Virus record (IMG/VR): IMGVR_UViG_2912765049_000001 | Coordinates: 64,001 to 128,000 of that record | Direction: 5' to 3' (one strand) | Length of the DNA stretch: 64,000 nt | Origin: a virus | Taxonomy: Duplodnaviria > Caudoviricetes | Shown: positions 1-64,000 of the stretch, one piece after another | Position numbering within the stretch: position 1 is the first letter of the stretch | How the letters are laid out: the number at the start of each line of letters is the position of its first letter | Translations under genes and position numbers: made by a program | Notes under the pieces: model-generated | Told to the model about the DNA's origin: nothing | Seen by the model: the letters and a program-made list of their open reading frames with translations, nothing else | Database searches by the model: none

Positions 1-182
1 TGGTCTTCGTCCTGACCGACGCCCTGCACAACCAGGCCGCACCCGCCGGCGACGACCCCGCCACCGCCAAGCTGATCGGCAGGTCGATCCTGCTCGCGAT
101 CCACGCGTTCACCGACGCCGACAATCAGGACGCCCTCACCCTGCTGCGCGCACTGCGCAACGAGGTCCTGCAGGCCGACTGA
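1..182 (+). CDS. 3' end of a hypothetical protein (partial; ...VFVLTDALHNQAAP...LRNEVLQAD*)
   Basis: Frame open from the window edge to TGA at 180-182 with GC-rich third positions; not in the ORF track. Confidence 0.55.
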   Translation, partial: VFVLTDALHNQAAPAGDDPATAKLIGRSILLAIHAFTDADNQDALTLLRALRNEVLQAD

Positions 183-194
183 GCGACAGCCGGG

Positions 195-549
195 TCAGCG
201 CGGCCACGTCGCAGGCAGGGGCGCCGCGATGATCCCGTTGAGCAGCGCGCGCAGGTCCGCCAGGAGCTGCTGGCCCTCGGCCGACGTCGGGTAGTCCGCA
301 CCGCGCAGCAGCGTCGCCGCCCGCGCCAGCGCGCCGGCGAACAGGTTCTCCTCCCCTGCCGGGGCGAGGTCCGGTCCGGCCGCGCGCATCCCGGCGAGCA
401 CCGCGTCGACGGGCGGCGCAGCGGGAGAGGCGTTGAGGATCTCGGCCGCGCAGGCCCGCTCCGGCGAACTCGGCTGCCACGAGCCGTCCTCCAGCCCCTC
501 CAGCAGGGACCGGAGCCCGGGTCGTGGCGTCGTGGAAAGTGCTCGTCAT
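195..549 (-). pseudogene. Hypothetical protein with an apparent +1 frameshift (MTSTFHDATT/GLRSLLEGLEDGSW...ATWPR)
   Basis: ATG at 549 and the well-biased 195..401 frame join if one base is removed near 519-521 (span 355 nt = 3n+1); could be a sequencing error. Confidence 0.45.
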
Positions 550-701
550 ACCGCCGGAGCCTAAGTCGCCCCCTGCTCCCAGCCGCACCCGGGGAGGCCC
601 GGGTGTCGTCTTGCTCGGCAATCCGATCCGCGCTCCGCCCCACCTGCGGCGACCCCTGATCTACAGTCGATGGGTCAACATCCCGAAGGACCGGGGGAAT
701 T

Positions 702-1376
702 GTGGAGAGCTTCTTTCAGCGGGTCGAGCAGGCGTGGCCGGCGGGACGCCGTGATCTTCACTGGCACCTGCTGCCCGCCCCGGCCACGGAGGCGGTGGCG
801 CTCGGCAGGCCGTATCTCGGCCTGACCCTGACCCGCGGCCTGCACCGGGTCATACCCGAGTGGATGCACTGCACCGTTCTGCACGCCATCGGTGCCGACG
901 TCGACAACGACCCGGCTGTCCGCGCCGGTATCGATCTTCTCGTCGACGACGTCACCCGCCGAGTCGCCGATGTCGAACCGTTCACGCTCACCTTCGGCCG
1001 GCCAGCCATCGCCCGGTCCGCGATCGAGGCGCCCGGCTCGCCGGATCGCCCGCATCAAACCCTCGTCGAGCACGTCATGGCGGCCCACCGCGAGCTGTGG
1101 GGCGACGCACACCTGCTGTCCCCCAGCAAGGCCCCCCACATCTCCCTCGCCTACGGCGGCGAGGACGCCGAAGGCATCGACCCGGACCAGCTCAACTCCC
1201 AGCTCGCCGACATCGAGGACGATCACGCGGTGGACGTGTACGTGGACCGCCTGCACCTGGTCGCCCAGCGGCACGACGGCGCCCGCATCACCTGGCAGCC
1301 GCTCGCCGAAGTCACGCTGAAGGGCGTCGACGACGAAGCCTTCCTCGACAGCATCATGGCCGAGCTGGACAACTGA
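702..1376 (+). CDS. 2H phosphoesterase (2'-5' RNA ligase family)
   Basis: Two Hx(T/S) motifs, MHCTV and PHISL, about 85 aa apart. Confidence 0.8.
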   Translation: MESFFQRVEQAWPAGRRDLHWHLLPAPATEAVALGRPYLGLTLTRGLHRVIPEWMHCTVLHAIGADVDNDPAVRAGIDLLVDDVTRRVADVEPFTLTFGRPAIARSAIEAPGSPDRPHQTLVEHVMAAHRELWGDAHLLSPSKAPHISLAYGGEDAEGIDPDQLNSQLADIEDDHAVDVYVDRLHLVAQRHDGARITWQPLAEVTLKGVDDEAFLDSIMAELDN

Positions 1377-1403
1377 CCGGCGGCGACGGCGAGACAGGCC
1401 GCG

Positions 1404-2258
1404 TCAGGTCGCAGGTACGAGCTGGGCCGTCACGCCGGTGGGATGCAGGAACTGCCGGGCACCGCGCAGTGTGGTGCGCAGATTCTGCTGGGTCGCCCGG
1501 CTGTCGAGGCGTACGTCGAGGGCGCCGAGAAGTGTGCTGTTGGCCCGCAGGCCCTCGGGCAGCCGGGAGGCGTCGAGGCCGTCACGGCGGGCGATGAGGA
1601 TGCCGAGCTCGTGACGGCTCACCGCGTCGGACCCTGCGAGATGGTGGATGCCGGCCGCGTCGCACGACGCCAGTTCGACAAGGGCGGCGGCCAGGTCGGT
1701 GACGTGCACCGGGCAGCGGATGTCGTCGGTGAACAGGGCGCCGTCGCGGGTGCCGGAGGCGAGTTCGTGGACGACGCGCTCATGGACCGAGCGCCCTTGG
1801 CCGATGATCAGCGAGGTGCGGGCGACAGCGGCCTTCGGGTACACGGCGAGGACCCCGGTCTCCGCCGCCGCTTTCGCCGCTCCGTACGGGGTGACGGGGT
1901 CGGGGAGGAAGGTCTCGTCGTAGTGGACTCGGGTACCGGAGAACACTGCGTCGCTGGAAACGTGGACCAGGCGGCTGCCGTGCGTTGCTGCGGCCATCGC
2001 GACCCGGATGGGGCCCTCCGCCGTCGCCGCCCAGTCGTCTTTGCGGCTTGCTGTGTTGATGACGAGATCCGGGCGCACCTCCGCCATGACGGCGTCCAGG
2101 CGTCCGGCATCCCGCAGATCGAGGGGGTACCACTCGGCTTGGGAGGCGTCGCCGGGCTTGGTCGCGTACGTCGCGGCTGTGGTGTGCCCGGCCGCTCTCG
2201 TCTGCCGGATCAGCTCGGCCCCTAGGAAGCCGCTGCCGCCGATGATCAAAGCTCTCAT
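1404..2258 (-). CDS. RmlD-like SDR oxidoreductase (dTDP-4-dehydrorhamnose reductase family)
   Basis: GGSGFLG Rossmann motif, VSSDAVF, YGAAK. Start moved to MRALIIGG at 2258; a TACCGT -10-like hexamer lies just upstream (possibly leaderless). Confidence 0.85.
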   Translation of the reverse strand: MRALIIGGSGFLGAELIRQTRAAGHTTAATYATKPGDASQAEWYPLDLRDAGRLDAVMAEVRPDLVINTASRKDDWAATAEGPIRVAMAAATHGSRLVHVSSDAVFSGTRVHYDETFLPDPVTPYGAAKAAAETGVLAVYPKAAVARTSLIIGQGRSVHERVVHELASGTRDGALFTDDIRCPVHVTDLAAALVELASCDAAGIHHLAGSDAVSRHELGILIARRDGLDASRLPEGLRANSTLLGALDVRLDSRATQQNLRTTLRGARQFLHPTGVTAQLVPAT

Positions 2259-2376
2259 GGGCGACACGGTAGACCGGACCCGGTGGGCACCGGCGGAGGC
2301 GGACGCCGCTGGTTCGGGTGTCCGCCTCCGCCGTCGACGTACCGGATCTGACCGCGCGGCCGGCCGCGCGCCGGGG

Positions 2377-2838
2377 CTACGTGTGAGGCTGCCAGACGTA
2401 ACGGACGTCTGGCTCACGCTCGTCGTTGCGCCGCCCGTCCGTCCGCTCGGCCTCTATGAAGCCGTGCCGTTCATAGAACCGCCGCGCCGGCATGTTGACC
2501 TGGAACGTCCATAGCGTCAGCCCGTCTGGCTGCTCCTGCTTGGCCAGGGCCATGAACCGATCGCCCAGCCCCCGCCCACGCCACGCTGGGTCGAGGTAGA
2601 GCTGCTTCAGCTCCACGCCGTTGAGCACCAGGACCCCCACCACACGGTCCCCGGTGACCGCCACCCAGGTCTCGTAGCGCGGCACCAGCACGCGTAAGAA
2701 CCAGTCCCGCACTTCGGCGTCGCTGTGTGCGCAACGCACTGACGGCAGCGCGGCGTTGAAGGAACGCAGCCATACGTCGGCGGCGGGGAACGCGTCGGCG
2801 GAGCCTGCACGACGGAGGACGACGGCGTCACTGTTCAC
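2377..2838 (-). CDS. GNAT N-acetyltransferase
   Basis: LYLDPAWRGRGLG acetyl-CoA motif and NMPARRFYERHGF; in-frame TTA at 2695-2697. Confidence 0.9.
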   Translation of the reverse strand: MNSDAVVLRRAGSADAFPAADVWLRSFNAALPSVRCAHSDAEVRDWFLRVLVPRYETWVAVTGDRVVGVLVLNGVELKQLYLDPAWRGRGLGDRFMALAKQEQPDGLTLWTFQVNMPARRFYERHGFIEAERTDGRRNDEREPDVRYVWQPHT

Positions 2839-2850
2839 GGCGCGAGACCT

Positions 2851-4173
2851 CTACTTCCCTGGCCGTCCGAGCTGGTGGACGGTCCAGCCCGCCGAACGCC
2901 ACGGCTCGGGGTCGAGGGTGGTGCGACAGTCGACGAGCAGGGCGTTGGCGGGGCGGTCCACGAGGGCCTGGGGGTTGGCGTGCCCATACTCAGGCCACTC
3001 GGTGGCCAGGACGACGACGTCGGCGCCGTCGAGGGACGCGGGCAGGTCGTCGGTGTAGTCGAACTCGGGGTTGCGAATCAGCGCTGTGTTCACGGCCTGC
3101 GGGTCGTGGATGGTGACGGTGGCGCCGGCCTGCTGGAGGGCCTGGGCGAGCGCGAGGGCCGGACTCTCCCGGACGTCGTTGGTGCCGGGCTTGAACGCGG
3201 CGCCCCACACGGTGACCCGGGCGCCCTCGAGGGGATAGTCGCCCAGGACGCGGGTGATGAGGCCCAGGGCAACGTCGGTGCGGCTCTCGTTGATCTCCTC
3301 GGCGGCGCGCAGGAGGGTCGCTGCGCGGTCGGCGCCGAGCTGGCGGGCGGAGGCGGTGAAGGCGCGGATGTCCTTGGGGAGGCAGCCACCGCCGTACCCG
3401 ATGCCGGGCCTCATGCCGCCGCTGCCGATGCGCGGGTCGATGCCGAGGATGTCCACGATCTCGGCGATGTCGCCGCCGGCGGCCTGGCACATGTCGGCGA
3501 CGGCGTTGATGTACGAGATCTTGAGGCCGAGGAAGGTGTTGGCCGCGCCCTTGGCGAGTTCCGCGGTCTGCGGGTCGGTGACGAACAGGGGGGTTCCGGC
3601 GTCCAGGATGGGGGCGTAGACGGCTCGGATTGCCTTCTCGCCCTCGGGGGTGGTGAGACCGGCGATGAGGCGATCCGGACGCAGGGTGTCCTCGACGGCG
3701 TGTCCCTCGCGCAGGAACTCCGGGTTCCATACGACGTCGACGCGTTCGCCGGCGGGGGCCAGGCGCTGGGCGAGCTCGGTGACCTGGCGGGTCGTGCCGA
3801 CGGTGACCGTGCTTTTCCCGACGATGGTGCACGGCCGGTCGAGGTGGGGAGCGAGCTGGCGGATGGCGCCGAAGACCTGCCCGGTGTCGTAGGACCGGCC
3901 GTCCGGGCTGATGGGGGTGCCGACCCCGATGAAGTGCAGCTCGGCGAAGTCGGCGGCCTCCCGGATGCTGGTGGTGAACCGCAGGCGCCCGCTCGCGGTG
4001 TGTTGGGCAAGTAGCTCGGGAAGGCCGATCTCGAAGATGGGACAGTGGCCGGCGTTGAGCTGTTCCACCTTGGCTTGGTCGACGTCCACGCCGATGACCT
4101 CGTGGCCGAGTTCGGCCATCGCCGCCGCGTGCGGGATGCCAAGGTGACCACAGCCGATTACTGAAATTCTCAT
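2851..4173 (-). CDS. ugd: UDP-glucose/GDP-mannose 6-dehydrogenase
   Basis: IGCGHLG, KSTV, NPEFLREG, catalytic GYGGGCLPKD, AFKPGTNDVRESP. Confidence 0.92.
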   Translation of the reverse strand: MRISVIGCGHLGIPHAAAMAELGHEVIGVDVDQAKVEQLNAGHCPIFEIGLPELLAQHTASGRLRFTTSIREAADFAELHFIGVGTPISPDGRSYDTGQVFGAIRQLAPHLDRPCTIVGKSTVTVGTTRQVTELAQRLAPAGERVDVVWNPEFLREGHAVEDTLRPDRLIAGLTTPEGEKAIRAVYAPILDAGTPLFVTDPQTAELAKGAANTFLGLKISYINAVADMCQAAGGDIAEIVDILGIDPRIGSGGMRPGIGYGGGCLPKDIRAFTASARQLGADRAATLLRAAEEINESRTDVALGLITRVLGDYPLEGARVTVWGAAFKPGTNDVRESPALALAQALQQAGATVTIHDPQAVNTALIRNPEFDYTDDLPASLDGADVVVLATEWPEYGHANPQALVDRPANALLVDCRTTLDPEPWRSAGWTVHQLGRPGK

Positions 4174-4207
4174 TCCTTGACTCTCACTCTGGGTGGGGGC
4201 CCGCGTG

Positions 4208-4255
4208 CGGGGCCGGGGAACAAGCCTCAGAGGCTAGCGCCGTTCCCCGGCCCCG
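4208..4255. terminator. 14-bp stem-loop between the sirtuin-like gene and ugd
   Basis: CGGGGCCGGGGAAC (4208-4221) and GTTCCCCGGCCCCG (4242-4255) are perfect inverted repeats. Confidence 0.65.
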
Positions 4256-4259
4256 TAGT

Positions 4260-5510
4260 TCAGGCTTTGTCGGCGCGGAAGTTCAGCAGCTGCTCCAGCT
4301 CACTGATGGCGTCGGCGGCCGTCTGCCGTACGACCACGTCACCGGTCTGCGGTGCCTCCAGCGGGTACTCGAACCAGGAACCGTCCGGACGGGGGAATCC
4401 CTCCGGGTCGACGATGAACACCTGGAGTCCGGCCTCGCGGGCCCGCTTGGCCACCTGCCGCCGGTCGGCGTGCAGCCCGATCACGACCAGGGCCTTGGCG
4501 TCGGGGTGGAAGGTGACCGGCGGGATCCGCTGGTCGTAGCGGCGCATGAACTGCTCCTCGAACCCGGCGCGGGCGCCGAGCGCGTCGAAGTTGTTCGTGA
4601 TGAACGGGCCGACCATGTGCCCGGCCTCCTCCATGCGCTTGAGCGCGTGCAGGGCCGGGGTGACCTCGGCTTCGAAGCAGGCCCGGTACATGTCCGACAG
4701 CTCGGCGACCTTGTCCTCGGTGTTGAGGAGCATCTCCGCGAGCAGCGGGTCCCGCCCCGGTGCCAGGACGAACGTGAAGCCCTTGCGGAGCTGCTCGTCC
4801 TCGATCTCGTTGACGTGGTAGATCTCGTGGAGCCGGTGCAGCGGCGGAATGCCGGCCTCGTAGGAGACGCCGCAGCCGACCTCGACCTGGAACGGCAGGA
4901 AGTCCGTGAGCTGCGCCAGGTTGTCGGCGTAGACCGGCTGTCCGGGGGTGTCCTTGACCCGGACACCGTGGCTCAGGACCTCCCACGGCCGGCGGCGGAT
5001 CGCCCTCGGCGGGTACGTGTTGACGGAGGTGAACGTGGTGTCGATGACCTGGTAGTCCTCCGGAAGCCGACGGCCCGCCCGCAGATCCTCCGGGTGCTCC
5101 TCGAGGCGAATCATGTGGACGCGCAGGTCGCCCAGTTCGAAGCGGCCCGGCCCCGTCTGCTTCCAGCCGCCCTCGGCCAGCATGGCGTGGTTCTGCTCCC
5201 ACGCCTCGTCGATCTCGGCCTGCGGCGCCGCCACAGAGTGGTACACGTACATCTGCTGCATGGCCAGCGCCGGCGCCGCGGTGGTGTCCACCAGGCCGTA
5301 CTGGTGCCAGTAGTGGACGATGCGGCGGCGTGCGTCACCTTCGCCCGTCCAGCCGGAGTTGGAGGCGGTCTCCTTCTGCTGGGTGCGCCGCCAGATGCCC
5401 TCCTCCACGAAGCGGGGCCGGTCCGCGTTCACCCCGTAGTAGTCGTGCCACTTGCTGAGCTGCTCCTCATCGAGCTGGTCGATGACCGTGACGGGAAACT
5501 GCACCTGCAT
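4260..5510 (-). CDS. Atypical SIR2/sirtuin-fold protein with an unknown N-terminal domain
   Basis: GCGVSYEAGIP resembles GAGIS..SGIP; ALHALKRMEEAG; ITNNFDAL resembles TQNID; ALVVIG; IVDP. No HG catalytic motif and no Zn-binding CxxC pairs. Confidence 0.7.
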   Translation of the reverse strand: MQVQFPVTVIDQLDEEQLSKWHDYYGVNADRPRFVEEGIWRRTQQKETASNSGWTGEGDARRRIVHYWHQYGLVDTTAAPALAMQQMYVYHSVAAPQAEIDEAWEQNHAMLAEGGWKQTGPGRFELGDLRVHMIRLEEHPEDLRAGRRLPEDYQVIDTTFTSVNTYPPRAIRRRPWEVLSHGVRVKDTPGQPVYADNLAQLTDFLPFQVEVGCGVSYEAGIPPLHRLHEIYHVNEIEDEQLRKGFTFVLAPGRDPLLAEMLLNTEDKVAELSDMYRACFEAEVTPALHALKRMEEAGHMVGPFITNNFDALGARAGFEEQFMRRYDQRIPPVTFHPDAKALVVIGLHADRRQVAKRAREAGLQVFIVDPEGFPRPDGSWFEYPLEAPQTGDVVVRQTAADAISELEQLLNFRADKA

Positions 5511-5577
5511 GTCGTGTCCTCGATTTTTGATCCGAAACGGTCCGCCCCCGGTGAGGTGGGAGCGGCGCGGCAGGGGG

Positions 5578-6870
5578 CTAGCTGAGGGCGGCCACCGCGG
5601 CGGTGAGCGCGGCGGTCAGGAAGTCGATGTCCTCGCCGCTGGAGTTCAGCGGGGGCGCGACGACCAGGCCCTCGCTGCGCGGGTCACCGGCTCCGGTGAA
5701 CGGGTAGAAGAAGACGCCTTGCCGCTCGCACTCCTCCATCAGGGGCCAGAGCAGGCCAGGGGTGACCTCCACTCCGTACAGGTGGCCGAGGCCCCGTACG
5801 TCCCGCACGACCGGCTGTCCGGTCAGGGGCCGCAGGCGCGCCCCGAGCTGTTCTCCGCGCGCCTGGAAGGCGTCGAAGTCCATGGATTCCAGCTCGTCCA
5901 GGACCCCGAGGCAGGCCGCCGCCTGCAGGGGGTGGGTGGCCATGGTGCCCATCGCGGGCAGCGGGTCCGCGCCTTCGCGGCGCAGCAGCGGTGCGAGCTC
6001 GGGCGACACGAGCACCGCACCCACACTGGTGTAGCCGGCGCCGAGGCCCTTGGACAGGATGCACAGGTCGGGATCGGCGCCGTCCCAGTGGTTGCTGGCC
6101 AGGGGGGTGCCGGTGCGCCACAGCCCGGTCAGGACTTCGTCGTGGATGACGAGGACGTTGCGTTCCCGGCAGATCTCCTTGACGCGCCGGAGGTATCCGT
6201 CGGGCGGCACGTAGGCGCCGCCGGTGGTGCCGTTGACGGGTTCCAGGAGGACGGCGGCGACGTTCTCCGCTCCCCTGCTGTCGATCGCCTTCGCCACCTC
6301 GTCGGCGCACGAGGCGTCGCACGAGCCCGCTGCGTGGTGGTGGGTCGGCGGGTAGGGCGCCGGGAAGGCCGGGCCGAGGCCGAGCGCGTCCTCCGGGCGC
6401 GGGCGCCGGGCGTGGTTGCCGGCGAGCCCGAGGGTGAGCGCGCTCATCCCGTGATAGCTCAGGGTGGAGGTCAGGATGTCGCCGCGCCGCTTGCCTCCGC
6501 GGACGCGCGCGATGTTGCGGGCCAGCGCGACGGCGACCTCCACGCCGAGCGTCCCGCACGTGGCCAGTGCGATGGAGTCCTCTGGACGGCCCACTGCGCG
6601 GCACAGTCGGTTCATCAGCTCCAGTTGGGTGTGGGGCCGTACGACGGCGGCGCCGCCGAACGAGGAACGGGGGAACTGCTGCTCGATGCGGGAGAAGACC
6701 TTGGGGCTGCCGTGGCCCACGTTCACGCAGAGGAGGCCGCTCGATCCGTCGAAGATGCGGCGGCCGTCAGCGAGGTGGAGCCAGGGACCGCTCGCCGTCA
6801 CGACGTCGAGGTCGGGTAGTGGGCGGGATGAGGTCAGGAGCCGTTCGCGACTGGATAAGTACCGATCCAC
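5578..6870 (-). CDS. Class III PLP-dependent aminotransferase
   Basis: NVGHG, SYHG, LLEPVNG, HDEVLTGLWRTG, SKGLGAG. GTG at 6870 follows a GAAGGGA RBS; codon 5 is TTA. Confidence 0.9.
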   Translation of the reverse strand: MDRYLSSRERLLTSSRPLPDLDVVTASGPWLHLADGRRIFDGSSGLLCVNVGHGSPKVFSRIEQQFPRSSFGGAAVVRPHTQLELMNRLCRAVGRPEDSIALATCGTLGVEVAVALARNIARVRGGKRRGDILTSTLSYHGMSALTLGLAGNHARRPRPEDALGLGPAFPAPYPPTHHHAAGSCDASCADEVAKAIDSRGAENVAAVLLEPVNGTTGGAYVPPDGYLRRVKEICRERNVLVIHDEVLTGLWRTGTPLASNHWDGADPDLCILSKGLGAGYTSVGAVLVSPELAPLLRREGADPLPAMGTMATHPLQAAACLGVLDELESMDFDAFQARGEQLGARLRPLTGQPVVRDVRGLGHLYGVEVTPGLLWPLMEECERQGVFFYPFTGAGDPRSEGLVVAPPLNSSGEDIDFLTAALTAAVAALS

Positions 6871-7032
6871 GAAAGAAGTCCCTTCTTGGGTGTGCGCATT
6901 GGGGCGCACGGGATCACGGCGGGTCGGTTCATGTGCGGTGGGTGTCCGGGTGTGCGTCGAGCGCGTCCGGTGATGACGAGCGCGACCACTCACGCCCGGA
7001 GAGCTGTCTGTCAGCTGTTCCTCACCGTACCC

Positions 7033-7061
7033 TCAAACCCTTTCTTACGTATAGGGTTTGA
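7033..7061. promoter_or_regulatory. Palindrome TCAAACCCT-N11-AGGGTTTGA in the divergent promoter region (candidate operator)
   Basis: Perfect 9-bp AT-rich inverted repeat between the aminotransferase and the XRE regulator. Confidence 0.5.
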
Positions 7062-7253
7062 ATGCCGTTGTGCGGCCCTGCGAAGCACGGTGGGGGTACA
7101 TCTCGAGCATGGCGCCCTGCCGGACGCGACGTCATTGCTCCTTGGCGCGCGGAACATTGCGGGACGCCGTCAATGGCCACGAGTCCACTGCCCCGGGCGT
7201 TGGGTGCTCCGCTACCGTGAGCGGCCCGGGCCACGCATCCACGGGGGTGTGCC

Positions 7254-8670
7254 ATGGCGACAGTGACCCGCTCGCGCCGCGCGGCGATCCAGCGGGAGGC
7301 CGTACAGATCCGGATGCGGTGCCAGCGCTCGGGACATTCGACCGAGCGCACCGTGGCGGCGATCCGCGCGAGTCTGCCCGAGGTCTCTGCGCTCGAGGCG
7401 TGGCGGCTGGCGCTGGGCTGGTCACGGGCGGACACCGTCACCCAAGTCGCCGCGCTCTACCGGGCCGACGGGTTACAGCCCCCGGGCCTTTCGGAGTCGA
7501 TGCTGTGCCGCTGGGAACATGATCAGGAACGGCCGGGAGCGGAATACGCCGTGATGCTGTGCCGGGCCTACGGAGCACGGCTCGAACACCTGGGCCTGGG
7601 CCGTTGGGCCGGTGAAGGCGCTGGCCTTCGGTACCGTCTCCCGGAGCCCGTCGCGTGGGTGTCCGGCCCGCGGGAAGAGATGGAGCCGATGACCACTGAC
7701 GCCGGCCTTCCGGCCGTACGAGAATCTCTGCAGCTCGCCCTCCTCGCCGATCCGCAGGGCAGTCCGCTCGCGGCCCACTTGGCGGAGGCCGCTGTCGAGC
7801 ACTACGACCTCAACTACTCCAAGCACCCGCCGCAGACCTTGTTCAAGGAGATCCGCGACACCAGGGCCCTGCTCATGCCCGTGATGCAGGCCGCCGGCAG
7901 CACCCCCCCACACCGTCGAACTGCAGCGGCAGGTGGCCCGGCTGTCCGCACTGCTGGGCAACCTTGCCTTCCACCTCGACGACACGACCGGCGCGCGGAC
8001 CCATCTGGGTACCGCGGCCACCTACAGTGAGCGAGTGGGTGATGCGCGCCTGGTGGCTTGGGCGTGGGGCGCGCTGAGCTTGGTGGCCCGGTCCACCAAG
8101 CGGTACGAGCTGGCCTTGTCCCACGCCCAACGTGGCGCTGCCCAGGCCCCCGCCGGGCTCGTACGCGCGCAACTGCACGCCTGGGCTCTGCTGCCCTCCC
8201 TGGCGGCGCTCGGGCGCGGTCCGGAAGCGGACGCCGCGCTTGCGACCGCCATGCACGAACTGGAGACCGACGGCACCGGATCCGCGCCCGGCCGGTTCGG
8301 CTTTGACGAACCGGAACTTGCGCTGCACCAGGCCGAAGCCCACCTAGCGCTGGGCCGCGCCGAGCAGGCCGCGGCCCGGGCCGAAGCCTCCGCCGGCGGC
8401 TGCATCCTCGCCACGCCTGGCTGGGCAGCCGCCACCTTGGTCCTCGCCCGGGCCGAGGCCGCAGAACGCCCCGAGGATGCGGCCAGCCGCGCCCTGGATG
8501 TCCTCGACCGCGTTCCCCCTGCCCGGCTGCGCTCGACCGCCCGCGCCCGGCTCTCGCGCCTCGACGGCCAGCTGGCGGCGAGGACGGCGGGCCCCGTGGC
8601 CGACCTGCACGAAAGGCTGCAGCTGCTGCCTCCGCCCGTCGACGCCCACGGAGGCTCGGCCACAGCCTGA
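7254..8670 (+). pseudogene. XRE-family HTH regulator with a TPR-like C-terminus, split by a +1 frameshift in a C7 run
   Basis: ORF 7254..8030 (WRLALGWSR...LSESMLCRWEH) and ORF 7933..8670 (TPR-like helices) join if C7 at 7903-7909 becomes C6, giving 471 aa; TTA at 7473-7475. Confidence 0.75.
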
Positions 8671-8779
8671 GCAGGACGGATGATGTCCCCCGGAACGGGC
8701 CGGGTGCCGTGCCATGATTAAGACGACATGACGGCCGGACACACCGTCAGTCGGGCACCCCGCCCATGACGATGCGTAG

Positions 8780-8847
8780 ATCGCGCAGGCTCTGGGGGTG
8801 GGCGCAACTCCGCAGCGGACTGCGCCCACCCCCAGAGCCTGCGCGAT
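8780..8847. repeat. 27-bp perfect inverted repeat upstream of the GntR gene
   Basis: ATCGCGCAGGCTCTGGGGGTGGGCGCA at 8780-8806 with its exact reverse complement at 8821-8847. Confidence 0.9.
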
Positions 8848-8877
8848 TCCCTGGGACTGAACGAGTGAGGGGACATT

Positions 8878-9558
8878 GTGGCCAGGCGCACGACGGCCTA
8901 CCGACGCGTCGCCCAGGAGCTGCGCGACCAAATCGGCGACGGCACGCTCAAGCCGAACGACCGCATCCCGTCGCTGACGGAACTGCAGGAGACATTCGGG
9001 GTCTCGGACACCGTGATCCTGGAGGCCCGCAAGGTCCTGGTCGCCGAGGGCCTGCTGATCGCCCGCACCGGCGACGGCACGTACGTCCGCGAGCGGCCGG
9101 AGCCGCAGCGCCTGGTGCACCACGCCCCGGACGATCCGGAAGAGCCGCTTTTCCGGCTGGAGGCGGCCGAGTCCGGGCTGTTCCCCGACATCGTCGAGGT
9201 GGAGGCGGAGACCACCGTGCCCGCGCCGGCCGCCGTGGCGCGGTGGCTGGACGTCAAGACGTCGAGGAAGGTCAAGCGCCGGGTGCGCCTGTTCCGGCAT
9301 GACGAGATGCCAGTGCAGCTGCTCACCGTGTACACGCTGGCGAGCGGGAAGACCGACGCGTCCGGCGTGGAGGAACAGGTCACCTCCCGGCCGGCGCTGG
9401 ACACAGAGGCCCGAGCCCTCGAGGGCGTGGTGGGCCAGCCGGTCACGGTGGCGACACGGATCGAGCGCCCGGCGGCGGGCCGGGCGCGCGTGCTGGAGAC
9501 GGTCGTCCTCGCCGAGCGGTACACCCTGGTCTACCGGCCCACGTCCGGCCCGGCATGA
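8878..9558 (+). CDS. GntR-family regulator (HutC/UTRA-like; same family as plasmid KorA/TraR)
   Basis: YRRVAQELRDQI..GTLKPNDRIPSLTELQETFGVS...GDGTYV winged HTH. Confidence 0.88.
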   Translation: MARRTTAYRRVAQELRDQIGDGTLKPNDRIPSLTELQETFGVSDTVILEARKVLVAEGLLIARTGDGTYVRERPEPQRLVHHAPDDPEEPLFRLEAAESGLFPDIVEVEAETTVPAPAAVARWLDVKTSRKVKRRVRLFRHDEMPVQLLTVYTLASGKTDASGVEEQVTSRPALDTEARALEGVVGQPVTVATRIERPAAGRARVLETVVLAERYTLVYRPTSGPA

Positions 9559-9588
9559 CGAAACCCCGGCCACGGGGCCGGGGTTCGT
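9558..9588. terminator. Terminator between the convergent GntR gene and phage late operon
   Basis: AACCCCGGCC-ACGG-GGCCGGGGTT hairpin. Confidence 0.7.
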
Positions 9589-9668
9589 GAAAGCAGACCT
9601 GCCCGAGGGCCGGACTACGCCGTGATCGTAGCTCCGGTGAGGGCCGTCATCCAGCAGGTTCCCGGCGG

Positions 9669-10295
9669 TCAGCCGCGCCCGACCGCGACGAGCGCCTCGG
9701 CCAGGGCGGACTGGACGGCACCGACGTACGCCTGGAAGGCGGCCGTACGGTTGCCGCGGTTCCCACGGGACAGGTCACCGCCGACGAAGAACGCCGCCCG
9801 CTGAGCGGTGCTGATCTCCAATTGCACGCCCGCCTTGCGGGTGTTCTGATTGCAGATGTTCTCCGGGGCGCCGCCGTCGAGCTCCGGGGAAGCGAGCTGC
9901 ACCACGAACCCCGCCTGGGACAGCGCCAGCCCCACGCGGTCGCGCAGCGGGTAGTCCAGGCCGCCGAGGTTCGTCAGCGGCGCGGTCCCGGCGCAGCCGT
10001 GCCAGGACACGGTGTGCGTGGCCGCCCGGGCGAGCGCCAGGGCGTTGGGCTCGTCGAAAGCGGTGCTGGTGATGTGCAGCTCGGCGTTGCCCGACGCCTT
10101 CATGCCGTCGAAGACGTACAGGTCGTGGATCCCGCTGGCCGCGGCCTCAGCGAGTTCGCCCGTTCCCTGCTCGATGCCGCCGCCGTGGATGGCCAGGTGG
10201 AGCAGCGTGGAGACGGGCGACCTGCGCCAGTTGCGCTGGTAGTCGAGCCCCTCGAGGTGCTCGTGGGCCAGGTCCGTGTACGAGGTGTACGGCAT
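9669..10295 (-). CDS. Poly-gamma-glutamate hydrolase (phage PghP-like Zn peptidase)
   Basis: AIHGGGIEQGT, LHITSTAFDEP, VSWHG, NICN, GVQLEIS motifs. Confidence 0.88.
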   Translation of the reverse strand: MPYTSYTDLAHEHLEGLDYQRNWRRSPVSTLLHLAIHGGGIEQGTGELAEAAASGIHDLYVFDGMKASGNAELHITSTAFDEPNALALARAATHTVSWHGCAGTAPLTNLGGLDYPLRDRVGLALSQAGFVVQLASPELDGGAPENICNQNTRKAGVQLEISTAQRAAFFVGGDLSRGNRGNRTAAFQAYVGAVQSALAEALVAVGRG

Positions 10296-10323
10296 GAGTC
10301 GCGGGGCTCCTTCGGGTGGGTGG

Positions 10324-10560
10324 TCAGTGGCCCAGGACGGCCCAGACGAGGGCGCCCAGGGCGATGAGCACGCTGAGGGCGGGCAGCGGCCAGCGGGTGC
10401 GCTCGAGCGCGGCGACCCGCTCTTCGAGTTCCTCGACCGCCTTGTCGGTCTGGTCCGAGCGCTGCACGAGCAGGGCCAGCTGGCCGTCGATGCGCGCGAG
10501 CCCGACTTCGAGGGCGCGCCGGAGTTCGGCCAGCTCCAGGGCGACGTCTCCGTCGGGCAC
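10324..10560 (-). CDS. Small coiled-coil protein with a C-terminal TM helix (lysis cassette accessory protein)
   Basis: Heptad-rich N-terminus and hydrophobic WPLPALSVLIALGALVW; directly downstream of the holin. Confidence 0.7.
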   Translation of the reverse strand: MPDGDVALELAELRRALEVGLARIDGQLALLVQRSDQTDKAVEELEERVAALERTRWPLPALSVLIALGALVWAVLGH

Positions 10561-10574
10561 GGCGTACTCCTAGG

Positions 10575-10829
10575 TCAGAGGCGGGCGGTGGGGTCGGACT
10601 TGGCCGGCAGCCACGAGGCGGTGCCGATCTGGCCGAGGCGGGTGCCGATGGCGCCCTTGACGACGGTCAGCGCGGCGGGGAGCGCCGCGACGGAGGCGGT
10701 CTGCAGCACGGACAGGTCGACGATGTCGGTGACCGCTCCGGCGAGCAGGAGGCCGAGGAACGCCTCGACGTAGGTCAGGACGGTGCGCTCGGCGACGTCG
10801 GCGAGGGCCTTGCGGGCGGACTGGGGCAT
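10575..10829 (-). CDS. Holin (r1t-like)
   Basis: MPQSARKALADVAERTVLTYVEAFLGLL, two TM segments, follows the endolysin; true start lies inside the longer track ORF. Confidence 0.8.
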   Translation of the reverse strand: MPQSARKALADVAERTVLTYVEAFLGLLLAGAVTDIVDLSVLQTASVAALPAALTVVKGAIGTRLGQIGTASWLPAKSDPTARL

Positions 10830-10849
10830 GGGTGAACTCCCTTGGGATG

Positions 10850-12052
10850 TCAGGTGGTTGCGGTGAAGGCGTGCCGGGCGGCCAGCCGCTTGAGCGAGGC
10901 GAGGCCGGGGACGCCGTCGGCGGCGGAGCCGGTGTAGGAGCCGCCGGCCTTGCTGCGCTGCCAGGCGGCGTACGCGGTGACGGTCTTGGAGCCGAAGGAG
11001 CCGTCGGCGAACTCGCGCTTCAGGAGGCCCTCGGCGACCAGGGCGTCCTCGACGATGCGGACCTCGGTCGGGTAGGTGGTGTGTCCCTCGGCGGCCGGGA
11101 CGTCCTTCTTCGCCGCGGCGACCAGGTGGGCCACGCTGACCTTTGGCTTGGCCGGGGTGGGCGCCGGGTCGGCCGGGGCGGTCGCCTTGTACAGGACCTT
11201 GACCGTGCTGATCGCGCCCGGGTCCTGGTGGTCGTTGCCCGGAACGTCGCCGTGCGAGAAGTGGCCGCCCTTGGACTGCCAGACGCTGCGCGAGCGCGCC
11301 TTGCCCGCCCCCGGGTACTTCGCCGGGGGCCCGGCCGGGAAGACGTCCGGCACGCCCCAGGAGCGGGCCGCGGACAGGATCTTCTGCCAGCCCGGCTTCT
11401 TCGCCGGGTCCCAGCCGTTGGTCCACGGGCTCTTGGCGTAGCCGAGGACCTCGATCTGGATGCAGACGCGTCCCTCGCGATTGGTGCGGCGGGTGCCGTC
11501 GTTGCGCAGCGCCCGGCCGCTCTGGTTGAGCGGGCCGAACTGCCCGACCCGGTCGGTCACGGGGCAGTAGATGAGCTGCGGTTCGGAGGCGACCCGGATC
11601 AGGTACGAGCCGACCGACTCGAGGTACTTGCCGCCGGCCGGGGACTCGGTGCTGTGGTGCACGACCCGCGGGGGGTTGCCAGGGGTGTCCATCGCGCCGC
11701 CGATGGACCCGTCGCCGAGCCGGATCGCGCCGGAGATCCACACGGTGCCGGTGGCACCTCGCGGCAGCTCGTCCGCACCGGGCAGGTCGCCGGTGAGCGC
11801 GCCGACGGCCGGTTCGGGGTCCGGGCGCCGGATGATGAACGGCTCGGCACCCACCGGCTCGTACCAGTCCAGGTCACCGTCGTCGCGCAGCACGAACACG
11901 GTGCCCGGGCGACTGGAGTGCTCCCGGGTGAAGCGCGGCACGGTGTCGATCTCGGCGATGGCGCGGGCGGTGTCGACGTGCGCCTGGTCGACCTCGCCGC
12001 AGTAGGTGACGGACTGGTTGGGGTGAACGACGGCAGCGTGGTAGGTGGGCAT
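10850..12052 (-). CDS. Endolysin, N-acetylmuramoyl-L-alanine amidase with a C-terminal peptidoglycan-binding domain
   Basis: VVHHSTES, IQIEVLG, HFSHGDVPGNDHQDPG; C-terminal ADGSFGSKTVTAYAAWQ and ADGVPG. Confidence 0.88.
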   Translation of the reverse strand: MPTYHAAVVHPNQSVTYCGEVDQAHVDTARAIAEIDTVPRFTREHSSRPGTVFVLRDDGDLDWYEPVGAEPFIIRRPDPEPAVGALTGDLPGADELPRGATGTVWISGAIRLGDGSIGGAMDTPGNPPRVVHHSTESPAGGKYLESVGSYLIRVASEPQLIYCPVTDRVGQFGPLNQSGRALRNDGTRRTNREGRVCIQIEVLGYAKSPWTNGWDPAKKPGWQKILSAARSWGVPDVFPAGPPAKYPGAGKARSRSVWQSKGGHFSHGDVPGNDHQDPGAISTVKVLYKATAPADPAPTPAKPKVSVAHLVAAAKKDVPAAEGHTTYPTEVRIVEDALVAEGLLKREFADGSFGSKTVTAYAAWQRSKAGGSYTGSAADGVPGLASLKRLAARHAFTATT

Positions 12053-12061
12053 GGCTCCTCG

Positions 12062-12880
12062 TCAGGCGTGGAGTTGGATCGCGTCGATCTGCTCGCGCAA
12101 CGCGACGTAGGTGGACAGGCGCAGGAAGAAGTCGCCGTCGTGCCCCCAGCTGGGGCTCCAGGAGTTGCGCAGCCGCAGCACGGTGCGCTCCGGGATCACG
12201 CGGCCGTCCGGGTACTGGGCGACGTCCTCGAGGCCGATGGCGCACACCTCGTGGCCGCCGGCGAGCCCGGAGGTGCGCCAGTACGGGACGGCGTCGACGA
12301 AGCCGTCGCGGCCGGGGGTGAACCAGGCGTTGAACCAGGGCAGGCCGAGCAGGACCGGTCCGTCCTGCAGGGCGGCGGCGAGGGCGTCGGCGTCCAGGGC
12401 GTGGGTGTAGGAGCCGATCAGACCGCGGGCCTTGAGGGCACGGGCAGTACCGAGGCCGGAGCTGCCGCTGTCGGCGGGCGGCCACTGGTAGGGCACGAAC
12501 TCGTCGAGCGCGGTCGCCTCGGTGTACAGGCCGATCGCCCACCGTTCGGCCTGCGCCGCGTCGTTGGTGGGCAGCCCGGCGTGTGCGAGGGCGTCGGGGG
12601 CGAGCAGCACGGACAGGGCCACGGCTGCGGCGTTCGCCGTGCACGAGCCGAGCGCGTCGACGTCCGGGGCGCCGGGCACGATGGTGGAGGTGCGGATGCT
12701 CTGGCTGTAGAGGTCCTGCTGGTTCAGCACCGGGATGGCAGGCTGCCAGTGGACGGGCCGCAGGGCCTCGCCGCGGTGGCGCCGGACGTGGGCCAGCGAG
12801 CGGGCGTCGAGGACTTGGTGGCGGCCGAGCGCCGGGTGTGGGGTGTAGTGGCGTACGAGAACGCCGTGTGTGATGGGCAC
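12062..12880 (-). CDS. Papain-like (C1) cysteine peptidase
   Basis: Triad motifs LGSCTANA, GGHEVC and LRNSWSPSWGHDG. Confidence 0.8.
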   Translation of the reverse strand: MPITHGVLVRHYTPHPALGRHQVLDARSLAHVRRHRGEALRPVHWQPAIPVLNQQDLYSQSIRTSTIVPGAPDVDALGSCTANAAAVALSVLLAPDALAHAGLPTNDAAQAERWAIGLYTEATALDEFVPYQWPPADSGSSGLGTARALKARGLIGSYTHALDADALAAALQDGPVLLGLPWFNAWFTPGRDGFVDAVPYWRTSGLAGGHEVCAIGLEDVAQYPDGRVIPERTVLRLRNSWSPSWGHDGDFFLRLSTYVALREQIDAIQLHA

Positions 12881-13099
12881 CGACTGGTCCGCTTCTCCCC
12901 CGCGCCCCAGATGGGCTTGGCCACCGGCCCGCGCACGGCGGATTCGGATGGCTCCCTCGGGGGTGTGGTGCGGACCGCGAAGCGGTGGCGTGTGGGCGGA
13001 GGGTCGCCCGCAGGTGCCGTGATCAATGATAGGTGCGGTCCCGCGCGGGCCCGGCCCGCGTGCCCGTGCCGTCCGGACTGCCCGCGGGCCGGGAGCCGT

Positions 13100-14094
13100 T
13101 CAGGTTCCGTCGATCAGGCGCTCGGCCAGGTACGGCGACCAAGTGCCCGCCGTGATGCCCTGGCCGATTCCGCAGGAGCCGTCCGAGTCGCCGGGGTACT
13201 TCACCCACAGCAGGTAGTCGGCGCCCGCGACGCCGATCGAACTGGGCACGCCCAGGCGTCGTCCGGCGGGGTTGCACCAGTCGACGTGCTGCCCGACCTC
13301 GTTCATGGCGCCGTTGCCGTTGCGGGCGGTGTCCACGACGAAGCCCTTGTTGGGCACCCCGAGGCGGGCGAGTTCGGCGGTGATCTGGGAGGCATAGGTG
13401 CAGCACACGTCGACGGCGTCGAAGTTGGCGACGTTGACCGCGAAGCCGCGGACCTGGGCGACGCCGGCGTCCTTCAGGCGGGCGGCGATCTCCGGCGGGC
13501 GGATCCAGGTGGCGTTGCCGCCGTCGAGGTAGACGGTGGTGGCGGGACGCGCGGCGAGGGCCTGCGCGGCATAGGCGACCAGGGCGGTGCGTTCGGCGCG
13601 GGCCGCGTCCGAGGGGAGGTTGCCGAGCTGGGCCAGGGAGTCGGGCTCGAGGATCACCAGGGCCGGGCGGTCGCCGATGCCAGCCGCGGCGGCGTCGATC
13701 CATGTCCGGTAGGCGTCCGGGGACGGCGAACCGCCGGAGCTCTGCCCGCCGTTGTCGCGGTTGAACATGTTGTACAGGGCGACGATGGGCATCTGTCCGT
13801 GGGCGGCGGCTGCGGCGACGTATGCGTCGAGGTCGGCCTGGATGTCCTTGTTCCAGTCGCCGAACCAGCGGGCGCCCGGGCGGCGGGCGATGGACCGCTC
13901 GAGCTTCTTGGCGCGCGGGTCGTCCGGGTTCAGCGTCAGCCACTTGGCGGCGTTGGAGTCGGGGTCGACGTAGAAGCCCTCCTTCACGGTCGAGCAGGTC
14001 AGCCGGACCTCGGTGAGGTAGACGGTGACGGCGCTGGACTGTCCGAGCTGGAAGGAGAGCTGGCCGGCGGTCGTCATCGTGGAGGTGAAGCTGA
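13100..14094 (-). pseudogene. 3' part of the interrupted CBM4-GH6 cellulase (GH6 catalytic domain)
   Basis: FYVDPDS, ILEPDSL, YLDGGN, VVDTARNG, WCNP, WVKYPGDSDG; rejoins 18439..18772 in frame once the insertion is removed. Confidence 0.88.
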
Positions 14095-14118
14095 GAAGCT
14101 GTTTCAGAACCGGAGATC
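14095..14118 (+). repeat. Left terminal inverted repeat
   Basis: GAAGCTGTTTCAGAACCGGAGATC; imperfect match extends to about 42 bp. Confidence 0.92.
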
Positions 14119-14334
14119 CGTGACGTTCTGTAACGGATGGCAGAGTCGTTCCGCTGTGTGTCGGGTATGGGGGCGTGTTCGCGCATAAGCGGGCAAGCCC
14201 GCACACGAAGCGGGGTATTTTCTGTCGTTTGTGGTGACCTGGGGGCGGGCGGCGGAGCGTGGAAGGTCTACGCGGGCCGGAGCGGTGGTGGCCGGTGAAG
14301 TGCCGGCCTTTTCGGGCCCCTGGGAGCGTGTGCC

Positions 14335-15270
14335 ATGGTCCAGACCGTCGGCAGTGTGCCGTGCGAGCGTTTCGATGATCTGGTGGACCAGTCAGTGAAG
14401 CTGGTCCGAGTGATGACGGGCTGCCAATTCGCACTCGGAGACTTCGCGCTGGAGATCGCGCCGCTGCGTACGCACGGCGGGAACATGGCGCTGGGGGAGG
14501 GCGAGGAGCAGGGGGTGGAGGACTCCTTACGCCTCTTCGCCGAGGAGATAGGACTGTCCTTCCACACGGTGCGGACGTATCGGTGGGTGGCCGCGCGGTG
14601 GCCGAAGAATCAGCGCCAGGAGGGCGTCTCCTTCGAGGTGCACCGGATCTTGGCGTCGGCGCCGGACGCGTACGAGTTGATCCAGCATCCTCCAGTCAAT
14701 GAACGGACGGGCCACTCCGAGTGGAGCGGGGACGCGGCGAAGCGAGCGGCGGGATGGGCGACCGCGACACCGGTGACGGCGGCGGAGAAGGTCGAGGCCA
14801 TCCGGGACCTTGCGCAGGACGAGGCGGTGGCTGCCCAGGCGGCATGTGACCTGCTGCACCGGCCTGAGGTGGCCTTCAAGGCGATGCGGGACCGGCAGGC
14901 CCGTGAGCTGGTCAATCAGGCCCAGTTCGATCAGGCCGAACTCGTCGAGGAAGGAGACGAGGAGGAGGCATGGTGGGACGAGAACGACGCTGGGGAGGAG
15001 GACGGCGTTGTTGATCCCGTCGCGATCGTGCGGGGTTTCCACCGGGCTATGGAGTTCACCGACTTGATCGGTGTCTGTCAGGGCTTCGTCGCCGGGGCGA
15101 GCCGGCTGGTTCCCCGACTGCGGGGACGGGAGTTCTCCGAATCCCAACTCGCGCTGGTCGCACGGCATTTAGAGAAGATCCGGGCGACGGCGGACTGGAT
15201 CGAGACGGCGGTGTCCACCGGGAAGGTGGACCTGGATGAGGCCCTGGCCGAGCTGCTGAGGGACAGGTAG
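14335..15270 (+). CDS. DUF6192 / RacO-like protein
   Basis: QFALGDFALEIAP...FAEEIGLSFHTVRTYRWVAARWP...GVSFEVHRILA pattern; two TTA codons (14527, 15169). Family call from memory. Confidence 0.65.
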   Translation: MVQTVGSVPCERFDDLVDQSVKLVRVMTGCQFALGDFALEIAPLRTHGGNMALGEGEEQGVEDSLRLFAEEIGLSFHTVRTYRWVAARWPKNQRQEGVSFEVHRILASAPDAYELIQHPPVNERTGHSEWSGDAAKRAAGWATATPVTAAEKVEAIRDLAQDEAVAAQAACDLLHRPEVAFKAMRDRQARELVNQAQFDQAELVEEGDEEEAWWDENDAGEEDGVVDPVAIVRGFHRAMEFTDLIGVCQGFVAGASRLVPRLRGREFSESQLALVARHLEKIRATADWIETAVSTGKVDLDEALAELLRDR

Positions 15271-15272
15271 CC

Positions 15273-15689
15273 ATGAAACGGCGGGCGGGACTGCCCGCTC
15301 ATGTTCACGGCGAAGCCGTACGCAAAGCCCTGCAAGAGGCACGTCCTGCCGGGCTGCACCTGAAACAGCTGGTCAAAGCTACCAAGTGCACCCCCGCCCA
15401 GGTCTGGACGGGCATCCGGTTCCTGCGGAAGATCGCGGTCAAGGAAGGACTGCCGCCGGTGACCTTCAACCGCCGGGACGGGTTCCAGCTGTCCGAGGAG
15501 CCCGAGGTGTGGATCGCTTACGAACGCGCGATCTTCGGGGCCGAGCTGCATCGCATCACGAATTTCATCACCGGGATCGTCGCCCCGCACGCCAAGCGCA
15601 CCCCCGAGGACGAGTGGGCCCGCCTGGTCCTGGAACAGCTCGGCGGGGTCAAGGCCACCCTGGAAGTCCTCACCCGCATGGAACGCTGA
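15273..15689 (+). CDS. RacP-like small protein (predicted winged-helix N-terminus)
   Basis: Starts 2 nt after the upstream stop; PAGLHLKQLVKATKCTPAQVWTGIRFLR. Confidence 0.6.
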   Translation: MKRRAGLPAHVHGEAVRKALQEARPAGLHLKQLVKATKCTPAQVWTGIRFLRKIAVKEGLPPVTFNRRDGFQLSEEPEVWIAYERAIFGAELHRITNFITGIVAPHAKRTPEDEWARLVLEQLGGVKATLEVLTRMER

Positions 15690-15690
15690 G

Positions 15691-16653
15691 ATGACCTGCC
15701 CGAACGAGACCCGACCGCCAGCCGTGCGCGAGCGGCGCTACCCCAGCGACACTACGGACGCCGAATGGGCCGTCCTCGAACCGCTGCTGCCCGTCCCGGC
15801 CTGCCGGCTTCCCGCGGGCGGGCGCCCGGAGAAGCATTCGCGCCGCAACGTGGTCGATGCCATACGGTATGTGAACGACAATGGGTGCAAGTGGAGGGCC
15901 GTTCCCGTCGACTTCGGGATCCCCTGGCGCACGGTCTACGGGTTTTTCCAGCGATGGCGGGCGAGCGGAGACCTGGCCCGCATCCACGCCGAACTGCACC
16001 AGAAAGTCCGCGTTCACGACGGCCTCAATCCCCACACCGTCGCGGTGATCCTGGACTCCCAGTCCGTCAAGGGCGCCGAGACGGTGAGCCAGGACACCCG
16101 CGGCTTCGACGGCGGAAAGCTCATCAATGGCAGGAAGCGGCACCTGGCCGTAGACATGCGCGGCATGGCGCTCGCCGTCATGGTCACCCCTGCCGCCCCG
16201 CACGACAGTATCCCCGCCCGCGACCAGCTCTTCCGCCTGCGCCTGACCCATCCCGAACTCGCCGTCGCCTGGGCGGACTCCGCCTACGGCGGAACCCTCA
16301 TCGACTGGTCTCACTCCTTCCTCGGCATCACCCTCAAGACGGTGCCCCGCCGCAAAGACCAGGACGGCTTCGCCGTCCTCGCGAAGAGGTGGCGCGTCGA
16401 GCGGGCCATCTCGTGGATCATGAGAGCCAGGAGAAACGTCCGCGACTACGAGCGGCTCATCTCCCACAGCGAGGCCCACATCACCTGGACCTTCATCACC
16501 CTCATGGTCCGCCGCCTCACCCACCCTCCCCGGCCACCCCGCACGTCACCACACCCCGTCGAACCGGTCGAGACGAGCGCCGACAAGCCCAAGCCCATAC
16601 GCCTGCGGAAGCCGTCGAACACCATCCGCCTCGCCCCAGCTGCTCTGAGCTGA
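15691..16653 (+). CDS. IS5-family transposase (IS1031-like)
   Basis: YPSDTTDAEW, ILDSQSVK, GRKRHLAVD, WADSAY, RWRVERAISW DDE motifs. Confidence 0.93.
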   Translation: MTCPNETRPPAVRERRYPSDTTDAEWAVLEPLLPVPACRLPAGGRPEKHSRRNVVDAIRYVNDNGCKWRAVPVDFGIPWRTVYGFFQRWRASGDLARIHAELHQKVRVHDGLNPHTVAVILDSQSVKGAETVSQDTRGFDGGKLINGRKRHLAVDMRGMALAVMVTPAAPHDSIPARDQLFRLRLTHPELAVAWADSAYGGTLIDWSHSFLGITLKTVPRRKDQDGFAVLAKRWRVERAISWIMRARRNVRDYERLISHSEAHITWTFITLMVRRLTHPPRPPRTSPHPVEPVETSADKPKPIRLRKPSNTIRLAPAALS

Positions 16654-16965
16654 CACATCTTGCGGCCGGTGTCACTCCGAGATCCGGGTGGCTAGCAGAT
16701 CTGTCTTCATCGGTGCCACTCGGGGCAATTCCGTGTGCGCGCAAACCCACTGCCAACGGGTCGCCGTTGCGGAGGACCGGTACCCGAGGGGACAATGCGT
16801 GGAGGTGCCGGGTGGTCATCCCGGCGAAGTGTTGGAGGCGCTGCTTGTGAACACCGCATCGCGGTGCGCCTCGCTGTGCGCGCCAGACGCTGACCACTTC
16901 GCTTCGCCCACCGGCTGACCTGCTTCGTTCGCGGTGGGCGCTTCCTCTTATGGGAGACCACCGTA

Positions 16966-18267
16966 GTGCCCGAAGACTTCTTGACGGGTGATCGCCGTCC
17001 TCTGACAACGGTTCTTGGCGCCAACTTCGTTTCGATCACTGGGAATTGCCTCACGTACATGGGCGTGCCGTGGTTTGTGCTGCAGAGCACGGACAGTGCC
17101 GCCAAGGTGGGGATCGTCGCGTTCTGCACACTGCTGCCCGTAGTGCTTGCTGCGCTCGTCGGTGGTCCGGTCATCGACCGGATCGGGCGACGGCGGGTGA
17201 GTGTCGCCTCGGATCTCGCCTGCGGGGTTGCCGTTGCGGCGATCCCGCTGCTGCAGTTCGCCGGCATCCTGCATTTCTGGATGCTGTGCGTGCTGATGGC
17301 GATGACCGGGCTGTTCCGTTCGCCGGGTGAGACTGCCCGCGGAGTGCTGTTGCCCACGCTCGCCGAACGCGCCGCAATGCCGCTGACCAGGGCCGCCGGG
17401 TTGTACGACGGTGCGGCACGCTGTGCGGCGCTGACTGGATCCGCTCTCGGAGGTGTGCTGATCGCCGTACTCGGTGCCGAGAATGTCCTGTTGGTGGATG
17501 CCGCGACCTTCGCTGTGGCCGCGCCGCTGTTCGCGTTCGGGGTGCGCGGTCTGCCTGAGGCGCAGGCCCGACGGCGGGTCGAGCCCGCGTCGTTGCGTGC
17601 CTACCGTCGTGAACTCGCGGAAGGGTATCGCTTCGTGGCGGCCACGCCGTTGCTGTTGGGCCTGTGCCTGATGACGCTGGTCACCCGGGGGCTCGATCAG
17701 GGATGGAGCGCCGTGCTCCTCCCGGTGCATGCCCGTGAGAAGCTTGATGGTTCCATCGATCTCGGTCTGCTGAACGCGGCGTTTGGTATCTGCGCACTCA
17801 CGGGGGCGCTGGTCTACGGTGCGGTGGGCAGCCGGTTTCGGCGGTGGCCGGTGTTCACGGTTGCGTTTCTCATCGTAGGCCTGCCGCGCTTCGTGGTGGC
17901 CGCCTTCACCGACACCTTCGGGCCACTGGCCGTGATCATGGCGGTTGAGGGCCTCGCTTGCGGTGTGCTCAACCCCATCATGGCCACCGTGACGTATGAG
18001 ACGGTGCCGGAGGCACTGCGCAGCCGGGTGCTGAGTGCGACGACAGCCTCGGTCCAGCTGGTCACTCCGCTGGGCGGACTGGCTGCGGGCTTCCTCGTGG
18101 ACTCGGTCGGCCTGCCCTCCACGCTGCTGACGATCGGGGGTGTGTACCTGCTCGCCACGCTGTGCCCGGTGATCTTCCCGGCCTGGAGACAAATGGACAG
18201 TACCGGCTCTCCCCACGACAGGGCGGAGGGCTCGCTGCCGCAGAGTTCGGGGTCGAAGCGGGTGTAG
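16966..18267 (+). CDS. MFS transporter, DHA3/Tap-like efflux pump (transposon passenger)
   Basis: About 12 hydrophobic segments, motif A GPVIDRIGRRR, VPWFVLQST, VPEALRSRV. Confidence 0.88.
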   Translation: MPEDFLTGDRRPLTTVLGANFVSITGNCLTYMGVPWFVLQSTDSAAKVGIVAFCTLLPVVLAALVGGPVIDRIGRRRVSVASDLACGVAVAAIPLLQFAGILHFWMLCVLMAMTGLFRSPGETARGVLLPTLAERAAMPLTRAAGLYDGAARCAALTGSALGGVLIAVLGAENVLLVDAATFAVAAPLFAFGVRGLPEAQARRRVEPASLRAYRRELAEGYRFVAATPLLLGLCLMTLVTRGLDQGWSAVLLPVHAREKLDGSIDLGLLNAAFGICALTGALVYGAVGSRFRRWPVFTVAFLIVGLPRFVVAAFTDTFGPLAVIMAVEGLACGVLNPIMATVTYETVPEALRSRVLSATTASVQLVTPLGGLAAGFLVDSVGLPSTLLTIGGVYLLATLCPVIFPAWRQMDSTGSPHDRAEGSLPQSSGSKRV

Positions 18268-18414
18268 TCACGCTGATGGCCGTTTCGGCGCTGCTCACAA
18301 ACACTTGACGTCGGTGCTCCCCGTCGCGTGATCAGGCGGGGGGCCTTGTCCTCTTCGGTGAGCCGCAGGCGCCAGACCAGGTCCTATATCAGGCGCCAGT
18401 CACGGAACGTGACA

Positions 18415-18438
18415 GATCTCCGGTTCTGAAACAGCTTC
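18415..18438 (-). repeat. Right terminal inverted repeat
   Basis: GATCTCCGGTTCTGAAACAGCTTC, exact reverse complement of 14095-14118. Confidence 0.92.
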
Positions 18439-18772
18439 TGAACACGAAGTGGGTGTCCGCGGTCGGCAGGCTGAGCTGCTTCTCCAGGACCGGCGTCCAG
18501 GGGTCGACTCCCATGCCGACCTTGGCGGCCATGGCGGTGCCGTCCTGCGAGGCCCGGGCCGTGAACGAGAGGGTGTAGCGGCAGCCCGCCCGCAGGGGGA
18601 TGCCGTCCTGGCCAAACACGGCGTCCCACAGGTTCGCGGCGTCCGTGCTCGCGGTGGCCTCGAGGCCGGCCGTTCCGGCGGTGATGGTGACCATGGCGGC
18701 GTTGCCCGACCACCAGCCGGTCGTGCCGTTGGTGAACGACCCGTTGGTGATGAGGTCTCCGTACGCGGGCAC
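18439..18772 (-). pseudogene. 5' part of the interrupted cellulase (CBM4/9 carbohydrate-binding module)
   Basis: LITNGSF..GTTGWW, NLWDAVFGQ, YTLSFTARAS; AAGGAGG RBS; no signal peptide. Confidence 0.85.
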
Positions 18773-18788
18773 AGGGAAGCCCCTCCTT

Positions 18789-21071
18789 TTACTTGGTGTA
18801 GGTGACGCGCAGTTTCGGCGGGTACGTCTGCCCGTACCCGCGGGCCCTCCCGTAGAAGGTCTTGTCGGTGGTGTTGGGGTCCAGCGCGATGCCCCGCCAC
18901 GTGGTGGAGTCGAACACTGCGGTGATGTCGACCCACTTGCCCTGGTTGCGTTTCCAGGCGATGGTCTGCGCCTCGGTGTCGCAGGAGAACTTCGCCGGCC
19001 GGGAGGCGTGTTTGTGGGCGCGGATGACGGCCTTGCCGCCGTCCGCGTAGTACCAGTGGTCGAAGTACAAATAGATCTCGGCTTTGTTGATCTTCGCGCC
19101 GGACAGGTCGGTGGCCAGGGCCGCGGGGAAGCCGATCAAACTGGCCTGCACGCCGTTGTTGGCGGAGTAGTAGCCCTGCAGGCAGGAGTTGCCGTAGTAG
19201 GCGTTGTAGCCGGAGCGGCTCGCGTACGACCCGGACCAGGAGGCCGCGTAGGTCTTGGTGTACGTCTGCACCGGTTCGGCGCCGGTGCCGCCGCCGGTGT
19301 TGTACACGCCGGTCAGCGGGATCTCCGGGCCGATGTCCTCGACGTAGAAGACGTTGGTGCGGCCGGTGGTGCCCAGGCCGAGTTCGAGGGTCTGCCCACT
19401 GGTGCCGCCGGAGTTCTGGAACGAGAGCAGCAGGCGGTGCAGGCCGGGACCCAGGGTGGTGGCGCTCGTGACGTGTTCCAGGTCGACTCGCTGGAAGCGG
19501 CCGGTGTGCGACGGCGTGAGGATCTCGGTTTCCCGCAGGGTCGAGGTGAGCGTGGGCTTCGCGGTGCCCCCGTCACGCAGGTAGAGGTGGATCTCGCCAT
19601 CGGTGGCGTTGTCGAGGTCGGCGGTGGCCCGGAAGACGATCCGGTACAGGCGGCCTGCCTCGGCGGTGAAGGGCAGCTCCAGATAGCCCATCTCGCTGCC
19701 CGTTGTGGTGACGGTGGTGCCCGGGGCGGCGCGCGCGATGATTCCCTTGGGCCCGGCCCCGAACAGGTCGCTGACGGGCTCCCCGCCCACGGTCAGCTCC
19801 CCGGCGACGTTGACGTCGTTGAAGCCGGCGGATCCGTCGGTGTCGATCGTCGCCACCGGCTCGCCGTTGTTGCGCAGGGTCAGGTACTGGGGTGCCCCGG
19901 TGACCAGGGACACCGCCTCCTCGCCGGTCTCGTCGAACAGGCGCACCCCCTGGGGGCCGATCTCCGCGCGGGCGCCGCCGGTGACCCGACCGAAGATCGT
20001 GTGGACTTCGGAGTTGTCGAACACGACCCAGCCGGCCGTGGCGGCGGAGGACTCCAGGCACAGCACGGCCTGGGTGGTGCCCTGCGGGGCGGCGACCTGG
20101 CCGGTGATGCGCTGCCACATGCCGGGGATGGGGGTGGTCTTCTCCACCACGCCGTAGCCGAGGACCGTGCCGACGGCGTTCTCCCACCGGGCGAGGATCT
20201 TCACGCCGCTCGCGTTGAGGTCGTCGGAGGTGAGGATGTCGACGGCCATGTAGAGCTGGACGCCGGCGAGGATGGGCACCCGGGCCAGCGGCAGGGTGAA
20301 GTAGGTGGGGGTGTCGGCCAGACAGTCTGCGCGGACGCCGATGCCGGTGCGGTTGCCGGGGGCCAGCGACCACGGGGCGCCGGCCGCGGCGATCGCGGCC
20401 GCGGTGGCCGCGCCCTCGAAGCCGGGGTCGGGCATCAGGTTGGTGCCCTGCCCGACGGCGATCTGGTCGGGGGTGACCGAACCGACCGCCAGGTGCGGTG
20501 TGATGATGGCGCCGACCGCGATGTGGCCCTGCTGGATGACGCCGGTGCCGACGTCCGTGGAGGCCGCGCGGCGCGCGGCGGTCTGCACGGCCGCGGAGGG
20601 CAGGCTGGGGGTACCGGAGGTGTTGACCGCGACCAGGCGCACCCAGATCGGGTCGTAGTAGTTGGTGGCGATGGTCACCGACGCGCCGGACGCGGCCTCG
20701 ATCGTGGCCGCCGGCCACATCACGTCCGGCTCGGCGTCCGCCGAGGTCATCAGGTGCACCTGGACGCGGGAGAGGTCCAGCGGGGCGGCATCCGCGTCGG
20801 TGAACGCGCCGTCCCAGGTGATGCGGACGCCGTTGAGGGCGGGTTCGGTCTGCGGGGCGGACGGGACGGGCGGGCGGGGGCCGTTGACCGCGACCACGCC
20901 GGAAGTGCCGTCGCCCTGCTGGCCGATGACGGCCCGCAGCGAGCCGCCGACGTCGTAGACCTCCAGGGCGGTGTCTTCCAGGGAGGCGTGGCTGAGGCGG
21001 CTGGCGCGCTGGAGGCCGGTGATCTGCCGTTCGATGCGGGCGAGGCGGGAGCCGATGTCGAGGCTGCTCAC
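18789..21071 (-). CDS. Minor tail / tail fibre protein
   Basis: Last tail gene; N-terminal SRLARIERQI coil, FN3-like and CBM-like segments (NLMPDPGFE); GTG overlaps the upstream stop. Confidence 0.72.
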   Translation of the reverse strand: MSSLDIGSRLARIERQITGLQRASRLSHASLEDTALEVYDVGGSLRAVIGQQGDGTSGVVAVNGPRPPVPSAPQTEPALNGVRITWDGAFTDADAAPLDLSRVQVHLMTSADAEPDVMWPAATIEAASGASVTIATNYYDPIWVRLVAVNTSGTPSLPSAAVQTAARRAASTDVGTGVIQQGHIAVGAIITPHLAVGSVTPDQIAVGQGTNLMPDPGFEGAATAAAIAAAGAPWSLAPGNRTGIGVRADCLADTPTYFTLPLARVPILAGVQLYMAVDILTSDDLNASGVKILARWENAVGTVLGYGVVEKTTPIPGMWQRITGQVAAPQGTTQAVLCLESSAATAGWVVFDNSEVHTIFGRVTGGARAEIGPQGVRLFDETGEEAVSLVTGAPQYLTLRNNGEPVATIDTDGSAGFNDVNVAGELTVGGEPVSDLFGAGPKGIIARAAPGTTVTTTGSEMGYLELPFTAEAGRLYRIVFRATADLDNATDGEIHLYLRDGGTAKPTLTSTLRETEILTPSHTGRFQRVDLEHVTSATTLGPGLHRLLLSFQNSGGTSGQTLELGLGTTGRTNVFYVEDIGPEIPLTGVYNTGGGTGAEPVQTYTKTYAASWSGSYASRSGYNAYYGNSCLQGYYSANNGVQASLIGFPAALATDLSGAKINKAEIYLYFDHWYYADGGKAVIRAHKHASRPAKFSCDTEAQTIAWKRNQGKWVDITAVFDSTTWRGIALDPNTTDKTFYGRARGYGQTYPPKLRVTYTK

Positions 21072-22168
21072 GCGGCGGCCCCGTAGTGGAAGGAGTCGGC
21101 CCGGGCGAGGCTCACGGTGACGCTCTCGCCGTCGCTGCCGCCCGGGCGGACGCTCCAGCCCATGACCCGCATCCAGCCGGTGAAGGACACCCAGTCGTTG
21201 TGGACCCGGGTGTAGACGTCGTCGCCCACCTGGAAGGAGCCCAGCGGGGCGGCCGGGTGGTCGGGGCGGATGCGGATCTGTTCGATGGTGCCGCGGATCT
21301 GCCGGCGCTTGCGGTCGGCGGCGGCCCGCTTGGCGAGGATGTCGGTGCCCTTGACCTCCGGCAGGGCCAGCACGGTCTCCATGCGCAGCCGTCCGTCGCG
21401 GACGCTGTCGATGTGCCGGCGCTTGTTGCGGCCCTCGCCGGAGCCGGTGGCAATGACGGTGTTGGCGAACTCGTCGGCGGAGCGCGGGACGGGCGGGGCG
21501 TCGAGGACGTTGATGCCGGTGGAGAAGGACACGTCGGTGCGGCGCGTGCCCAGCCGCGGGTAGCCCAGGCGCAGCCTGCGCACGATGGCGCCGTTCGCGC
21601 CCCAGGCGGTGTCGCACGTGTAGTCCGGGGAGTCGTCGGCGGAGACCAGGTCGTCGACGGCGTCACCGAGGACCGGCTCTTCCCACCAGGAGAACTTCAG
21701 CGGCTCGGCGGTCGTGCCGACCTTGGCGGTGGAGGTGGTGGGGTCCACGACGACGCCCAGGTTGCCGTCCGGCAGGGACTGCGCGTACGCCCAGACGTCC
21801 CGGATCACCTTGCAGGGGTCGGCGTTGACGTACGGGCCGCGGCCGTTGAGTTCGCCGTGGACGTCGTGGCGGCGCTGCAGGTACGACGACCAGCCGGCCG
21901 CCTCGAGGGAGAGGGTGCGGTCCTCGGGGGTGGCCTGCCACAGCAGTCCGCCCCAGCGCAGGTGCCCGTCGCGCTCGGCGTACAGCAGGACGTTGCCTTC
22001 GTCGGCGACGTCCGGCAGGGAGCGGGCGAAGCGCGGGGCGAGTTTGCCGGTCAGGGCGCCGGGCCCGTTGAGTTCGGGGCCGAACTCGACGTCGGTGAGG
22101 GGCACGTCCGGGCTGATGATCTCGCCGGTGAGGGCGTGCTGGGCGAGGTAGCGGTAGGCGGACGCCAT
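21068..22168 (-). CDS. Minor tail protein (ReqiPepy6 gp37-like hub)
   Basis: MASAYRYLAQHALTG, LRWGGLLW, LRLGYPRLG; position in the tail module. Confidence 0.75.
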   Translation of the reverse strand: MASAYRYLAQHALTGEIISPDVPLTDVEFGPELNGPGALTGKLAPRFARSLPDVADEGNVLLYAERDGHLRWGGLLWQATPEDRTLSLEAAGWSSYLQRRHDVHGELNGRGPYVNADPCKVIRDVWAYAQSLPDGNLGVVVDPTTSTAKVGTTAEPLKFSWWEEPVLGDAVDDLVSADDSPDYTCDTAWGANGAIVRRLRLGYPRLGTRRTDVSFSTGINVLDAPPVPRSADEFANTVIATGSGEGRNKRRHIDSVRDGRLRMETVLALPEVKGTDILAKRAAADRKRRQIRGTIEQIRIRPDHPAAPLGSFQVGDDVYTRVHNDWVSFTGWMRVMGWSVRPGGSDGESVTVSLARADSFHYGAAA

Positions 22169-23100
22169 CAGATGATCCCCTCGCTGAACTCGACGTCCGC
22201 GAAGATCGACGTGCCCGCGTCGACGCTGAGGTCGCCGGTCGGGGACTTGTACATGTAGGTCTCGACGTATAGGCGCTGGGTGGTGCCGCGGGCTGCCGCG
22301 GAGAGGGTGATGGTGTCGCCGAGGACGATGGTGTTGCGGCGGGTGTTGTTGGCCTGGTCGTCGTCGATGACGGTGGCCTGGCCGACGTCGGTGCCCAGGT
22401 ACTGGCGCATCTGCGCGAACACGTCGGCCTTGGTGTAGCGCAGCCCGGCGACGGTGAGCATGATCTTCGCGGTGGTGGCCCAGGAGGGTACGGCGACGTT
22501 CCAGGTCGCCGCGGCCGGCCAGACGTGCCACTTGGCGTCCGAGTACGCCAGGGTGCTGAGCGTCGTGGGGAAGCTCGGGTACAGGGAGCGCTCGCGGCGG
22601 GGGTTGGCGATGCGCCGCAGATCGGTGATCATCGCGGCGGTGACGGTGCCGGTGTTCGCCGGGAGACTCACTCGGGCCAGGGGGATCGCAGAGTACCCGG
22701 CCGGCACGGCGGTGGCGGTGCTGGAGACCCCGGAGATGACGTCGAAGAACACCGTGTCGTCGGTGGCCGGGTTGCGGTTGCCCTCGTACTCCGGGTCCAG
22801 GACGCGCAGGACGACCATGTCGGTGCGCGGGCTGGCGCCGGTCGGCGCGATCGGGACCTGCTCGGTGCCGATGTTGTACGCGGTGTAGTGGCCCTGCCAG
22901 GGCACCGCGCGCCCGCGGACGATGCCAGAGCCCTCCCCCACCAGGACGCCGCCGGCCGGGACGGTCAGCGGAGTGACCTTCAGGTCGTTGCCCTCGGTGA
23001 CGCCTTCGGCCCCGCGGGACAGGTCGCGGATCATCATGCGGAAGGTCTGGGCGGAGTGCTTCGCGCCGGTGGTGAGCAGCGGCGCCTGGGCCAGGGTCAT
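22168..23100 (-). CDS. Minor tail protein
   Basis: MTLAQAP..., PRTDMVVLRVLDPEYEG, IPLARVSLPA..TVTAAMITDLR actinophage pattern. Confidence 0.7.
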   Translation of the reverse strand: MTLAQAPLLTTGAKHSAQTFRMMIRDLSRGAEGVTEGNDLKVTPLTVPAGGVLVGEGSGIVRGRAVPWQGHYTAYNIGTEQVPIAPTGASPRTDMVVLRVLDPEYEGNRNPATDDTVFFDVISGVSSTATAVPAGYSAIPLARVSLPANTGTVTAAMITDLRRIANPRRERSLYPSFPTTLSTLAYSDAKWHVWPAAATWNVAVPSWATTAKIMLTVAGLRYTKADVFAQMRQYLGTDVGQATVIDDDQANNTRRNTIVLGDTITLSAAARGTTQRLYVETYMYKSPTGDLSVDAGTSIFADVEFSEGII

Positions 23101-23114
23101 ACGGGGTCGCTCCT

Positions 23115-24011
23115 CTACAGGGTGGGCCAGGCTGGCCGCCACGTGGCGGTCAGGCGGGCGGAGTTGGTGGGGTCGGTGGCGGTCCACCGCAGCTCGCTGA
23201 CGCCGGTGGGCAGCGTGAACGTGTCGATGCGGGAGGCGGCGGTCAGTGCCGTGGCGGCGTTGCCGCCGTTGCTGCGCAGCACGGAGCGCCAGGTGGGCCG
23301 GGTGTCGATCTCGATGAAGTCGCCCGGGTCGATGACGGTGTTGAGCTGCAGCACGCGGCCGGACTCGACGTGGGTAATGCGTGGGTTGGCGCACGGGCCG
23401 TAGATCCGCAGCACGGGCCAGGTCGGGGCCTTGCCGTCGACCTGGATCCAGCCGGGCCGGGTGGTGCCGTCCGGGCCTGGGTCGACGACGATGGGCGCGA
23501 CGACGGGCGCCGTGAACCCCCCGTCGGAGATCATGCCGAGCGGGATCGTGGCGTGCTGGGGGGTGTCGCTGTAGTAGAGGGGGTCGGCGGCGAGGAACTC
23601 GAGGTCGAGGGGCACCCAGCCGTTGACGAGCTGGGTCAGGTCCGGGTCGGCCTTGCGGAGCCGGCCGTTGAGGACACGGACGTCGCGGCCGGGGAACTTC
23701 AGCCGCAGTTCGGTGGTGGCGCCGCCGGTCAGGCGCAGCGCGGGGTCGTCGTGGACGTCCTGGATTGCGGCGAGGAGGTCGAGGGCGGCCACCTGGTCGC
23801 CGGGGGTTTTGATCGCGGCGTCGATGCGGACGGTGCGGCCGGTGTAGTAGTCCGCGCCGAGCCAGATGCCGTCCGCGCTGGGCGGGTCGACGTCGGCGGT
23901 GCGTACCTCGGCGCGGCCCAGGCCCTCGATGGCGGCAATGGGGACCGGGGTGCCGGTGCCGATGACGACGCCGCCCAGTTCGTGCTGGTGGTCCTTGAGG
24001 ATGGCGTTCAT
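23115..24011 (-). CDS. Distal tail protein (Dit)
   Basis: Immediately follows the tape measure gene (ATGA overlap); EFLAADPLYY, PTWPVLRIYGPCANP. Confidence 0.78.
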   Translation of the reverse strand: MNAILKDHQHELGGVVIGTGTPVPIAAIEGLGRAEVRTADVDPPSADGIWLGADYYTGRTVRIDAAIKTPGDQVAALDLLAAIQDVHDDPALRLTGGATTELRLKFPGRDVRVLNGRLRKADPDLTQLVNGWVPLDLEFLAADPLYYSDTPQHATIPLGMISDGGFTAPVVAPIVVDPGPDGTTRPGWIQVDGKAPTWPVLRIYGPCANPRITHVESGRVLQLNTVIDPGDFIEIDTRPTWRSVLRSNGGNAATALTAASRIDTFTLPTGVSELRWTATDPTNSARLTATWRPAWPTL

Positions 24012-27000
24012 CGGTGCTGCACCCCGCCTCGCTGAGCGCGGCGCAGCTGGTAGCCGACGGCAGCGGCGATCTGCTGTTCGGTGGCGCCGGGACGGTCGAT
24101 CTGGATGGTCTGGTTGCCGATCAGCGGGGCGGCCTGCTGAACGACGATGACCTGCACGCGGCCGGCCGCGGCGTCCTGCAGGCCGGTGAGGGCGTAGCCG
24201 AAGCGCCCGGCGACGTCGCCCAGGACGGCGGTGGCGCGGCGGCGTTTGCCGAGGGCGAGCGGCACGTACGCCTCGCCCTGCGTGCTCGGTTCGGCGAAGC
24301 GGACCAGGCCGCCCGAGGTCGCGTAGATGCCCTCGCGGATGCCGCCGTCGGCGTAGGCGAGGCCCTTGTTGGCCTTGGTGAGGTCGGCGAGCAGGCGTGT
24401 CGCGCGGGAGCCGAGGGCCTTCTTGATCTGAGCGGTGGCCCTGGTGGCCACCGTGATGATCTCGTCCTCGTCGAGGCCGGTCGCGTCCGCGATGGCGTGG
24501 ATGCCGGTGGTCTTCGACTTCGTCGCCCCGATGATCTTCACGAGGGTGGCGAGCTGCTCGTCCGAGAGCGTCTTGCCCGCCGCCTTGGAGGCGTCGTTGG
24601 CGGCCTTCGCCTTCTTCGGGCTCTTGACCGCCTGGGCCGCGAGGTCCTCGGCGTCCTGGTCGCCCTGCTCGGCCAGGCGCGCGGCGAGGTCGCCATAGCC
24701 GGAGGCGGCCAGTTTGGCCAGGTTCTGCTGGAAGGCGGTCTGGTCCTTCACGGCGCTCTTGAGCTGCCCGGTGTAGTCGCCCAGGCTCGCCTTGGACGCC
24801 TCGGCGAGGGCTTTGAGCTCCTTGGTCATCTGGCGGACGTACTTGCCGGAGCCGGTGGCCATCTTCCGGGTCAGCGCGACGCCGTCCTCGCCCATCTCCT
24901 CGAGGGCCTTGGCGACGTCGGTGCCGGCGCGGGCGGCGACGGTGGACAGGTCGCGGCGCCAGCGGGACATCGCCTTGGAGGACGCCTTCAGCTTCTTGAG
25001 GAAGATGTCGAGGCTGAAGTTGCCCTTCTTGTTCTGGGACTCGCTCGCGATCGACGACAGCGTGGTGTACGAGGCCGGGGTGTAGGAGAAGTCCGACAGG
25101 CCGCCGTCGGCGTACCAGTCGATCCCGGACGGGTCTCCGCCCAGGCGGCGCACGACCTCCTCGGTGATCCGGCGGGAACGGGGCCGCTTGGAGTGGGCGA
25201 AGGGGACGTATGCCTCCCCGTGAGTCTCGTCCTCCCCCCACACCCGCCAGGAGCCGCCCTTGGCGATCTGCGCGACGTGGTTCTCCTTGCGCATGCCGCC
25301 GTCGGCGTAGAAGTCGACGATCCCGCCGTCGGCCTGCTTGCGGACGTTGTCGGCCTGCTTGCGCAGCGCGTCGGCGAGGCTGGACGGGTCGGCGCCGAGG
25401 TTCGAGAAGACCGACACGTGCTTGGTGGTGATGGTGATCGACTTGTCGCTGAGCCGGTCCCGGGCGCCCTGGACCGCGGCGATGTTGGACAGGGCGGTGC
25501 CGGTCTTGGCGGTGACCTCCACGCTGCCGTCGGGCAGCGTCCGGGTGGTGAAGCCGACCTTGTTCAGGGCGTCCATCGCCGTCTTGTTCAGCGTCTTGAC
25601 GGTGACGGACTTCGCGCCGGGGGTGGCCTTGATCTTGGCGATCACGGAGTCGAGGCCGCCGACGGCGACGGCGGTCTTCGCGTCGACCTTGACGTCCTTG
25701 CCCGCGGGGACCGACGACAGGGCGCTGACGAGCAGGCCCAGTTCGGCACGGGCGCCCTGCGTGGGAGCGGTGATCTTGTATTCGCGGGTGCCGGGGATGA
25801 GCTCGATCGCGTAGCCGAGGTCCTCCAGCTCCTTCTTGGCCTGCTCCCCCAGCGCGTCGACGGTGATCGTGCGCTTGTCGGGGACGCGCGCGAACTCGGC
25901 CTGCACGGCGAGGAGTTCGGCCAGCGTCTGGTCGACTCCCTTGGTCTGCAGGAGGATCGACACCTGGCCGGGGATCAGACCCATCTGGTCGGCGACCTGC
26001 TGGGCCTGGGCGCCGGTGACGCCGTACTGGGCCAGCAGGTCCAGGGCCGACTTGCGGGCCTTGTCCATCTCGGTGCGCGCGGCCTGCAGGGACTGCGGCA
26101 GGTCCTTGCCCTGCTTCTGCGCGAAGTCGAACGAGGCGATCGCGGAGGACGCTGCGGCGTCGGAGATGTTGTTGAGGCTGTTGAACAGCTGCTGCCCGTT
26201 GCGGCTGGTCGTGTTGAGGGTGCCGTTGAGGCCGACGAGCTTCTTGCCGTAGTCGCCGGACTTCTTGATCTGGTCGTCGACGGCCTCGCTGGCGTTGAGG
26301 ACGGCCTCGTTGAGCCGGGCCTGGGCCGCCTGCAGGCTCACCGACCCGCCGGACAGCAGGTCGAGGGCGTCCTTCAGGGCGCGGGTGCGCTGGTCGGCGT
26401 CGGCGGTGCGGTCGGCGAGCGCGCCGACGGCCACCTTGAGCTTGTCGTACGCGCTCAGCGCCCGGCCGGAAGGATTCTGCGCCTCCGCGAGCCGCTTGGC
26501 GTCCTTGACGCCCTGCTCCATCTCGCCGCGCATCGACTTCAGCGCGTCGGCCGCCTTCTTGTACCGCTCGCCGGTGTCGGTGTACTCGAGCTTGCTGGCC
26601 TTGCCGGCGGCGTAGTCGACGTACTCCTTGTTGGCCTCGGCCAGGTCGCGGTACTTCTTCTCCAGAGCGGCGAGGCTGGTGCCCTGTCCGAGGTAGGCGT
26701 CGGTGAGGGTCCGCATGGAGACGCCGGATTCCTCCAGGACGTCGACCAGCTTGGTCTTGCTGTCGTGCAGCTTGTAGTCGAGGAGGGTCTGGGCCGCGGC
26801 GGCCCGCACGTTCTCGTCGATGACGCCGCCGGAGTCGCGCAGCGCCCGGGTCAGGTCGGCAATGCGCTCCTGGTGCTCGGCGGCGGCCTGGGCGGCCTTC
26901 TGCTGCTGGGCGGCGAGCAGTCCGAGGCCGACGGTGACGCCGGCGAGCGCCAGGCCCCAGGGCCCGCCCATCGCGCCCATCAGCCCGGTCATCGCGCCAC

Positions 27001-29206
27001 GCAGGCCGGTGCCCGCGGCCCGGGTGATGCCGTTGAGGGTGCCGGTGAACCCCGACCCGGCGGAGGAGGCGGTCCGGAAGGAGGACGCCATCTGCCCGAT
27101 GATCGGAACCCGGGTCTGCAGCACGGCGAACGCGGCGCCGTACCGGGTGATGGACTGGCCGGAGGCGGTCGCGAGGCTGCGCTGCACGGCCATCTGGGAG
27201 TTGAGGCTGCTGACCGCGCCCGTGACCCGGCCGCTGATGGTGCTGGCGAGGCCGGACATGATCGGGCCGACCCGGCGGTACAGCAGCAGCCCGAACAGCG
27301 CCGTCTGCACGGGCCCCGGGAGTGCGCCGAAGACGGAGACGAGTCCGCCGACGACCTGCCCGATGGGGACCAGGACCGTGGAGAGGGCCTCCACGGCGGC
27401 GGCTGCCGCGTCCAGGACGAGGACGATGACGTCGAGGGAGTTGGCCGCGCCGTCCGTGTCGCTGCCCAGGTCGGCCAGGGCCTCCCCGATCGGGGTGACG
27501 CCCTGGGCGAGGTTGTCCAGCACCGTCATCAGGGCCTGCCCGGCGCTGATGAGGACGTGCAGGCCGTCGGCGAGAGCGGTCTCCCCCAGTTCCTTCAGCG
27601 GCTCGAGGAGGCCCTTGGCCTCGTCGACCAGGCCGCCGAGCCCTTCGCGGGCCTGCGCGGCCAGGTCGGGCCCGAACAGGGTGGTCAGGTCCCGGGCGTA
27701 GCCGATGGCGCCCGTGATGTACGGCGTGGCGGAGGCCAGTCCGGAGGTGAGTCCGCGGGTGAGCCACTCCAGGCCCGGGGCGAGTCCCTCGTAGATCTCC
27801 AGGCCGGTCTGGCGGGTCTGCTTCTTCAGCAGCACCATGGCGCCGGCCAGGCCCTGGTTCTTCGCCGCGGCGATCGTCGCCGCGGCGCCGTTCTCGTTGA
27901 CGGCCTGGTTGAGGGAGTCGAAGGAGACGACGCCCTGGTGGGCGAGCGCGATCGCGCCGGAGAGGGCGGGCTTGCCGAACGCCTTTGCCGCGGCAGCGGT
28001 GAAGTCCTGCTGCGACATCTCGTGCTGAGCGTGGCTCAGCTTGTCGATGACGTAGCGCAGGCCCTTGAAGCGGCCCTCGGTGTCCCACGCCTCGATGCCC
28101 ATCTCGCGCAGACCCTCGGTCATTTTCTTCGTGGGGTTCGCGAGATTGGTGAAAATACCCCGGAGGGTTGTTCCTGCGGTTTGGCCGAGAATACCGGCCT
28201 TGCCGAGCATGCCGACCGCTGCGGCGGCCTCTTCCATGGAAACGCCCAGGCCATGGGCTACCGGCCCGGCGTATTTCATCGAATAGTAGATATCGATGAT
28301 GTCGCCGGATGCGGCATTTGCTGTTGCCGCGAGAATGTCCGCCGCACGGCCCGCCTGATCGGCGCCCAGGGCGAATTGGTCCATCATGTCGCCGAGATAT
28401 TTGGCGGAATCTGCGGCGTTGACGTTCGCGGCGGCCGACAGTTGCAGCGACGCCCGGGTGGCGCTGATGGCCTGGTCGGTGCGGAAGCCCGCCTTGGCCA
28501 GTTCCACCATCGCCTCGGCGGCGCCGCCGGCGGTGGCGGTGGGCAGCTCCATGTCGGCGCCCAGGGCCTTGGCGGTGGACGAGGCGCGCTGCATCTGCGA
28601 TGCCGTGGCGCCGGTGACCGCCCCGAAGGTGGCCATCCCGCGCTGGTACTCGTTGCCGTTCTCGATCAGTTCGTGCAGACCGAGGACCAGTCCTCCCCCG
28701 GCCAACAGCCCGGTCAGCCCGGCCAGTTCGGAGCGCAGACGGCGGGTGGCGGACTCCGTGTCGTGCAGGGAGCGGGTGCCGCGGCGGCCGATGCCCGCGA
28801 GGCGGCCGTCGGCGTTGCGGGCCGCCCGGGCCAGGGATGCCAGGTCGGTGGTGGCGGTGCGGAGCTGGCGGGACATGGCCCGCAGGTCGGTGGCCGCGGA
28901 GCGGGAGGCGCGGGCGCTGGAGCGCTGGGCGCTGGCGGCCCGGTTGGCGTCGCTGCCCAGGCGGCGCAGGTCCCGGCCTGCCGAGGAGGCGCCGGTGCGC
29001 AGGGTGCGCAGCGGGGTGGCGGCGCCGCGCAGGCCGGTGGCCAGCGTGCGCAGCGAGCGGTCGCCCGCGCCAAGGCGGCCCACCTCCCGGCGGACGGCGG
29101 CCAGTTCGCGGGAGAGGTCGCGGGCCTCGCGGCGGGAGCGGTTGAGGGTGCGCACGAGCCCGTCGCCGTTGCCCGTCAGGGCAACAGAGAGGCTCCACGC
29201 GACCAC
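24008..29206 (-). CDS. Tape measure protein (TP901 family core)
   Basis: 1732 aa, Ala/Leu-rich helical; AAEAMVELAKAG, KYAGPVA, AGTTLR core; central TM region. Confidence 0.93.
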   Translation of the reverse strand: MVAWSLSVALTGNGDGLVRTLNRSRREARDLSRELAAVRREVGRLGAGDRSLRTLATGLRGAATPLRTLRTGASSAGRDLRRLGSDANRAASAQRSSARASRSAATDLRAMSRQLRTATTDLASLARAARNADGRLAGIGRRGTRSLHDTESATRRLRSELAGLTGLLAGGGLVLGLHELIENGNEYQRGMATFGAVTGATASQMQRASSTAKALGADMELPTATAGGAAEAMVELAKAGFRTDQAISATRASLQLSAAANVNAADSAKYLGDMMDQFALGADQAGRAADILAATANAASGDIIDIYYSMKYAGPVAHGLGVSMEEAAAAVGMLGKAGILGQTAGTTLRGIFTNLANPTKKMTEGLREMGIEAWDTEGRFKGLRYVIDKLSHAQHEMSQQDFTAAAAKAFGKPALSGAIALAHQGVVSFDSLNQAVNENGAAATIAAAKNQGLAGAMVLLKKQTRQTGLEIYEGLAPGLEWLTRGLTSGLASATPYITGAIGYARDLTTLFGPDLAAQAREGLGGLVDEAKGLLEPLKELGETALADGLHVLISAGQALMTVLDNLAQGVTPIGEALADLGSDTDGAANSLDVIVLVLDAAAAAVEALSTVLVPIGQVVGGLVSVFGALPGPVQTALFGLLLYRRVGPIMSGLASTISGRVTGAVSSLNSQMAVQRSLATASGQSITRYGAAFAVLQTRVPIIGQMASSFRTASSAGSGFTGTLNGITRAAGTGLRGAMTGLMGAMGGPWGLALAGVTVGLGLLAAQQQKAAQAAAEHQERIADLTRALRDSGGVIDENVRAAAAQTLLDYKLHDSKTKLVDVLEESGVSMRTLTDAYLGQGTSLAALEKKYRDLAEANKEYVDYAAGKASKLEYTDTGERYKKAADALKSMRGEMEQGVKDAKRLAEAQNPSGRALSAYDKLKVAVGALADRTADADQRTRALKDALDLLSGGSVSLQAAQARLNEAVLNASEAVDDQIKKSGDYGKKLVGLNGTLNTTSRNGQQLFNSLNNISDAAASSAIASFDFAQKQGKDLPQSLQAARTEMDKARKSALDLLAQYGVTGAQAQQVADQMGLIPGQVSILLQTKGVDQTLAELLAVQAEFARVPDKRTITVDALGEQAKKELEDLGYAIELIPGTREYKITAPTQGARAELGLLVSALSSVPAGKDVKVDAKTAVAVGGLDSVIAKIKATPGAKSVTVKTLNKTAMDALNKVGFTTRTLPDGSVEVTAKTGTALSNIAAVQGARDRLSDKSITITTKHVSVFSNLGADPSSLADALRKQADNVRKQADGGIVDFYADGGMRKENHVAQIAKGGSWRVWGEDETHGEAYVPFAHSKRPRSRRITEEVVRRLGGDPSGIDWYADGGLSDFSYTPASYTTLSSIASESQNKKGNFSLDIFLKKLKASSKAMSRWRRDLSTVAARAGTDVAKALEEMGEDGVALTRKMATGSGKYVRQMTKELKALAEASKASLGDYTGQLKSAVKDQTAFQQNLAKLAASGYGDLAARLAEQGDQDAEDLAAQAVKSPKKAKAANDASKAAGKTLSDEQLATLVKIIGATKSKTTGIHAIADATGLDEDEIITVATRATAQIKKALGSRATRLLADLTKANKGLAYADGGIREGIYATSGGLVRFAEPSTQGEAYVPLALGKRRRATAVLGDVAGRFGYALTGLQDAAAGRVQVIVVQQAAPLIGNQTIQIDRPGATEQQIAAAVGYQLRRAQRGGVQHR

Positions 29207-29227
29207 CGCCGCTCTCCTTTCCGCTCG

Positions 29228-29611
29228 CTAGAGGCGGTGATCCCGGCGGGTGTGCGCCCGGGTGCGCTGTTCGTGCAGTGCTCGGGGGATGAGGCCGACC
29301 TTCACGCCGTAGCCGTGCTGGCCGTCGGGGACGTGATCGCGTTCGTGGGCGATCAGCTCGCAGCCGGGGCAGCGGGAGGTGGTGCCGACGTACGCGAAGC
29401 GGTCGCCGCCGGCGTCCTCGTCCCACTCGTCGTGCCGGGTGCCGCAGTCGGGGCAGGTGAGCCGCTGCAGCTCCCGGTAGGCGAGGGCCTTGGCCCGGTC
29501 GACCGGCGTCCAGGTGCCGTCACCGCCGAGGAAGGCGCTGTGCGGGATCCCCCAGCGGTCGCACAGCTCCAGCTCGGCCCTCAGCTGCGGGTCGGCCCGG
29601 AGCCTTTTCCC
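29228..29611 (-). CDS. Tail assembly chaperone, -1 frameshift extension (gpGT-like)
   Basis: Slippery G GGA AAA at 29611-29605; the -1 frame reads RLRADPQLRAELELCDRWGIPHS...CPDC...CPGC to TAG at 29228-29230. Confidence 0.85.
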   Translation of the reverse strand, partial: GKRLRADPQLRAELELCDRWGIPHSAFLGGDGTWTPVDRAKALAYRELQRLTCPDCGTRHDEWDEDAGGDRFAYVGTTSRCPGCELIAHERDHVPDGQHGYGVKVGLIPRALHEQRTRAHTRRDHRL

Positions 29612-30150
29612 CAGTCGCTGCGCTTGGTGTTCTGCGCGGCGAGCGCGGCCTGGAAGAGTTCGACACGGTCGGCCATGCCCCAGGAGGCGAGCAGATCGGT
29701 GGCCTCGTCCTCGCTCATGCCGTCCACGCTGGCGGCGGAGATGAGGGCGGCGGGGAAGGTGTCCTCGTTCCAGTCGGAGCCGGACTCGGCCTGTTCCTCC
29801 GTCGGCGGGTGCTCCTTGACCAGCTCGGCGAAGGCGTCACCGGGCAGGGCGCGGAAGGTGAGGACCTCGCAGTCGGCCTCGTACGCGGCGCGGGCCTCCT
29901 CGAGGGCGGCCTCGGCCGCCTTCGCCTCCTTGGCCAGGGCGTCGTTGCCCGGGTCGGCGTCGACGAGCTGGCGGAGGTTCTTCGCCTGCCGCAGGGCTTC
30001 CTCGAAGCGGTCGCGCAGGCCCTGGTCCTGCCACAGGTACAGGGGGACTTCGGCGGCCTTGCGGGCCCGCAGCCGGGCCATCTTCGCGGACCAGTGGGCA
30101 TCGGCGGCCACGGCGGCGGCCGGCGGCTCGGTGTGGACGGCGGCGCTCAC
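29581..30150 (-). CDS. Tail assembly chaperone (gpG-like)
   Basis: Lies between the major tail and tape measure genes; ends just after DWGK at the slippery site. Confidence 0.85.
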   Translation of the reverse strand: MSAAVHTEPPAAAVAADAHWSAKMARLRARKAAEVPLYLWQDQGLRDRFEEALRQAKNLRQLVDADPGNDALAKEAKAAEAALEEARAAYEADCEVLTFRALPGDAFAELVKEHPPTEEQAESGSDWNEDTFPAALISAASVDGMSEDEATDLLASWGMADRVELFQAALAAQNTKRSDWGKGSGPTRS

Positions 30151-30686
30151 GACGTCAGCTCCTTCTTCGTGCTGTTGGTCGCGGTGTTGCCGACGGCCGG
30201 GACGGCCAGGCCCTGGGCCGGGCGGCGGGTGATGGTGAACTTCGTCTCGAACTTCGCCGCTTCGTTGTCGGTGGTGAAGGCGGGCGACTGGGAGCCGACG
30301 CGGACCGGGAACACGTCCATCGACTTCGAGTTAGGGACGTCGCCCTTGCGGAGGATGACGACGTAGCCGATGGTCCCCTTCTTCAGGAGCTGCTCGATCT
30401 CGTCGCTGACCTTGTCCTCGTAGAAGGTGAACGAGGAGTCCTCGGCCTTGTCGGATCCGGGGATGGAGGAATCGAAGTCGTCGCCCATGTCGGGCGTCTC
30501 GATGCTCTGGTTCTCCAGCGTGAAGCCGGAGATGTTGGCGATCGCCGCGGACAGGTTGGTGCTGCCGTCGAGTTCGGCGCGGGTCGGCTTGAGGTTCGCC
30601 GCGTCGGCGATGGTCGGCAGCCACAGGAAGATGGAGACGCCACGGCGGCTGTACTTCTCAACCGTCTTGGCGGTGGGCAGTGCCAT
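30147..30686 (-). CDS. Major tail (tube) protein
   Basis: KPTRAEL, ISGFT, IETPD, IPG, GYVVILRKG pattern; position. Confidence 0.82.
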   Translation of the reverse strand: MALPTAKTVEKYSRRGVSIFLWLPTIADAANLKPTRAELDGSTNLSAAIANISGFTLENQSIETPDMGDDFDSSIPGSDKAEDSSFTFYEDKVSDEIEQLLKKGTIGYVVILRKGDVPNSKSMDVFPVRVGSQSPAFTTDNEAAKFETKFTITRRPAQGLAVPAVGNTATNSTKKELTS

Positions 30687-30787
30687 GGGATGGGCCCCTC
30701 GGGTCTGCGCGTCAGTGCAGGTCGGTCACCAGGTGCTGGTGCCGTGTCCGCGAAAGGGGCCGCCGCGGTGCGGGGTGGCGAGCCGGG

Positions 30788-31222
30788 CTAGCCGGTCGCC
30801 GGGGTCCAGCGGAGCTGGAATCTGATCACATAAGAAACGATAACGGCGGCCGGGTCGTCCTCCGGGCCAGCGTCTAGAGCCAGTTCGCGGGCGTAGCAGC
30901 TGAAGCCCGGCACCGTGAGGGCGTGCAGCCAGGCCCCGTCGGTGTCGCGTCCGAGGACGGCGGTGCGGACGCGGTCGGCGAGCCATTCCGCCTGGGCGTG
31001 GGTGCGGGCCACGCAGTCGACCTGGTAGTAGGTGTCGCTGTCCTCATGCCGGTCGGTGAACGGGGCCCCGTCCAGGGTGAGGGTGAGGGAGCGCAGTACG
31101 GAGTACGGCGGCTCGGCCGGCTTGCCGTCGACCTGGGGCAGCGCCCCGGCGCCGCACGGCTTGCCGGTCGCGGTAGCGAGCAGTGCCCCCAGTGCCTGGG
31201 ATACGAGGCGGCGTTCGATCAT
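30788..31222 (-). CDS. Tail terminator protein
   Basis: PPYSVL, YQVDCVART, AEWLADRVR; position. Confidence 0.7.
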   Translation of the reverse strand: MIERRLVSQALGALLATATGKPCGAGALPQVDGKPAEPPYSVLRSLTLTLDGAPFTDRHEDSDTYYQVDCVARTHAQAEWLADRVRTAVLGRDTDGAWLHALTVPGFSCYARELALDAGPEDDPAAVIVSYVIRFQLRWTPATG

Positions 31223-31626
31223 TCGAAGGCCCCCATCGCGGCGGTGGCGATCCGTTCGGCGAAGCGGGGCTGGATCAGGGCGAGCGCCGGGGTGACGTGC
31301 GGGAAGGGCGGCTGGGCGTAGATCCGGCCGAGGGAGTCGGCGCCGTAGAAGCCGAGTTCCAGGCGGCGGGCCTGGGGGGCGAAGGTGCCCACCGTGGCGG
31401 TGGCGCCGTGTCGGCGGGGGCGGACCTGGACCTGCCAACTGGCCCGGTAGCGGCCGGTGATGACGTTCGGGCCGGGCCGTCCGCTGGCGGCGGCCTGGAT
31501 GAGGGCCTGCAAGACCATGGCCTCGTGGCCGACGGCGCGCGCGGTGGCCGGTCCGACCCGGGCGGCGGCCTGGGCCATGGCGGCGGCGAGCTGGTCGGGG
31601 TCGGTGAAGCGCCGGGCGGGGCTCAT
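31219..31626 (-). CDS. HK97 gp10-like neck/tail protein
   Basis: GPNVITGRYRASW, ARRLELGF, QPPFPH. Confidence 0.75.
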   Translation of the reverse strand: MSPARRFTDPDQLAAAMAQAAARVGPATARAVGHEAMVLQALIQAAASGRPGPNVITGRYRASWQVQVRPRRHGATATVGTFAPQARRLELGFYGADSLGRIYAQPPFPHVTPALALIQPRFAERIATAAMGAFE

Positions 31627-32051
31627 GGGCTGGCCCCTCGCGGGTTGTTCTCGTCCAGCCAGGTCACGCGGACGGCGATGACGGTGGCGGCCAGGCCCGG
31701 CTGGGCGCAGCGCCAGGTCCGTCCGACCAGCGCCGGGTCCTGGGCGGCGCGCAGCACACGGACGGTGTCGTCGCGGGCGGCGACCGGGGCGTCGACGGGG
31801 GTCAGCAGCCGGTAGGTGGTCTTGGGGTCGTCCGGGTAGGGCTGGCCGGCGACGGGCACGGTGATGCCGGGGGCGGCGGTGTCGTCGAGGACGGCGCCGG
31901 GACCCTCGTACACCACGTGCGGAGGCGGGGCCTCGAGGTCGCCGGTGTCCGGGTTGAGGATGGGGGGCCCGGCCGGGCGGCTGATCTGGATGGTGTCGCC
32001 CATCATGAGGTCCTCGACGAGCGCGCCGAGGAAGCGGAGGTCGAGGGTCAT
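31623..32051 (-). CDS. Head closure / stopper protein (DUF6093-like)
   Basis: LMMGDTIQISRP..NPDTG..VVYEGPG. Confidence 0.65.
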   Translation of the reverse strand: MTLDLRFLGALVEDLMMGDTIQISRPAGPPILNPDTGDLEAPPPHVVYEGPGAVLDDTAAPGITVPVAGQPYPDDPKTTYRLLTPVDAPVAARDDTVRVLRAAQDPALVGRTWRCAQPGLAATVIAVRVTWLDENNPRGASP

Positions 32052-32428
32052 GGGCGGCCTCCGGCCCACTCGGTGAGCTGGCGGAGCATGGCGGTGGTCA
32101 GTTCGGTGGGGCTGCCGTCGAGGTCGTCGCGGTTGAGGGCGGCCTGCTGCAGGCGGGACGGGTCGATGCCGGCCAGGAAGGCCACGATGGCGTCGGTGGG
32201 CGGGACTTCGCTGGCGACGGCGACCTGGGCGTAGCCGTCGAAGACGGCGGCGTCGACCGGCGGGCGGACGTACAGCACGAGCAGCGGGGGCTGGTTGGCG
32301 CGGTGCTCGAGGGTGTAGCCGGACAGCGACGCGGAGACCTCGTGCCCGGCGAGGGTGACGCCGGCGCGCACTCCGTCGGTGGTGATGCGGACGGAGTGCA
32401 GGTCGTCGGCCAGGCTGGGTTCCTGCAT
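32048..32428 (-). CDS. Hypothetical phage protein
   Basis: Coupled ORF in the late operon with good codon bias. Confidence 0.6.
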   Translation of the reverse strand: MQEPSLADDLHSVRITTDGVRAGVTLAGHEVSASLSGYTLEHRANQPPLLVLYVRPPVDAAVFDGYAQVAVASEVPPTDAIVAFLAGIDPSRLQQAALNRDDLDGSPTELTTAMLRQLTEWAGGRP

Positions 32429-32470
32429 GGCGGGGAGTCCTCGTCTCTCGGTGGCGGTGGTGGCGGGTGG

Positions 32471-32692
32471 CTACTCGGGGTCGTCGGTGTCGTCCGCTTC
32501 CGGGGGCGGGTCGGCGCGTTCGGTGTCGGTGCTGACGGCGAACCCGAAGGGGACGTCGTCGGCGGGCGGTTCGGCGGGCAGGGCCTGAAGCAGGCGCAGC
32601 GCGGTGGTCTCGGCGGCCTTGAGGGCGGCGGTGCTGTTCTGGCCGACTTCGATCTCGATCTCGCGGCCGGGGGCGCGGACGATCAGGCGCAT
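32471..32692 (-). CDS. Hypothetical phage protein
   Basis: Overlapping ORF in the late operon. Confidence 0.55.
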   Translation of the reverse strand: MRLIVRAPGREIEIEVGQNSTAALKAAETTALRLLQALPAEPPADDVPFGFAVSTDTERADPPPEADDTDDPE

Positions 32693-32958
32693 CGGCTGCC
32701 GTCCTCACCGATGGTGGGCCAGTGCCAGGTGCCGGGGGCCAGCGGTGTGGCGTCGGCGTGCGGCAGGGGGCCGCTGAAGAAGAAGCCCTCGGGGCTGAAG
32801 ACGACGAGGACGGGCTGTCCGGCGTCGTCGACGGCGGTGACGAGCGCGGCACGGCAGGTGCTGGGGTAGCGGCCGTCGGCGCTGCCGCGGGAGACGTAGT
32901 GGACGATCCGGCCGATGACCAGGGGCTGGTCGGTTCTCGGGGCGGTCGGGGCGCTCAT
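32683..32958 (-). CDS. Hypothetical phage protein (IGRIVHYV...CRAALVT...GTWHWP family)
   Basis: Motif typical of small phage head-region proteins; ATGA overlap. Confidence 0.65.
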   Translation of the reverse strand: MSAPTAPRTDQPLVIGRIVHYVSRGSADGRYPSTCRAALVTAVDDAGQPVLVVFSPEGFFFSGPLPHADATPLAPGTWHWPTIGEDGSRCA

Positions 32959-33803
32959 ACGGGTTGTCCCTCCTCGATGGCGGGGTCGTGGTTGAGGTCC
33001 GGGCGGGGGATGAAGCGGCGCAGGCATCCCGGATGGGCGATCGGGTAGATGGCGGCTTCCTCGGCGGAGCGGAGGGTGTCGTGGGCGCGGTCGGGTTCGG
33101 GATGGCTGGTCCACCCGCACTCGGGGCCGTCGGTGACCTGCACCCAGCGGGCCTCGAGGTCGGCGGTGGTGGCGGTGAGCGCGCCGGTGTTAGCGACGGT
33201 GACGGACTGCGCGGACAGCGCGGCCCGGGCCCAGGAGGCGGCCGGGTGCTGGGTGCCGCGGCCGTAAGGGACGGTGTCCAGCGGGTGCTGGGTGGCCAGG
33301 TCGTCCGTGGTGGGCGGATCAAGAGCGCGGGCGGCGGCGGTGGCGGCCCGGGCGAACGCCTGGGCCCGGCGGACGATGTCGGTGATGCGGCGGATGAGGA
33401 CCGGGTAGCAGGCCGCGGTCAGGACGGACAGCACGTCCTGGTGGGTTGGGCTCCACTCGAAGGCCGGCCTGCGGGCGTCCGGTGTGAGCAGGGCGGAGCG
33501 CAGCGCGTCCTCGGCGCCGAGCCGGTAGGCCCTGGGCAGGTCGACGGCGGTCCACCGTTCGACGAGCGCGCCGACGTCGGTGTTGAAGCGGGCGGTCGCC
33601 GCGGTGAAGGCGGCCAGCGCCGTACGGACGGCGGGCGGTACGGCGCCGGGCCGGGCGCCGCGGCGCCGCGCGCTGGACAGGGCCCGCAGGACGGTCTGCT
33701 GAGCGGTGGTCAGCAGCAGCCAGTCGGCCTCGAGTTGGCGTTGGGCGGCTGCGATGAGCTGGCCGAGGGCCTCGTCGCGGGTGGTTTCGCGCGGGGTGCT
33801 CAT
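32955..33803 (-). CDS. Minor capsid / head morphogenesis protein (MuF-like)
   Basis: C-terminal VTDGPECGW..H and IAHPGCLRRF. Confidence 0.7.
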   Translation of the reverse strand: MSTPRETTRDEALGQLIAAAQRQLEADWLLLTTAQQTVLRALSSARRRGARPGAVPPAVRTALAAFTAATARFNTDVGALVERWTAVDLPRAYRLGAEDALRSALLTPDARRPAFEWSPTHQDVLSVLTAACYPVLIRRITDIVRRAQAFARAATAAARALDPPTTDDLATQHPLDTVPYGRGTQHPAASWARAALSAQSVTVANTGALTATTADLEARWVQVTDGPECGWTSHPEPDRAHDTLRSAEEAAIYPIAHPGCLRRFIPRPDLNHDPAIEEGQPV

Positions 33804-34132
33804 CGGCGGGGCCGCTCGCGCAGGTACAGCACGCCGCCGCCCGGGCCGTCGCCGTCGCCAGGGGTCTCCTCGCCGGGGACGGGCGTGGCGGGGTCCTCCA
33901 GCTCTTCGATCTGCCGGTCCAAGGCGGCCACGTTGCCGCTGGTGTCGACGGAGACGACGCCGGACAGTGACACCTTCAGCGGCTGGGCAAGCAGCGTCGC
34001 GCGGCGTTCGCGCAGCACCTCGAGCGCCACGGCGCGCAGCGAGTGCAGGCGGGCGTAGCGCTGGTCGAGGTCGGTGGTGTCGGTGGCCGGGCCGAGCGTG
34101 GCCAGCAGCCAGCGGCGGGAGGCGTCGTCCAT
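33800..34132 (-). CDS. Head-tail adaptor-like protein
   Basis: 110-aa helical protein downstream of the capsid gene. Confidence 0.6.
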   Translation of the reverse strand: MDDASRRWLLATLGPATDTTDLDQRYARLHSLRAVALEVLRERRATLLAQPLKVSLSGVVSVDTSGNVAALDRQIEELEDPATPVPGEETPGDGDGPGGGVLYLRERPRR

Positions 34133-34223
34133 GGGGCAGCCCCAGACGGGTGGGAAGAAAAGGGGGTCCGGTACGGGCCGGGTGAGGACGGGCCCGGCCC
34201 GTACCGGACGGCGAGGGGCCGGG

Positions 34224-34514
34224 TTACTCCTCGGCCTTGGCGGTGGTGCGCCGGGTGCGCGGCTTGTTCTCCGGCTTCGGTTCCGGCTCGGCCGGCTCCT
34301 GGGCAGCGGGCTCCTGCCCGCCCCCGCCCGCGCCCGGGTCGGGCGCCGCCGGGGTGTCCGCCGGGTCGGGCTCGGGCACCTCGCCGTTCTCCCACGCGGA
34401 CGGGGTGCGGATGAGCTGGGCCAGGTGCGGCTCCGGCTCGGTTCCGGCCTCGCAGATGACCCACTCGTGCGAGGTCGGGTCCTTGACGTAGACGGTGGAG
34501 AGGAGTCGGGGCAC
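34224..34514 (-). CDS. Hypothetical Pro/Glu-rich protein after the capsid gene
   Basis: GTG 2 nt after the capsid stop (VPRLLSTVYVKDP...). Confidence 0.6.
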   Translation of the reverse strand: MPRLLSTVYVKDPTSHEWVICEAGTEPEPHLAQLIRTPSAWENGEVPEPDPADTPAAPDPGAGGGGQEPAAQEPAEPEPKPENKPRTRRTTAKAEE

Positions 34515-34516
34515 GG

Positions 34517-35587
34517 TCACCACACCCGCGCGGCCATGTGGATGTCCGGCACGTACATCACCGGCATGGCGGAGGCCGCGACCTTGGTCCACACGGTGAC
34601 CGGGTCGTCGGTGTAGCCGTGGGTGACGACGATGCCGGGCGCGTCCTCCCGCAGGATCGCGGGGTTGGTGCCGCGGGACAGCACGAGCGACTCGGCGGTG
34701 ATGCCGTACTGCGTCTCGCCCCACTGGCGCGGGTTGGGCGGCAGCATCAGCCACAGGTTCTCCGGCAGTACCCGCGGGTTGGTGCCGTCGTCCAGGGGGA
34801 TCTGCACGTCGTACACGGTGATCGGCGGCAGCCCGTACCGCGCACGCACGGCGTCGACCTCGTTGGGGGCGAGGACGGCGGTGGGGATCTGCGAGCCGAG
34901 CAGCGACCCGTAGTAGGCCGCCCGGTAGGACTGGTTGCCCGCGAGGAGGCTCTTGGCCTTGAAGGACGTGAAGATCCGGGTGGGCAGCGGTGCCCGGGCG
35001 TCGCGCAGCGCCTGGATCCAGCGCATCTCGTCCGCGAGGGCGTCGGCGGTCGGGTCGGTCCACGGCACCGGAGCGGTGGGCATGTGGGCGGCCGGCACCT
35101 GGGCGTCGTACTCGATGTACAGGTTGTTCTCGCCCTTGAGCGTGAACTTGCCGTCGGCCAGCAGGTCACCGGCGGCCAGCTCCATGCGGGAGCGGATGGA
35201 CAGCACGTGCGCGGCGACGTCGTCGTACACGGCCTGGACCAGCTCGTCGGAGTTGGCGCCGCGGTCGGCGTCGAGGAGGATCTGCTCCATCTCGCCCACG
35301 AGGTACTTCTGGCCGAGTGGCGGGAGCTTGCCCTCGGTCTCGACCATGGTGATCTCGCGGGTCGCGATGGGCGTGGTCGCGTCCCAGGCGCGGTACTTGG
35401 CCGCCGGCACCCGGCGGTTGGTCCGCTTCACCCTCCACTTGACGGTGTTGAGGCGGACTTCCGGCAGCACGCTGCGGGTCAGCTCGTAGTCCTCCGGCCC
35501 GGGGATCGCGCGGACGAACGCGTTGATGTCGGTCGCCGTGAGCTCCCGGAGCAGGAGCTCGAGCATGTCGTGCATCTCGGTCGGCAT
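34517..35587 (-). CDS. Major capsid protein (lambda gpE-like)
   Basis: 356 aa from MPTEMHD; KLPPLGQK, SRMELAAG, DPVTVWTK...MPV; position. Confidence 0.85.
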   Translation of the reverse strand: MPTEMHDMLELLLRELTATDINAFVRAIPGPEDYELTRSVLPEVRLNTVKWRVKRTNRRVPAAKYRAWDATTPIATREITMVETEGKLPPLGQKYLVGEMEQILLDADRGANSDELVQAVYDDVAAHVLSIRSRMELAAGDLLADGKFTLKGENNLYIEYDAQVPAAHMPTAPVPWTDPTADALADEMRWIQALRDARAPLPTRIFTSFKAKSLLAGNQSYRAAYYGSLLGSQIPTAVLAPNEVDAVRARYGLPPITVYDVQIPLDDGTNPRVLPENLWLMLPPNPRQWGETQYGITAESLVLSRGTNPAILREDAPGIVVTHGYTDDPVTVWTKVAASAMPVMYVPDIHMAARVW

Positions 35588-35601
35588 GACGGGGCTCCCT
35601 C

Positions 35602-36012
35602 TCAGGATGCGTAGGTGACGGAGGCGGTGGTCTTCTTCACGGCGGTCGCGTCGAAGGCGACCGGGAGCTTCGCCGGGGCGACGAGGCCGTGGATGCGCAG
35701 CGCGGCGCCGATGCGGGTGGCGCCGACGCCGAAGGCGGTCTCGGTGTCGAGGAAGCCGGCGAGGACCTCGTGGCCGTCGGTCGCGGCCGGGTCGTACGGC
35801 TCGTACAGGCCGCTGGTGGCGTTGCGGGCCAGCGGCAGGCCGGACTTGAAATGCGCCTCGACGGTCTTGATGCCGCGCACCCAGTGGGTGTTCTCCGCGA
35901 ACTTCGCAACGTCGAGGGTGATCGTCTGGTTGGTCTCGGTGCCGTGGCTGGACAGCAGCCAGGGGCGACCGACCCGCAGGCTCTGAGTGGTGGTGATCGG
36001 CTGGATATCCAT
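35602..36012 (-). CDS. Head decoration protein
   Basis: KSGLPLAR..TSGLYEPYD...LAGFL...HGLV...KLP. Confidence 0.8.
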   Translation of the reverse strand: MDIQPITTTQSLRVGRPWLLSSHGTETNQTITLDVAKFAENTHWVRGIKTVEAHFKSGLPLARNATSGLYEPYDPAATDGHEVLAGFLDTETAFGVGATRIGAALRIHGLVAPAKLPVAFDATAVKKTTASVTYAS

Positions 36013-36142
36013 GCCGGGGTCGTCCTCCCGTGGGACGGGCGCAGCAGAAGAGCGGGGCACCGCAGTTGGTGCCGTCGTCCACGGGGAGGAAGGGGGTGGG
36101 CGTGGTCCCAGGGGTGGTGCGGTGGTGCGGAGCGGCGGCCGG

Positions 36143-36892
36143 TCAGGCCGCCTGGTCGCCGGTGCCGAACATGCGGGCGGCCATCGCGCGGCCGGCGTCG
36201 CCGGGCTTGCCGGTCGGGGCCTGGCGCTGCGGGGGTCCGCCGGCCGGGGAGCCGGACGGAGCGGGCGGGGTCTGGGGTGTGGGGGTGGGCGTCCCGAACA
36301 GGGCGGGGCGGCGCTTCTTGAGGTCCTTGGCCGCCTCCGCGATCGCATCGGCGTCGGCGTCCGGGGTCTCGGCGAGGGCCTTGTCCAGCAGCACGAGGGC
36401 GTCCTCGAGGTCCGCGTCGGCTGCACCGAGGCCGATGAGCGCAGAGGTGCGCTGCGCCTCCTGCAGCTTGGCCTGGGCCGCGGCCAGGGTCTCGGCGGCG
36501 GTGGTCTCCTTGGCGGTGATCGCCTTCTCCCGGTCGGCGAACGCGGCCTCCCGGCGCTGCTCTTCGGACAGCTGGGCTTCCTTGAGTTTCTTGGCGTCGC
36601 CGAGGACCTGCTTGATCTGCTCGGCGTCGACGCTGTCCGGGTCGAGACCGGCCTCCGCAGCGAGGTCGCGCAGCGCGGACTGCCTGCCCTGGTCCTTCTC
36701 CCGGGTCATCATCAGGCTCAGGCGCTTCTGGGTGACCGTGACGGTCTCCTCGTCGCTGCCCTGGCCGCTCTGGCGGTCGGCGACGTCCTTCGGCGTGGGG
36801 ACCGGCGGGGGCGAGGCCGGCGGGGCCGCGGGCGGGGCGGGGTTCGGAGCCGGGGCCGGCGGGATGGCCGGGGTGGGCGGTTCGTCGGGCAT
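36143..36892 (-). CDS. Capsid scaffolding protein
   Basis: Pro-rich N-terminus, charged coiled coil (KEAQLSEEQR), PALFG; between portal and capsid. Confidence 0.78.
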   Translation of the reverse strand: MPDEPPTPAIPPAPAPNPAPPAAPPASPPPVPTPKDVADRQSGQGSDEETVTVTQKRLSLMMTREKDQGRQSALRDLAAEAGLDPDSVDAEQIKQVLGDAKKLKEAQLSEEQRREAAFADREKAITAKETTAAETLAAAQAKLQEAQRTSALIGLGAADADLEDALVLLDKALAETPDADADAIAEAAKDLKKRRPALFGTPTPTPQTPPAPSGSPAGGPPQRQAPTGKPGDAGRAMAARMFGTGDQAA

Positions 36893-36926
36893 GTGGGTGT
36901 CCTCCACCGGTGCGCCCCCGCGCCGT

Positions 36927-38774
36927 CTACGAGTTTACGGGCGATCTTGACTGCTGCTGTCCCGCGTCAACTCCGGTGCCCTCCGCGGCCGGTAGGCCGC
37001 TGGGGCCGGGCAGGACCGGGGCGGGGATCTGCTCGGGGTCGGCGGGCTTCATGCCGAGGTAGTCGCGTACGGCGGCGGCATCACCGGTGGCGTCGGCGAG
37101 GGCGGCGGCCTGGTCGAAGGCGCGGGACTGGATGCGCTCGATCTCTTCCGGGATGTCCTCGATCGGCCAGCCGCCCTCGGCGAGCATCCGCAGCGCGGTC
37201 TCCAGGCTGATCAGCCGGGCCGCGTACGCGGTGGCGACCTCCTCGAGCACGCCCATGCGGTCGGTGGGGGTGTAAGCGCCGAAGACCATGTTCGCCGGGT
37301 GGACGCCGCGGCCGATCCAGTCGGGGTGCTGCCCGGCGATAAACAACCGCTGAACGAACCGCAGCAGGAGCTGGTACTTGTGCCGGCGGGCCAGGCGCAT
37401 GGCGGCGATCAGCTTGTCGAGCGGGCCGAGGGAGATCTTCAGGGCGTAGCCGGAAGGCAGCTGCGCCGGGTCCTGGGTGCCCAGTGCGATCGGGGGGAGG
37501 CGCAGGTTGACCGCTGCGCGCTCGCGCAGGGTCTCCACCGTGGCCAGGAGCTGGGCGAGTTGGGGTGCGGTGTTCACGACGTCCATGCGCCCGCCGTCGG
37601 CCAGCCGGAAGACGGTGCCGGGTTCGACCTGCACGCTGGCCCGGCCGTCCTGCAGGCCCGAGACGGACAGGATCGGGATGCCGGTGGTCGCCGAGGCGCG
37701 GGCCGCGTCGGTGTCGGATGCCGCCAGCTCGTCCATGATCTGAAGGACTGCCGCGAGGGACGCCTTACCCCAGTGCTCTTCGGCGCCGGGCACCGTGTTG
37801 GGCAGGTGGACCACCGGAATGAAGTCGATCAACAGGTCGAGGGCGTCGAGGACTTCGCCGTCGCCCCTCTGGGCGTAGGTGGCTTTGCCCATCGGCAGGT
37901 TGTCGACGTCGTCGGTGCGCTCGAGGTCTTCCAGCAGCCAGGTGGCGTCGGTGAGGTAGCAGGTGAGGTCGGACGGTTCGTCGTTCCAGGCGTACTGGCG
38001 CCAGATCCTGCCGTGCTCGTCGGCGGTGTCGCCCGGGGTGAGCTGCGGGTCGTCCTCGTCGCCGACGAAGGCACGCAGCGGCCGGCCGCGCCGGTCGGCG
38101 CCCGAGACGGTCGCCGGGCGGATGGGGCCGAGCTCGTAGGTGATGCGGCGCAGCCGCGCCTTGAGGCCGCGCCGTTTGTCCTCGGGGATCTCCCAGGCGA
38201 AGTGCACGCGGTGGGGGAACTCCCCGCCGTCGTCGCCCAGGATGGGGAAGTAGAAGCCGGGGTCCATGACGCGCACGACGGGGCGGCGCTTGTCGGGCTC
38301 CCAGGAGACCCGGTAGATGGCGTCCCCCAGGCCGACGGCCTTGCGCTCGGCCTGCTGCATCCGCATGGCCAGCTGCTCGTCCTCGGCCCAGGTGAGGAGG
38401 TCCTCCTGGACCGCGCGGGCTTCCTCGTCGAACGTGGTGGTGTCGTCCGGCTCCGTGCCGGCCACCACGATGCGCTGTTCGTCGCCGAGGACATCGGAGG
38501 TGATCGCGTCGACGAAGGCGGCCGGGTCGCCGTACTCGCGGCGTTCACGGGCGGAGGGCCCGTCGCGGACCTCGGCGAGTTCGCCGGCCTGGCCGCCGTC
38601 GTAGGCGGCGAGGACGGTGTACGCGGCGAGGCGGCGGGTGTCTTCCTCGGGCACCCAGGTGGCGTACGCGGACGGGAAGGCCCGCCGGTTGGGGTCGCCG
38701 GTGGTCGGATCGGCGTACACCGGCTTGAAGTTGAGCCAGCCCCAGGCGTCGATGAGGAATTGCCGCAGGCCCAC
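36927..38774 (-). CDS. Portal protein
   Basis: 615 aa; GLGDA, FIPVVHLPN, WGKASL, SGYAL, EEIERI. Confidence 0.82.
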   Translation of the reverse strand: MGLRQFLIDAWGWLNFKPVYADPTTGDPNRRAFPSAYATWVPEEDTRRLAAYTVLAAYDGGQAGELAEVRDGPSARERREYGDPAAFVDAITSDVLGDEQRIVVAGTEPDDTTTFDEEARAVQEDLLTWAEDEQLAMRMQQAERKAVGLGDAIYRVSWEPDKRRPVVRVMDPGFYFPILGDDGGEFPHRVHFAWEIPEDKRRGLKARLRRITYELGPIRPATVSGADRRGRPLRAFVGDEDDPQLTPGDTADEHGRIWRQYAWNDEPSDLTCYLTDATWLLEDLERTDDVDNLPMGKATYAQRGDGEVLDALDLLIDFIPVVHLPNTVPGAEEHWGKASLAAVLQIMDELAASDTDAARASATTGIPILSVSGLQDGRASVQVEPGTVFRLADGGRMDVVNTAPQLAQLLATVETLRERAAVNLRLPPIALGTQDPAQLPSGYALKISLGPLDKLIAAMRLARRHKYQLLLRFVQRLFIAGQHPDWIGRGVHPANMVFGAYTPTDRMGVLEEVATAYAARLISLETALRMLAEGGWPIEDIPEEIERIQSRAFDQAAALADATGDAAAVRDYLGMKPADPEQIPAPVLPGPSGLPAAEGTGVDAGQQQSRSPVNS

Positions 38775-38848
38775 GTCGTCCCTCCGGACAAGGTCGGCCC
38801 CGCGCCGTGATCAAGGATATCGGCGGGGGGCCGGAGGGGCTGCGGGCG

Positions 38849-39094
38849 TCAGGCGTAGCGGTGGCCGGCCTCGTAGTGCTCGAAGTCCCGGTCCTCGACC
38901 AGCCGCCAGGTGCGGCGGCGGCCGATGACCTGGTTCGCCCAGCGCTTGGCCAGCATGACGTCGCGCTCCGGGATCTCGCTGAACGTCTCGTGGCAGTCGC
39001 GCTTGCCGCCTTCCAGTTCCCAGCCGCTCACGTCCACGTCGATCCACGTCGGTGTCAGCTTGTACCAGGCGAGTTCGGCGAGTTCGTCGTCCAT
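38849..39094 (-). CDS. Hypothetical protein
   Basis: GGAGGA RBS before MDDELAELAWY; divergent from the HTH gene. Confidence 0.6.
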   Translation of the reverse strand: MDDELAELAWYKLTPTWIDVDVSGWELEGGKRDCHETFSEIPERDVMLAKRWANQVIGRRRTWRLVEDRDFEHYEAGHRYA

Positions 39095-39140
39095 CCGGTC
39101 CTCCGTCCGATGTGGTTTCTGGGCTTCAACCCCTCCAACT

Positions 39141-39162
39141 TTACAACGTGATGTTGTATTGT
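39141..39162 (+). promoter_or_regulatory. Operator/promoter copy 1 (TTACAAC-GTGAT-GTTGTA-TTGT)
   Basis: Member of the 8-copy TACAAC-N5-GTTGTA family. Confidence 0.8.
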
Positions 39163-39177
39163 GGCAATGGAGCCGGA

Positions 39178-39198
39178 GACAACGGATCGTTGTATAGT
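39178..39198 (+). promoter_or_regulatory. Operator/promoter copy 2 (GACAAC-GGATC-GTTGTA-TAGT)
   Basis: Second copy upstream of the HTH gene. Confidence 0.8.
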
Positions 39199-39314
39199 CA
39201 GCGCCGGGCGCGGTCGACGTGCACCGACCGCCCGGAACACGTGCGGTCCACCCCGAGGAGAGCGGGGCGGACCGCACACCCATCGTTCCACCCGACAGCA
39301 GAGGACACAGGATC

Positions 39315-39569
39315 ATGACGAAGGAATCGAAGGAAGCGCCCCAAGAAGGGGGCGAGACCGAGGTGTGGGGTTACGCGGAGGTCGCCCAGGAGATCGGCGT
39401 GGCGGTCGGGACCGTGCGCTACTACTGGTCGCAGAAGCGCCACCTCCTGCCGGACCCTGACGTGACGCTGAGCGGAAAGCCCGGCTGGTACCCCGCGACC
39501 GTGAAGGACTGGAAGATCAAGCGCCCCGGCCAGGGCTTCCGCACCGACCTCCAGGACCAGGACTCCTGA
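39315..39569 (+). CDS. Small AlpA/MerR-type HTH DNA-binding protein (candidate repressor of the operator family)
   Basis: WGYAEVAQEIGVAVGTVRYY, LPDPD, PGWYPATVKDW, RPGQGFRTDL. Confidence 0.8.
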   Translation: MTKESKEAPQEGGETEVWGYAEVAQEIGVAVGTVRYYWSQKRHLLPDPDVTLSGKPGWYPATVKDWKIKRPGQGFRTDLQDQDS

Positions 39570-39673
39570 GCCGCCCAGACCGACGCTCGCACCGCCGCGG
39601 CGCGCCCCGCTCCCCCTCCGGAGCCGGGGCGCGCGGCGTTTCCAGCGGGCCGAAACAAGATCAGAAAAGCCCT

Positions 39674-39702
39674 TTCAACTTTACAACATAGCGTTATATA
39701 GT
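39674..39702 (+). promoter_or_regulatory. Operator/promoter copy 3
   Basis: TTCAAC-17 bp-TATAGT containing TTACAAC-ATAGC-GTTATA. Confidence 0.82.
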
Positions 39703-39746
39703 CTGCGGGAGAGGCCGGACCCGCCGGCCCCGAGGGGAGGAACGAG

Positions 39747-40241
39747 ATGTTCACCGTCAGCCTGGACCTCAACGCCCACGGCCTGCCCGCCAGCGATCCG
39801 CTGACGGTTCACGGGGTCGGCGCCTGGGTTCACGGCACGACCGGCATCCGATACTCCTTCCACGACCCGGCGATCCACTTCCCCGGCTCGGACTGCCCGG
39901 TCACCGGCGTCCTGGTGGCCGACAAGTACATCGACCCGGTCTACCGGGACGACCCGGCCAGCTACGACTTCGACGACGAGCCGGCCGTCTCGGTCAGCCT
40001 CGGCGACCCGACGGCCGCCGACGTGCACGACCAGATGATCGAGGTCGGCGACTGGGGCTTCAGCGGGTACGTGGTCTGCAGCGACCTGTACCTGAACCCC
40101 GGCCCGCACCCCGACCACGCCGACCGGTACCCCTTCGAGGCCGGGACGCGAGTGGACGGGCCGACATACCACCTCACCGCGAGCCTGCTGCGGGCCGCCG
40201 CCGCCGACTACGTACACCGGTGGAAGACGACCAACGTGTGA
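39747..40241 (+). CDS. Hypothetical protein (operator-driven cassette)
   Basis: GGGAGG RBS; acidic 164 aa. Confidence 0.72.
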   Translation: MFTVSLDLNAHGLPASDPLTVHGVGAWVHGTTGIRYSFHDPAIHFPGSDCPVTGVLVADKYIDPVYRDDPASYDFDDEPAVSVSLGDPTAADVHDQMIEVGDWGFSGYVVCSDLYLNPGPHPDHADRYPFEAGTRVDGPTYHLTASLLRAAAADYVHRWKTTNV

Positions 40242-40338
40242 CCTGCGCCCCGGCCTCCCCGCCGGGGCGCAGCCGTGACCGCAGCCCGGCGGAGGTGCTC
40301 TGACCTCCTCTTTTCTCTGGAAGATCGGCGCCATGCGC

Positions 40339-40367
40339 TTCAACCTTACAACGCTACATTGTATAGT
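40339..40367 (+). promoter_or_regulatory. Operator/promoter copy 4
   Basis: TTCAAC-17 bp-TATAGT containing TTACAAC-GCTAC-ATTGTA. Confidence 0.82.
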
Positions 40368-40412
40368 TGAGGTGCAAGGAACGGACCGGTACCAACGAGG
40401 AAGGAGTCAGAC

Positions 40413-40661
40413 ATGACCCTCGACCAGCCCACGGCGGACAAGGTGTTCGAGGCCGCCCTCGCGGCGCGGTTCCACCCCACCAACCTGGGCCTGACCGGCG
40501 AGGTGTGGGTCGACGGCTACACCTACCGGGTGGTCGTCACCGAGACGGAGCGGGCCTGCACCGACGTACGGGCGGGCTGGGGCGACGCCGAGTACACCTT
40601 CGCCAGCGCCAGCCCCGAGCAGGACCGGGCGCTGCGCGAGGCGATCGCCAACCCTAACTAG
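40413..40661 (+). CDS. Hypothetical protein (operator-driven cassette)
   Basis: AAGGAG RBS; followed by a hairpin at ~40668-40710. Confidence 0.72.
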   Translation: MTLDQPTADKVFEAALAARFHPTNLGLTGEVWVDGYTYRVVVTETERACTDVRAGWGDAEYTFASASPEQDRALREAIANPN

Positions 40662-40743
40662 CCGACAACGGCGGGGGCTTGCCCTGGGGCAAGCACGGCA
40701 AGCCCCCGCCACCCGACCCGCGACCGACCACCAAGGAGGCTCC

Positions 40744-41349
40744 GTGACCGTCACCTTCACCGCCGCACACCGGCCGCCGGTGGGCTACGCCGTCAGCTGC
40801 TGCTGCCCGCAGGCCACCGTGCTCGCCCCGCGCTTCGGCAGCTACCCGGATGCCCAGGATGCCGCCGACCGGGCCAACGCCGCCCCCGGCCCGCGAGACC
40901 CGCTGCCCGGCTGCGACCTGCCCGAGATCTGCCCGGAGTACCCGCTGTACGCGGAGGAGGTGGACCCGGACGGGGAGGTGCCGTTCGTTGAGTTCTCGAA
41001 CACCAACGTCGTCGGCGTCCTCGAGGCGCTCGGCTTCCCGCTCGCCGCGGACGCGGGCACGGCGTGCGACGCCCTCGAGGCCGGTCTGCCGCTCGAGGTG
41101 CCGGACGACGCCGTGGTGATCCCGGTCGCCGTGGTCGACGCCCACGGCCAGCTGGGCGCGGGAGACTTCCGGGCCCGGGTGCTGACCGCGCTCGGCCTGG
41201 CCCCCGAGGATCCCGGCGTGCCGGACCTCCGGCTCGGGCGCACGGTCGTCTGCGGCCGTGCGCCGGGCTACCTGCAGCGGCGCCTGCGGGAGCTGTACGA
41301 GCTGGCCGACTGGTGCGCTGCACACGGCCGCGAGGTGGCCTGGCACTGA
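40744..41349 (+). CDS. Hypothetical Cys-containing protein
   Basis: AAGGAGG RBS; ends GYLQRRLRELYELADWC..VAW. Confidence 0.7.
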   Translation: MTVTFTAAHRPPVGYAVSCCCPQATVLAPRFGSYPDAQDAADRANAAPGPRDPLPGCDLPEICPEYPLYAEEVDPDGEVPFVEFSNTNVVGVLEALGFPLAADAGTACDALEAGLPLEVPDDAVVIPVAVVDAHGQLGAGDFRARVLTALGLAPEDPGVPDLRLGRTVVCGRAPGYLQRRLRELYELADWCAAHGREVAWH

Positions 41350-41470
41350 CCCGGTCCGCCCCGCTTGCCCCGGGGCGGACCGGGCGCCGCACGGCGCGCT
41401 GTGGCCGCGTCGGCCACGCGCCAAGTGCCGTGCCCATCAGGGACTTTCCTCGAAAGATCTGGGCCGCGGC

Positions 41471-41499
41471 TTCCACCTTACAACGCATCATTGTATAGT
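41471..41499 (+). promoter_or_regulatory. Operator/promoter copy 5
   Basis: TTCCAC-17 bp-TATAGT containing TTACAAC-GCATC-ATTGTA. Confidence 0.82.
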
Positions 41500-41545
41500 T
41501 GATGTTGGAAGGGGCAGACGCCCAGGACGAACCGAGGAGCACCTC

Positions 41546-41884
41546 ATGAACAACGCACGACGCCGGGCCCGGATCTGCATAGCCTTCGCCCGCCAGGAGG
41601 TCGCCGAGACCTTCGGGCCGGTCGCCGACCTGGATGCCGAGGACCGCGCCTGGCGGCGGGAGTCCCTCGCCTCCACCTTCAAGGGGTACACGGAGAACCG
41701 GGTGACGGGGGTGGGCGCCGACTGGCGCGAGGCCCTCAAGGACGCCGCCGACAGAGGCCGGATCGACCTCGCCGAGTACGACGGGGACCTGACGGTCGCC
41801 CGCGACGCACTCCTGCACGGCGCGATCTGGGAGTTCGTCACCACGGCGGACGGGATGGCGATCCTGGACACCTGCGCCTCCTGA
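41546..41884 (+). CDS. Hypothetical protein (operator-driven cassette)
   Basis: GAGGAG RBS before MNNARRRAR. Confidence 0.7.
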   Translation: MNNARRRARICIAFARQEVAETFGPVADLDAEDRAWRRESLASTFKGYTENRVTGVGADWREALKDAADRGRIDLAEYDGDLTVARDALLHGAIWEFVTTADGMAILDTCAS

Positions 41885-41887
41885 ACA

Positions 41888-41940
41888 CCCGCAGCTTTGC
41901 CAGCCGCCCGAGCGCACCGGGCGGCTGGCAAAGCTGCGGG
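41888..41940. terminator. 23-bp perfect hairpin closing the cassette
   Basis: CCCGCAGCTTTGCCAGCCGCCCG-N7-CGGGCGGCTGGCAAAGCTGCGGG. Confidence 0.8.
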
Positions 41941-41979
41941 ACTACCCCCCACCCCGCCGGAGAAAGATCACCAAACCCC

Positions 41980-42009
41980 TTCCAACATTACAACACTGCG
42001 TTGTATAGT
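41980..42009 (+). promoter_or_regulatory. Operator/promoter copy 6
   Basis: TTACAAC-ACTGC-GTTGTA-TAGT. Confidence 0.82.
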
Positions 42010-42067
42010 TGATCTCGAAGGGGGCGGGCAAGCCCCCGGACCTTGATAAGTGCAGAGGGAGCGCAGC

Positions 42068-42292
42068 ATGGACGAGATGACGGTCGCCGACCTGATCGAG
42101 AAGCTCGAGCGGATGAACCCGGAGGCCAAGGTGCGCCTGGCCACGCAGCCGAACTACCCCTTCGAGTACACGATCGGCGAGGTGACCGAGACCGAGGACG
42201 GCACCTGCTGGATCGCCGAGGGCGAGCAGCAGGGCTACCTCAGCGGCGAGGCCCAGGAGGCCCTGGGCTGGAGCAACTGGAGCCGCAACTAG
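42068..42292 (+). CDS. Small acidic hypothetical protein
   Basis: MDEMTVADLIEKLE...PFEY; GGGAG RBS; hairpin downstream. Confidence 0.72.
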   Translation: MDEMTVADLIEKLERMNPEAKVRLATQPNYPFEYTIGEVTETEDGTCWIAEGEQQGYLSGEAQEALGWSNWSRN

Positions 42293-42361
42293 CCGAACGC
42301 CACACCGGGCCCGCCTCGAGGAGAGCGAGGCGGGCCCGCACGGAGACGAAAGGAGCAGCGG

Positions 42362-42568
42362 ATGCCCCTCTACATCCTCAAGGAGCTCGACTCGCAGGGC
42401 CGCGTCTTCCAGGACGACGACACCACCGAGTACTTCGACGACACCGACCACAACGGCAACGCGCTGGACGCCGCAATGGACGCCTACAACTTCCGGGTCG
42501 GTCAGACCGATGAGGCTTGGGGCGCCGGGGTCGGCGCGACCCGCTGGACGCTCCTTCAGGTCGGCTAG
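42362..42568 (+). CDS. Small acidic hypothetical protein
   Basis: AAGGAG RBS; DDDTTEYFDDTD. Confidence 0.7.
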   Translation: MPLYILKELDSQGRVFQDDDTTEYFDDTDHNGNALDAAMDAYNFRVGQTDEAWGAGVGATRWTLLQVG

Positions 42569-42621
42569 CCCCCGACACCCGCTCCTGGCAGCCCCGGCCC
42601 ACCCGGCCGGGGCTGCGCCGT

Positions 42622-44181
42622 TCACCGGCGTCCGTTGAGGCGCCCGTCGCGGTAGCCGCCCGTCCCGCTGTCCACGGCCGCCGGGTTGGCGAGTTCCGTC
42701 AACGCGTGCACCGCCGCGTCCATCCGGTCCGGCGAGTCCAGGCCCGGCATCCAGGTCACCATCTGGACCTCGAGCGCCGGCCACTCCCCCACGTGCCGCA
42801 CCCGGCCCTGCTCGTACAACTGCGCGATCGGCTCCGCCCTCAACCTCTTGCCCTGCTTCGCGGTCACCGGAATGATCCGCGGGCGCAGCGCCCCGGCCGC
42901 CTCGGGCCCGCCGCCGCGTACCAGTTCGTCCCAGCCCTGGACCAGCACCTGGCGGGTCATGTCGCCGCCGAAGTTGGACTCGACGACCAGGGCGTCCGCG
43001 TCGACCTCGAGGGCGAGTTCGCAGGCGGCGCGCCCCCAGTCGGCGGCGCCCATCTTCCCGGAGCGGTCGGCCAGGACGTACAGGTTCCCGGCGGCGTCGC
43101 GGCCGGCGGCCACGATGCCGACCTCGTCGCTGTCCTCGCCGCCTCCGGCCGGGTCGACCGCGACGACGATCCGGGTGAGCTTGATGCCGCGCAGCTGCTC
43201 GGTGCTGACCCGGTGGCCGCGGATCCACTCCCACTTCCAGATGCCGCCCTCGAGCGGCCTGGGCTGCTGCTGGTACAGCGCCCACCAGCCGCGCTCGCCG
43301 ACTTCGTCGCGGAAGTCCTGCAGGTGCTCGAGGCCGAAGCGTTCGGGCCACAGCGGCTCGCCGAGGGCGCGGCCGAGGGCGTCGTCCGGGCTGTCGGCGA
43401 TCGCGGGGAGGTTGATGACCGTCCAGCGCGCGGTGTCGCGGGCGGCGTCCTGGGTGAGGATCCGGCCCGCGAGGTCGTTCTCCGACCAGCGGGTCTGGAT
43501 GACCACGATGGAGCCGTTGGGCTCCATACGGGTGTTGAGGACCTGCTGCCACCAGTCCCACAGGTCGCCGAGCACCGTGGGGCTGGCGGCGGCCTTGGCG
43601 TCCTTCAGCGGGTCGTCGACGATCGCCAGGTGCGCGCCCATGCCCGTCAGCGAGCCGCCGACACCGGCGGTGACGAGGCCGCCGGGGCCCCCGGTGAGGT
43701 CGAAGCGGCCGGCCGCCTTGGAGCCGTAGCGCAGGGAGATGCCGAGCTGTTCGCCGTACTCGTTGATGGAGTCGCGCAGCCAGCGGCCGTGGCCTTCGGC
43801 GAGCACGGCGCTGTAGGAGGCGATCATCAGCCGGTGGGTGGGGTTGCGGCGCAGGTACCACAGGGGCGCCCACCGGGCGGCCCTCTGGCTCTTGCCGTGC
43901 CGGGGCGGCATGTTCAGCAGGAGCCGGACCCGCTCGCCGCGGGCGATCCGGATGAACGCCTGGTCGATGAGGTTGAGGTGCCGGGCCTGGAGCTCGCGGC
44001 CGTCGGTCAGGAGCGCGGCGAGCGCCCCCGGGGAGCGGTCCATCGCCATCTGCCGCTCGATGTGGGCCAGGCGGATGCGCAGGTCGGGCGAGGCGGTGCG
44101 GGCGATGACGAGCCGCTGGGCGCGCGGGAGGGTGCGGTAGCGCTCGAGGAGGCGTTGCTCCTGGTCCGGCGCCTTCATCAT
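42622..44181 (-). CDS. Terminase large subunit
   Basis: MPPRHGKS Walker A, IVDDP Walker B, IQTRW, VAVDPA, VESNFGG, PDRMDA. Confidence 0.93.
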   Translation of the reverse strand: MMKAPDQEQRLLERYRTLPRAQRLVIARTASPDLRIRLAHIERQMAMDRSPGALAALLTDGRELQARHLNLIDQAFIRIARGERVRLLLNMPPRHGKSQRAARWAPLWYLRRNPTHRLMIASYSAVLAEGHGRWLRDSINEYGEQLGISLRYGSKAAGRFDLTGGPGGLVTAGVGGSLTGMGAHLAIVDDPLKDAKAAASPTVLGDLWDWWQQVLNTRMEPNGSIVVIQTRWSENDLAGRILTQDAARDTARWTVINLPAIADSPDDALGRALGEPLWPERFGLEHLQDFRDEVGERGWWALYQQQPRPLEGGIWKWEWIRGHRVSTEQLRGIKLTRIVVAVDPAGGGEDSDEVGIVAAGRDAAGNLYVLADRSGKMGAADWGRAACELALEVDADALVVESNFGGDMTRQVLVQGWDELVRGGGPEAAGALRPRIIPVTAKQGKRLRAEPIAQLYEQGRVRHVGEWPALEVQMVTWMPGLDSPDRMDAAVHALTELANPAAVDSGTGGYRDGRLNGRR

Positions 44182-44221
44182 GGGGGGCTCCGTGCACCCC
44201 CGCGCACCTTTCCATGATCTC

Positions 44222-44623
44222 TCAGATCGGGGGGTCCTCGATCAGCGCGAGGAGTTCGTCCAGTTCGGCGGCGGTGACGGCGGCCGGGTCGACGGCGGGT
44301 CCGGCGCTCTCGAGGCGGGCCGGGGCATCCAGGCCCAGGCGTCGGCTGCGGCTGTCGCTGATGGCGAGTGCGGTGCTGATGGCGTCGAGGTCGCCGGTCG
44401 TCGCCAAGTCCCAGATGGCGTGCTGGAGTTCGTCGAGGGAGCGCTGGTCGGCTTCGTGGCGGGCGAGGGGCTCGAGCGGGTCGGTGGCTGCGAGGGCGTC
44501 GGCGAAGTCGGCGGCGGCCTCGGCTGCGTCGGCGTAGTCCAGCTCCCGGGCGATGGCGGTGAAGTCCTCGCCGGTGAGGCGGCGGCGGAGCAGTTCGGCA
44601 CGCCGCTGGTCGAGGTGCGCCAT
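44222..44623 (-). CDS. HTH protein, terminase small subunit-like (paralog of 46936..47400)
   Basis: RRAELLRRRLTGEDFTAIARELDY...GDLDAI...RRLGLDAP. Confidence 0.65.
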   Translation of the reverse strand: MAHLDQRRAELLRRRLTGEDFTAIARELDYADAAEAAADFADALAATDPLEPLARHEADQRSLDELQHAIWDLATTGDLDAISTALAISDSRSRRLGLDAPARLESAGPAVDPAAVTAAELDELLALIEDPPI

Positions 44624-44749
44624 GGTGTCCTCCATGAGTCACACCGCCGGGGGGCGGTGTGGTGGCCCCTGCGCGGGTCCCTTCTGGTCAACCTGCGGAG
44701 CAGGGGCTCCGATCTGCGGCAATGGAGATCAGGAAGATGCCCCACACCC

Positions 44750-44779
44750 TTCCATCTTTAAAACGCTCCGTTGTATAGT
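44750..44779 (+). promoter_or_regulatory. Operator/promoter copy 7 (leaderless)
   Basis: TTAAAAC-GCTCC-GTTGTA-TAGT with ATG 6 nt after the -10 box. Confidence 0.8.
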
Positions 44780-44785
44780 TGAGCC

Positions 44786-45055
44786 ATGCCGAAGAGGACA
44801 CGCAGGGACCGGGACAGCGAGCGCGAGCAGATCGGCCAGCGCCTCGAAGCCGAAGTCGCCGAGATCAGGTTCGCCTGGCTGAAGCAGGACACCGAGCAGA
44901 AGACGCGGGAAGTGCTGGAACTCCTGGGCGTATCGGACGCCTGGAAGCGGGAGACGGCGGCCAGGCTGTACCAGCAGATGGCGGCGGGCGAACTGGACCC
45001 TCGGGTCGGGTTCGAGCAGGCCGCCTTCGTACAGTCCCTGACCGTGACCGAGTAG
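44786..45055 (+). CDS. Hypothetical protein (leaderless cassette)
   Basis: ORF directly after operator copy 7; hairpin downstream. Confidence 0.7.
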   Translation: MPKRTRRDRDSEREQIGQRLEAEVAEIRFAWLKQDTEQKTREVLELLGVSDAWKRETAARLYQQMAAGELDPRVGFEQAAFVQSLTVTE

Positions 45056-45117
45056 CACGGCCCACGGGGCGGCGGGCACCCCCCGCCGCCCCGCCACGGC
45101 CGCCACCACGGAGCTGT

Positions 45118-46197
45118 TCACGTTCGCGGTCGGCCCAACTCGGCGGCGTCCAGGATCCGTTCGCGCACGGTCTGGGCGATGGCCCGCATCAGCAGCGGGG
45201 GGACGGAGTTGCCGATGCGCGCCCAGACCTTGTCGACGGGGCTGTCGCCCCAGTCATAGGCGTCGGGGAAGGTCTGCAGGCGCGCGAGTTCCCGTACGCC
45301 CAGCAGGCGGTCCTCGTCGGGGTGGAGCAGACCGTTGCGGGACGCGCTCACCTCCTTGATGAGCGTGAAGGCCGGTTTGTCCCAGGCCAGGCGCTCGAGG
45401 GAGAAGAACGCCTTCTTGCCGCCGAGGTCGAGGAGCGTGTCGCCGCCGTTGCGGCCGGGCGGGATGAGCGGGGCCACGCGGGCGGCCTTGCCGGAGGGGC
45501 GCTGGAAGGGGCCGGGGTCGTCCAGGCCGGCCAGGGCCTCCCGGACGGTCAGCGGCCGGTCGACGGGCGCCGGGTGGACCGGGTCGACGCAGAGGTCGCG
45601 CCGGACACCGATGAAGATCATGCGCATGCGCTTCTGCGGGACGCGGAAGTAGGAGGCGTCCACGAGGCGGGCGGTGACCCGGTAGCCGGGCCCGGCGGCC
45701 TTGAGCGCGCCGAGGATCTCGGCGAACAGGGAGCGCATCTGCCCGCGGACCATCCCGGCGACGTTCTCCATCACGAACGTCTTGGGCTGCCAGTGCTCGA
45801 TCAGCCGTACGTATTGGCGGAAGAGCTGATTGCGGGGGTCGTCGATCTGCCGGCGGCCCACCGTGCTGAAGCCCTGGCAGGGCGGGCTGCCGTCGAACAC
45901 GTCCAGCTCACCCGGCACCAGCCCGAGGACGGCCGGGTCCAGGGCGGCGATGTCGCCGTGGTGCAGCAGCACGTGGGGGAAGTTGCGGCGGAAGCAGTCG
46001 GCGGCGTGGTCGTCCCACTCCACGGCGAGCAGCTCCCGGTATCCGGCCATGGAGTAGCCCAGGGAGCTGCCCCCGGCCCCGGCGAAGGTCGACACGACGG
46101 TCGGCGCGTCCGCCGCGCGCGGGGCGAGGTGGGCGGCCCAGGCGTCGGCCAGGAGCCGGCCGTAGTCGAGCCGGGTGCGGACGACGGCCGGGCTCAC
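45118..46197 (-). CDS. DNA (cytosine-5) methyltransferase
   Basis: FAGAGG, GSPPCQGFS, ENV, QKRMRMIF, RELARLQTF, IGNSVPP. Confidence 0.93.
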   Translation of the reverse strand: MSPAVVRTRLDYGRLLADAWAAHLAPRAADAPTVVSTFAGAGGSSLGYSMAGYRELLAVEWDDHAADCFRRNFPHVLLHHGDIAALDPAVLGLVPGELDVFDGSPPCQGFSTVGRRQIDDPRNQLFRQYVRLIEHWQPKTFVMENVAGMVRGQMRSLFAEILGALKAAGPGYRVTARLVDASYFRVPQKRMRMIFIGVRRDLCVDPVHPAPVDRPLTVREALAGLDDPGPFQRPSGKAARVAPLIPPGRNGGDTLLDLGGKKAFFSLERLAWDKPAFTLIKEVSASRNGLLHPDEDRLLGVRELARLQTFPDAYDWGDSPVDKVWARIGNSVPPLLMRAIAQTVRERILDAAELGRPRT

Positions 46198-46733
46198 GCT
46201 GCGGCCTCGTCACCGGTGAACGTGTGCCCGCACTGGGGGCAGGTGTGGGTGGTGGGCTGGAGGGCCTCGGCGATCGACTCGTCGAACGCGGCGAACCCTT
46301 CCGGGAGTTCGGCGGTCAGCAGGCGGGTGACCTCCTGCTGGCTCCAGCCGGTCCCCTCGAGGTCGCCGTCGAGCGCCGCGAGCGCGGCGGCGAGGTCCTC
46401 CTCGTCGTAGAAGCCGAGCTCGGCGAGCTTGTTGTCCGCCAGGTTGATACGGCGAGCGGTGTCGTCGTCGCAGGTGATGACCTCGCACCGGGCGGTGGTA
46501 CGGCCCTCGGCACGAAGCGCGTCGGAGGTGTGGTTGCCCGCCAGCACCACCAGGGAGTCGCCGGTGTCGCGGACGACCAGGGAGCGGTACTGGCCGTGGC
46601 GGCGGATGGAGGCCCGGATCGATTCGACGTCGCCGCGGCGGGGGTTGCCCGGGTAGCGGGTCAGGTCCTCGAGCGGGACGTCGCGGGTGCCGGTGTAGGT
46701 GGCGCCGGGCAGGCCGGCGGTGGTCTCGCTCAT
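46194..46733 (-). CDS. ParB/Srx-like N-terminal domain protein with a C-terminal Zn ribbon
   Basis: PGNPRRGD, LAGNHT, NLADNK, CPQCGHTF. Confidence 0.8.
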   Translation of the reverse strand: MSETTAGLPGATYTGTRDVPLEDLTRYPGNPRRGDVESIRASIRRHGQYRSLVVRDTGDSLVVLAGNHTSDALRAEGRTTARCEVITCDDDTARRINLADNKLAELGFYDEEDLAAALAALDGDLEGTGWSQQEVTRLLTAELPEGFAAFDESIAEALQPTTHTCPQCGHTFTGDEAAA

Positions 46734-46936
46734 GCGGGGCGTCCTTCGTTGTGGTCCGCGATGATGCGCCGGGCCCAGGTGTCGGGGTCCTCGAAGCCCC
46801 ACCTGCGGGCGTCCCATTCGGTGGCGCGGTCGCGGATGTCGATCCAGATGTCCAGGAGCTGGTCCCGCAGGGCCGGGTCACGGGTGCGGCGCAGTCGGGC
46901 GGCGAGGTGGGCGAAGGCGGCCGGGTGCGCGGGCAC
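46730..46936 (-). CDS. Hypothetical protein
   Basis: GTG overlapping the upstream stop (VPAHPAAFAHLAARL...). Confidence 0.55.
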   Translation of the reverse strand: MPAHPAAFAHLAARLRRTRDPALRDQLLDIWIDIRDRATEWDARRWGFEDPDTWARRIIADHNEGRPA

Positions 46937-47400
46937 TACGCCTCCTCCGGCGTCTCGCCGCCGGGCGCGGAGTCGTCGGTCAGCGTGATCAGGCGTTCCA
47001 GCTCGGCGAGGTCGACGGCTTCGACCTGGAGCGGGCCGCCGTCGGCGCCGGTGATCTCGGTACGGGCGGGCCGGTCGAGTCCGAGAAGCCGGGCACGGCG
47101 GTCGATGACCTTCAGGACGGTCTCGATCGCCTTCAGGTCGCCCTTGGCGGCCTTGGCCCAGGCGGCGGCCTGCATCCGGTCCAGACGCTGGACTTCGAGT
47201 TCGCGCAGGGTCGCCGCCGCGGCCGACTCGGCCTCGAGGTTGGCCTCGAGCGCGCGGTGGACGTCCTTGGAGGCGGCGCCGCGGTCGGAGTAGTCGAGCC
47301 GTTCGGCGATCGTCTGGAAGTCCATGCCGGCCAGCCGCAGCGCGATGGCCTGCGCGCGGCGGTGTGCGGTGGCGGCGCGTTGCGCCTTGGACGCGGGCAC
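46936..47400 (-). CDS. Terminase small subunit-like HTH protein
   Basis: RRAQAIALRLAGMDFQTIAERLDY, RRARLLGLD, EITGADGGPLQV. Confidence 0.72.
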   Translation of the reverse strand: MPASKAQRAATAHRRAQAIALRLAGMDFQTIAERLDYSDRGAASKDVHRALEANLEAESAAAATLRELEVQRLDRMQAAAWAKAAKGDLKAIETVLKVIDRRARLLGLDRPARTEITGADGGPLQVEAVDLAELERLITLTDDSAPGGETPEEA

Positions 47401-47414
47401 GGGTCAGCCCCCGT

Positions 47415-48692
47415 TCAGTCGTCCTGGTCGGGGAGGGTGAAGTCGTGCGGCTCGCCGGTGGACTTGAGCACGGGCTGTTCGCCGGTGTGTTCCTGGTAGC
47501 GGCGGCAGATGACGTCGGCGTACCGGGGGTCGAGCTCGACGACGCGGGCCGAGCGGCCGGTGACGTGCGCGGCGATGAGCGTGGACCCGGAGCCGCCGAA
47601 CGGCTCGTAGACCAGCCCGTCGGGGCGGCACGAGTTGCGCAGGCCGGCGGTGATGAGGTCGACGGGTTTGGAGGTGGGGTGCTCGGCGTTGCGCGCGGGC
47701 TTGGGCACCTCGAACACCGTGGTCTGCGCGTTGTCGCCGTACCAGCGCTCCCCGCCACGGCCCAGCCGCCCGGACCCGGCCGGCGCGTCGGTGAACCCGT
47801 ACAGGATCGGCTCGTGCCGGTAGTGGTAGTCCGACCGGCCCAGGACCATGGTGTCCTTGGCCCAGATCAGGTTCTGCCGCACCAGCCACCCGGCGTCCGT
47901 CATCGCGGTCTCGAAGGTGATGCGGGCGGTGTCGGCGTGCGCGACGTAGACGGGCGCGCCGGGCTTGAGGGCGACGGTGGCCACCGCGAAGGCGCCGGCC
48001 AGCAGTTCGGGCAGGTCGGTGGCCCCGTCGTTCTGGATGGTCAGCGCGTCCTTGGTCTTGCCGACGTAGTCGACGCCGTACGGCGGGTCGGTCCACATCG
48101 CGTCGCAGCGGTCGCCGTCGAGCATCTCCTCGACGGCCGCGACGTCGGTGGAGTCGCCGACCAGGAGGCGGTGGCGGCCGAGGATCCAGACGTCGCCGAC
48201 CTGGGAGTGCGGGTCGGCCGGGGCATCGGGGATGTCGTCGGGGTCGGTGAGCGCGGCGGGCTCTTCCTCGGTACCCAGCAGGGCGGAGACATCTTCGGCG
48301 GTGTAGCCGGTGCCGTCGAGGTCTCCGTCGAGGTAGGAGAGCAGGTCCGCCAGGGCGTCGTTGTCGTACGTGCCGAGCTCGGCGAGCCGGTTGTCGGCGA
48401 GGTTGATGCGGCGGGCCTGGTCGTCGTCGCACTCGATGACCTCGCACCGGGCGGCGGCGTAGCCCTCGGCCTTGAGGGCGTCGTGGGTGTGGTTGCCGGC
48501 CAGGATGACGTACTGGTCCTCGCCCAGGGCGCGCACCACCAGGGAGCGGTACTGGCCGTGGCGGCGCAGCGAGCCGCGGATGGCGTCGATGTCGCCGCGC
48601 CGGGGGTTGCCGGGGAACCGCTCGAGCTGGTCGAAGGGGATCTCGCGGGTGCCGAGGTAGGTCACCGCGGCGGTGGGCGTGGGGGTGCCCAT
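47415..48692 (-). CDS. ParB-like domain fused to an N6A/N4C DNA methyltransferase (beta class)
   Basis: PGNPRRGD, WTDPPY, HPTSKPV, EPFGGSGST. Confidence 0.9.
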   Translation of the reverse strand: MGTPTPTAAVTYLGTREIPFDQLERFPGNPRRGDIDAIRGSLRRHGQYRSLVVRALGEDQYVILAGNHTHDALKAEGYAAARCEVIECDDDQARRINLADNRLAELGTYDNDALADLLSYLDGDLDGTGYTAEDVSALLGTEEEPAALTDPDDIPDAPADPHSQVGDVWILGRHRLLVGDSTDVAAVEEMLDGDRCDAMWTDPPYGVDYVGKTKDALTIQNDGATDLPELLAGAFAVATVALKPGAPVYVAHADTARITFETAMTDAGWLVRQNLIWAKDTMVLGRSDYHYRHEPILYGFTDAPAGSGRLGRGGERWYGDNAQTTVFEVPKPARNAEHPTSKPVDLITAGLRNSCRPDGLVYEPFGGSGSTLIAAHVTGRSARVVELDPRYADVICRRYQEHTGEQPVLKSTGEPHDFTLPDQDD

Positions 48693-48813
48693 GGCAGCTC
48701 CGTCCACCCCCACAGTGCCGTGATCCATTTTCCCCGACCCCGGCGGTGACCTGGGCGGGCGTCAAGTGGCCCGGAGCGGCGGGCGGTTCGGCAAAAGATC
48801 ATGCCCCCTCCCC

Positions 48814-48843
48814 TTCCAACCTTACAACGCTTCGTTGTATAGT
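48814..48843 (+). promoter_or_regulatory. Operator/promoter copy 8
   Basis: TTACAAC-GCTTC-GTTGTA-TAGT. Confidence 0.82.
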
Positions 48844-48879
48844 TGGGGTGTGAGGACGACCCGCCCCCAGGAGGCAGAG

Positions 48880-49230
48880 ATGCAGCGCACCGCCGGACAC
48901 ACCCACTGCCTCCGCTGCGACCGCGTCCTGCGCTCCCCCCGCTCCGCCGCCCTCGGCTACGGCCCGACCTGCCTGCGCAAGGTCAAGGCCGCCGCCCTCG
49001 CCCACGCGCGGACCGGCAGCCACAAGCCCGCCCAGGTCGCGAAGGCCACCGAGCTGATCGAGATGGGCGGCCTGGTCCGCCTGCGCGCCCGCCGGGTCTT
49101 CCAGGTGGTCGCCTCCGACGGGATCACCACCTACAAGACCGCCCCGCAGGCGTGCACCTGCCCGGCCGGACTGCGCGGCCAGCACACCTGCTACCACCGG
49201 ATCGCCGCCCAGATCGTCGCCGCCGCCTGA
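48880..49230 (+). CDS. DUF6011-like Zn finger plus SWIM-type Zn finger protein
   Basis: CLRCDRVLRSPRS..LGYGPTC and CTCPAG....CYH; AGGAGG RBS. Confidence 0.75.
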   Translation: MQRTAGHTHCLRCDRVLRSPRSAALGYGPTCLRKVKAAALAHARTGSHKPAQVAKATELIEMGGLVRLRARRVFQVVASDGITTYKTAPQACTCPAGLRGQHTCYHRIAAQIVAAA

Positions 49231-49268
49231 CCGGCGGCGGCCCGACGGGCCGGACAGAGAGGAACACC

Positions 49269-49739
49269 GTGACCGACTCCGACGCCTACGAGATCGACTG
49301 GAACGACGGGAACCAGGAGATCGCCGAATCCGTGATGTGGGCCGCCGACGAGCGCAAGCCGCTTCTCGTCACGACCCCCAAGGGCGAGATCGTCCGCCTG
49401 GTCCCCGAGACCGCCCCCGAGACCGAGGCCGCAACGCCCGCCGCTCTGGAGGGCGTCGTGGCCCACCCGATCGTCGAAGAGCGCAACAGGTCCCTTCGGG
49501 TCACCGGTGCCCCGAACGTGACGGACTTCTTCGGCGTCACCCTCGCCCCGCAGTCGGTGTACCTGAAGTACCGCCGGCCCACGGGCGAGGAGCCGATGCT
49601 GGAGATGGCGTACGTCAACGGCTACCGCGTGCCGGGCACCAACAAGCCGGAGGAGTACACCACCATCACCTTCATCCCCGGCACCCACGACCTGCCCGCC
49701 TGGCTTGCCGCCCTGGTCGACGCCCACATGCCGTGGTGA
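49269..49739 (+). CDS. Hypothetical protein
   Basis: GAGGAA RBS before GTG (VTDSDAYEIDW). Confidence 0.65.
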   Translation: MTDSDAYEIDWNDGNQEIAESVMWAADERKPLLVTTPKGEIVRLVPETAPETEAATPAALEGVVAHPIVEERNRSLRVTGAPNVTDFFGVTLAPQSVYLKYRRPTGEEPMLEMAYVNGYRVPGTNKPEEYTTITFIPGTHDLPAWLAALVDAHMPW

Positions 49740-49936
49740 CCCTCCCCCGGTCGTCCAGCCGGCACCGCCCCTCGCCCCGCCCGCCGGCGGGGCGTTCGGC
49801 TTTCCCCCTGCGGTGCCGGCATCGGCGCAGCACAGGGCCGGTTTTCCGGGGTTGCAAGTCCTGCCCGAGCGGAGTGATGAATGGGCCGCCGCCACCCCGG
49901 CGGCATCAACTCCCCTACGAGAAGCAGGAGTTCGCC

Positions 49937-50461
49937 ATGTCTGTCGAGGTCACCAACGAGGTCCGTGCACGGTACGGCCGGGCGCTGCTCGCGTACTACG
50001 ACGACGCCCGGGCCGCCCTCGGGCACGAGCCCAGCGCCCGGGAGGACGTCGGCCTGGTGTGGGCGGCCTGCGCCCGGGGCGGCAGCCAGGACCGGTGGGA
50101 CGCGGTACGGGCCGAGGACCTGGCGGCGGACGCCGACTGGGCGTGCGAGGTCCTGGGCGACCTGGTCTCCAACCTCTTCCACGCGGCCGACGGGATCGTG
50201 ATCCCCCGGCTGCTGCTGGACGCGGTGGCCGCCTCGGAGAGCCGGGGCGAGGCCGCCTGGGGCGAGGCCGCCCGTACGGAGGCGTGGCGCCTGCTGGGTG
50301 AGCGGGGCCCGCGGTTCGCCCGCCTCCTGATCGCGATGCGCCGGGCCCTGCTGACGGTCCATGACGTCGACGCCGACGGTCTGTTCGAGGGGGCCCGCAG
50401 CGCCTTCGAGGCCGAGGTCGAGGAGGAGCGGTACGACGCGGTGGCCGCCCGGCGCGCCTAG
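49937..50461 (+). CDS. Hypothetical protein
   Basis: AGGAG RBS before MSVEVTNEV; hairpin at ~50474-50500. Confidence 0.65.
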   Translation: MSVEVTNEVRARYGRALLAYYDDARAALGHEPSAREDVGLVWAACARGGSQDRWDAVRAEDLAADADWACEVLGDLVSNLFHAADGIVIPRLLLDAVAASESRGEAAWGEAARTEAWRLLGERGPRFARLLIAMRRALLTVHDVDADGLFEGARSAFEAEVEEERYDAVAARRA

Positions 50462-50606
50462 GGAGTATCCGGGCAAGTCCCCTACCGGGGCGGGGACTTG
50501 GGTTCGGGTCTGGCGTGTCTTCTCGGCACGGGGGGTTTAGAGAAGGGAATGGATGGTCCGCGCCAGACCCGAACGTGTCCGATGATCGGATCGCCCGTCG
50601 GGGCGG

Positions 50607-50915
50607 TCAAAAATCGGGGGCATCGGCGGGTGTCGTGTTCCGCATACGGTCGATCAGGGTGCGCACGTCGGGCACGTCCGCCAGGTGCTGCCCGGCCCGG
50701 GCGCAGTCCAGGGTGGGCGAGCCCGTGGCGGGCACGGGGCGGCTCCCCCGAGGCGCGGCAGGCGGGGAGGAATCGGCCCTCGAGGGGCGGCAGAGCCGCG
50801 CCGTGCCGATGGCCACGACCTTCCCGTCCTCGCGCCCGGCTGCGAGCAGCGTGACGGAAGCGGGTGCGCTGTACGTGGGGGGTCGGGCGGTGGACGCCGC
50901 CCGGGAGTCGTTCAT
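50607..50915 (-). CDS. Hypothetical protein
   Basis: GAGGAG upstream; divergent from the HTH gene. Confidence 0.4.
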   Translation of the reverse strand: MNDSRAASTARPPTYSAPASVTLLAAGREDGKVVAIGTARLCRPSRADSSPPAAPRGSRPVPATGSPTLDCARAGQHLADVPDVRTLIDRMRNTTPADAPDF

Positions 50916-51184
50916 GCCTGCTGGTCTCTCCTCAGTGTGCTCTTCCGGAAACGCACAACGAGCCGGTAAGGCCCCAGTGGTCGCCGGAGGGCATGCCTGG
51001 TGGCGGCCAGGTGACCCGGAAACGGAATGTGACTACTCTGCGCGCAAATTGTGATCCTGCCCGTCACACCTGAAGGTGTCAACTAAAGTACACAGGAACA
51101 AGATCAAGAGAGTGAGTACGTGGTTGTGAGCAGTCATCGGCGGCCAGGCGGCTTTCACGCCGTGCTCGGCAAGCCTGGTGAGCG

Positions 51185-51691
51185 GTGAGCCCAGGCCGTC
51201 CGTCCCTGGCGGACAAACTCAGGGCCCTCATGGCCAGCCGCCGGGACGCCAACGGCCGGGCGCACACATCACGTTCGCTGTCCGCCGGCGTCGACGCGCT
51301 CGAGGAAGATCACACATCGGTCTCCCATGCCGCGATCGCCAAACTGGCCAATGGCTCGCAGGACAACCCGACCATCGCGACGGTCGTGGCCTTGTGTCAG
51401 GCCCTGGGCGGAGTGCCGCCCGCGTACCTGCTCCCGCACGACAGCTACGACGACCTCACGGCGCTCGAGGTGTTCGAAGATCCCGACGCGCGCCGCGTCC
51501 TCGCCCTGTTGAATGGGCTCCCCAAGAGTGAGTGGCGAAACGTCGTTGCAGACTTGGAGCGGCGACGCGACGATCTCGGCTTGCCGCCGGTGCCGCGCAG
51601 TGAGGCCGCCGAGAAGCCGGGCCGACGGCGTCGCCGGCGCAGTAGGGACGAGGCCGCTCAGTATGCGGCCGATGCATTGGAAGGGCTCTAA
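51185..51691 (+). CDS. XRE/EspR-like HTH regulator
   Basis: LADKLRALM, VSHAAIAKLANGSQDNPT..TVVALCQAL.GVPPAYL. Confidence 0.78.
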   Translation: MSPGRPSLADKLRALMASRRDANGRAHTSRSLSAGVDALEEDHTSVSHAAIAKLANGSQDNPTIATVVALCQALGGVPPAYLLPHDSYDDLTALEVFEDPDARRVLALLNGLPKSEWRNVVADLERRRDDLGLPPVPRSEAAEKPGRRRRRRSRDEAAQYAADALEGL

Positions 51692-52459
51692 GTGGACGGC
51701 ATAGTCTTCGGGACGTGCACAGTGGCCGGCGTGCTGGTCACCTTTTTCTGCACCAGGAGGGCCGTCGGCAACCCGCGCGTGTCCACGTGGTCGATCGCGG
51801 CCGCTTTCGGCGTCTGCACCCTGGGCGTCTTCTTCGCCGTTCCCATGGTCGCCGACCTGGCGGAGGACGCCACCGGCGTCGCCAACGTCGGCAAGCTGAT
51901 CGCGCACATCTGCGCGATCCTGTGGTGCGCGGCCCTGCAGATCACCATGGTGGACCTGGCCTACCGCCCGGAGTACGTGCGGGCCGCGATGTACCAGCGG
52001 GCCTTCGCGGCCATGGTGGAACTGGCCGTCATGGTGCCGCTGTTCCTCGCGACCAACGAGCCGCGCATCGAGTTCACGACCGCGTACGCCGCGGACACCC
52101 GGGTCGCCGCGTATCTGCTGATCTACCTGGCGTATGTCATGGTCACCTGCGGTGAGCTGGCCTTCATGTGCGGCCGGACCGCACGGCGCAACTGGGGCAT
52201 CCGGCCCTGGAGCGGCGCCGGTTTCGCGCTGTCCTCCATGGCCGCGACACTGGGCATGGCCTACACGATGTCCAAGGGCTCGTACCTGATCTTCTACATC
52301 CTGGGCAATCCGTGGTCGCTGGATGTCGAGGAGGTCGTGAGCCCCGCGCTGAGCGGCCTGGCCGTGATTTTCCTCTTCCTGGGCCTGACGCTGCCCATGG
52401 TGGGCGCGTTCCGGGAACGGCTGCAGCAGGACAAGGAGCAGGAGCCTGCCGGGCTCTGA
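51692..52459 (+). CDS. Multi-pass membrane protein (MAB_1171c-like)
   Basis: About 7 TM helices, AAYLLIYLAY; abuts the EspR-like gene. Confidence 0.68.
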   Translation: MDGIVFGTCTVAGVLVTFFCTRRAVGNPRVSTWSIAAAFGVCTLGVFFAVPMVADLAEDATGVANVGKLIAHICAILWCAALQITMVDLAYRPEYVRAAMYQRAFAAMVELAVMVPLFLATNEPRIEFTTAYAADTRVAAYLLIYLAYVMVTCGELAFMCGRTARRNWGIRPWSGAGFALSSMAATLGMAYTMSKGSYLIFYILGNPWSLDVEEVVSPALSGLAVIFLFLGLTLPMVGAFRERLQQDKEQEPAGL

Positions 52460-52529
52460 CGCCGCGTCCAGGACTGTGGGCCGCACGCAACGCGCGTGCG
52501 GCCCACAGTCGTCTCCCGGGGTGCCGGGG

Positions 52530-53717
52530 TCAGCGGGAGGGGCCGGTGCCGTAGCGGACCGGCAGTTCGACCAGGCCGCGGGCGCGCAGGGAAGGCCGCC
52601 AGCGCAGTTCGCTCCCGGCCAGCTCGAGGTCCTCGAACCGGCCGAGGAGCGCGGCGAGGGCGATCTCGGTCTCCAGCCGCGCCAGCGGTGCGCCCAGGCA
52701 GTAGTGGATGCCGTGGCCGAGCGCCAGGTGGCCGGCGGCGTCACGGCCGAGGTCCAGGCGGTCGGGGTCGGAGAAGCGGTCCGGGTCGCGGTTGGCGGCG
52801 GACGGGGACAGCAGCACCGTGTCGCCCGCGGGGATCGTCACGCCGCCGATCGTCACGTCCTGGGTGGGGAAGCGGCGGATGGCGAGCAGGGCCGGGCCCT
52901 CGAAGCGGGCGAACTCCTCGACCGCGCCGGCGATCCGTGCCGGGTCCTCGCGCAGCAGGGCCATCTGGTCCGGGTGCTGCAGGAGCGCCAGGACCGCGTT
53001 GCCGATCAGCTGCACCGAGTTCTCGTATCCGGCGAAGAGGATGAGGAACGCCAAGGACATCAACTCGTCCTCGGTGAGCCGGTCGTCGTCGGCGTCCCGT
53101 ACGGCGATCAGGTCGGAGAGGAGATCGTCCGCCGGGCTGGCCCGCTTGTGGGACATGAGGTCCTTGAAGAACCCCATCATCGCCACCACGGCCTCCTTGG
53201 CGGCCTGGGGCCGGCTCGGATCGGGGGCGACCAGCGCGCTCCCCCAGGAGCGGAAGTCCCGTCGGTGGCTGTCGGGGATGCCGAGGAGTTCGCAGATCAC
53301 GGTGATCGGCAGGGGCGCCGCGTAGGCGGCGATCAGGTCGGTCGTGCCCTGCGCACCCAGCGCGTCCAGGAGCCGTTCGGCGGTGGCCGTGACCGGCTTG
53401 CGCAGCTGCTCGACCCGGCCGGGGGTGAAGGCGCGTCCGACCAGGCGGCGCAGCCGGGTGTGGTCCGGCGGATCCATGTTGAGCAGGTTGGCGTCCAGTG
53501 CCGGCGGCAGCGCCAGCCCGCGATAGCTGCCCTCCCGGGCGTGCGCCTTGTCCAGCGACAGCCGCGGGTCGGCGAGCGCGGAGCGTACGTCGTCGTACCG
53601 GGTGACGAGCCAGGCCGGTTGGCCGTCGGGCCCGGCGATGCGGTGTACGGGCGAGGCGGTGCGCAGACTCCGGTAGACGTCGTATGGGCGGGTTATCAAA
53701 TCGTCCGCAAGATCCAT
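52530..53717 (-). CDS. Cytochrome P450 (CYP107-like)
   Basis: LNMDPPDHTRLR, AGYENS, EFAR (ExxR), HLALGHGIHYCLG. Confidence 0.93.
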   Translation of the reverse strand: MDLADDLITRPYDVYRSLRTASPVHRIAGPDGQPAWLVTRYDDVRSALADPRLSLDKAHAREGSYRGLALPPALDANLLNMDPPDHTRLRRLVGRAFTPGRVEQLRKPVTATAERLLDALGAQGTTDLIAAYAAPLPITVICELLGIPDSHRRDFRSWGSALVAPDPSRPQAAKEAVVAMMGFFKDLMSHKRASPADDLLSDLIAVRDADDDRLTEDELMSLAFLILFAGYENSVQLIGNAVLALLQHPDQMALLREDPARIAGAVEEFARFEGPALLAIRRFPTQDVTIGGVTIPAGDTVLLSPSAANRDPDRFSDPDRLDLGRDAAGHLALGHGIHYCLGAPLARLETEIALAALLGRFEDLELAGSELRWRPSLRARGLVELPVRYGTGPSR

Positions 53718-54025
53718 GCGCTCACCCTATGGGTGCGGCTCGAGCGTCCGGCGGGGCAACGACAGCGGCCCCCGGCCGAGTCCCTCGAGGGGACTTCAGG
53801 CCGGGGGCCGATGCGCTCCCATCTCCCGTACTGCCCGACGAACTCAGCTGCTCCACGGCTGCATTCGTCGCCGGTTCCGCCGATGCCCGCGGCTTTCCCG
53901 GTGCTCCCCACCGTACACGAAACCCACTACGTAAGGAAGGGTTTAGTTGGGGCCTGACATGCCGGTGGCGCAGCCCCTCCCGCCGGGCTGCGCCACCATG
54001 CCGTCGTCCACCGTCTCACCGGCGG

Positions 54026-54739
54026 CTACTGCCAGGGGGCGCGTCCCGTGCCGTCCGCCCACTCCAGCAGGGCCTGCGAGCCCATCAGCTTCAGCGGCGC
54101 CTCGAGGTCGTTGTTCCAGTCGAAGGCGCTCGCGGTGAAGCCGCTCGTCGTGACGATCGCGGCCAGGTCGCAGCCGTGGGTGTCCTGGTAGGTGCCGTTC
54201 ACCTGGTACAGCACCTCGGCACTGACCTTCTTGGTCTCGGTGTACCGCTTGCACTGGATCAGCAGCCAGCGTCCGTCGGGGGTGCGGGCCTTCACGTCGC
54301 CCGCCCGGTCGTTGGCACCGCCGAGGACTTCGACCTTGGTGCAGCCGTCGCGCTGGCACAGCCGGGCGACGGCGCGTTCGAAGCCACCGGGTGACAGGGC
54401 CCGGAAGTGGTCGATGTCGGTGGGCAGTTCGCCGTGCCCGTCCAGGCGCCAGCGCCGGTAGCGGCGCCTGCCCCACAGGTAGGCGGTGGTGACGCCGGCC
54501 AGGCCGAGGACGGTCAGCAGCGCGGCGAGTATGCCGGGGTGGCGGCTGAGGTAGTCGCCGATGAACAGCAGCGCCAGGACCACGACGATGATGAGCGCGG
54601 TGCGGTCTCCGGCCGTTAAGTGGCGTCGCCAGCCGCGGCGTACCGCGCCCCGGCGGCGGCCGGCGGGGTGGCGGCGACGGCTGGTGCGGCGCGCGGGACG
54701 GCGGCGCTCGGGGTGCGGGCGGCGGGTGGTGCTGGCCAT
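54026..54739 (-). CDS. Membrane-anchored Mrr-like restriction endonuclease
   Basis: FERAVARL, GGANDRAGDV, IQCKRY, VTTSGFT; two N-terminal TM helices; TTA at 54617-54619. Confidence 0.82.
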   Translation of the reverse strand: MASTTRRPHPERRRPARRTSRRRHPAGRRRGAVRRGWRRHLTAGDRTALIIVVVLALLFIGDYLSRHPGILAALLTVLGLAGVTTAYLWGRRRYRRWRLDGHGELPTDIDHFRALSPGGFERAVARLCQRDGCTKVEVLGGANDRAGDVKARTPDGRWLLIQCKRYTETKKVSAEVLYQVNGTYQDTHGCDLAAIVTTSGFTASAFDWNNDLEAPLKLMGSQALLEWADGTGRAPWQ

Positions 54740-54804
54740 GGTGGGTCTCTCCTATCGGTTGATTCGGTTCGGGATGGTGCGCCGGGCGTACGGGTGAGGG
54801 GAGG

Positions 54805-55398
54805 TCAGTCCTCCCACCAGGTACCGGAGAAGCCACCGGAGCGCTTGCGGCGGGCGCCGCCGAAGACGATGCGCAGGAACAGGGCGCCGGCGAGGACGAC
54901 GCCGACGACCTTCAGCACGGTGATGGTCGCGCCCCACAGCGTGTGCAGGCCGGAGTCGATCGCGTCGACGATGTCGTTGCCGTACACCGCACCGACGGTG
55001 GTGACCGCGGCAACACCGGCGAGGTAGGTGGCGGCCTTGAGCTTGCGCCGGTTCCAGGTGAGCCACTGGGGCAGGGTGCGCCGCTCGCGCTCCATGAAGG
55101 CGGTGGGCAGCGAGGCCGGGTCGGGCGAGGCCGACATGGCCCGGCGCGGCGCGGCCGGCGGCGGGGTCGGCTGCTCGAGGGGAACGACCTCGCGGACCAT
55201 CTCGGTGGAGCCGTCGGTGTTGGTCTTGTGGGTCTCGCGGACCGTGTAGCCGTCGGGGACGACGAAGGGGGCGATGCCCGGGGCGACGGGGCCGGGCTGT
55301 GGGATGTGCCGGCCGGGGGTGGTGTCGCTGAGGTCGGCGAGGAGAGCCTGCGCCGTGTCGTACTCGGACTTGCTGAGCCGGACGTTGCCGTCGTTCAT
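54805..55398 (-). CDS. Membrane protein of the transfer/spread module
   Basis: Two C-terminal TM helices; in the TraB gene run. Confidence 0.62.
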   Translation of the reverse strand: MNDGNVRLSKSEYDTAQALLADLSDTTPGRHIPQPGPVAPGIAPFVVPDGYTVRETHKTNTDGSTEMVREVVPLEQPTPPPAAPRRAMSASPDPASLPTAFMERERRTLPQWLTWNRRKLKAATYLAGVAAVTTVGAVYGNDIVDAIDSGLHTLWGATITVLKVVGVVLAGALFLRIVFGGARRKRSGGFSGTWWED

Positions 55399-55402
55399 GG
55401 GG

Positions 55403-55573
55403 TCACGCTTCCTTGTCTGAAGTGGTCGGGGGCTGCGGGGCGGTGCGGGGGTGGGCCAGCGCCCGCCGCAGCGGGCTGGTGGTCGCGGTGGAGGTCGGGT
55501 CCAGGACGGCGATCAGGAGGCGTCCGTCCGGGGCGGGGACGATGACCGGCTGGTCGGCGGCGGGCTGCTGCAT
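55403..55573 (-). CDS. Small hypothetical protein
   Basis: MQQPAADQPV...; fills the gap in the operon. Confidence 0.4.
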   Translation of the reverse strand: MQQPAADQPVIVPAPDGRLLIAVLDPTSTATTSPLRRALAHPRTAPQPPTTSDKEA

Positions 55574-55581
55574 CGGGTCGG

Positions 55582-55896
55582 CTACTCGGTGTCGGGGTTG
55601 ACCGGGCGGGCGACGAACGGCAGGCGCTGTGCCCGGCTCACGTCGATCTCGGCGGCCCCGTACAGCGGGTCGGTGGGATCGCGCCAGAGGTTGCCGCCGT
55701 ACGCGGGGTCCCGTTCGCGGAGCTGGTGGACGTACCCCCGGCACAGACGCGTGTCGTGGCCGCGGACCGGCCAGCCGGAGGTGGTCGCGCACCAGGTGCA
55801 CGACGGATCGGGGCGCAGATGCCGGGCGATGACGTGGCCGAGCTGGGTCAGGCCGGCGCCGATGGCGAAGGACAACAGGACGACGAGGACGCCCAT
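55582..55896 (-). CDS. Small membrane-anchored Cys/His protein
   Basis: N-terminal TM, CTWC...H....C; AGGAAAGG RBS. Confidence 0.6.
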   Translation of the reverse strand: MGVLVVLLSFAIGAGLTQLGHVIARHLRPDPSCTWCATTSGWPVRGHDTRLCRGYVHQLRERDPAYGGNLWRDPTDPLYGAAEIDVSRAQRLPFVARPVNPDTE

Positions 55897-55916
55897 GGTC
55901 GAGAACCTTTCCTGGG

Positions 55917-56111
55917 TCAGAAGTTGATGGAGTGCAGCGCGTCGGCCATCGAGCTGAACGCGTTGGTGATGGAGGGGGCGATGCCGGTGGAGGCGAGGAA
56001 GAAGCCGAACAGCGTGGCGGCCAGGGCCGGGAGGGGGCGCAGGGTGCCCCCTCGCAGCATCACGATCACGATGATGAGCAGGAGCAGGACGGCGGAGACG
56101 GAGATGGCCAT
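55917..56111 (-). CDS. Small two-TM protein typical of actinomycete conjugative elements
   Basis: MAISVSAVLLL...FGFFLASTGIAP, directly after traB. Confidence 0.72.
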   Translation of the reverse strand: MAISVSAVLLLLIIVIVMLRGGTLRPLPALAATLFGFFLASTGIAPSITNAFSSMADALHSINF

Positions 56112-56114
56112 CGG

Positions 56115-58646
56115 TCAGTTCTCTTCCTTGATCTGGGCGAGGAGGGCGTTGAGGGCGTCGGGCTTGTGCAGCACGTCGCGGGCCTTGCTGCCGTCGCGCT
56201 CGCCGACGATGTCCCGGGCGGTCATCTGGTCCATGAGCCAGACCGCCTTGGCGAAGCCGACGCGCAGCTTGCGCTGCAGCATCGACGTGGACCCGAACTG
56301 GGTGGAGACGACCAGCTCGACGGCGTGGCAGAACAGGTCCAGGTCGTCGCCGAGCGGCTCGGCTCCGTCTTCGTCCTCGTCGTCGTCCTGCAGTTCGGCC
56401 GGCGCCGGGTGGTCGGGGTCGGCCCACACATACGGTGTCCTGGGTCCGCCGGGCTGCAGGACGCTCTCGTCGTTGGCGAACCACTTCGAGACGGCCTGCC
56501 GGCTGGGCGGCTTCTCCTCCGGGTACTGCTCCTCGAGCCGCTTCAGGCAGGCGTCGATGGTGATGCCGTCGGGCCCGGCGTCGCGGACCATCTCCATCAC
56601 TTCGTCCTTGCGGGGGTGCTCGCGGGATTTGTCCTTCTCGGCCTCCTCCTGCGCCTGCTGGGCGCCGTGCTTCTCGGCGGCCTGCTGGGTGAGCCATTCG
56701 GCCTCGGCGAGTGCCTTGGAGATCGCGGCCTGCACGCTTGCCTCGTCCGGGCCGGGCGTTCCGGCCGGCGGGGTGGGCTGGCCGCCGACCGGCGGCTGCT
56801 GGCCCCCCTGGCCGCCGCCGTACCGCCGGAGGTAGTCCTCGGCGGACCCCAGAGGACCGAGGTCGCTGGGCAGGGTCCCGCGCCCGGTGCTTCCGTTGCC
56901 GGAACCGCCGGTGCCCGCGGGCGGCTGGACGGTCGGCGCGGGCGGCGCCATGGTGCCGGTGCCGCCGCCGTTCATGCTGGCGGAGGTGCCCGTGCTCGCC
57001 GAGCGCGGCGCGTCGATGCCGAAGGCTTCCAGCAGCCAGCCGATGCGCTCGGTGTCGGACCAGCGATCGCCGTAGCCCCATTTGTTGGCGATGGCGACGG
57101 CCTCGTCGTCCAGGTCGGGACGGATGTGGGCGCGGGCGACCGCCATCTCCTCGATGTGCGTGGAGTCCTCGTCGTCGTTGACGTACGCGAAGCGCCCCTT
57201 CTCCGGCGGCTCGGAGGGGTTCATGGCCGACGTCTTGATGTAGCAGGCGCCGTTGCCGGGCAGGGCGGCCAAATTCACCTGGTGGTAGAAGTCCGGGAAG
57301 ACGTACTGGCCCTCGCCCTTCTTCCGGAAGCGCAGGCCGATCGTCGTGTCGTACTGGCTGTCGATTTCGCCGCCGCCCGTGTTGGGGCCGGTACCGCGCT
57401 GCACCACGTCGACGTAGTCGATCGCCGCCTTGCGGCCCTTCTTGATGCCGCGGGTCTTGGGCTTGGCGGCCATCGGCGACCAGGCCATCAGGTCCGAGCC
57501 TTCCTCGGTGATGACGATGATCGCGGGCTTGTCCGGCTTCGGGACGAGCTTGCCGCCCGGGGCGGTCTTCGCCCGCTGGTCCGCGACGTCGTGTGCCGCG
57601 TTGTACAGCCGTACCGCCTCGTCCTCGGTCGTGGCGATCCAGTCGATGAGCGGGCGGTCGATGACGTTGCCGTCCCCGTCCTTCCAGCCCTCCACCCACG
57701 GCCGCACCCACCGCTTGGCCGTGTGGCCGCTGGCCATGTCGATCATCCAGATCACCGCGTCGACGCAGCGCGTGAGGAGGGAGATCAGCACGTGCAGGGT
57801 GACGCTCTTGCCGGAGCCCTTCTGGCCCGCGATGAGCACGCTGTTCTGCCGCATCAGCAGTTCGATGGGCTCGCCCGACTCCAACATCCCGAGCGTGAGG
57901 GGCTCGTTGATGGTGATGGGGTGGTCGCTGGGGTCCAGCTCCACCAGCTCGGCGAGCACGTTGCGCGTGGACACCTGCAGGTACGCCCGGTCGGCCGTCT
58001 CGCCCGGCTTCAGGGTGAGCGCGCCGGCACGGACACCGGCCTTCATCTCCAGGCGCTTGAGCAGCGGCAGCAGGCCGTCGAAGTCGGTCTCGGTGAGCCG
58101 CAGCGTCAGCTGGAAGCCGTAGTTGGCCTTGTCCTTGCCCTCGACGAACACGCCGCGGGCGCCGACCGAGGCGAACATGTCCGCCCAGTCGGTCAGCGGC
58201 TTGGCGAGCGCCGCCTCCTCCTTCGCCCACTGCTCGGCGATCTCGTCGCCGCGCAGGTAGCGGTCGATGCCGTAGAACGGGGAGATCATCACCGTCATGG
58301 CGCCGAGCGCGGCGGCCGAGGCGAGCGTCCACGGGGTGCCGTGGGCGACCCAGTTCAGCCAGCCCGCCGCGGCGCCGGTCCAGATGCCGGAGAACGCGGT
58401 GTGGAACCAGCGGGCGCGCCTGGAGCGGCCCTCGCCGCCGGTGCGGATGAAGCGGGCGGTGGCCACGGCGATGACCCCGCCGACCGAGCCGATGCCGAGC
58501 ATGTCCAGCGGCACGGTGTGGCCCTGGTCCTCGATTACGCCCAGGCCGACGCCATCGAGGTAGATGAACCCCGCGGTGAACAGCGGGGTCGAGACGACCC
58601 CGTGCACCCAGGGGATGACCTCGCGGTCTTCCTTCGAGCGGGCCAT
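56115..58646 (-). CDS. traB: TraB-type FtsK/SpoIIIE conjugative DNA translocase with a C-terminal FtsK gamma domain
   Basis: N-terminal TM helices, Walker [27 protein letters not shown], a wHTH-like segment, then [20 protein letters not shown]...GSKARDVL. Confidence 0.8.
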
Positions 58647-58721
58647 GGTGTGGAACTCCTTAAGGTCAGGTCGTGGTCAACAGCCGGAGAGGGAGCAGCG
58701 GAGCGGGAGCGCCCGGTCGGA

Positions 58722-61163
58722 TCAGGCGGTGTTGCGGGACTGGTCCCACTTGGCGGCCTGGTAGCTGGGGTTTTCGAGGTTGTGGAGCTGCTCCTGGTGC
58801 AGCAGCCGGTACAGGAAGTGGACGGCGGTGATGGCGCCGCCCAGGTCGCGGAAGCGCTGGCCGGCGTCCCGGTGCATGGCGGTGACGGCCTCGTGGACGC
58901 GGAACTCCGACTCGGTGACGGTGGCGACCGTCTCCATCAGCTCGTAGAGGGCCTCCGCGAGCGGCGCGAGGTGCTCGATGGTCATCTCGTAGCCGAACAT
59001 CGTCCCGGACGGGTGCAGCCGGATGTGGATCCCGGCGTCGCGGATGGCGCCGGAGGCCAGCAGCAACGGCATGACGTGGACGGTCGGGTCGGTCCACGCG
59101 AACTGCGGCATGACGTGCGCCCAGTTCTCGGACAGGTCCCACTTGCGGCCCTGCCAGGTGGGGTTCTCGATGTTGTCGAGCTGCTCGGCGTGGATCTCCC
59201 GGTACACCTTGTGAGCCGAGTCGACGAACGCGCCCAGCGCCAGGAAGTGGATGCCGATCGTGCGGTACTGGTTCGGGATCTCCGGGTTGACCTTGAAGTC
59301 GTCCTCGGTGACCTGCGCGATGTCGTGCATCAGGTGGCACATCGCGAACTCGAGGTGGCCGAGGTTCTCGATGACTGCCTCGTAGCCCTTCATGCTGTCG
59401 GCCGGCGCCGCCGCGAAGGCGGCTGCGGCCATCCGGATCGCGTCCGCCGCGTAGATGAGTGGATAGGCGTGGTGAACCGGGGCGTTGTCCACGGGTGTTC
59501 CTCCTGCGGTTCCTGCTGCGGTGGCCGGCGACGGCACGGGGGCGTGCCCGCCGGAAGTCGGTACGGGAGCGGCGGTGCCGCCTCCTGCGGTCGGGACCGG
59601 TCCGGCCTTCTTCGCGGCGGCCGGCGCAGGCAGCGGGCTGGCGGTGGCGGTCTTGTAGACCCACGCGTTCAGCCACGACCAGGTCCGCGAGACGTTGACG
59701 AGCTTGGCCAGCGGGCTGGTCGCCCAGTACAGGACCCGGGAGAGCGGACGCAGCCAGTTCGGCCCCATGGTCGAGAAACGGACCGTGCCCAAGAACGAGT
59801 TGAGGGAGAGGACCGCCCGGCCGCCCCAGCGCATCGCGTTGGCCAGGAGCTTCCCGCCGTGCCGGCGGGTGCCGCGGAACACCGCGCGGAACGGCGTCGC
59901 CACCTTGTTCATGCGGTGGCGAAACCTCGGGCTGCTGACCTTCCGGTACACCTTCCCGGCGGCGCTCTTGGTCTTCCGGATCGGGTTCCGCTTCCAGGTG
60001 TAGCCCGCGTGCCGAGGCGCCTTCGCCTTACCGACCTTGTGCTTCTTCTTGCCGGAGCCCTTCGGGCCCTTCGCGGCGCCCTTGCCCTTTCCCTTGCCGG
60101 CGGGCGAGACCTTGCCGGGCTTGCCCGGAGCGCCCTTGCCGGGGCCCTTGCCCGGGGCCTTCTTGCCGCCAGCGCCCGTGCCCTTGCCGGTGGGCGCGCC
60201 CTTGCCCGGAGCGCCCTTGCCCGCGCCCGTGGTGCCCTTGGGCGCCTTCTTGCCGCCCAGGTCCTTGATCTTCCCGGCCAGGGCCTTCGCGTCCTTGCCC
60301 AGCGCGCGCGAACCGTCGCTGAGACCCTCGAGCATCCCCTTGCCGCTCTTCCCCGGCACGGCAGAACCCTTGCCGCCTCCGGCGCCCTTGCGGTTCAGGT
60401 TGCCGCTCCCGGGCGTGCCGGGCCCCTTGCCGCCCGGGCCCTTGGAGCCGAGTCCCTTGGAGCCAGGCCCCCCGCCGCCGAACAGGCTGCCCTTCATGGG
60501 CTTCGGACCGGCGGTCGACCGGTTGCCGCCCAGGCCGCCCTTGTTGGAGCGCGGCGAGGTGTTCAGGCCGCCGGAGCGGTTGGAGGACGGGCGGTTCGGT
60601 CCCAGGCCGACAGGCTTGCGGGACGGGCCACCACCGGGGCCGGTCGTGCCCCTGGACCCGGCGCCGGAGCGCCGCGGGCCGCTCCCGCCGGAACGGTTCC
60701 CCGACAGACCGCCACCCGAGCGGCCAGCGCCGGTGCCCGTGCCTCCCCGGCGTCCGGCGCCCGTGCCGCGGCCCGGGCCGCCTCCTCCGGTGCCGTTCCC
60801 GGCCCGGTTGCGGCGGCTGGCGACCTGGGCGGCCCGGCGGCCGGCCCTGATGACCGCAGCCGTGGTCGCGGTGGCCGCGGCGGCCAGGATCGCGAAGATG
60901 ACGATCGGCAGGCCGAAGACGTGGGCCAGCCAGCACACCGAGATCAGTCCGGTGATCACGCCGCCGGGGATCAGGACCCCGGCAAGGCTGCTGTCCTTCT
61001 GTGACGTAGAGCGACGGCGCTGCGTGCGCTGACCGCCCGGGTCCGTGGTCGCTGCCGCGCCCGACGCCTGGGGCGGTACGGCAGCAACAGGCGGCGGCGC
61101 GGTCGCCGTGGCCGCCGGCGGCGCCATGTCGAAGTCGGGGGTGCTCACGGGGTCTTCCTCCAC
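58722..61163 (-). CDS. TraA-like membrane protein with a G/K/P-rich linker and a duplicated C-terminal helical domain
   Basis: Two repeats ending H.EQL.N.ENP....KWD; immediately upstream of traB. Confidence 0.6.
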   Translation of the reverse strand: MEEDPVSTPDFDMAPPAATATAPPPVAAVPPQASGAAATTDPGGQRTQRRRSTSQKDSSLAGVLIPGGVITGLISVCWLAHVFGLPIVIFAILAAAATATTAAVIRAGRRAAQVASRRNRAGNGTGGGGPGRGTGAGRRGGTGTGAGRSGGGLSGNRSGGSGPRRSGAGSRGTTGPGGGPSRKPVGLGPNRPSSNRSGGLNTSPRSNKGGLGGNRSTAGPKPMKGSLFGGGGPGSKGLGSKGPGGKGPGTPGSGNLNRKGAGGGKGSAVPGKSGKGMLEGLSDGSRALGKDAKALAGKIKDLGGKKAPKGTTGAGKGAPGKGAPTGKGTGAGGKKAPGKGPGKGAPGKPGKVSPAGKGKGKGAAKGPKGSGKKKHKVGKAKAPRHAGYTWKRNPIRKTKSAAGKVYRKVSSPRFRHRMNKVATPFRAVFRGTRRHGGKLLANAMRWGGRAVLSLNSFLGTVRFSTMGPNWLRPLSRVLYWATSPLAKLVNVSRTWSWLNAWVYKTATASPLPAPAAAKKAGPVPTAGGGTAAPVPTSGGHAPVPSPATAAGTAGGTPVDNAPVHHAYPLIYAADAIRMAAAAFAAAPADSMKGYEAVIENLGHLEFAMCHLMHDIAQVTEDDFKVNPEIPNQYRTIGIHFLALGAFVDSAHKVYREIHAEQLDNIENPTWQGRKWDLSENWAHVMPQFAWTDPTVHVMPLLLASGAIRDAGIHIRLHPSGTMFGYEMTIEHLAPLAEALYELMETVATVTESEFRVHEAVTAMHRDAGQRFRDLGGAITAVHFLYRLLHQEQLHNLENPSYQAAKWDQSRNTA

Positions 61164-61206
61164 ATCAGGGGCGGCGAGGTGCGGTAACTGTGCGTGTCGG
61201 GCATGG

Positions 61207-61366
61207 CGTCAAGCCGGAGCGTCAACGTCAACGTCAAGGAGCCTCGTCAACGTCAATTCGTGCTGATCAAGGGGCCGTTTCCGGGGCCTGGGGCGGGGTT
61301 TGGAGCCCTCACGTCACGTCCGGGAGATAGACGTTGACGTTGACGCACCCAGCTTCACGTCACGTT
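61207..61366. repeat. Cluster of CGTCAA/ACGTCA hexamers (candidate clt or regulator site)
   Basis: 6 CGTCAA forward, 2 TTGACG and 2 CACGTCACGT in about 160 bp upstream of the traA-like gene. Confidence 0.7.
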
Positions 61367-61827
61367 CGGTTAGCGAAGTAGGAGAGGATGAGGACCGCGC
61401 CGATGACCGCCAGCAGGTGGTTGGCGAACCTCGACGAGATGCGCTGGCGGGCGACCGGGCGGTAGGCGGCGGAGAAGTCCCGCGTCCCGCGTGAGGCGTC
61501 CAGCGGCTGGCGCAGGCCCGCCGGGATGCCCTCGAAGGACGTCTTCCAACGCGTCGGACTGTCACGCTCCGTGAGGTCGGGAAGCTCGCCCGCCTGCAGG
61601 GCCATCTCGAGCGTGTTGAGGTCCCGGCGGGCGCGGTCGATGTTCCGCTGGATCCAGTCGTCCCTGTCGTTCACCGCGACGGTGCGCAGGATCTGGTCCA
61701 GGTGGTGGTGGACGGCGGCGAAGTGCGCGATCGCGGGAGTCTCGGTCAACGCGAACTTGGCGTCGACGCAGGCCATCTGACGGCCGTTGAGCTTGGGCGG
61801 CGGTACGCGCTCGAGCTGGGGGTCCAT
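61360..61827 (-). CDS. Hypothetical protein with a C-terminal TM helix
   Basis: GAGGAAG RBS; good codon bias. Confidence 0.6.
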   Translation of the reverse strand: MDPQLERVPPPKLNGRQMACVDAKFALTETPAIAHFAAVHHHLDQILRTVAVNDRDDWIQRNIDRARRDLNTLEMALQAGELPDLTERDSPTRWKTSFEGIPAGLRQPLDASRGTRDFSAAYRPVARQRISSRFANHLLAVIGAVLILSYFANRT

Positions 61828-61855
61828 GCTTCCTCCTCTCGGGTATTTGTGCAGG

Positions 61856-62077
61856 TCAGGCGGTGCCGTTGTAGGCGTCGAGGGCTTCGAGCTGACTCCA
61901 GTCGACGCGGATCTCCAGGTCGAGCTCCTGGTCGCGGGCCCAGTTCTGGCCGTCCTTGTCGCCGGGCAGCCGGGTGGTGATCTCGGACTCCAGGCGGCGG
62001 GCGGCGCCGGTGAGGATGTCCCGGGCCTCGCGGACGGTCGTGGCCCGCAGGACGGTCCCGGTGGTGTCGTTGGTCAT
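61856..62077 (-). CDS. Hypothetical protein
   Basis: Purine-rich RBS; 73 aa. Confidence 0.55.
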   Translation of the reverse strand: MTNDTTGTVLRATTVREARDILTGAARRLESEITTRLPGDKDGQNWARDQELDLEIRVDWSQLEALDAYNGTA

Positions 62078-62114
62078 CGGTGACGGCTCTCTCTCGTTCT
62101 CGTGTTTTTGCAGG

Positions 62115-62411
62115 TCAGGGGGCTTGCCAGGTGCGGTCGTAGTCCGCGCCCGGGTTCTCGTCGTCGCCGGCCTGGAACTGTTCGTTGAGCTGCCGGGACT
62201 CGGTGATGGCCTGGATGACCGGGCCGAGGTCGAGGGAGATGCGGAGCTTGATCGGGGTGTTCCGGCGGGTGTCGTTCTTGATGAAGGGGTCGCCGGGGAC
62301 GAGGGTCTTGAGGTGGGCGTCGATGAGGTTCGTGACGGCCTCGAGGGAGGTCTGGGCCTCCTGGGCGGTGGCGGCCTCCCACTCGTACTTCGGGGGGTCG
62401 ACGAGGGTCAT
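62115..62411 (-). CDS. Hypothetical protein
   Basis: AAGGGA RBS; 98 aa. Confidence 0.58.
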   Translation of the reverse strand: MTLVDPPKYEWEAATAQEAQTSLEAVTNLIDAHLKTLVPGDPFIKNDTRRNTPIKLRISLDLGPVIQAITESRQLNEQFQAGDDENPGADYDRTWQAP

Positions 62412-62434
62412 GTCCCTTGCTCTCCTTCGGTCTT

Positions 62435-63072
62435 GGTCTCGCGGGGTGGGTCTCGGTGCTGGGGCGGTCTCGGTGTCGGCCCCGGCCGGTGCGGGTCTCG
62501 CAGGGGTGTGTGACCGGGTCTCGCGAGACCCGGTCTCGGGGTCTCAGCCGTCGGTGCCAGTGGCGTCGGTCTCGGTCTCGAGGTCTCGGTAGGTGCGGTG
62601 TCCGGCCTCGTACAGGGCCCGGGCGTCGGCAAGCCGCTTAGCTGCGGTGGAGCGGGGGCAGCCGGTGATCTCCTCGGCCTCCCCCTTGGCGTTCTTCGGG
62701 CCGAGCTGCACCGTGTTCGCGCCGCCGCGCTCCCACATGACGTCCAGCAGGGCCTGGACTTCGGCGGCCTTGTCCCGCAGCCGCGAGACCTTCGCGGTAC
62801 CGGTCTCGCGGGGGCGAGACCTGGGGGCCGTGGTCTCGCGAGACCGGGCCTGGGTGGTCTCACGAGACCTGCGAGACCCGCCCTGGCCGGTCTCGCGAGA
62901 CCCGGTCTCGCGGGTCTCAGCGGTCTCGGTCTCGGTGTCCGTGCGGGTGTGAGACCCGGTCTCGGTGGTCTCGTGAGACCCGTTCGAGACCCCGGTCTCA
63001 CCGGGGGGCAGCGCACGGCGGGTCTCGGTCTCGATCGCCTCGGTGTCCGAGACCGAGGTCTCGGGCGAGACC
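62435..63072. repeat. Dense GGTCTC/GAGACC array including GGTCTCGCGAGACC palindromes
   Basis: About 36 hexamers by manual count in about 640 bp, in both orientations, inside and downstream of the gene. Confidence 0.9.
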
Positions 63073-64000
63073 CGCTCGAGGAACTCGATCACCGGGATCG
63101 TCGTGGGACCGGCGTCGGGACCGGTGCGGTGGACGGTGACGACGTAGCGGTCCGCGTAGGCCGCTCCGGCGCGGCGGGCCTTGCGGTCCGCGAGGATGTG
63201 GCCGGCGGCGGTCCAGGCGGCTTCGGCGTTCGCCCACCGAAGCGGGTTGTCGATCATCAGGGAGCGGGCGGTCCAGGAGCGGACCGGGTAGCGGGTCCAG
63301 CGGCCCATGCCGAGGCTCGGCAGTGCCGGCGGGAGGTTCTTGTCCTCGCGCAGCTTGCGGCGGTGGACCAGGCGGGCGAACAGCTCCCACAGGACGACGC
63401 CGACCATCGACATGGCGCTGAAGGTGACCGCGCGGGGGGTGGCCGACCAGTCGTGGGAGTAGTGCCACCACTGCTGTACCGCGGCGCCGATCCCGAACAG
63501 CCAGGTGGCGATGCGGTACTCCCAGCCCTTGTCGCCGTCGCGGCGGGCCTGGTCGTACAGCCAGGCGCAGTACGCGGTCGTCATCTCGTACGCGGCGGCG
63601 TAGACCAGGGACGCGGCGAAGTTCCAGCCCAGGACCTTGATGGCGAAGCCGGACTGTCCGGTCCAGGCGACCACCATCGGCGCGATGATGGGCACGATGA
63701 TCAGGGCTCGGACGGCGGCGGCCAGCAGGATCTTGCGCACCTTGTCGAGCGGGGTCGGCTTGCCCTCCTTGCGGGACTGACGGCGCTGCCGGGTCTGCTC
63801 GTCGAGCTGCTCCTTCTCCTTCCGCTTCTTGGTCCGCTGCCGGTCGGCCGCCTCGTCCTTCAGCCTCCGCTTCTCCAGCTTCTGGAACGTCGGGCTCAGG
63901 GCGCGCTCGAGTTCTGCGGCGGCCTTCTCCCGGTCTTCCTGAGCCTCCTTTCGCAGGTTGTCGGCCTCGGCGGTCGCCTCGGCGCGCTTGGTCCTGGCCT
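62544..64000 (-). CDS. DUF2637/Spd-like membrane protein with an N-terminal coiled coil and a C-terminal HTH (5'-partial)
   Basis: Frame open to the window edge; four TM helices; LPSLGMGRWTRYPVRSW; EAEEITGCPRSTAAKRL. Confidence 0.72.
   Translation of the reverse strand, partial: ARTKRAEATAEADNLRKEAQEDREKAAAELERALSPTFQKLEKRRLKDEAADRQRTKKRKEKEQLDEQTRQRRQSRKEGKPTPLDKVRKILLAAAVRALIIVPIIAPMVVAWTGQSGFAIKVLGWNFAASLVYAAAYEMTTAYCAWLYDQARRDGDKGWEYRIATWLFGIGAAVQQWWHYSHDWSATPRAVTFSAMSMVGVVLWELFARLVHRRKLREDKNLPPALPSLGMGRWTRYPVRSWTARSLMIDNPLRWANAEAAWTAAGHILADRKARRAGAAYADRYVVTVHRTGPDAGPTTIPVIEFLERVSPETSVSDTEAIETETRRALPPGETGVSNGSHETTETGSHTRTDTETETAETRETGSRETGQGGSRRSRETTQARSRETTAPRSRPRETGTAKVSRLRDKAAEVQALLDVMWERGGANTVQLGPKNAKGEAEEITGCPRSTAAKRLADARALYEAGHRTYRDLETETDATGTDG

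Follow-up and report, generated by a model that had tools for sequence, protein, structure and literature searches.

The 64,000-nucleotide stretch analysed here (the window) belongs to the genome of a Streptomyces phage-plasmid and carries a cellulase gene that is broken in two by a transposon. The two parts are flanked by a tail gene and a lysis region, and in the order of the window the cellulase gene heads a run of hydrolase genes that encode a peptidase, an endolysin, and a poly-gamma-glutamate hydrolase. The features of the locus are as follows.

10850..12052, minus strand: endolysin gene (PHROG 17214, E 2.5e-69)
12062..12880, minus strand: gene for a lysis-region peptidase, located downstream of the cellulase gene (PHROG 16701, E 9e-24)
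13100..14091, minus strand: 3' part of the cellulase gene, coding for the remainder of CBM4, a short linker, and the catalytic GH6 domain
14095..18438, plus strand: cargo transposon of the IS5 family (4,344 bp), with terminal inverted repeats of 41 nt and a duplicated TGA target
14335..15270, plus strand: DUF6192 passenger gene, 311 aa (Pfam PF19691, E 2e-70)
15273..15689, plus strand: passenger gene, 138 aa, with a GC3 of 0.83 and no Pfam match
15691..16653, plus strand: IS4/IS5-type DDE transposase gene, 320 aa (Pfam DUF4096, E 1e-25; DDE_Tnp_1, E 7e-21)
16966..18267, plus strand: MFS transporter passenger gene, 433 aa (Pfam MFS_1, E 5e-39)
18439..18772, minus strand: 5' part of the cellulase gene, with a GTG start at 18772; codons 1-111, coding for most of the CBM4 module
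18780..18788, minus strand: Shine-Dalgarno site AAGGAGGGG, read from the sequence, 7 nt ahead of the GTG start
18789..21617, minus strand: last tail gene, 942 aa (PHROG 38009 tail protein, E 2e-27)

When positions 18772-18439 are joined to 14091-13100, a stop-free gene of 1,326 nt (441 aa) is obtained, in which the 5' part contributes one copy of the TGA target (18439-18441) and the stop codon lies at 13100-13102 (minus strand). An uninterrupted gene, with the site empty of the transposon, is found in Streptomyces muensis DSM 103493 (L007:2103-3428). Because this gene is equal in length to the joined gene and identical to it at the junction, the reconstruction is exact; the two genes differ by 24 nt and 11 aa in total, and the 5' part is 95% identical to L007:2103-2435. 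The Shine-Dalgarno site abuts the TAA stop codon of the upstream tail gene. The initial annotation had described an in-frame gene split by a transposon, preceded by a strong ribosome-binding site and located between tail and lysis genes, and each of these points is borne out by the join, the empty site, and the neighboring genes; the uninterrupted homologs that it proposed to seek in related prophages also exist, the S. muensis gene being one example. A promoter and terminator scan of 9400-14100 gave nothing useful, and a GC-rich hairpin just 3' of the cellulase stop codon (-44 kcal/mol) was no better than shuffled sequences (z -1.5).

The disrupting element is a member of the IS5 family, as indicated by its transposase with DDE_Tnp_1 and DUF4096 domains, its inverted repeats, and its short TNA-type target duplication. 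The repeats (14094-14134 and 18399-18439) are 41 nt long and 90% complementary, and the TGA duplication at 14092-14094 and 18439-18441 flanks the transposon core. Three copies of the transposon, which are 100% identical, are present in the genome; TCA and TAA border the copies in the chromosome. Since the copies are identical, the insertion into the cellulase gene is recent.

Domain architecture and fold of the cellulase

The joined product consists of a CBM4 module and a GH6 domain of the endoglucanase type, and is predicted to have beta-1,4-glucanase activity, with inversion at the beta-1,4-glucosidic bonds that it would cut. Pfam CBM_4_9 (PF02018) matches the 5' piece with an E of 5e-11, while Glyco_hydro_6 (PF01341) matches the 3' piece over positions 5-299 of 305 (E 1e-56), with a score of 193 bits against a curated cut-off of 27 bits. 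The catalytic Tyr and the four conserved Asp, among them the catalytic acid of the EPD motif, are retained in the motifs YNM, RD, EPD, LDGG, and PGDSDG; they align with those of 6FAO and Mycobacterium tuberculosis Cel6 and are unchanged in 36-37 of the 37 members of the phage clade described below. The sequence matches of the 3' part in the PDB are likewise GH6 endoglucanases, namely 6FAO, M. tuberculosis Cel6, and Thermobifida fusca Cel6A. The fold of the GH6 domain was judged on an AlphaFold2 model of an ortholog (P0005, pLDDT 86.5) searched by Foldseek. The best matches of this model were GH6 endoglucanases (TM 0.85-0.91), and cellobiohydrolases scored lower (0.56-0.70), so the modeled domain, a distorted alpha/beta-barrel, is of the open-cleft endoglucanase type and not of the cellobiohydrolase type.

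For the CBM, the top fold matches of a model of the full module were all CBM4 (1GU3, 1GUI, 3P6B, and 3K4Z; TM 0.75-0.78), and weak sequence matches to the CBM4 of Cellulomonas fimi CenC were obtained. CBM4 modules bind single chains of beta-glucan or amorphous cellulose in a cleft; in the phage module, the residues N10, F13, W20, D50, Q55, and Y66 are invariant and common to cellular homologs. A docking domain and a trimeric beta-helix, which are traits of tail depolymerases, are absent from the protein, which comprises CBM4 and GH6 only. The intact catalytic motifs and the two-domain architecture that had been noted at the outset are thus corroborated by the Pfam matches, residues, and fold.

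In the window protein, 4 residues precede the first CBM strand, and a hydrophobic leader is lacking. The lack of a signal peptide, also recognized in the initial annotation, extends across the lineage: all 48 members of the phage clade start at the CBM without a leader, whereas a hydrophobic one is present in 55 of 66 cellular relatives. Furthermore, the first Cys pair, which would form one disulfide, is missing in 37/37 phage copies and present in 12/12 cellular relatives. This loss fits folding in the cytoplasm.

A lineage confined to Streptomyces phages and linked to a tail gene

Phylogenetic analysis places the cellulase in a monophyletic lineage (SH-aLRT 99, stem 0.41) that, among the sequences compared, is confined to Streptomyces phages and prophages. 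Its members are gp72 of phage Gilgamesh, about 35 Streptomyces prophages or phage-plasmids, and 9-10 IMG/VR contigs. The placement of its cellular sister group has a support of at most 86, with long branches. Recent capture of a host GH6 gene (cslZ or other) was rejected, as all three host GH6 genes are distant in the tree. Purifying selection acts on the lineage (median dN/dS 0.24). Of the 30 copies analysed, 28 have their full length, the exceptions being a truncated copy in Streptomyces sp. UG1 (L029) and the transposon-split copy of the window. The lineage is carried by 7 of 400 Streptomyces species genomes and is therefore not generally required for infection of Streptomyces.

GH6 enzymes are very rare in phages, being found in 1 of 50,697 phage records and about 10 of 2.9 million IMG/VR contigs; a BFVD search gave no match to the GH6 fold. 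MT836874.1, a candidate for a second phage GH6, was rejected because this unverified faecal contig carries AraC, TonB-dependent receptor, and PepSY_TM genes and is a bacterial fragment. The gene is annotated in GenBank just as 'glycoside hydrolase', and a literature search (Gilgamesh, phage GH6, and Streptomyces phage cellulase) found no paper on the gene family or on Gilgamesh gp72.

The cellulase gene is part of the tail module: in the loci examined, it is the next gene after the last tail gene. It follows the homologous tail gene by 20-40 nt in the loci of the lineage, and the window tail gene is 56% identical to Gilgamesh gp71. Among homologs of at least 60% identity in the Streptomyces species genomes, 25 of 26 lie directly after a tape measure gene, two minor tail genes, and the last tail gene. 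The same arrangement precedes the cellulase in five of six IMG/VR loci, the sixth being a 4-kb fragment. At 55% identity or below, no tail genes lie near any of the approximately 55 relatives. Conversely, the cellulase lies downstream of all four tail-gene homologs that were found independently; this search for tail-gene homologs lacking the cellulase was made with a single protein and reached only these four close relatives. More distant tail homologs (Arthrobacter phages, ZL12, and RickRoss) are in records with no GH6 match. The closest homologs of the cellulase are thus leaderless and encoded in phage tail modules, not restricted to host catabolic loci with signal peptides. This context and the clade confirm that the gene is phage-borne, and the counts given above agree with the earlier remark that GH6 is uncommon in phages. 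CBMs resembling those of CenC are frequent among the tail and receptor-binding proteins of phages.

Downstream of the cellulase the loci are more variable. An endolysin gene on the same strand is located 0.45-4.8 kb downstream in 26 of 30 loci, and the lysins belong to at least three different PHROG types. In the other four loci, the queries used revealed no lysin within 10 kb, and the tail gene adjoins the cellulase there too. A constant set of holin genes between cellulase and endolysin was rejected, since the intervening genes differ between loci and give no clue to a module. In Gilgamesh, lysin A is 12.6 kb from the cellulase gene, beyond reverse-strand genes.

Possible role in infection

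Streptomyces cellulose is synthesized by CslA-GlxA (PMC11022532). The host genome carries cslA-glxA-cslZ, with cslZ at C1:5911664-5912824 beside glxA and cslA, in line with the CslA/GlxA system invoked initially. We propose, with a probability of roughly 45%, that the enzyme is an entry-side depolymerase, namely a beta-1,4-glucanase that is predicted to be made late and in the cytoplasm and to act against the apical cellulose of the host. The cellulase would be produced together with the tail proteins and would exit along with the virions, bound to their tails or free in the lysate. CBM4 would then bind, and GH6 would cut, the cellulose layer that CslA-GlxA lays on growing hyphal tips, so that the virions could reach the wall of the next hypha. 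We lean slightly towards tail association over free release because the tail gene is the sole constant neighbor. Against an entry role, the protein is the mature cellular architecture minus its leader, with no added docking domain. A literature search found no paper connecting cslA or glxA with phage infection.

The same architecture would suit an accessory lysis enzyme acting on exit, in the manner of LysB: a leaderless glucanase would escape through holin lesions together with the endolysin, cut the glucan outside the wall, complete lysis, and free the progeny from the hyphal matrix. The absence of a signal peptide and the place of the window gene at the head of the hydrolase run point in this direction, and a lysis-side role fits the gene position, with an endolysin downstream in most loci, equally well. 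We nevertheless consider it less likely than the entry role, because the gene is linked to the tail gene and to no lysin, the lysins and intervening genes vary, and the Gilgamesh lysin is remote. In addition, apical cellulose is present at tips only and would probably be no obvious barrier to lysis of a compartment. The substrate may also differ from cellulose. According to a published study (PMC9040799), CslZ, a GH6 enzyme of Streptomyces, degrades S. coelicolor peptidoglycan and alpha-chitin as well as cellulose, which widens the range of possible substrates; GH6 enzymes can be promiscuous. With such promiscuity, and with a gene in a tail module adjoining lysis genes, the phage enzyme could be a virion-associated wall hydrolase or a second lysin that targets peptidoglycan or another beta-1,4 glycan. 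This is improbable, given that a long distance separates CslZ from the phage clade in the tree, that CslZ has no CBM (PMC9040799), that the closest solved relatives are cellulose endoglucanases, and that the CBM is nearest to cellulose- or beta-glucan-binding CBM4, its conserved residues being common to cellular cellulases.

Among cellular proteins, the cellulase is most closely related to secreted CBM4-GH6 cellulases from myxobacteria and actinomycetes of the soil, a relationship that would also be expected of an auxiliary metabolic gene whose product is freed at lysis and degrades plant cellulose in soil, to the benefit of related host cells and of no step in infection. In all loci, however, the gene has a fixed and translationally tight place at the end of the tail module and not in a variable cargo region, and a leaderless enzyme gives a living lysogen no access to the substrate; we rate this reading as even less probable. 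The disrupted copy in the window and the truncated copy in Streptomyces sp. UG1 might suggest that a captured host cellulase is an inert passenger with no role in the phage. The recent date of the window insertion, the monophyly and long stem of the clade, the preponderance of full-length copies, the invariant catalytic residues, and the dN/dS of about 0.24 make this highly implausible.

More broadly, and slightly more tentatively than the entry-side function itself, apical cellulose of Streptomyces may be a phage barrier or first receptor, which a GH6 lineage adapted to cytoplasmic folding by loss of its leader and one disulfide, and co-inherited with one tail-fibre type, may have evolved to breach. 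If true, it would be without precedent both as cellulase-assisted infection of a Gram-positive, filamentous host and as phage use of GH6. The CslA-GlxA cellulose at hyphal tips has known functions in attachment and pellet formation, and access of Streptomyces phages to their receptors is poorly known; the cellulase lineage joins the question of further functions of the cellulose with that of phage access and makes both testable with existing material, as the host of Gilgamesh is S. lividans 1326, the species in which mutants of cslA, glxA, and cslZ exist. If the link holds, the phage GH6, being leaderless and having one disulfide pair less than secreted enzymes of its family, might lend itself to expression in the cytoplasm and would be a possible tool to disperse mycelial pellets in fermentations.

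Comparison with known systems

Gilgamesh gp72 (QFG13264.1; MN234216.1) is a leaderless CBM4-GH6 ortholog of the window product (444 versus 441 aa, 61-67% identical) and is likewise encoded directly after the homologous tail gene, gp71. Unlike the window copy, it is intact and belongs to an isolated 129-kb phage of S. lividans, and its lysin A gene is 12.6 kb away as opposed to about 1 kb. The GH6 endoglucanases mgCel6A from a compost metagenome (6FAO), M. tuberculosis Cel6 (1UP0/1UOZ), and T. fusca Cel6A/E2 (1TML, 2BOD) share the fold of the phage ortholog model (TM 0.88-0.91, 33-41% identity), the catalytic Tyr/Asp set, and the open cleft, whereas they are secreted with leaders and have two disulfides. 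The secreted CBM4-GH6 enzymes of myxobacteria and actinomycetes, for example those of Myxococcus xanthus DK 1622 (endoglucanase P0104) and Nonomuraea (P0085), have the same domain order and invariant CBM residues (44-53% identity); in contrast to the phage enzymes, these proteins carry signal or lipoprotein leaders and both Cys pairs, and no phage genes are nearby.

Mycobacteriophage LysB is a leaderless phage form of a normally secreted enzyme family and attacks a layer outside the peptidoglycan. It is an esterase encoded inside the lysis cassette, and its likeness to the window cellulase, a predicted glycosidase, is in logic only. CslZ is also a GH6 enzyme that acts on the host envelope (PMC9040799), but it is a lipoprotein lacking a CBM and a distant paralog, which the tree places on the opposite side of its main split. 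In Erwinia amylovora phage S6, bacterial cellulose is the first receptor, and the phage encodes the cellulases gp095 (GH5) and gp094 (GH48) (PMC9544554). Phage S6 thus resembles our proposal in directing a phage-encoded beta-1,4-glucanase against the host's own cellulose, although its enzymes belong to other, non-homologous GH families, its host is Gram-negative and makes Bcs cellulose, and gp095 has N-terminal choice-of-anchor D domains. Should the proposed link hold, cellulase-assisted infection, so far represented by S6 with GH5, would extend to Gram-positive filamentous bacteria and to GH6.

Reconstruction of the interrupted cellulase gene

The initial annotation proposed that a transposon splits a minus-strand CBM4-GH6 gene, and we reproduced its reconstruction: removal of the transposon and one TGA copy joins 18772-18439 to 14091-13100 as an open frame of 1,326 nt encoding 441 aa. 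The ribosome-binding site that it described was also found, and abuts the stop codon of the gene upstream. The features of the interrupted gene are as follows.

18772, minus strand: GTG start codon, 7 nt after the ribosome-binding site AAGGAGGGG
14095-18438: core of the IS5-family cargo transposon, 4,344 bp, delimited by reading both ends and comparing three genomic copies
14092-14094 and 18439-18441: TGA target copies flanking the core
Transposon genes: IS4/IS5-type transposase (DUF4096 and DDE_Tnp_1), with DUF6192, a 138-aa ORF and an MFS transporter as passengers

An uninterrupted counterpart of 1,326 nt is present in Streptomyces muensis DSM 103493, whose region is 97-99% identical to the window at the nucleotide level. 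Its junction sequence is identical to that of the joined frame, with 24 nt and 11 aa differing overall, which shows that the join is exact.

Inverted repeats of 41 nt (90% complementary) bound 14094-18439. The window copy of the transposon and the two copies on the 9.6-Mb chromosome (C1:85960-90305 and C1:9529416-9533761), which sit in the terminal inverted-repeat arms, are 100% identical, and thus the insertion is recent. The chromosomal copies are bordered by TCA and TAA without a perfect duplication. Partial 2.5-kb relatives (82% identical) lie closer to each chromosome end, at C1:6291-8772 and C1:9610949-9613430.

In Pfam, CBM_4_9 matches the 5' piece (E 5e-11) and Glyco_hydro_6 the 3' piece (E 1e-56). 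The best solved relatives of the GH6 domain are the endoglucanases 6FAO, Mycobacterium tuberculosis Cel6 and T. fusca Cel6A, and alignments with solved endoglucanases retain the active-site Tyr and four Asp residues, in agreement with the predicted CBM4-GH6 architecture with intact catalytic motifs. An AlphaFold model of the intact ortholog P0005 (85% identical; pLDDT 86.5) superposed on GH6 endoglucanases with TM 0.85-0.91 and fitted cellobiohydrolases less well. When the N-terminal 146 residues were modeled separately, the top fold matches were CBM4 modules (C. fimi CenC 1GU3, 1GUI, CelK 3P6B and CbhA 3K4Z; TM 0.75-0.78).

Late operon and replicon

The placement of the gene between tail and lysis genes was borne out, with the 942-aa tail protein gene upstream and the peptidase and endolysin genes downstream.

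Late operon, minus strand: portal, major capsid, 1,732-aa tape measure, two minor tail proteins, 942-aa tail protein, cellulase, peptidase, endolysin, poly-gamma-glutamate hydrolase

The genes at 9669-12880 encode the peptidase (PHROG 16701), the endolysin (PHROG 17214, with no Pfam match) and a PghP-like poly-gamma-glutamate hydrolase (PF05908, E 1e-57), a set of envelope hydrolases downstream of the cellulase that is unusually rich for a single phage. Just past the last of these genes, S. muensis has about 356 bp (6869-7225 of its locus) that are absent from the window (9661-9664), a small indel between the two elements.

The contig is a separate replicon of 151,949 bp that lacks terminal repeats and shares only the transposon with the chromosome. 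Its capsid and that of the Streptomyces plasmid-phage ZL12 share 52% identity, and it carries two ParB_N genes (34517-36082 and 47415-48728 of the window). From these sequence features, it fits a phage-plasmid. Many contigs with a cellulase ortholog are 110-175 kb in size, and Streptomyces phage Gilgamesh (129 kb) also bears a ParB-like gene; replicon sizes together with ParB and capsid features hint that large phage-plasmids of Streptomyces form a family.

A phage lineage of leaderless enzymes

GH6 had been noted as not commonly described among phage depolymerases, and among 50,697 phage records the only true phage homolog was gp72 of Gilgamesh (444 aa, 61-67% identical). GenBank already lists the cellulase gene under the label 'glycoside hydrolase', unstudied. 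Gp72 directly follows gp71, which is 56% identical to the 942-aa tail protein. The second match, MT836874.1 ('Bacteriophage sp.', human faecal sample, unverified), was rejected as misfiled: it carries a leaderless-looking 297-aa GH6 gene beside AraC, alpha/beta-hydrolase, PepSY_TM and TonB-dependent receptor genes, and looks like a Gram-negative bacterial fragment.

A collection of 5.8 billion proteins yielded about 50 Streptomyces cluster representatives of 441-445 aa with 62-84% identity to the GH6 part. Matches below this group are at 53% identity or less and come from myxobacteria and other actinomycetes, with either CBM4-GH6 or GH6 alone; at 50% clustering, the group of about 50 forms one representative. 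At loci with at least 60% identity in Streptomyces species genomes, 25 of 26 showed the order tape measure, minor tail, minor tail, 942-aa tail homolog, CBM, GH6, and tail genes were found near none of about 55 loci of relatives at 55% identity or less. The closest homologs are leaderless and beside tail genes, not in leader-bearing host catabolic loci. IMG/VR contained 9-10 further contigs, all in the phage clade; tail genes lay upstream in five of the six whose flanks were compared, the remaining one being a 4-kb fragment. Conversely, all four homologs of the tail gene found independently have the cellulase downstream. Maximum-likelihood analysis of the GH6 domain recovered the phage clade with SH-aLRT 99 and a stem length of 0.41 substitutions per site, and placed the three host GH6 genes outside it. 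One of the three, cslZ, is oriented convergently to glxA and cslA (C1:5911664-5916687); the others are as follows.

C1:5037690-5038766: host GH6 gene
C1:2284230-2285981: host GH6 gene

Judged from sequence, the cellulase is a gene of a phage lineage and not a stray host gene. It is rare in Streptomyces, occurring in 7 of 400 sampled species genomes.

All 48 full-length clade members start with M-x-x-(x)-Y-G-D-L, 4-5 residues ahead of the first CBM strand, and none has a hydrophobic segment at the N-terminus, so the reported lack of a signal peptide extends to the entire set. A signal or lipoprotein leader is typical of cellular relatives (55 of 66, the remainder being mostly truncated gene calls). 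The 'RDC' disulfide Cys pair is present in 12/12 cellular relatives versus 0/37 phage copies, which keep the second Cys pair. Catalytic residues are retained in 36-37 of 37 aligned members, pairwise dN/dS is low (median 0.24, range 0.09-0.57, 431 pairs), and 28 of 30 analyzed copies are full length, the exceptions being the transposon-split window copy and the truncated one of Streptomyces sp. UG1. Given these features, the phage-clade protein fits a functional enzyme that would be produced and folded in the cytoplasm, so that an extracellular substrate would be reachable only after cell opening or by travelling with the particle.

The UG1 copy (NZ_JBNGGG010000022.1, ~9674-10980) has a frameshift or deletion, because its frame yields no more than 256 aa, with the GH6 match resuming at 10384. 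In P0005 numbering, position 221 is Pro in cellular enzymes and Phe, Tyr or His in the phage clade, the Trp invariant in cellular enzymes at 297 is variable, and a clade-specific H-V-D insertion (380-382) precedes the WCNP motif.

Putative role and comparison with known systems

CslA-GlxA produce cellulose at hyphal tips (PMC11022532). Since the phage enzyme is closest, in structure and sequence, to cellulose endoglucanases bearing a cellulose/beta-glucan CBM, this apical cellulose is the obvious substrate; we infer a cellulase function, and the enzyme would act on the host's own polymer. It would serve as an entry-side depolymerase, tail-bound or co-released, a tentative reading to which we assign a probability of about 0.45. 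The tail gene is the only constant neighbor of the cellulase (spacing 20-40 nt), 4 of 30 loci gave no lysin match within 10 kb, Gilgamesh lysin A lies 12.6 kb away, and CenC-like CBMs are common among phage tail and receptor-binding proteins, all of which count for a role at entry. A LysB-like enzyme acting at exit is distinctly less probable; it is favored by the absence of a docking domain from a protein with the bare mature cellular architecture, by an endolysin gene that follows at a distance of 0.45-4.8 kb in 26 of 30 loci, and by the position of the cellulase at the head of a run of hydrolases in this phage. Peptidoglycan-directed activity, as reported for CslZ (PMC9040799), is improbable, an auxiliary metabolic gene slightly more so, and an inert passenger very improbable. 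Taken together, the observation in the initial annotation holds, while its proposal that the phage uses the enzyme, virion-bound or lysis-released, to strip the host glycan is supported only in part.

The cellulase is a real finding and represents a coherent phage lineage. Among BFVD viral protein models the GH6 fold had no match, the CBM alone being matched, and nothing tying phages to GH6 or to cslA/glxA turned up in the literature collection searched. A phage-encoded cellulase against host cellulose is not new per se, because Erwinia phage S6 encodes the cellulases gp095 (GH5) and gp094 (GH48), which target host cellulose (PMC9544554). The enzyme described here would likewise be directed at host cellulose, but differs from the S6 system in its GH family (GH6 versus GH5/GH48), and the host of S6 is Gram-negative.

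Follow-up and report, generated by a model that had tools for sequence, protein, structure and literature searches.

The palindrome TACAACG-N3-CGTTGTA recurs in promoters across C2, a separate 152-kb extrachromosomal Streptomyces replicon that is both plasmid and phage, and the evidence supports a regulon private to this element, built on one shared operator-promoter. We think it probable, though well short of certain, that the box is the operator of an element-encoded repressor, most likely an 84-aa helix-turn-helix protein (HTH), and that the whole constitutes an autorepressed regulon of portable cassettes.

Box census and promoter context

The stretch of DNA analysed, 64,000 nucleotides in length and termed the window, is part of C2, whose gene content includes ParB, DciA, a TraB-like translocase and phage head and tail genes. 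An earlier note on this DNA had described eight copies of TACAAC-N5-GTTGTA; eight are indeed found at one mismatch or fewer, three of them exact, against 0.12 expected from shuffles. They start at 39142, 39178, 39682, 40347, 41479, 41989, 44759 and 48823, mostly one base away from the positions given earlier. The set extends beyond the 39-49 kb to which it had been assigned, since the replicon carries 16 boxes in total, and all 16 are intergenic in a replicon with a non-coding share of 17.6%. The ParB/DciA module, the TraB-like gene and the terminase gene of C2 have no box. The possibility that the motif is a host regulator box common in the chromosome is ruled against by a search of the 9.62-Mb chromosome (C1), which gave no credible site; of 400 further genomes from the genus, a match turned up in only one, at one site. 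Comparison of 42 sites from C2 and four sister elements reveals conserved half-sites, -35 and -10 sequences but a variable N5 core and variable flanks. In the 98.4%-identical S. muensis copy, likewise, the half-sites are unchanged while some cores differ.

TATAGT lies directly 3' of seven of the eight window boxes (TATTGT at 39142), and a -35-like TTC(C/A)A(A/C)C is situated 2-3 nt 5' of seven of the eight. The promoter is thus of host-type form, TTCCAAC / TATAGT, with the box filling the spacer and touching the -10. AAGAT is present 24-28 nt 5' of the box at six window sites and ten replicon sites, where 0.013 would be expected per window. The placement of the box within the -35/-10 spacer with AAGAT upstream, as described before, therefore holds for most window sites. 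As far as sequence can tell, the sites overlap with promoter elements that belong to different transcription units. With the spacer taken up by the box and the first two -10 bases covered as well, RNA polymerase would be shut out by a protein bound there. The -35 resembles TTGACA modestly and the spacer measures about 18 nt, not 17; with these two features, the strength of the promoters is an assumption.

The cassettes of the 37-50 kb region

The features of the region are as follows.

36927..38774, minus strand: portal gene (phrog_64 portal, 1.5e-10), left border of the plus-strand island
38849..39094, minus strand: leftward cassette, 81-aa acidic ORF, pI 5.0, with RBS and a hairpin region before the portal gene
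39142..39158, no single strand: box O1, perfect palindrome, shared operator of divergent promoters
39178..39198, plus strand: box O2, GACAAC-N5-GTTGTA with TATAGT, second operator in the HTH promoter region
39199..39314, plus strand: HTH leader, strongly structured (-54 kcal/mol)
39315..39569, plus strand: 84-aa HTH, candidate repressor, MerR-like winged helix by profiles and model
39682..40241, plus strand: cassette 2, box 39682-39698 and p164 ORF 39747-40241 (pI 4.6), hairpin after
40347..41349, plus strand: cassette 3, box-promoter with box 40347-40363, p82 40413-40661 and Cys-rich p201 40744-41349
41479..41884, plus strand: cassette 4, box 41479-41495 and p112 41546-41884, hairpin of -39 kcal/mol after
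41989..42568, plus strand: cassette 5, perfect box 41989-42005, p74 42068-42292 and p68 42362-42568, hairpin after each ORF
42622..44181, minus strand: large terminase gene (Terminase_6N/6C), right border of the island
44759..45055, plus strand: cassette 6, box-promoter with box 44759-44775, TATAGT 44774-44779 and p89 44786-45055
48823..49739, plus strand: cassette 7, perfect box 48823-48839, DUF6011+SWIM ORF 48880-49230 and p156 49269-49739, in all sisters

Box O1 has two -10 sequences, TATTGT rightward to the HTH and TAAAGT leftward. The latter belongs to a promoter-like TTGCCA-18-TAAAGT (39167->39138) that issues from the left face of the box and aims at the portal gene, with a hairpin between. 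This face would drive the 81-aa leftward ORF, which is not conserved; the sisters have ORFs of 102 or 117 aa in its place. O2 lacks a -35 and so has the look of an additional operator, placed downstream of the first promoter; its left half-site is weakened (AACAAC or GACAAC), a feature kept in the sisters. The two operators that the earlier note placed before the HTH are confirmed as O1 and O2, and L026, L027 and L033, the three sisters for which this interval was fetched, keep the double arrangement. The leader interval holds a 73-aa ORF in the sisters, followed by the same hairpin, with homology beginning at 39245. In the three sisters for which the interval was fetched, the next gene after the HTH is p164, a paralogue of the box-controlled p126 (E=3e-9). 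In cassette 6, p89 probably has a leaderless mRNA, its ATG lying 6 nt past the -10. The DUF6011+SWIM protein of cassette 7 is basic (pI 10.7) and Cys-rich and its neighbour p156 is acidic; the HTH is consequently not the sole recognisable gene, as had been supposed.

The description of small acidic ORFs closed by a hairpin stands: cargo pI ranges from 4.0 to 5.3, and hairpins of -28.8 to -39.2 kcal/mol per 45 nt are present at 8 of 11 cassette ORF ends (-27.0 at a ninth; control mean -21.8, sd 4.2). Some hairpins lie between co-transcribed ORFs or in the HTH leader and hence may not be full terminators.

Indels between sisters match whole cassettes. Cassette 3 is present or absent as a single unit, L026 being without exactly 40275-41451, and the unit at the place of cassette 6 is reversed in L025 and L026. 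Portal and terminase genes are adjacent in the distant relatives pSLE1 and CP108738. Promoter-ORF-hairpin units therefore stand between conserved genes and are missing at that place in relatives, the pattern of a moron. A portable unit would consist, in order, of AAGAT, -35, box, -10, one or two small acidic ORFs and a GC hairpin. The idea that every box faces the plus strand against the late operon does not survive, since the box at 39142 is bidirectional and other C2 boxes drive minus-strand genes; nor is antisense orientation a defining feature, as the same cassette faces the terS/terL direction in sister elements. Units that are gained and lost whole and work either way round make "antisense" incidental.

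Searches of the cargo against Pfam, PHROG, NCBIfam and PADLOC gave no match to a family of known function; cassette 5 matches phrog_6161, whose function is unknown. The p201 model has a pLDDT of 85 and its fold matches are weak, the best being the DNA mimic DMP12 (Z 6.8) and a CdiI immunity protein (Z 6.2) where the noise of the tool is about 8. C2 also carries defence-type cargo in the form of Mrr-like and AbiV genes.

The candidate regulator and alternative readings

The HTH matches phrog_597 (3e-18) and also phrog_66, and its profile finds MerR (4ua1, 4e-5), BldC (6amk/6ama), RacA (5i41), Xis (4j2n) and AlpA in the PDB. Structure prediction, which the earlier note had put forward as a check, gives an H-H-beta-beta-H arrangement of MerR type in the AF2 model, with core residues 17-69 at pLDDT ~90, a closing helix at 60-69 and disordered tails. 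In Foldseek, RacA-DNA is the best match and all top rows are MerR-type domains (E 0.015-0.3). At 84 residues the modelled protein has neither a coiled-coil dimerisation domain nor an effector domain. By model and profile it is a stand-alone MerR-like winged helix of the BldC/RacA/Xis type.

The proposal that this protein is the best candidate repressor is supported by comparative evidence beyond its position. A homologue of 52% identity, its recognition helix unchanged, occurs in a non-phage context on unrelated linear plasmids of the S. albidoflavus group (172 and 186 kb), where the sole three perfect boxes all lie within ~7 kb of the homologue, one of them roughly 100 bp 5' of its start. Homologues of box-controlled C2 genes adjoin this cluster; the genes common to the two regions, p201 among them, are box-controlled in both, one ligase excepted. 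No change in the recognition helix is seen among homologues of 52% identity or more, and no box is found near one that has 43.5% identity and an altered helix. Likewise, the relatives without the HTH (pSLE1, CP108738 and a p178-carrying Kitasatospora plasmid) have no box. The sisters are close kin, so that their agreement counts as one lineage, to which the linear-plasmid lineage is added, rather than as many cases. A core set of HTH, box, p126/p164-family protein, p201 and p178 travels jointly between phage-plasmids and linear plasmids.

By analogy with RacA, two HTH copies might occupy two half-sites one helical turn apart. The protein would repress its own gene through two boxes, plus at least 14 further C2 promoters. 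We infer that it binds the box, that it represses rather than activates, and that the regulon bursts on in a repressor-free cell, after infection or TraB-type conjugation, to be damped afterwards to low expression in carriers.

The boxes might instead be bound by a different element protein, with the HTH only another regulated gene, an alternative that we regard as rather unlikely. A candidate would be a DNA binder among the box-linked orphans, or the DUF6011+SWIM protein (48880-49230), which is basic, Cys-rich, in all sisters and behind a perfect box; it is also the case that BldC-type proteins usually bind direct repeats (PMC12266134). The distribution of p126 in the plasmid collection is identical to that of the HTH (7/7 records), and because it tracks the box equally, co-occurrence alone cannot single out the HTH; only the DNA-binding fold does. 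Against these candidates, p126 and its paralogue p164 are acidic with no DNA-binding signature, p178 and p201 occur elsewhere without boxes, and no DUF6011 homologue lies within 9 kb of the three linear-plasmid boxes. The GntR and MarR-type regulator genes of C2 lack a box of their own, and between the two replicon types the MarR-type proteins are not orthologues. A MerR-style activator that reshapes a slightly over-long spacer and so switches the cassettes on would suit the MerR-type domain, the operator between -35 and -10 and the ~18-nt spacing, yet it is improbable: canonical MerR needs a 19-20 bp spacer and a coiled-coil dimer (PMC12266134), and the HTH has no coil. Moreover, the box overlaps the -10 itself, and the tandem boxes at the HTH gene suggest autorepression.

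Least plausible is an excisionase-type recombination directionality factor for which the boxes would be architectural sites. Xis-like members of the family (4j2n, AlpA, phrog_66), homologues located mid-genome in small actinophages, and a weak integrase-like gene adjoining the sole tRNA of C2 point that way, but this gene is ~50 kb off and all 16 sites are embedded in promoters. The sites are also palindromic rather than direct-repeat arrays, and the linear-plasmid homologues are located close to the replicon end, where the 18-kb annotated stretch fetched around them contains no integrase. A more serious, if still doubtful, proposition concerns timing: the cassettes could be morons expressed at a steady low level in the carrier, where they would serve its fitness, exclusion or defence, instead of delivering an anti-defence burst at entry. 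Self-contained units that vary among sisters between conserved phage genes fit this classical pattern, and the many units that oppose the structural operon would be well placed for expression when the late genes are off. One gene under box control matches a PHROG that is annotated as a membrane protein and filed in the category "moron, auxiliary metabolic gene and host takeover", and the Mrr-like and AbiV genes are in keeping with a defence role, against which stands the lack of a cargo match to any PADLOC defence model. An entry burst follows from the logic of a repressor under negative autoregulation, so that steady expression and a burst are not exclusive.

Comparison with known systems

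The C1 repressor of P1 has 22 operators dispersed over the genome (PMC8546580). C2 is like P1 in being an extrachromosomal prophage with one repressor (a candidate in C2) and many scattered promoter operators private to the element. The P1 operators are asymmetric 17-mers, whereas the C2 sites are palindromes. P1 C1 is a large primary immunity repressor over lytic replication and the late activator, in contrast to the 84-aa MerR-like candidate of C2, and unlike in P1, the C2 boxes front small accessory orphan genes. The phiC31 c repressor (Smith laboratory, 1990s) reportedly acts on a 17-bp inverted repeat at many intergenic and promoter sites of that temperate phage; it is said to be a large, multi-isoform immunity protein with early promoters that are not host-type. 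C2 shares the host genus and the recurrence of a 17-bp inverted repeat, but its promoters look host-type and its candidate regulator is tiny.

RacA (5i44), BldC (6ama/6amk), mycobacteriophage D29 Gp36 and Pukovnik Xis are of the same fold class and size as the HTH (PMC12266134). RacA attaches as a symmetric dimer to a 14-bp inverted repeat, while direct repeats are the target of BldC, D29 Gp36 and Xis, which assemble on them into head-to-tail multimers or filaments; D29 Gp36 represses phage genes (PMC12266134). RacA is a chromosome anchor and not a promoter repressor, and none of the four is known to govern a multi-promoter cassette regulon.

The kil-kor systems resemble the regulon proposed for C2 in that a small plasmid repressor acts on palindromes in several promoters, mostly of unknown genes, as RK2 KorA is also said to do. 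Logic of this type implies an entry-time burst followed by shut-off. The Streptomyces kil-kor repressors TraR/KorA are of GntR type and control traB (PMC4447253); the C2 candidate is MerR-like, and the GntR gene (8878-9558) and TraB-like gene (56115-58646) of C2 are boxless. Acr-Aca operons share with the regulon proposed for C2 a small HTH that autorepresses a strong promoter through inverted repeats, and cargo that is small, acidic and fast-evolving, although searches of Pfam, PHROGs, NCBIfam and PADLOC gave no known anti-defence match for the C2 cargo. The aca gene closes the acr operon under its control, whereas the C2 HTH opens a unit of its own and is followed by a hairpin; the other cassettes have their own promoters. 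Unlike Aca, the candidate would act in trans on many separate promoters.

Lambdoid morons are promoter-ORF-terminator units between conserved genes, absent there in relatives, and classical morons each have their own unrelated promoter. The C2 cassettes, by contrast, share one promoter-operator and one candidate regulator. The control logic of C2 is familiar; the type of regulator, the build of the cassettes and their cargo are new.

The box, its promoter and its confinement to the element

The palindrome TACAAC-N5-GTTGTA is present in the window in three exact copies and in eight copies at ≤1 mismatch, against 0.12 in dinucleotide-preserving shuffles, which bears out the eight copies described in the earlier note. 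Anchored alignment of the copies reveals that the conserved unit is longer than the palindrome and consists of CTTCCAAC, 2-3 nt, TACAACG-N3-CGTTGTA and then a T after the -10 element TATAGT, which shares two bases with the box. Because the alignment gives this longer unit, the half-sites are effectively 7 bp in length and 11 bp apart centre to centre. The promoter is of host type; its spacer is almost entirely taken up by the box, which reaches the -10. AAGAT is found 24-28 nt 5' of the box at ten promoters of C2, the contig that carries the window (expected 0.013 per window); among the C2 box promoters checked, it is missing from the divergent sites and from the own promoter of the gene for the 84-aa HTH protein. 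Located at a fixed position near -50 of the cassette promoters, AAGAT(C) could be an UP-like element, the site of a second factor or, via its GATC, a methylation site; several DNA methylases are encoded by C2.

The extended pattern matches 16 sites on C2, all 16 of them intergenic in a replicon whose non-coding share is just 17.6%.

Boxes on C2 from the extended-pattern search; the eight in the window (C2 103142-112823; pattern match at ≤1 mismatch) are in window coordinates, with examples of AAGAT(C)
39142: first box in front of the HTH gene (39315-39569, + strand)
39178: second box in front of the HTH gene
39682: cassette promoter, AAGAT(C) at 39658
40347: cassette promoter, AAGAT(C) at 40322
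41479: cassette promoter, AAGAT(C) at 41455
41989: cassette promoter, AAGAT(C) at 41965
44759: cassette promoter, AAGAT(C) at 44735
48823: cassette promoter, AAGAT(C) at 48796
C2 6604: divergent intergenic region, both faces promoter-like
C2 57759: divergent intergenic region, both faces promoter-like
C2 143129: divergent intergenic region, both faces promoter-like
C2 140864: drives a minus-strand gene or genes
C2 144507: drives a minus-strand gene or genes
C2 145180: drives a minus-strand gene or genes
C2 150531: minus-strand box-promoter
C2 150763: minus-strand box-promoter

The chromosome, by contrast, yields only three poor hits with three mismatches each and no promoter context, and among 400 other genomes of the genus a single one has a match, at one site; in that genome the HTH homologue (44% identity) lies on a different contig from the lone box. 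The possibility that the motif is a host regulator box is ruled out, because the chromosome has no credible site and the motif is nearly absent from the congeneric genomes; the motif search over element and host indicates that the box is private to the element. The genes adjacent to the boxes are nearly all orphans. The statement that each box faces the + strand does not extend to the whole set, since those at C2 140864, 144507 and 145180 drive minus-strand genes and box 39142 also has a leftward promoter face (TTGCCA-18-TAAAGT), which is followed by an RBS, an 81-aa acidic ORF (38849-39094), a hairpin and then the portal gene.

Outside the window, the boxes at 150531 and 150763 head an ORF-free gap of ~550 bp (C2 150243-150795; 2243-2795 of locus L012), with a ligase gene on one side and a prim-pol gene on the other. 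The gap holds T-arm-like strings (GGTTCGATTCC) and a GGGCCGGGTA...AGAGTCCCGG motif repeated twice. tRNA-like RNAs are rejected here, as ARAGORN at default settings and Rfam give no matches and relaxed ARAGORN returns aberrant folds only, with 2- or 4-nt anticodons. Judged from its sequence, the gap may encode a box-controlled non-coding RNA.

The candidate repressor

The family profile of the HTH protein matches the MerR DNA-binding domain, the P2 C repressor, BldC, RacA, mycobacteriophage Xis and AlpA. Its AlphaFold model is confident for residues 17-69, and in Foldseek the top rows, headed by RacA, are without exception MerR-type domains bound to DNA, at weak E values; the protein is a winged helix of the MerR superfamily that stands alone. 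Its recognition helix, GT[VI]RYYWS[QK]K.HLLP, is invariant down to 52% identity. The 52% homologue is encoded about 10 kb from the end of linear plasmids of the S. albidoflavus group (155-439 kb), in a non-phage setting. Two complete records of these plasmids (172 and 186 kb) contain three perfect boxes and no others, all no farther than about 7 kb from the HTH gene; one of the three is roughly 100 bp 5' of the HTH start. No box is found near a 43.5% homologue with a changed helix on an S. antimycoticus plasmid. We also note a chromosomal paralogue (C1 6080375-6080539; 46% identity over 57 aa) that has no box anywhere near.

A tblastn comparison against C2 of all ORFs up to 9 kb from the HTH gene of the linear plasmid gave only five genes in common, namely the HTH gene, a ligase gene and three that are box-controlled on both replicons.

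Genes box-controlled on both C2 and the linear plasmid (tblastn)
40744-41349 (window): p201
C2 144082-144462: p126
C2 142552-143088: p178

These shared genes, together with the other regulators of the element, supply the candidates for the protein that binds the box. p178 is present on many plasmids that have no HTH gene, including a Kitasatospora plasmid without a box in 241 kb, and the distant homologues of p201 on 390-560 kb plasmids have neither box nor HTH gene within 10 kb, so that both proteins are excluded as binders. The GntR/UTRA protein (8878-9558) is set aside since its own gene has no box; the MarR/TrmB-type protein (C2 3508-4203) likewise has no box at its gene, and the two replicon types carry MarR-type proteins that are not orthologues. 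p126, an acidic protein without a DNA-binding signature, has exactly the distribution of the HTH protein; it is paralogous to p164, which comes after the HTH gene in the three sister elements where that interval was examined. Because p178 and p201 also occur without the box or the HTH protein, the strictly box-linked set narrows to the HTH protein and the p126/p164 family, and a DNA-binding fold is predicted in the HTH protein only.

Separately, the N-terminal domain of p178 (~85 aa) gives a weak Pfam match to HEPN/RES N-terminal domain 1 and is plasmid-borne and very widely spread, with homologues on plasmids of Amycolatopsis, Streptosporangium, Sulfobacillus and many haloarchaea.

Cassettes, their cargo and the replicon

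About ten close homologues of the HTH protein (58-89% identity) were found, the majority on 137-147 kb contigs from Streptomyces; the sister elements include those of S. javensis, S. lasiicapitis and S. diastatochromogenes. Four such loci share one layout, which runs from the portal gene through a + strand island headed by two boxes and the HTH gene to the terminase, the methylases and the DUF6011 cassette; the content of the island differs among them. A box-promoter is found at matching places in all four, with half-sites, -35 and -10 conserved and cores and flanks varying, and the S. muensis copy, 98.4% identical, differs in several cores while its half-sites are unchanged. The indels between sisters coincide with whole cassettes: one sister (L026) is without exactly 40275-41451, that is, one promoter, p82, p201 and a hairpin, and another (L025) has an additional DUF4314 cassette, placed after the hairpin at about 40274 and ahead of the next promoter. 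Antisense orientation, which had been proposed as a defining trait, is not borne out by these loci. As the box upstream of terS/terL in L025, L026 and L024 faces the minus strand, and in L025 heads two small acidic ORFs and a hairpin ahead of terS, the comparison suggests that the cassette unit works in both orientations and that its antisense placement is incidental.

Hairpins of -28.8 to -39.2 kcal/mol are present at eight of the 11 cassette ORF ends and one of -27.0 kcal/mol at a ninth, compared with a random-window mean of -21.8 kcal/mol (sd 4.2). They have no T-tails and for this reason escape a simple terminator scan. Some hairpins are internal, and since one belongs to the leader of the HTH gene (116 nt, -54 kcal/mol) and others lie between ORFs under one promoter, they may not be full terminators. 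A high-GC3 ORF at 49733-50461 (+ strand) has an Arg/Pro-rich N-terminus that looks untranslated, and both its reality and its membership of the cassette at box 48823 are doubtful.

The cargo proteins are acidic (pI 4.0-5.3) with the exception of the DUF6011+SWIM protein (pI 10.7), and searches of Pfam, PHROGs, NCBIfam and PADLOC gave none of them a match to a functionally characterised family. p164 occurs in this element lineage only, and an atlas feature search with it returned nothing. p201 is widespread on Streptomyces plasmid-sized contigs; its atlas search returned only unnamed phage and actinobacterial clusters, and look-alike models occur among phage proteins of unknown function. The p201 model is confident (pLDDT 85) and has no Foldseek match at E≤0.001. 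VIA-align places it nearest to the Neisseria DNA mimic DMP12 (Z 6.8), a CdiI immunity protein (Z 6.2) and YfbM (Z 5.4), the next being 4.2, which leans toward a small acidic inhibitor-like fold; this is a lead rather than a finding because Z <8 is noise in the benchmark of the tool. Distant p201 homologues, at two loci on the plasmid CP109047.1 of S. sp. NBC_00637 and a related contig (L039, L040), stand in one-directional small-ORF arrays with LPD29, DUF932, a phage zinc-binding domain, an AAA/Cap4-like protein and an NAD-dependent ligase. By analogy, these arrays look like plasmid establishment regions under different control, a context weakly in line with a role in entry or anti-defence.

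C2, of which the window makes up bases 64001-128000, is a contig of 151,949 bp (71.4% G+C), accompanied by a 9.62-Mb chromosome, and has neither terminal inverted repeats nor end overlap. It carries a complete phage gene complement (terminase, portal, scaffold, major capsid, tape measure), maintenance genes for ParB and DciA, a WhiB-like gene and a TraB/FtsK-type translocase in addition to the methylases. Its nearest DNA relatives are circular Streptomyces plasmids of 86-94 kb with the same head genes, among them pSLE1, which was annotated by its authors through synteny with the characterised plasmid-phage pZL12 (PMC4487206). From the phage gene set, the translocase and this kinship, C2 is therefore called a large plasmid-phage, which could enter new cells by infection or by Streptomyces-type conjugation. 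In the stretches examined of pSLE1 and CP108738, both distant relatives, there is no box and no homologue of any regulon protein, and the portal gene adjoins the terminase gene.

Several other features of C2 were observed. A 4.35-kb mobile element (14090-18439; C2 78090-82439) has copies 99.98% identical at both chromosome ends (C1 about 85960-90309 and 9529412-9533761), which mark the terminal inverted repeats of the chromosome. A divergent tyrosine-integrase-like gene (C2 53675-54862; phrog_1 8e-7, Pfam below cut-off) lies near the only tRNA gene of C2 (tRNA-Met, 52818-52892), at the distal end of the row of minus-strand genes starting from box 57759. Cargo with a defence or RNA-repair flavour is encoded at 54026-54739, 52530-53699 and 702-1376 in the window and at C2 60732-61490 and 5960-6505. 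It comprises an Mrr-like restriction endonuclease, a cytochrome P450, a protein of the 2'-5' RNA ligase family, an AbiV-type HEPN protein and a box-controlled HAD domain of the 'Swiss Army Knife' RNA-repair type. Two phrog_645 paralogues occupy the small-terminase position and a place among ParB-like/methylase genes (44222-44635 and 46936-47400).

Proposed mechanism and relation to known systems

Because the box overlaps the -10 and fills the spacer, a protein bound to it should exclude RNA polymerase, and the two boxes at the HTH gene would fit negative autoregulation. Two HTH monomers could occupy the half-sites, one helical turn apart, in the manner of RacA, which alone in its class is known to sit on an inverted repeat as a symmetric pair, whereas BldC, D29 Gp36 and Xis use direct repeats (PMC12266134). 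With a negatively autoregulated repressor, entry into a repressor-free cell would be expected to produce a burst from all box promoters, followed by damping. It is conceivable, though in our judgement unlikely, that the regulon is a hot-swappable arsenal for establishment and anti-defence, common to Streptomyces phage-plasmids and linear plasmids, in which ~25 small acidic proteins under one MerR-like repressor fire on entry and are then silenced. If so, arrival in a new mycelium by infection or TraB conjugation would trigger joint firing, host defence or nucleoid proteins would be the targets of a new set of inhibitors made up of the p126/p164 family, the Cys-rich p201 and the remaining orphans, and the common promoter-operator would also be a recombination handle that moves cassettes between replicons.

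To our knowledge, pZL12-type Streptomyces phage-plasmids have barely been studied, and we know of nothing on the control of their accessory genes. The analysis defines an operator, names a candidate repressor and lists 16 promoters with about 25 cargo genes, and the linear plasmids add an independent second lineage carrying a three-box mini-version of the module. On this basis one can ask whether promoter repression of the classical palindrome-binding kind can be carried out by a stand-alone MerR-like domain, what genes a mobile element of Streptomyces switches on when it enters a cell, and whether host defence is a target of the orphans. A compact, orthogonal repressible expression switch for Streptomyces engineering could also be made from the promoter-operator pair.

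The proposed control logic, one repressor acting on many operators dispersed over a temperate phage or plasmid, is by analogy a familiar one. The phiC31 c repressor with its inverted repeats is an example, as are the Acr-Aca operons. The kil-kor regulons of plasmids follow the same logic (PMC4447253), and so does P1 C1, which has 22 asymmetric operators (PMC8546580). The 17-bp palindromes of Cluster O mycobacteriophages were rejected as an analogue, most of those sites being away from promoters. What appears to be new is the class of regulator, a very small MerR-like domain that seems to serve as a promoter repressor binding palindromes in the classical way. The comparison of loci further points to two novel features, namely the uniform build of the cassettes with their whole-cassette turnover between sisters, and a core module common to phage-plasmids and linear plasmids.

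Follow-up and report, generated by a model that had tools for sequence, protein, structure and literature searches.

Background

Streptomyces conjugation relies on one FtsK-like motor that transports double-stranded DNA. It is only partly understood how this motor selects its DNA, loads on it, orients along it and mobilises large stretches of the chromosome. A related case is TcpA of the Clostridium plasmid pCW3, a conjugation coupling protein with an FtsK-like motor that works with a multi-protein Tcp apparatus. TcpA is not known to have a gamma domain or a tandem winged-helix tail. [quoted passage not shown] Chromosomal FtsK uses its gamma domain instead, and in E. coli the positions of gamma that read the polar KOPS sequence are N1296, R1300, E1303 and E1306 (PMC2533119, PMC2680272).

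This work focuses on a translocase gene whose product appears to carry both kinds of domain. The window analysed is a stretch of 64,000 nucleotides (positions 64,001 to 128,000 of the IMG/VR record IMGVR_UViG_2912765049_000001). Its source is C2, the 152-kb second replicon of a Streptomyces and a phage-plasmid; the chromosome is called C1 here. On balance we favour reading the gene product as a DNA-transfer motor of the phage-plasmid, equipped with a first winged helix (wHTH1) and with a captured, retargeted gamma domain, and we hold this view with some reserve. The features discussed are collected in Table 1.

Table 1. Features of the traB-like gene and its operon, in window coordinates.
Feature	Position	Strand	Details
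traB-like gene	56115..58646	-	843 aa plus stop; from ORF list and translation
N-terminal hydrophobic segments, likely membrane anchor	58266..58619	-	residues ~10-127; Kyte-Doolittle
FtsK-like motor domain	56967..58034	-	residues ~205-560; AlphaFold2 (AF2) model and Foldseek
Walker A	57804-57830	-	residues 273-281; GSGKS = 277-281
Walker B	57492-57524	-	residues 375-385; ITEE replaces the usual DE
Gly/Ala/Pro/Gln-rich flexible linker	56619..56966	-	residues 561-676; helical acidic stretch at its end
wHTH1	56412..56618	-	residues 677-745; AF2 pLDDT 91-97
wHTH1 predicted recognition helix	56478-56507	-	
Acidic disordered linker	56352..56411	-	residues 746-765; DDDEDEDG = 754-761; pLDDT 47
FtsK gamma domain	56118..56351	-	residues 766-843; PF09397 and fold match
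Gamma recognition helix	56211-56255	-	residues 798-812
Four tightly packed small ORFs after traB	54805..56111	-	56111-55917, 55896-55582, 55573-55403, 55398-54805
813-aa gene, directly upstream, same operon	58722..61163	-	ORF
Candidate cis-site of the transfer operon	61207..61366	.	tandem TTGACG, inverted CGTCAA and CGTGACG boxes

The motor and its relatives

The traB-like gene encodes a membrane-anchored FtsK/TraB-type translocase of double-stranded DNA. The FtsK/SpoIIIE-like family phrog_31069 matches the product with an E-value of 5.7e-29. The product has 69 full-length homologs, all of them from Streptomyces. Kyte-Doolittle peaks lie at residues 10-38, 44-67 and 109-127, and the family alignment has Pro and Trp residues of this N-terminal hydrophobic region invariant throughout. 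A model of the motor (AF2, residues 140-560, pLDDT 76) finds the FtsK motor 2ius (E 8.4e-13), 6t8g (TM 0.53-0.55) and TcpA 6o1w (E 3.6e-12) among its top structural matches in Foldseek. At the level of sequence profiles the product stays below threshold for Pfam FtsK_SpoIIIE (PF01580; 21.2 bits against a 24-bit cut-off), and the same Pfam search gives no match to FtsK_alpha (PF17854). The host chromosomal FtsK scores 214.2 and 96.1 bits with these two profiles.

The initial annotation of this locus had read Walker B as ITEE instead of xxDE, and the Asp-to-Glu change is real. ITEEG is found in exactly the 20 members of the close clade, whereas 46 other relatives keep DE. It had also described a G/P-rich linker after the ATPase, and residues 560-680 do contain 23 G, 16 A and 15 P in 121 positions; in the family alignment this linker is variable in length and weakly conserved.

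In its build the protein resembles TraB (pSVH1, pIJ101 Tra). It is plasmid-borne, with an N-terminal anchor, an FtsK-like motor of the hexameric type, a flexible linker and, in the model, a C-terminal winged helix at the site of the reader of 8-bp clt repeats, and small genes for putatively spd-like membrane proteins follow it. However, the product reaches just 35.9 bits with the TraB equivalog NF041214, whose cut-off is 800 bits, with a match confined to profile positions 53-289, so we treat these proteins as a separate family that is TraB-like in build. The protein also differs from TraB in its Walker B, which reads EE, in its host replicon, which is a phage-plasmid, and in its extra gamma domain; not one of the NF041214-type TraBs, which occur in 33 of 201 genomes, carries a gamma in cis.

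With chromosomal FtsK the protein shares the motor fold (2ius, 6t8g) and the gamma fold (2ve8, 2j5p). It differs in the additional wHTH that precedes gamma, in the altered recognition helix and wing of gamma, and in its location on C2, the host ftsK being found on the chromosome (C1:2.64 Mb). In NCBI these proteins bear the label "DNA translocase FtsK", a name that is misleading for this family.

Two winged-helix domains

The span singled out by the initial annotation as holding two DNA-recognition modules, 56115-56640, runs from about residue 670 through the stop codon. The protein strings it quoted are present in the 843-aa product, the wHTH segment at 679-723 and the gamma segment at 785-826, and the acidic linker it saw between them is there as well. 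An AlphaFold2 model of the C-terminus (residues 650-843, 55-sequence alignment, mean pLDDT 89) has two helix-helix-helix-wing domains, at ~680-741 (pLDDT 91-97) and ~766-842 (pLDDT 93-98). Thus, as had been proposed, wHTH1 and gamma are predicted to be two separately folded winged-helix domains.

The identity of the second domain is clear. The profile search that had been suggested for it places Pfam FtsK_gamma (PF09397) at residues 770-827, with an E-value of 3.7e-20 and 71.8 bits against a gathering cut-off of 30.6. The modelled fold aligns with 2ve8_A at Z 10.9 (rmsd 2.0 over 66 aa) and with 2j5p in Foldseek (E 7.8e-4, TM 0.79 normalised to the target), and phmmer matches 2j5p too.

The first domain is a different matter. 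Its structure matches, which span model residues 24-96, are all winged helices (5cd8 Z 7.7, 6ndl Z 7.4, 7vwv Z 7.4, 7tdw Z 7.1). About 40 gamma-less relatives of 706-754 aa, without a PF09397 match, stop right after wHTH1, so it is the family's own original C-terminal domain. It occupies the place of the clt-reading wHTH in canonical TraB. The idea that it is a diverged copy of gamma was rejected (hhalign probability 0.1%), and a comparison with the C-terminal domain of canonical TraB gave no significant sequence similarity (hhalign probability 2%). Given this lack of similarity and the middling fold matches (Z about 7.5), wHTH1 could be a protein-binding winged helix.

Provenance of the gamma domain

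The gamma domain is 71% identical to that of the host chromosomal FtsK (E 9e-38), and 24 consecutive residues are the same in both. In a tree of gamma domains the members of the close clade fall together (100/99) on a stem of 0.27, and they join the chromosomal gammas at 92/91. Because of this identity and this grouping we believe that a Streptomyces chromosomal ftsK was the probable source of the captured domain.

The initial annotation had left room for dual domains being common among TraB proteins. They are not unique to this gene, but they are rare: the layout of gamma plus wHTH occurs in at least three plasmid translocase lineages, a fourth lineage has gamma at its N-terminus, and the dual layout was found in 6 of 200 Streptomyces species genomes. 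Since dual domains recur in several lineages and gamma-less sister groups exist, gamma should be seen as an accessory to the translocase family. We count its joining of at least four plasmid translocase lineages as a sign of selective value. We found no full-length relative with both modules in deposited phages, and no paper that describes a dual-domain translocase. The closest parallel from phages is a set of Mycobacterium and Gordonia "FtsK-like" proteins, in which gamma has likewise been recruited by an actinobacterial mobile element. Their identity of 50-60% is in the gamma region only, and their matches cover 8-11% of the traB-like query.

What the gamma domain reads

The KOPS-reading residues of E. 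coli were mapped to Streptomyces by alignment alone. On this mapping the four equivalents are A/R/D/E in the host FtsK and A/W/D/T in this TraB. The recognition helix and wing of gamma are invariant in 39 chromosomal Streptomyces FtsKs, and the recognition-helix sequence of the host and the 38 other chromosomal copies is AKAGRLMDLMES; the sequence in this TraB differs from it, with the equivalents of R1300 and E1306 both changed. The clade as a whole departs from the chromosomal consensus at 802, 803, 807, 809, 810, 812 and 816-818. Within the clade, 803 (the R1300 equivalent) is W, L or E and 809 (the E1306 equivalent) is T, S or A. The changes relative to the host are concentrated in helix 3 and the wing, through which FtsK makes its contacts with DNA, and the scaffold is kept. 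It is important to realize that the domain had been called canonical. It is indeed a true FtsK gamma, of probable chromosomal origin, but its DNA-reading surface is not the canonical one.

We therefore believe a retargeted reader is likelier than a reader of the host word, since the reading positions have changed here yet are invariant in 39 chromosomal FtsKs; judged from these residues, this gamma probably reads a different sequence than host FtsK. A search of C2 for a plasmid-specific polarised or enriched 7- or 8-mer that could serve as the gamma target found none. The enriched word GCAATCAC was considered and rejected as a target. Because it is half of a 19-bp palindrome that is clustered at C2 27.8-33.6 kb, we regard the palindrome as a regulator or origin-type site.

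The initial annotation suggested that the second domain may let the element load or orient on the host chromosome. In its strictest form this means that gamma still reads the host FtsK polar word, on chromosome or plasmid copies, and so improves chromosome mobilisation or competes with host FtsK. Two predicted folds and a chromosomal-type gamma speak for part of that proposal, and several observations favour the rest. The gamma scaffold is identical to that of host FtsK, as is the recognition helix over its first half, and in two other gamma-bearing plasmid lineages, L060 and L062, the reading positions hold R and E as in the host. The word CGGGGGAG is strongly polarised on the chromosome, with 1333 copies of which 84% point away from mid-chromosome; the plasmid is as dense in the GGGGGAG core as the chromosome, and one strand holds 29 of its 38 copies; and chromosome transfer by other TraBs through clt-like sequences is established (PMC12857230). 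However, CGGGGGAG is put forward as the FtsK target from its skew only, and the polarity of GGGGGAG on the plasmid could equally be explained by host FtsK or by the direction of replication. The clade itself fits poorly: in addition to the R1300 and E1306 equivalents, the wing tip and four nearby residues of the helix depart from the consensus that is invariant in 39 species, and one would not expect a reader of a single fixed host word to have a reading position that varies between W, L and E inside one clade. We consider continued reading of the host word unlikely.

Two further explanations give up sequence reading altogether. In E. coli, FtsK gamma activates XerD through a surface that overlaps the KOPS-binding one and in which R1289 is critical (PMC5052618), and TraB of pSVH1 contacts Spd198 and SpdB2 via its C-terminal domain (PMC4447253). 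Gamma could then be a protein-contact module, for activation of a Xer-type recombinase or for docking to Spd or other proteins, with helix changes that abolish KOPS-type reading, and all gamma copies compared have kept the R1289 equivalent, which is the R of MLQRKLR. But the genome has no XerD ortholog above the family cut-off (best 79.9 against 329.6 bits), none of its 21 weak tyrosine-recombinase matches is on the plasmid, and the host chromosome is linear, so that dimer resolution is unlikely to be what conserves chromosomal gamma. Changes that focus on helix 3 and the wing and vary inside the clade look more like altered DNA specificity, and we give the protein-contact explanation little credence. 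Alternatively, gamma might have no function and be drifting neutrally, a leftover from when traB recombined with ftsK. There are sister groups that lack gamma and presumably work without it, and gamma evolves faster here than in the chromosome (a stem of 0.27 against about 0.02). Yet 21 clade members, which have diverged to 65-90% overall identity, all retain the complete domain; its hydrophobic scaffold is conserved and its fold is predicted with high confidence. At least four lineages of translocases have gained gamma, and its substitutions cluster on DNA-facing elements instead of being evenly spread. A leftover of this kind seems to us very improbable.

The operon and its candidate target sites

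The product of the 813-aa gene finds no match in Pfam, NCBIfam or PHROG; its sequence includes a membrane segment and a low-complexity region rich in Gly and Lys. Related plasmids have a large ORF at the same position, and a DUF2637 gene lies upstream in the loci of relatives. Since at least three of the four small ORFs downstream of traB have hydrophobic segments, they are spd-like candidates; the 197-aa one has no family match. There is no clt array at the 3' end of traB, where a small ORF begins within 4 nt of the stop codon.

The TTGACG/CGTCAA array occupies the gap that precedes the 813-aa gene, 2.6 kb upstream of traB. Across 6 elements it consists of near-invariant blocks with diverged spacers between them. 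It is present in 8 of 8 close-clade loci, absent from other lineages and unique on C2. The helix variants of wHTH1 and of gamma are specific to this same clade, so the array points to neither domain in particular. Locus L005 has E, not W, at the R1300 equivalent and an unchanged array. The array may also simply serve the operon as promoter and operator, as its last unit sits where a -35 box would. Two other ideas about upstream arrays were discarded. That such arrays track gamma agreed with 7 loci but is rejected by an enlarged set, in which arrays also lie in this zone at loci without gamma. The GAGACC/GGTCTC array (62435-63072) was dropped as the wHTH1 site because its word changes among elements with an unchanged wHTH1 helix.

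The preferred reading, a transfer motor with a retargeted gamma, would work as follows. An FtsK-like translocase of the TraB kind, anchored in the membrane, would pump double-stranded DNA, and wHTH1 would recognise the DNA of its own element in the way that TraB recognises its 8-bp repeats. Through the modified gamma the motor would gain a second sequence-specific contact, which by analogy with FtsK may nucleate loading of the hexamer in a set orientation. The target of this contact would be a clade-specific word and not the polar word of host FtsK, and the TTGACG/CGTCAA array upstream of the operon is one candidate target for either domain.

Conclusions

A bolder version of this argument is that the captured gamma has been re-aimed at a polar or loading word specific to the plasmid clade, making a KOPS-style orientation system that is distinct from the recognition of clt through wHTH1, and that repeated gamma capture by unrelated Streptomyces plasmid translocases is a general, undescribed route to directionality or chromosome mobilisation in plasmid motors. 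We offer this version tentatively and would sooner expect it to fail than to hold. Whatever its fate, gamma capture has occurred several times on Streptomyces plasmids, and a systematic database label, which names these plasmid transfer proteins FtsK, is corrected. A motor that combines what is probably the usual target-recognition domain with a recently borrowed and then altered FtsK orientation domain is a natural experiment, in which the two putative readers can be separated, swapped and reverted. If the bolder version is true, the re-aimed gamma gives a conjugative or phage-plasmid DNA pump an orientation system of its own.

The translocase, its operon and its replicon

The feature under study is the last 175 codons of an open reading frame at 56115..58646 (-), which on translation gives a protein of 843 residues containing every string quoted in the initial annotation. 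Its N-terminus has hydrophobic segments. An AlphaFold2 model of the motor (residues 140-560, 66-sequence alignment, pLDDT 76) matches the E. coli FtsK motor 2ius (E 8.4e-13) and DNA-bound FtsK 6t8g (TM 0.53-0.55), and the structure 6o1w of TcpA, an FtsK-like conjugation protein, is also among its matches. The profile scores are low: Pfam FtsK_SpoIIIE gives a sub-threshold 21.2 bits, and NCBIfam plasmid_TraB gives 35.9 bits, below its cut-off of 800. The Walker B motif does carry the Asp to Glu change reported earlier (ITEEG). It occurs in exactly the 20 closest relatives while the other 46 aligned relatives keep DE, which marks it as a trait conserved in the clade rather than an error or a sign of decay.

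Features read from the sequence (residue numbers refer to the 843-residue protein, other positions to the window)
Feature	Position	Strand	Basis
Walker A	residues 273-281	-	sequence reading
Walker B	residues 375-385	-	sequence reading
Gly/Ala/Pro-rich linker, 121 residues	residues 560-680	-	sequence reading
HPRKDEV...YVW (wHTH1 segment)	residues 677-741	-	sequence reading
Acidic run DDDEDEDG	residues 754-761	-	sequence reading
Gamma-like sequence	residues 766 to C-terminal end	-	sequence reading
Tandem TTGACG units, inverted CGTCAA copies, CGTGACG boxes (second array)	61207-61366		sequence reading

The gene order around traB is that of a Streptomyces tra/spd operon. Four small open reading frames follow without gaps on its 3' side, at least three of them with hydrophobic segments, and on its 5' side lie an 813-residue gene with no assigned function and a gene for a DUF2637-type membrane protein. 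The 813-residue partner (ORF 58722-61163 (-)) has no family match; nine CCCTTGCC copies within it (window 60048-60426) are its Gly-Lys-Gly codon repeats. The operon ends with a 237-residue protein (window 54026-54739 (-)) that combines an Mrr_cat restriction-endonuclease domain (E 1.7e-17) with a membrane segment at its N-terminus.

The host chromosome, C1, is linear (9.62 Mb), with terminal inverted repeats that are identical over 3 kb or more; C2, the second replicon of 151,949 bp that contains the window, lacks such repeats. An identical gene is found on a Streptomyces muensis contig. Several features fit a phage-plasmid: in the window one gene encodes a portal homolog (phrog_64, E 1.5e-10) and another a fusion of ParB with a methyltransferase, a terminase gene lies a few kb from traB in two related circular plasmids, and four relatives are on contigs that IMG/VR classes as viral. 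No full-length relative was found in deposited phages. Compared with C1, C2 has 4-8 times the density of the palindromes CTGCAG and CTCGAG, a difference that may reflect site avoidance by the chromosome or recent arrival of the plasmid.

Two winged helices

The initial annotation claimed two DNA-recognition modules, and this architecture is real. In an AlphaFold2 model (residues 650-843, 55 aligned sequences, mean pLDDT 89), two helix-helix-helix-wing domains lie at about 680-741 and about 766-842, both exceeding pLDDT 90, and are joined by an acidic linker that is disordered (pLDDT 47). The second matches Pfam FtsK_gamma at residues 770-827 (71.8 bits, cut-off 30.6) and resembles the P. aeruginosa FtsK gamma 2ve8_A (Z 10.9, rmsd 2.0 Å over 66 residues) and likewise the E. 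coli gamma 2j5p. The first, wHTH1, resembles assorted winged helices (5cd8, 6ndl, 7vwv, 7tdw; Z 7.1-7.7 over model residues 24-96), and as modelled it is a generic winged-helix fold of no specific family. Tandem duplication is ruled out as the source of both domains, since profile-profile comparison finds no similarity between them (probability 0.1%).

There are 69 strong homologs, all from Streptomyces. About 29 are long (794-917 residues) and have PF09397; about 40 are short (706-754 residues), do not have it, and align to 88% of the query. When the family is aligned, the short homologs stop just past wHTH1 and the long ones append an acidic linker and a gamma, whose absence Pfam confirmed for two short homologs. 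The C-terminal domain original to the family is thus wHTH1. The clt-recognition domain of the canonical TraB of pSVH1, residues 717-772 of 772 (PMC4447253), sits at the same place, and passages in PMC3583192 and PMC10191066, both citing Vogelmann 2011, have the canonical domain reading 8-bp repeats through helix alpha-3. The predicted third helix of wHTH1 comes in subfamily versions, PSRQxxxxWF, PSDTAxQNWF and RDRKTVRxALK, a pattern that would be expected of a specificity-determining helix. Against the C-termini of canonical NF041214-type TraB the order of helices is the same and the alignment is not significant (probability 2%), thus the equivalence is positional and structural, not one of demonstrated descent.

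Two observations on relatives belong here. In gamma-less loci with the RDRKTVR-type helix (L010, L011, L014-L019), CCCACTA occurs 6-7 times in the stretch of about 120 bp directly after the traB stop (locus ~8204-8339), the classical clt position. The 917-residue protein P0021 of Streptomyces xiamenensis has two PF09397 stretches, giving wHTH1 plus two gamma-like domains.

Origin and distribution of the gamma domain

The genome has two gamma domains, this one and that of the chromosomal FtsK. Over 78 residues the two share 71% identity (E 9e-38), including one block of 24 identical residues. In a tree of 63 gamma domains, whose 70 columns leave the finer branching unresolved, the 21-member clade of the query forms a single group (100/99) on a long stem (0.27) and joins the actinobacterial chromosomal FtsK gammas, nearly identical to one another, to the exclusion of other plasmid gammas (92/91). 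The gammas of more distant family members are dispersed over the tree, which is compatible with a single origin too. The second module is an FtsK gamma, probably captured from a Streptomyces chromosome and later altered at its DNA-facing positions. The label "chromosomal-type" given earlier is thus probably right about origin, but the DNA-reading surface is altered and not canonical.

We surveyed 200 other Streptomyces species genomes, including the unpublished G125, which contributes only its single chromosomal match. Every genome has one chromosomal gamma and 11 have a second. Of these 11, two are full FtsK paralogs borne by secondary replicons, one belongs to the query's lineage, and two come from a distant plasmid lineage (28% identical) with a wHTH-like segment and then a gamma. 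A third lineage in which the order is the same supplies one. Two more are translocases with an N-terminal gamma, one is a small gamma ORF upstream of a near-canonical TraB, and the last two are fragments or weak matches. In all, 6 of the 200 genomes encode a translocase that has gamma in cis, and no TraB of the NF041214 type, which 33 of 201 genomes possess, has it in cis. The dual layout thus recurs, but it is rare. We found no published description of it in the literature, and database records name these proteins "DNA translocase FtsK". The query protein is TraB-like in build and context, yet it belongs to a separate family.

Some of the other copies deserve description. Both paralogs (L058, G084:C2; L059, G105:C27) are complete FtsK genes; the gamma helix of L058 is identical to the host type and that of L059 has one M-to-L change. 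In the P-loop translocases L061 (G029:C435) and L105 (G184:C12) the gamma (MTEID...) precedes the membrane segments, a different way of joining a gamma to a plasmid motor. The 195-residue open frame L062 (G076:C40:85192-85365) lies about 2.5 kb upstream of its TraB (G076:C40:87877-89790; 732 bits to NF041214), so this gamma may be supplied as a separate protein.

Polar words and candidate sites

An unbiased scan of C1 finds its most polarised word family to have the core GGGGGAG. CGGGGGAG has 1333 copies there, 84% directed away from a switch at about 4.7 Mb; GGGNAGGG, the KOPS consensus of E. coli, shows no polarity (53.5%). We infer that the GGGGGAG-core word is a candidate FtsK-orienting word for Streptomyces. 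The core is as dense on C2 as on the chromosome, and one strand bears 29 of its 38 copies there (29:9), a bias that host FtsK acting on the plasmid could explain as well as TraB. The orientation of the core on C2 reverses at about 28.4 kb and a second time between 36.9 and 51.7 kb. A 19-bp palindrome, GTGATTGC-NNN-GCAATCAC, has 13 full copies on C2 (27,792-33,648, plus 40,039 and 149,213), its half-site about 32-fold above chromosomal density; 11 copies cluster where the polarity flips, which makes a role as an origin, partition or regulator site likely.

A search of C2 for a word specific to the plasmid, polarised or enriched, that could be a target of the TraB gamma gave no candidate, and no repeat array follows the query's traB stop codon. 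A dense array of about 30 CGAGACC/GGTCTCG copies (window 62435-63072) lies partly in an E/T/S/R-rich coding region and partly in the following 130-bp gap. Syntenic arrays of relatives carry other words (CGAACCG, CGGACCG, CGTCACG), and the word differs among elements that share an unchanged wHTH1 helix. The idea that upstream arrays track the gamma failed on a larger locus set. The TTGACG/CGTCAA array is found in 8 of 8 close-clade loci and in no other lineage, has near-invariant blocks amid diverged spacers in six elements, and is unique on the plasmid; the 9.6-Mb chromosome has just six isolated tandem dimers. This array could serve the operon as promoter and operator, or it could be a clt or the gamma's target. 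Both helix variants, SRQ-type in wHTH1 and altered in the gamma, are confined to one and the same clade, so the array cannot be assigned to either domain by comparing sequences.

What the gamma domain may read

E. coli FtsK reads KOPS through recognition-helix residues N1296, R1300, E1303 and E1306 (PMC2533119, PMC2680272). By alignment to 2j5p the host FtsK has A, R, D, E at these positions and the query has A, W, D, T. Helix 3 and the wing are invariant in 39 chromosomal Streptomyces FtsKs (AKAGRLMDLMESR...GPSEGSKARDV) and nearly the same in eight metagenomic actinobacterial FtsKs, the sole difference being M/L at one helix position. Residues of the clade absent from every chromosomal copy cluster in helix 3 (802, 803, 807, 809, 810, 812) and the wing tip (816-818). 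Within-clade variation is highest at several of these altered sites (802 V/L/T/Q/M, 803 W/E/L, 809 T/S/A), and helices 1 and 2 are conserved. Neutral decay does not fit such clustering beside conserved helices; the pattern fits a DNA reader whose specificity has probably shifted.

The E. coli gamma also activates XerD, and its surfaces for this and for binding DNA overlap (PMC5052618). The conserved R1289 equivalent is compatible with this role and with DNA reading alike. In this genome, whose chromosome is linear, the search for a XerD ortholog gave at best 79.9 bits versus a family cut-off of 329.6, and the plasmid holds none of the 21 weak recombinase matches. The initial annotation observed the domain correctly and suggested that it may let the element load onto or orient on the host chromosome, which would have it read the host's own polar word. 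That is the weaker reading, because the clade's helix 3 and wing do not fit a copy still reading that word. Most likely the gamma is a second, re-aimed sequence reader that helps to load or orient the motor.
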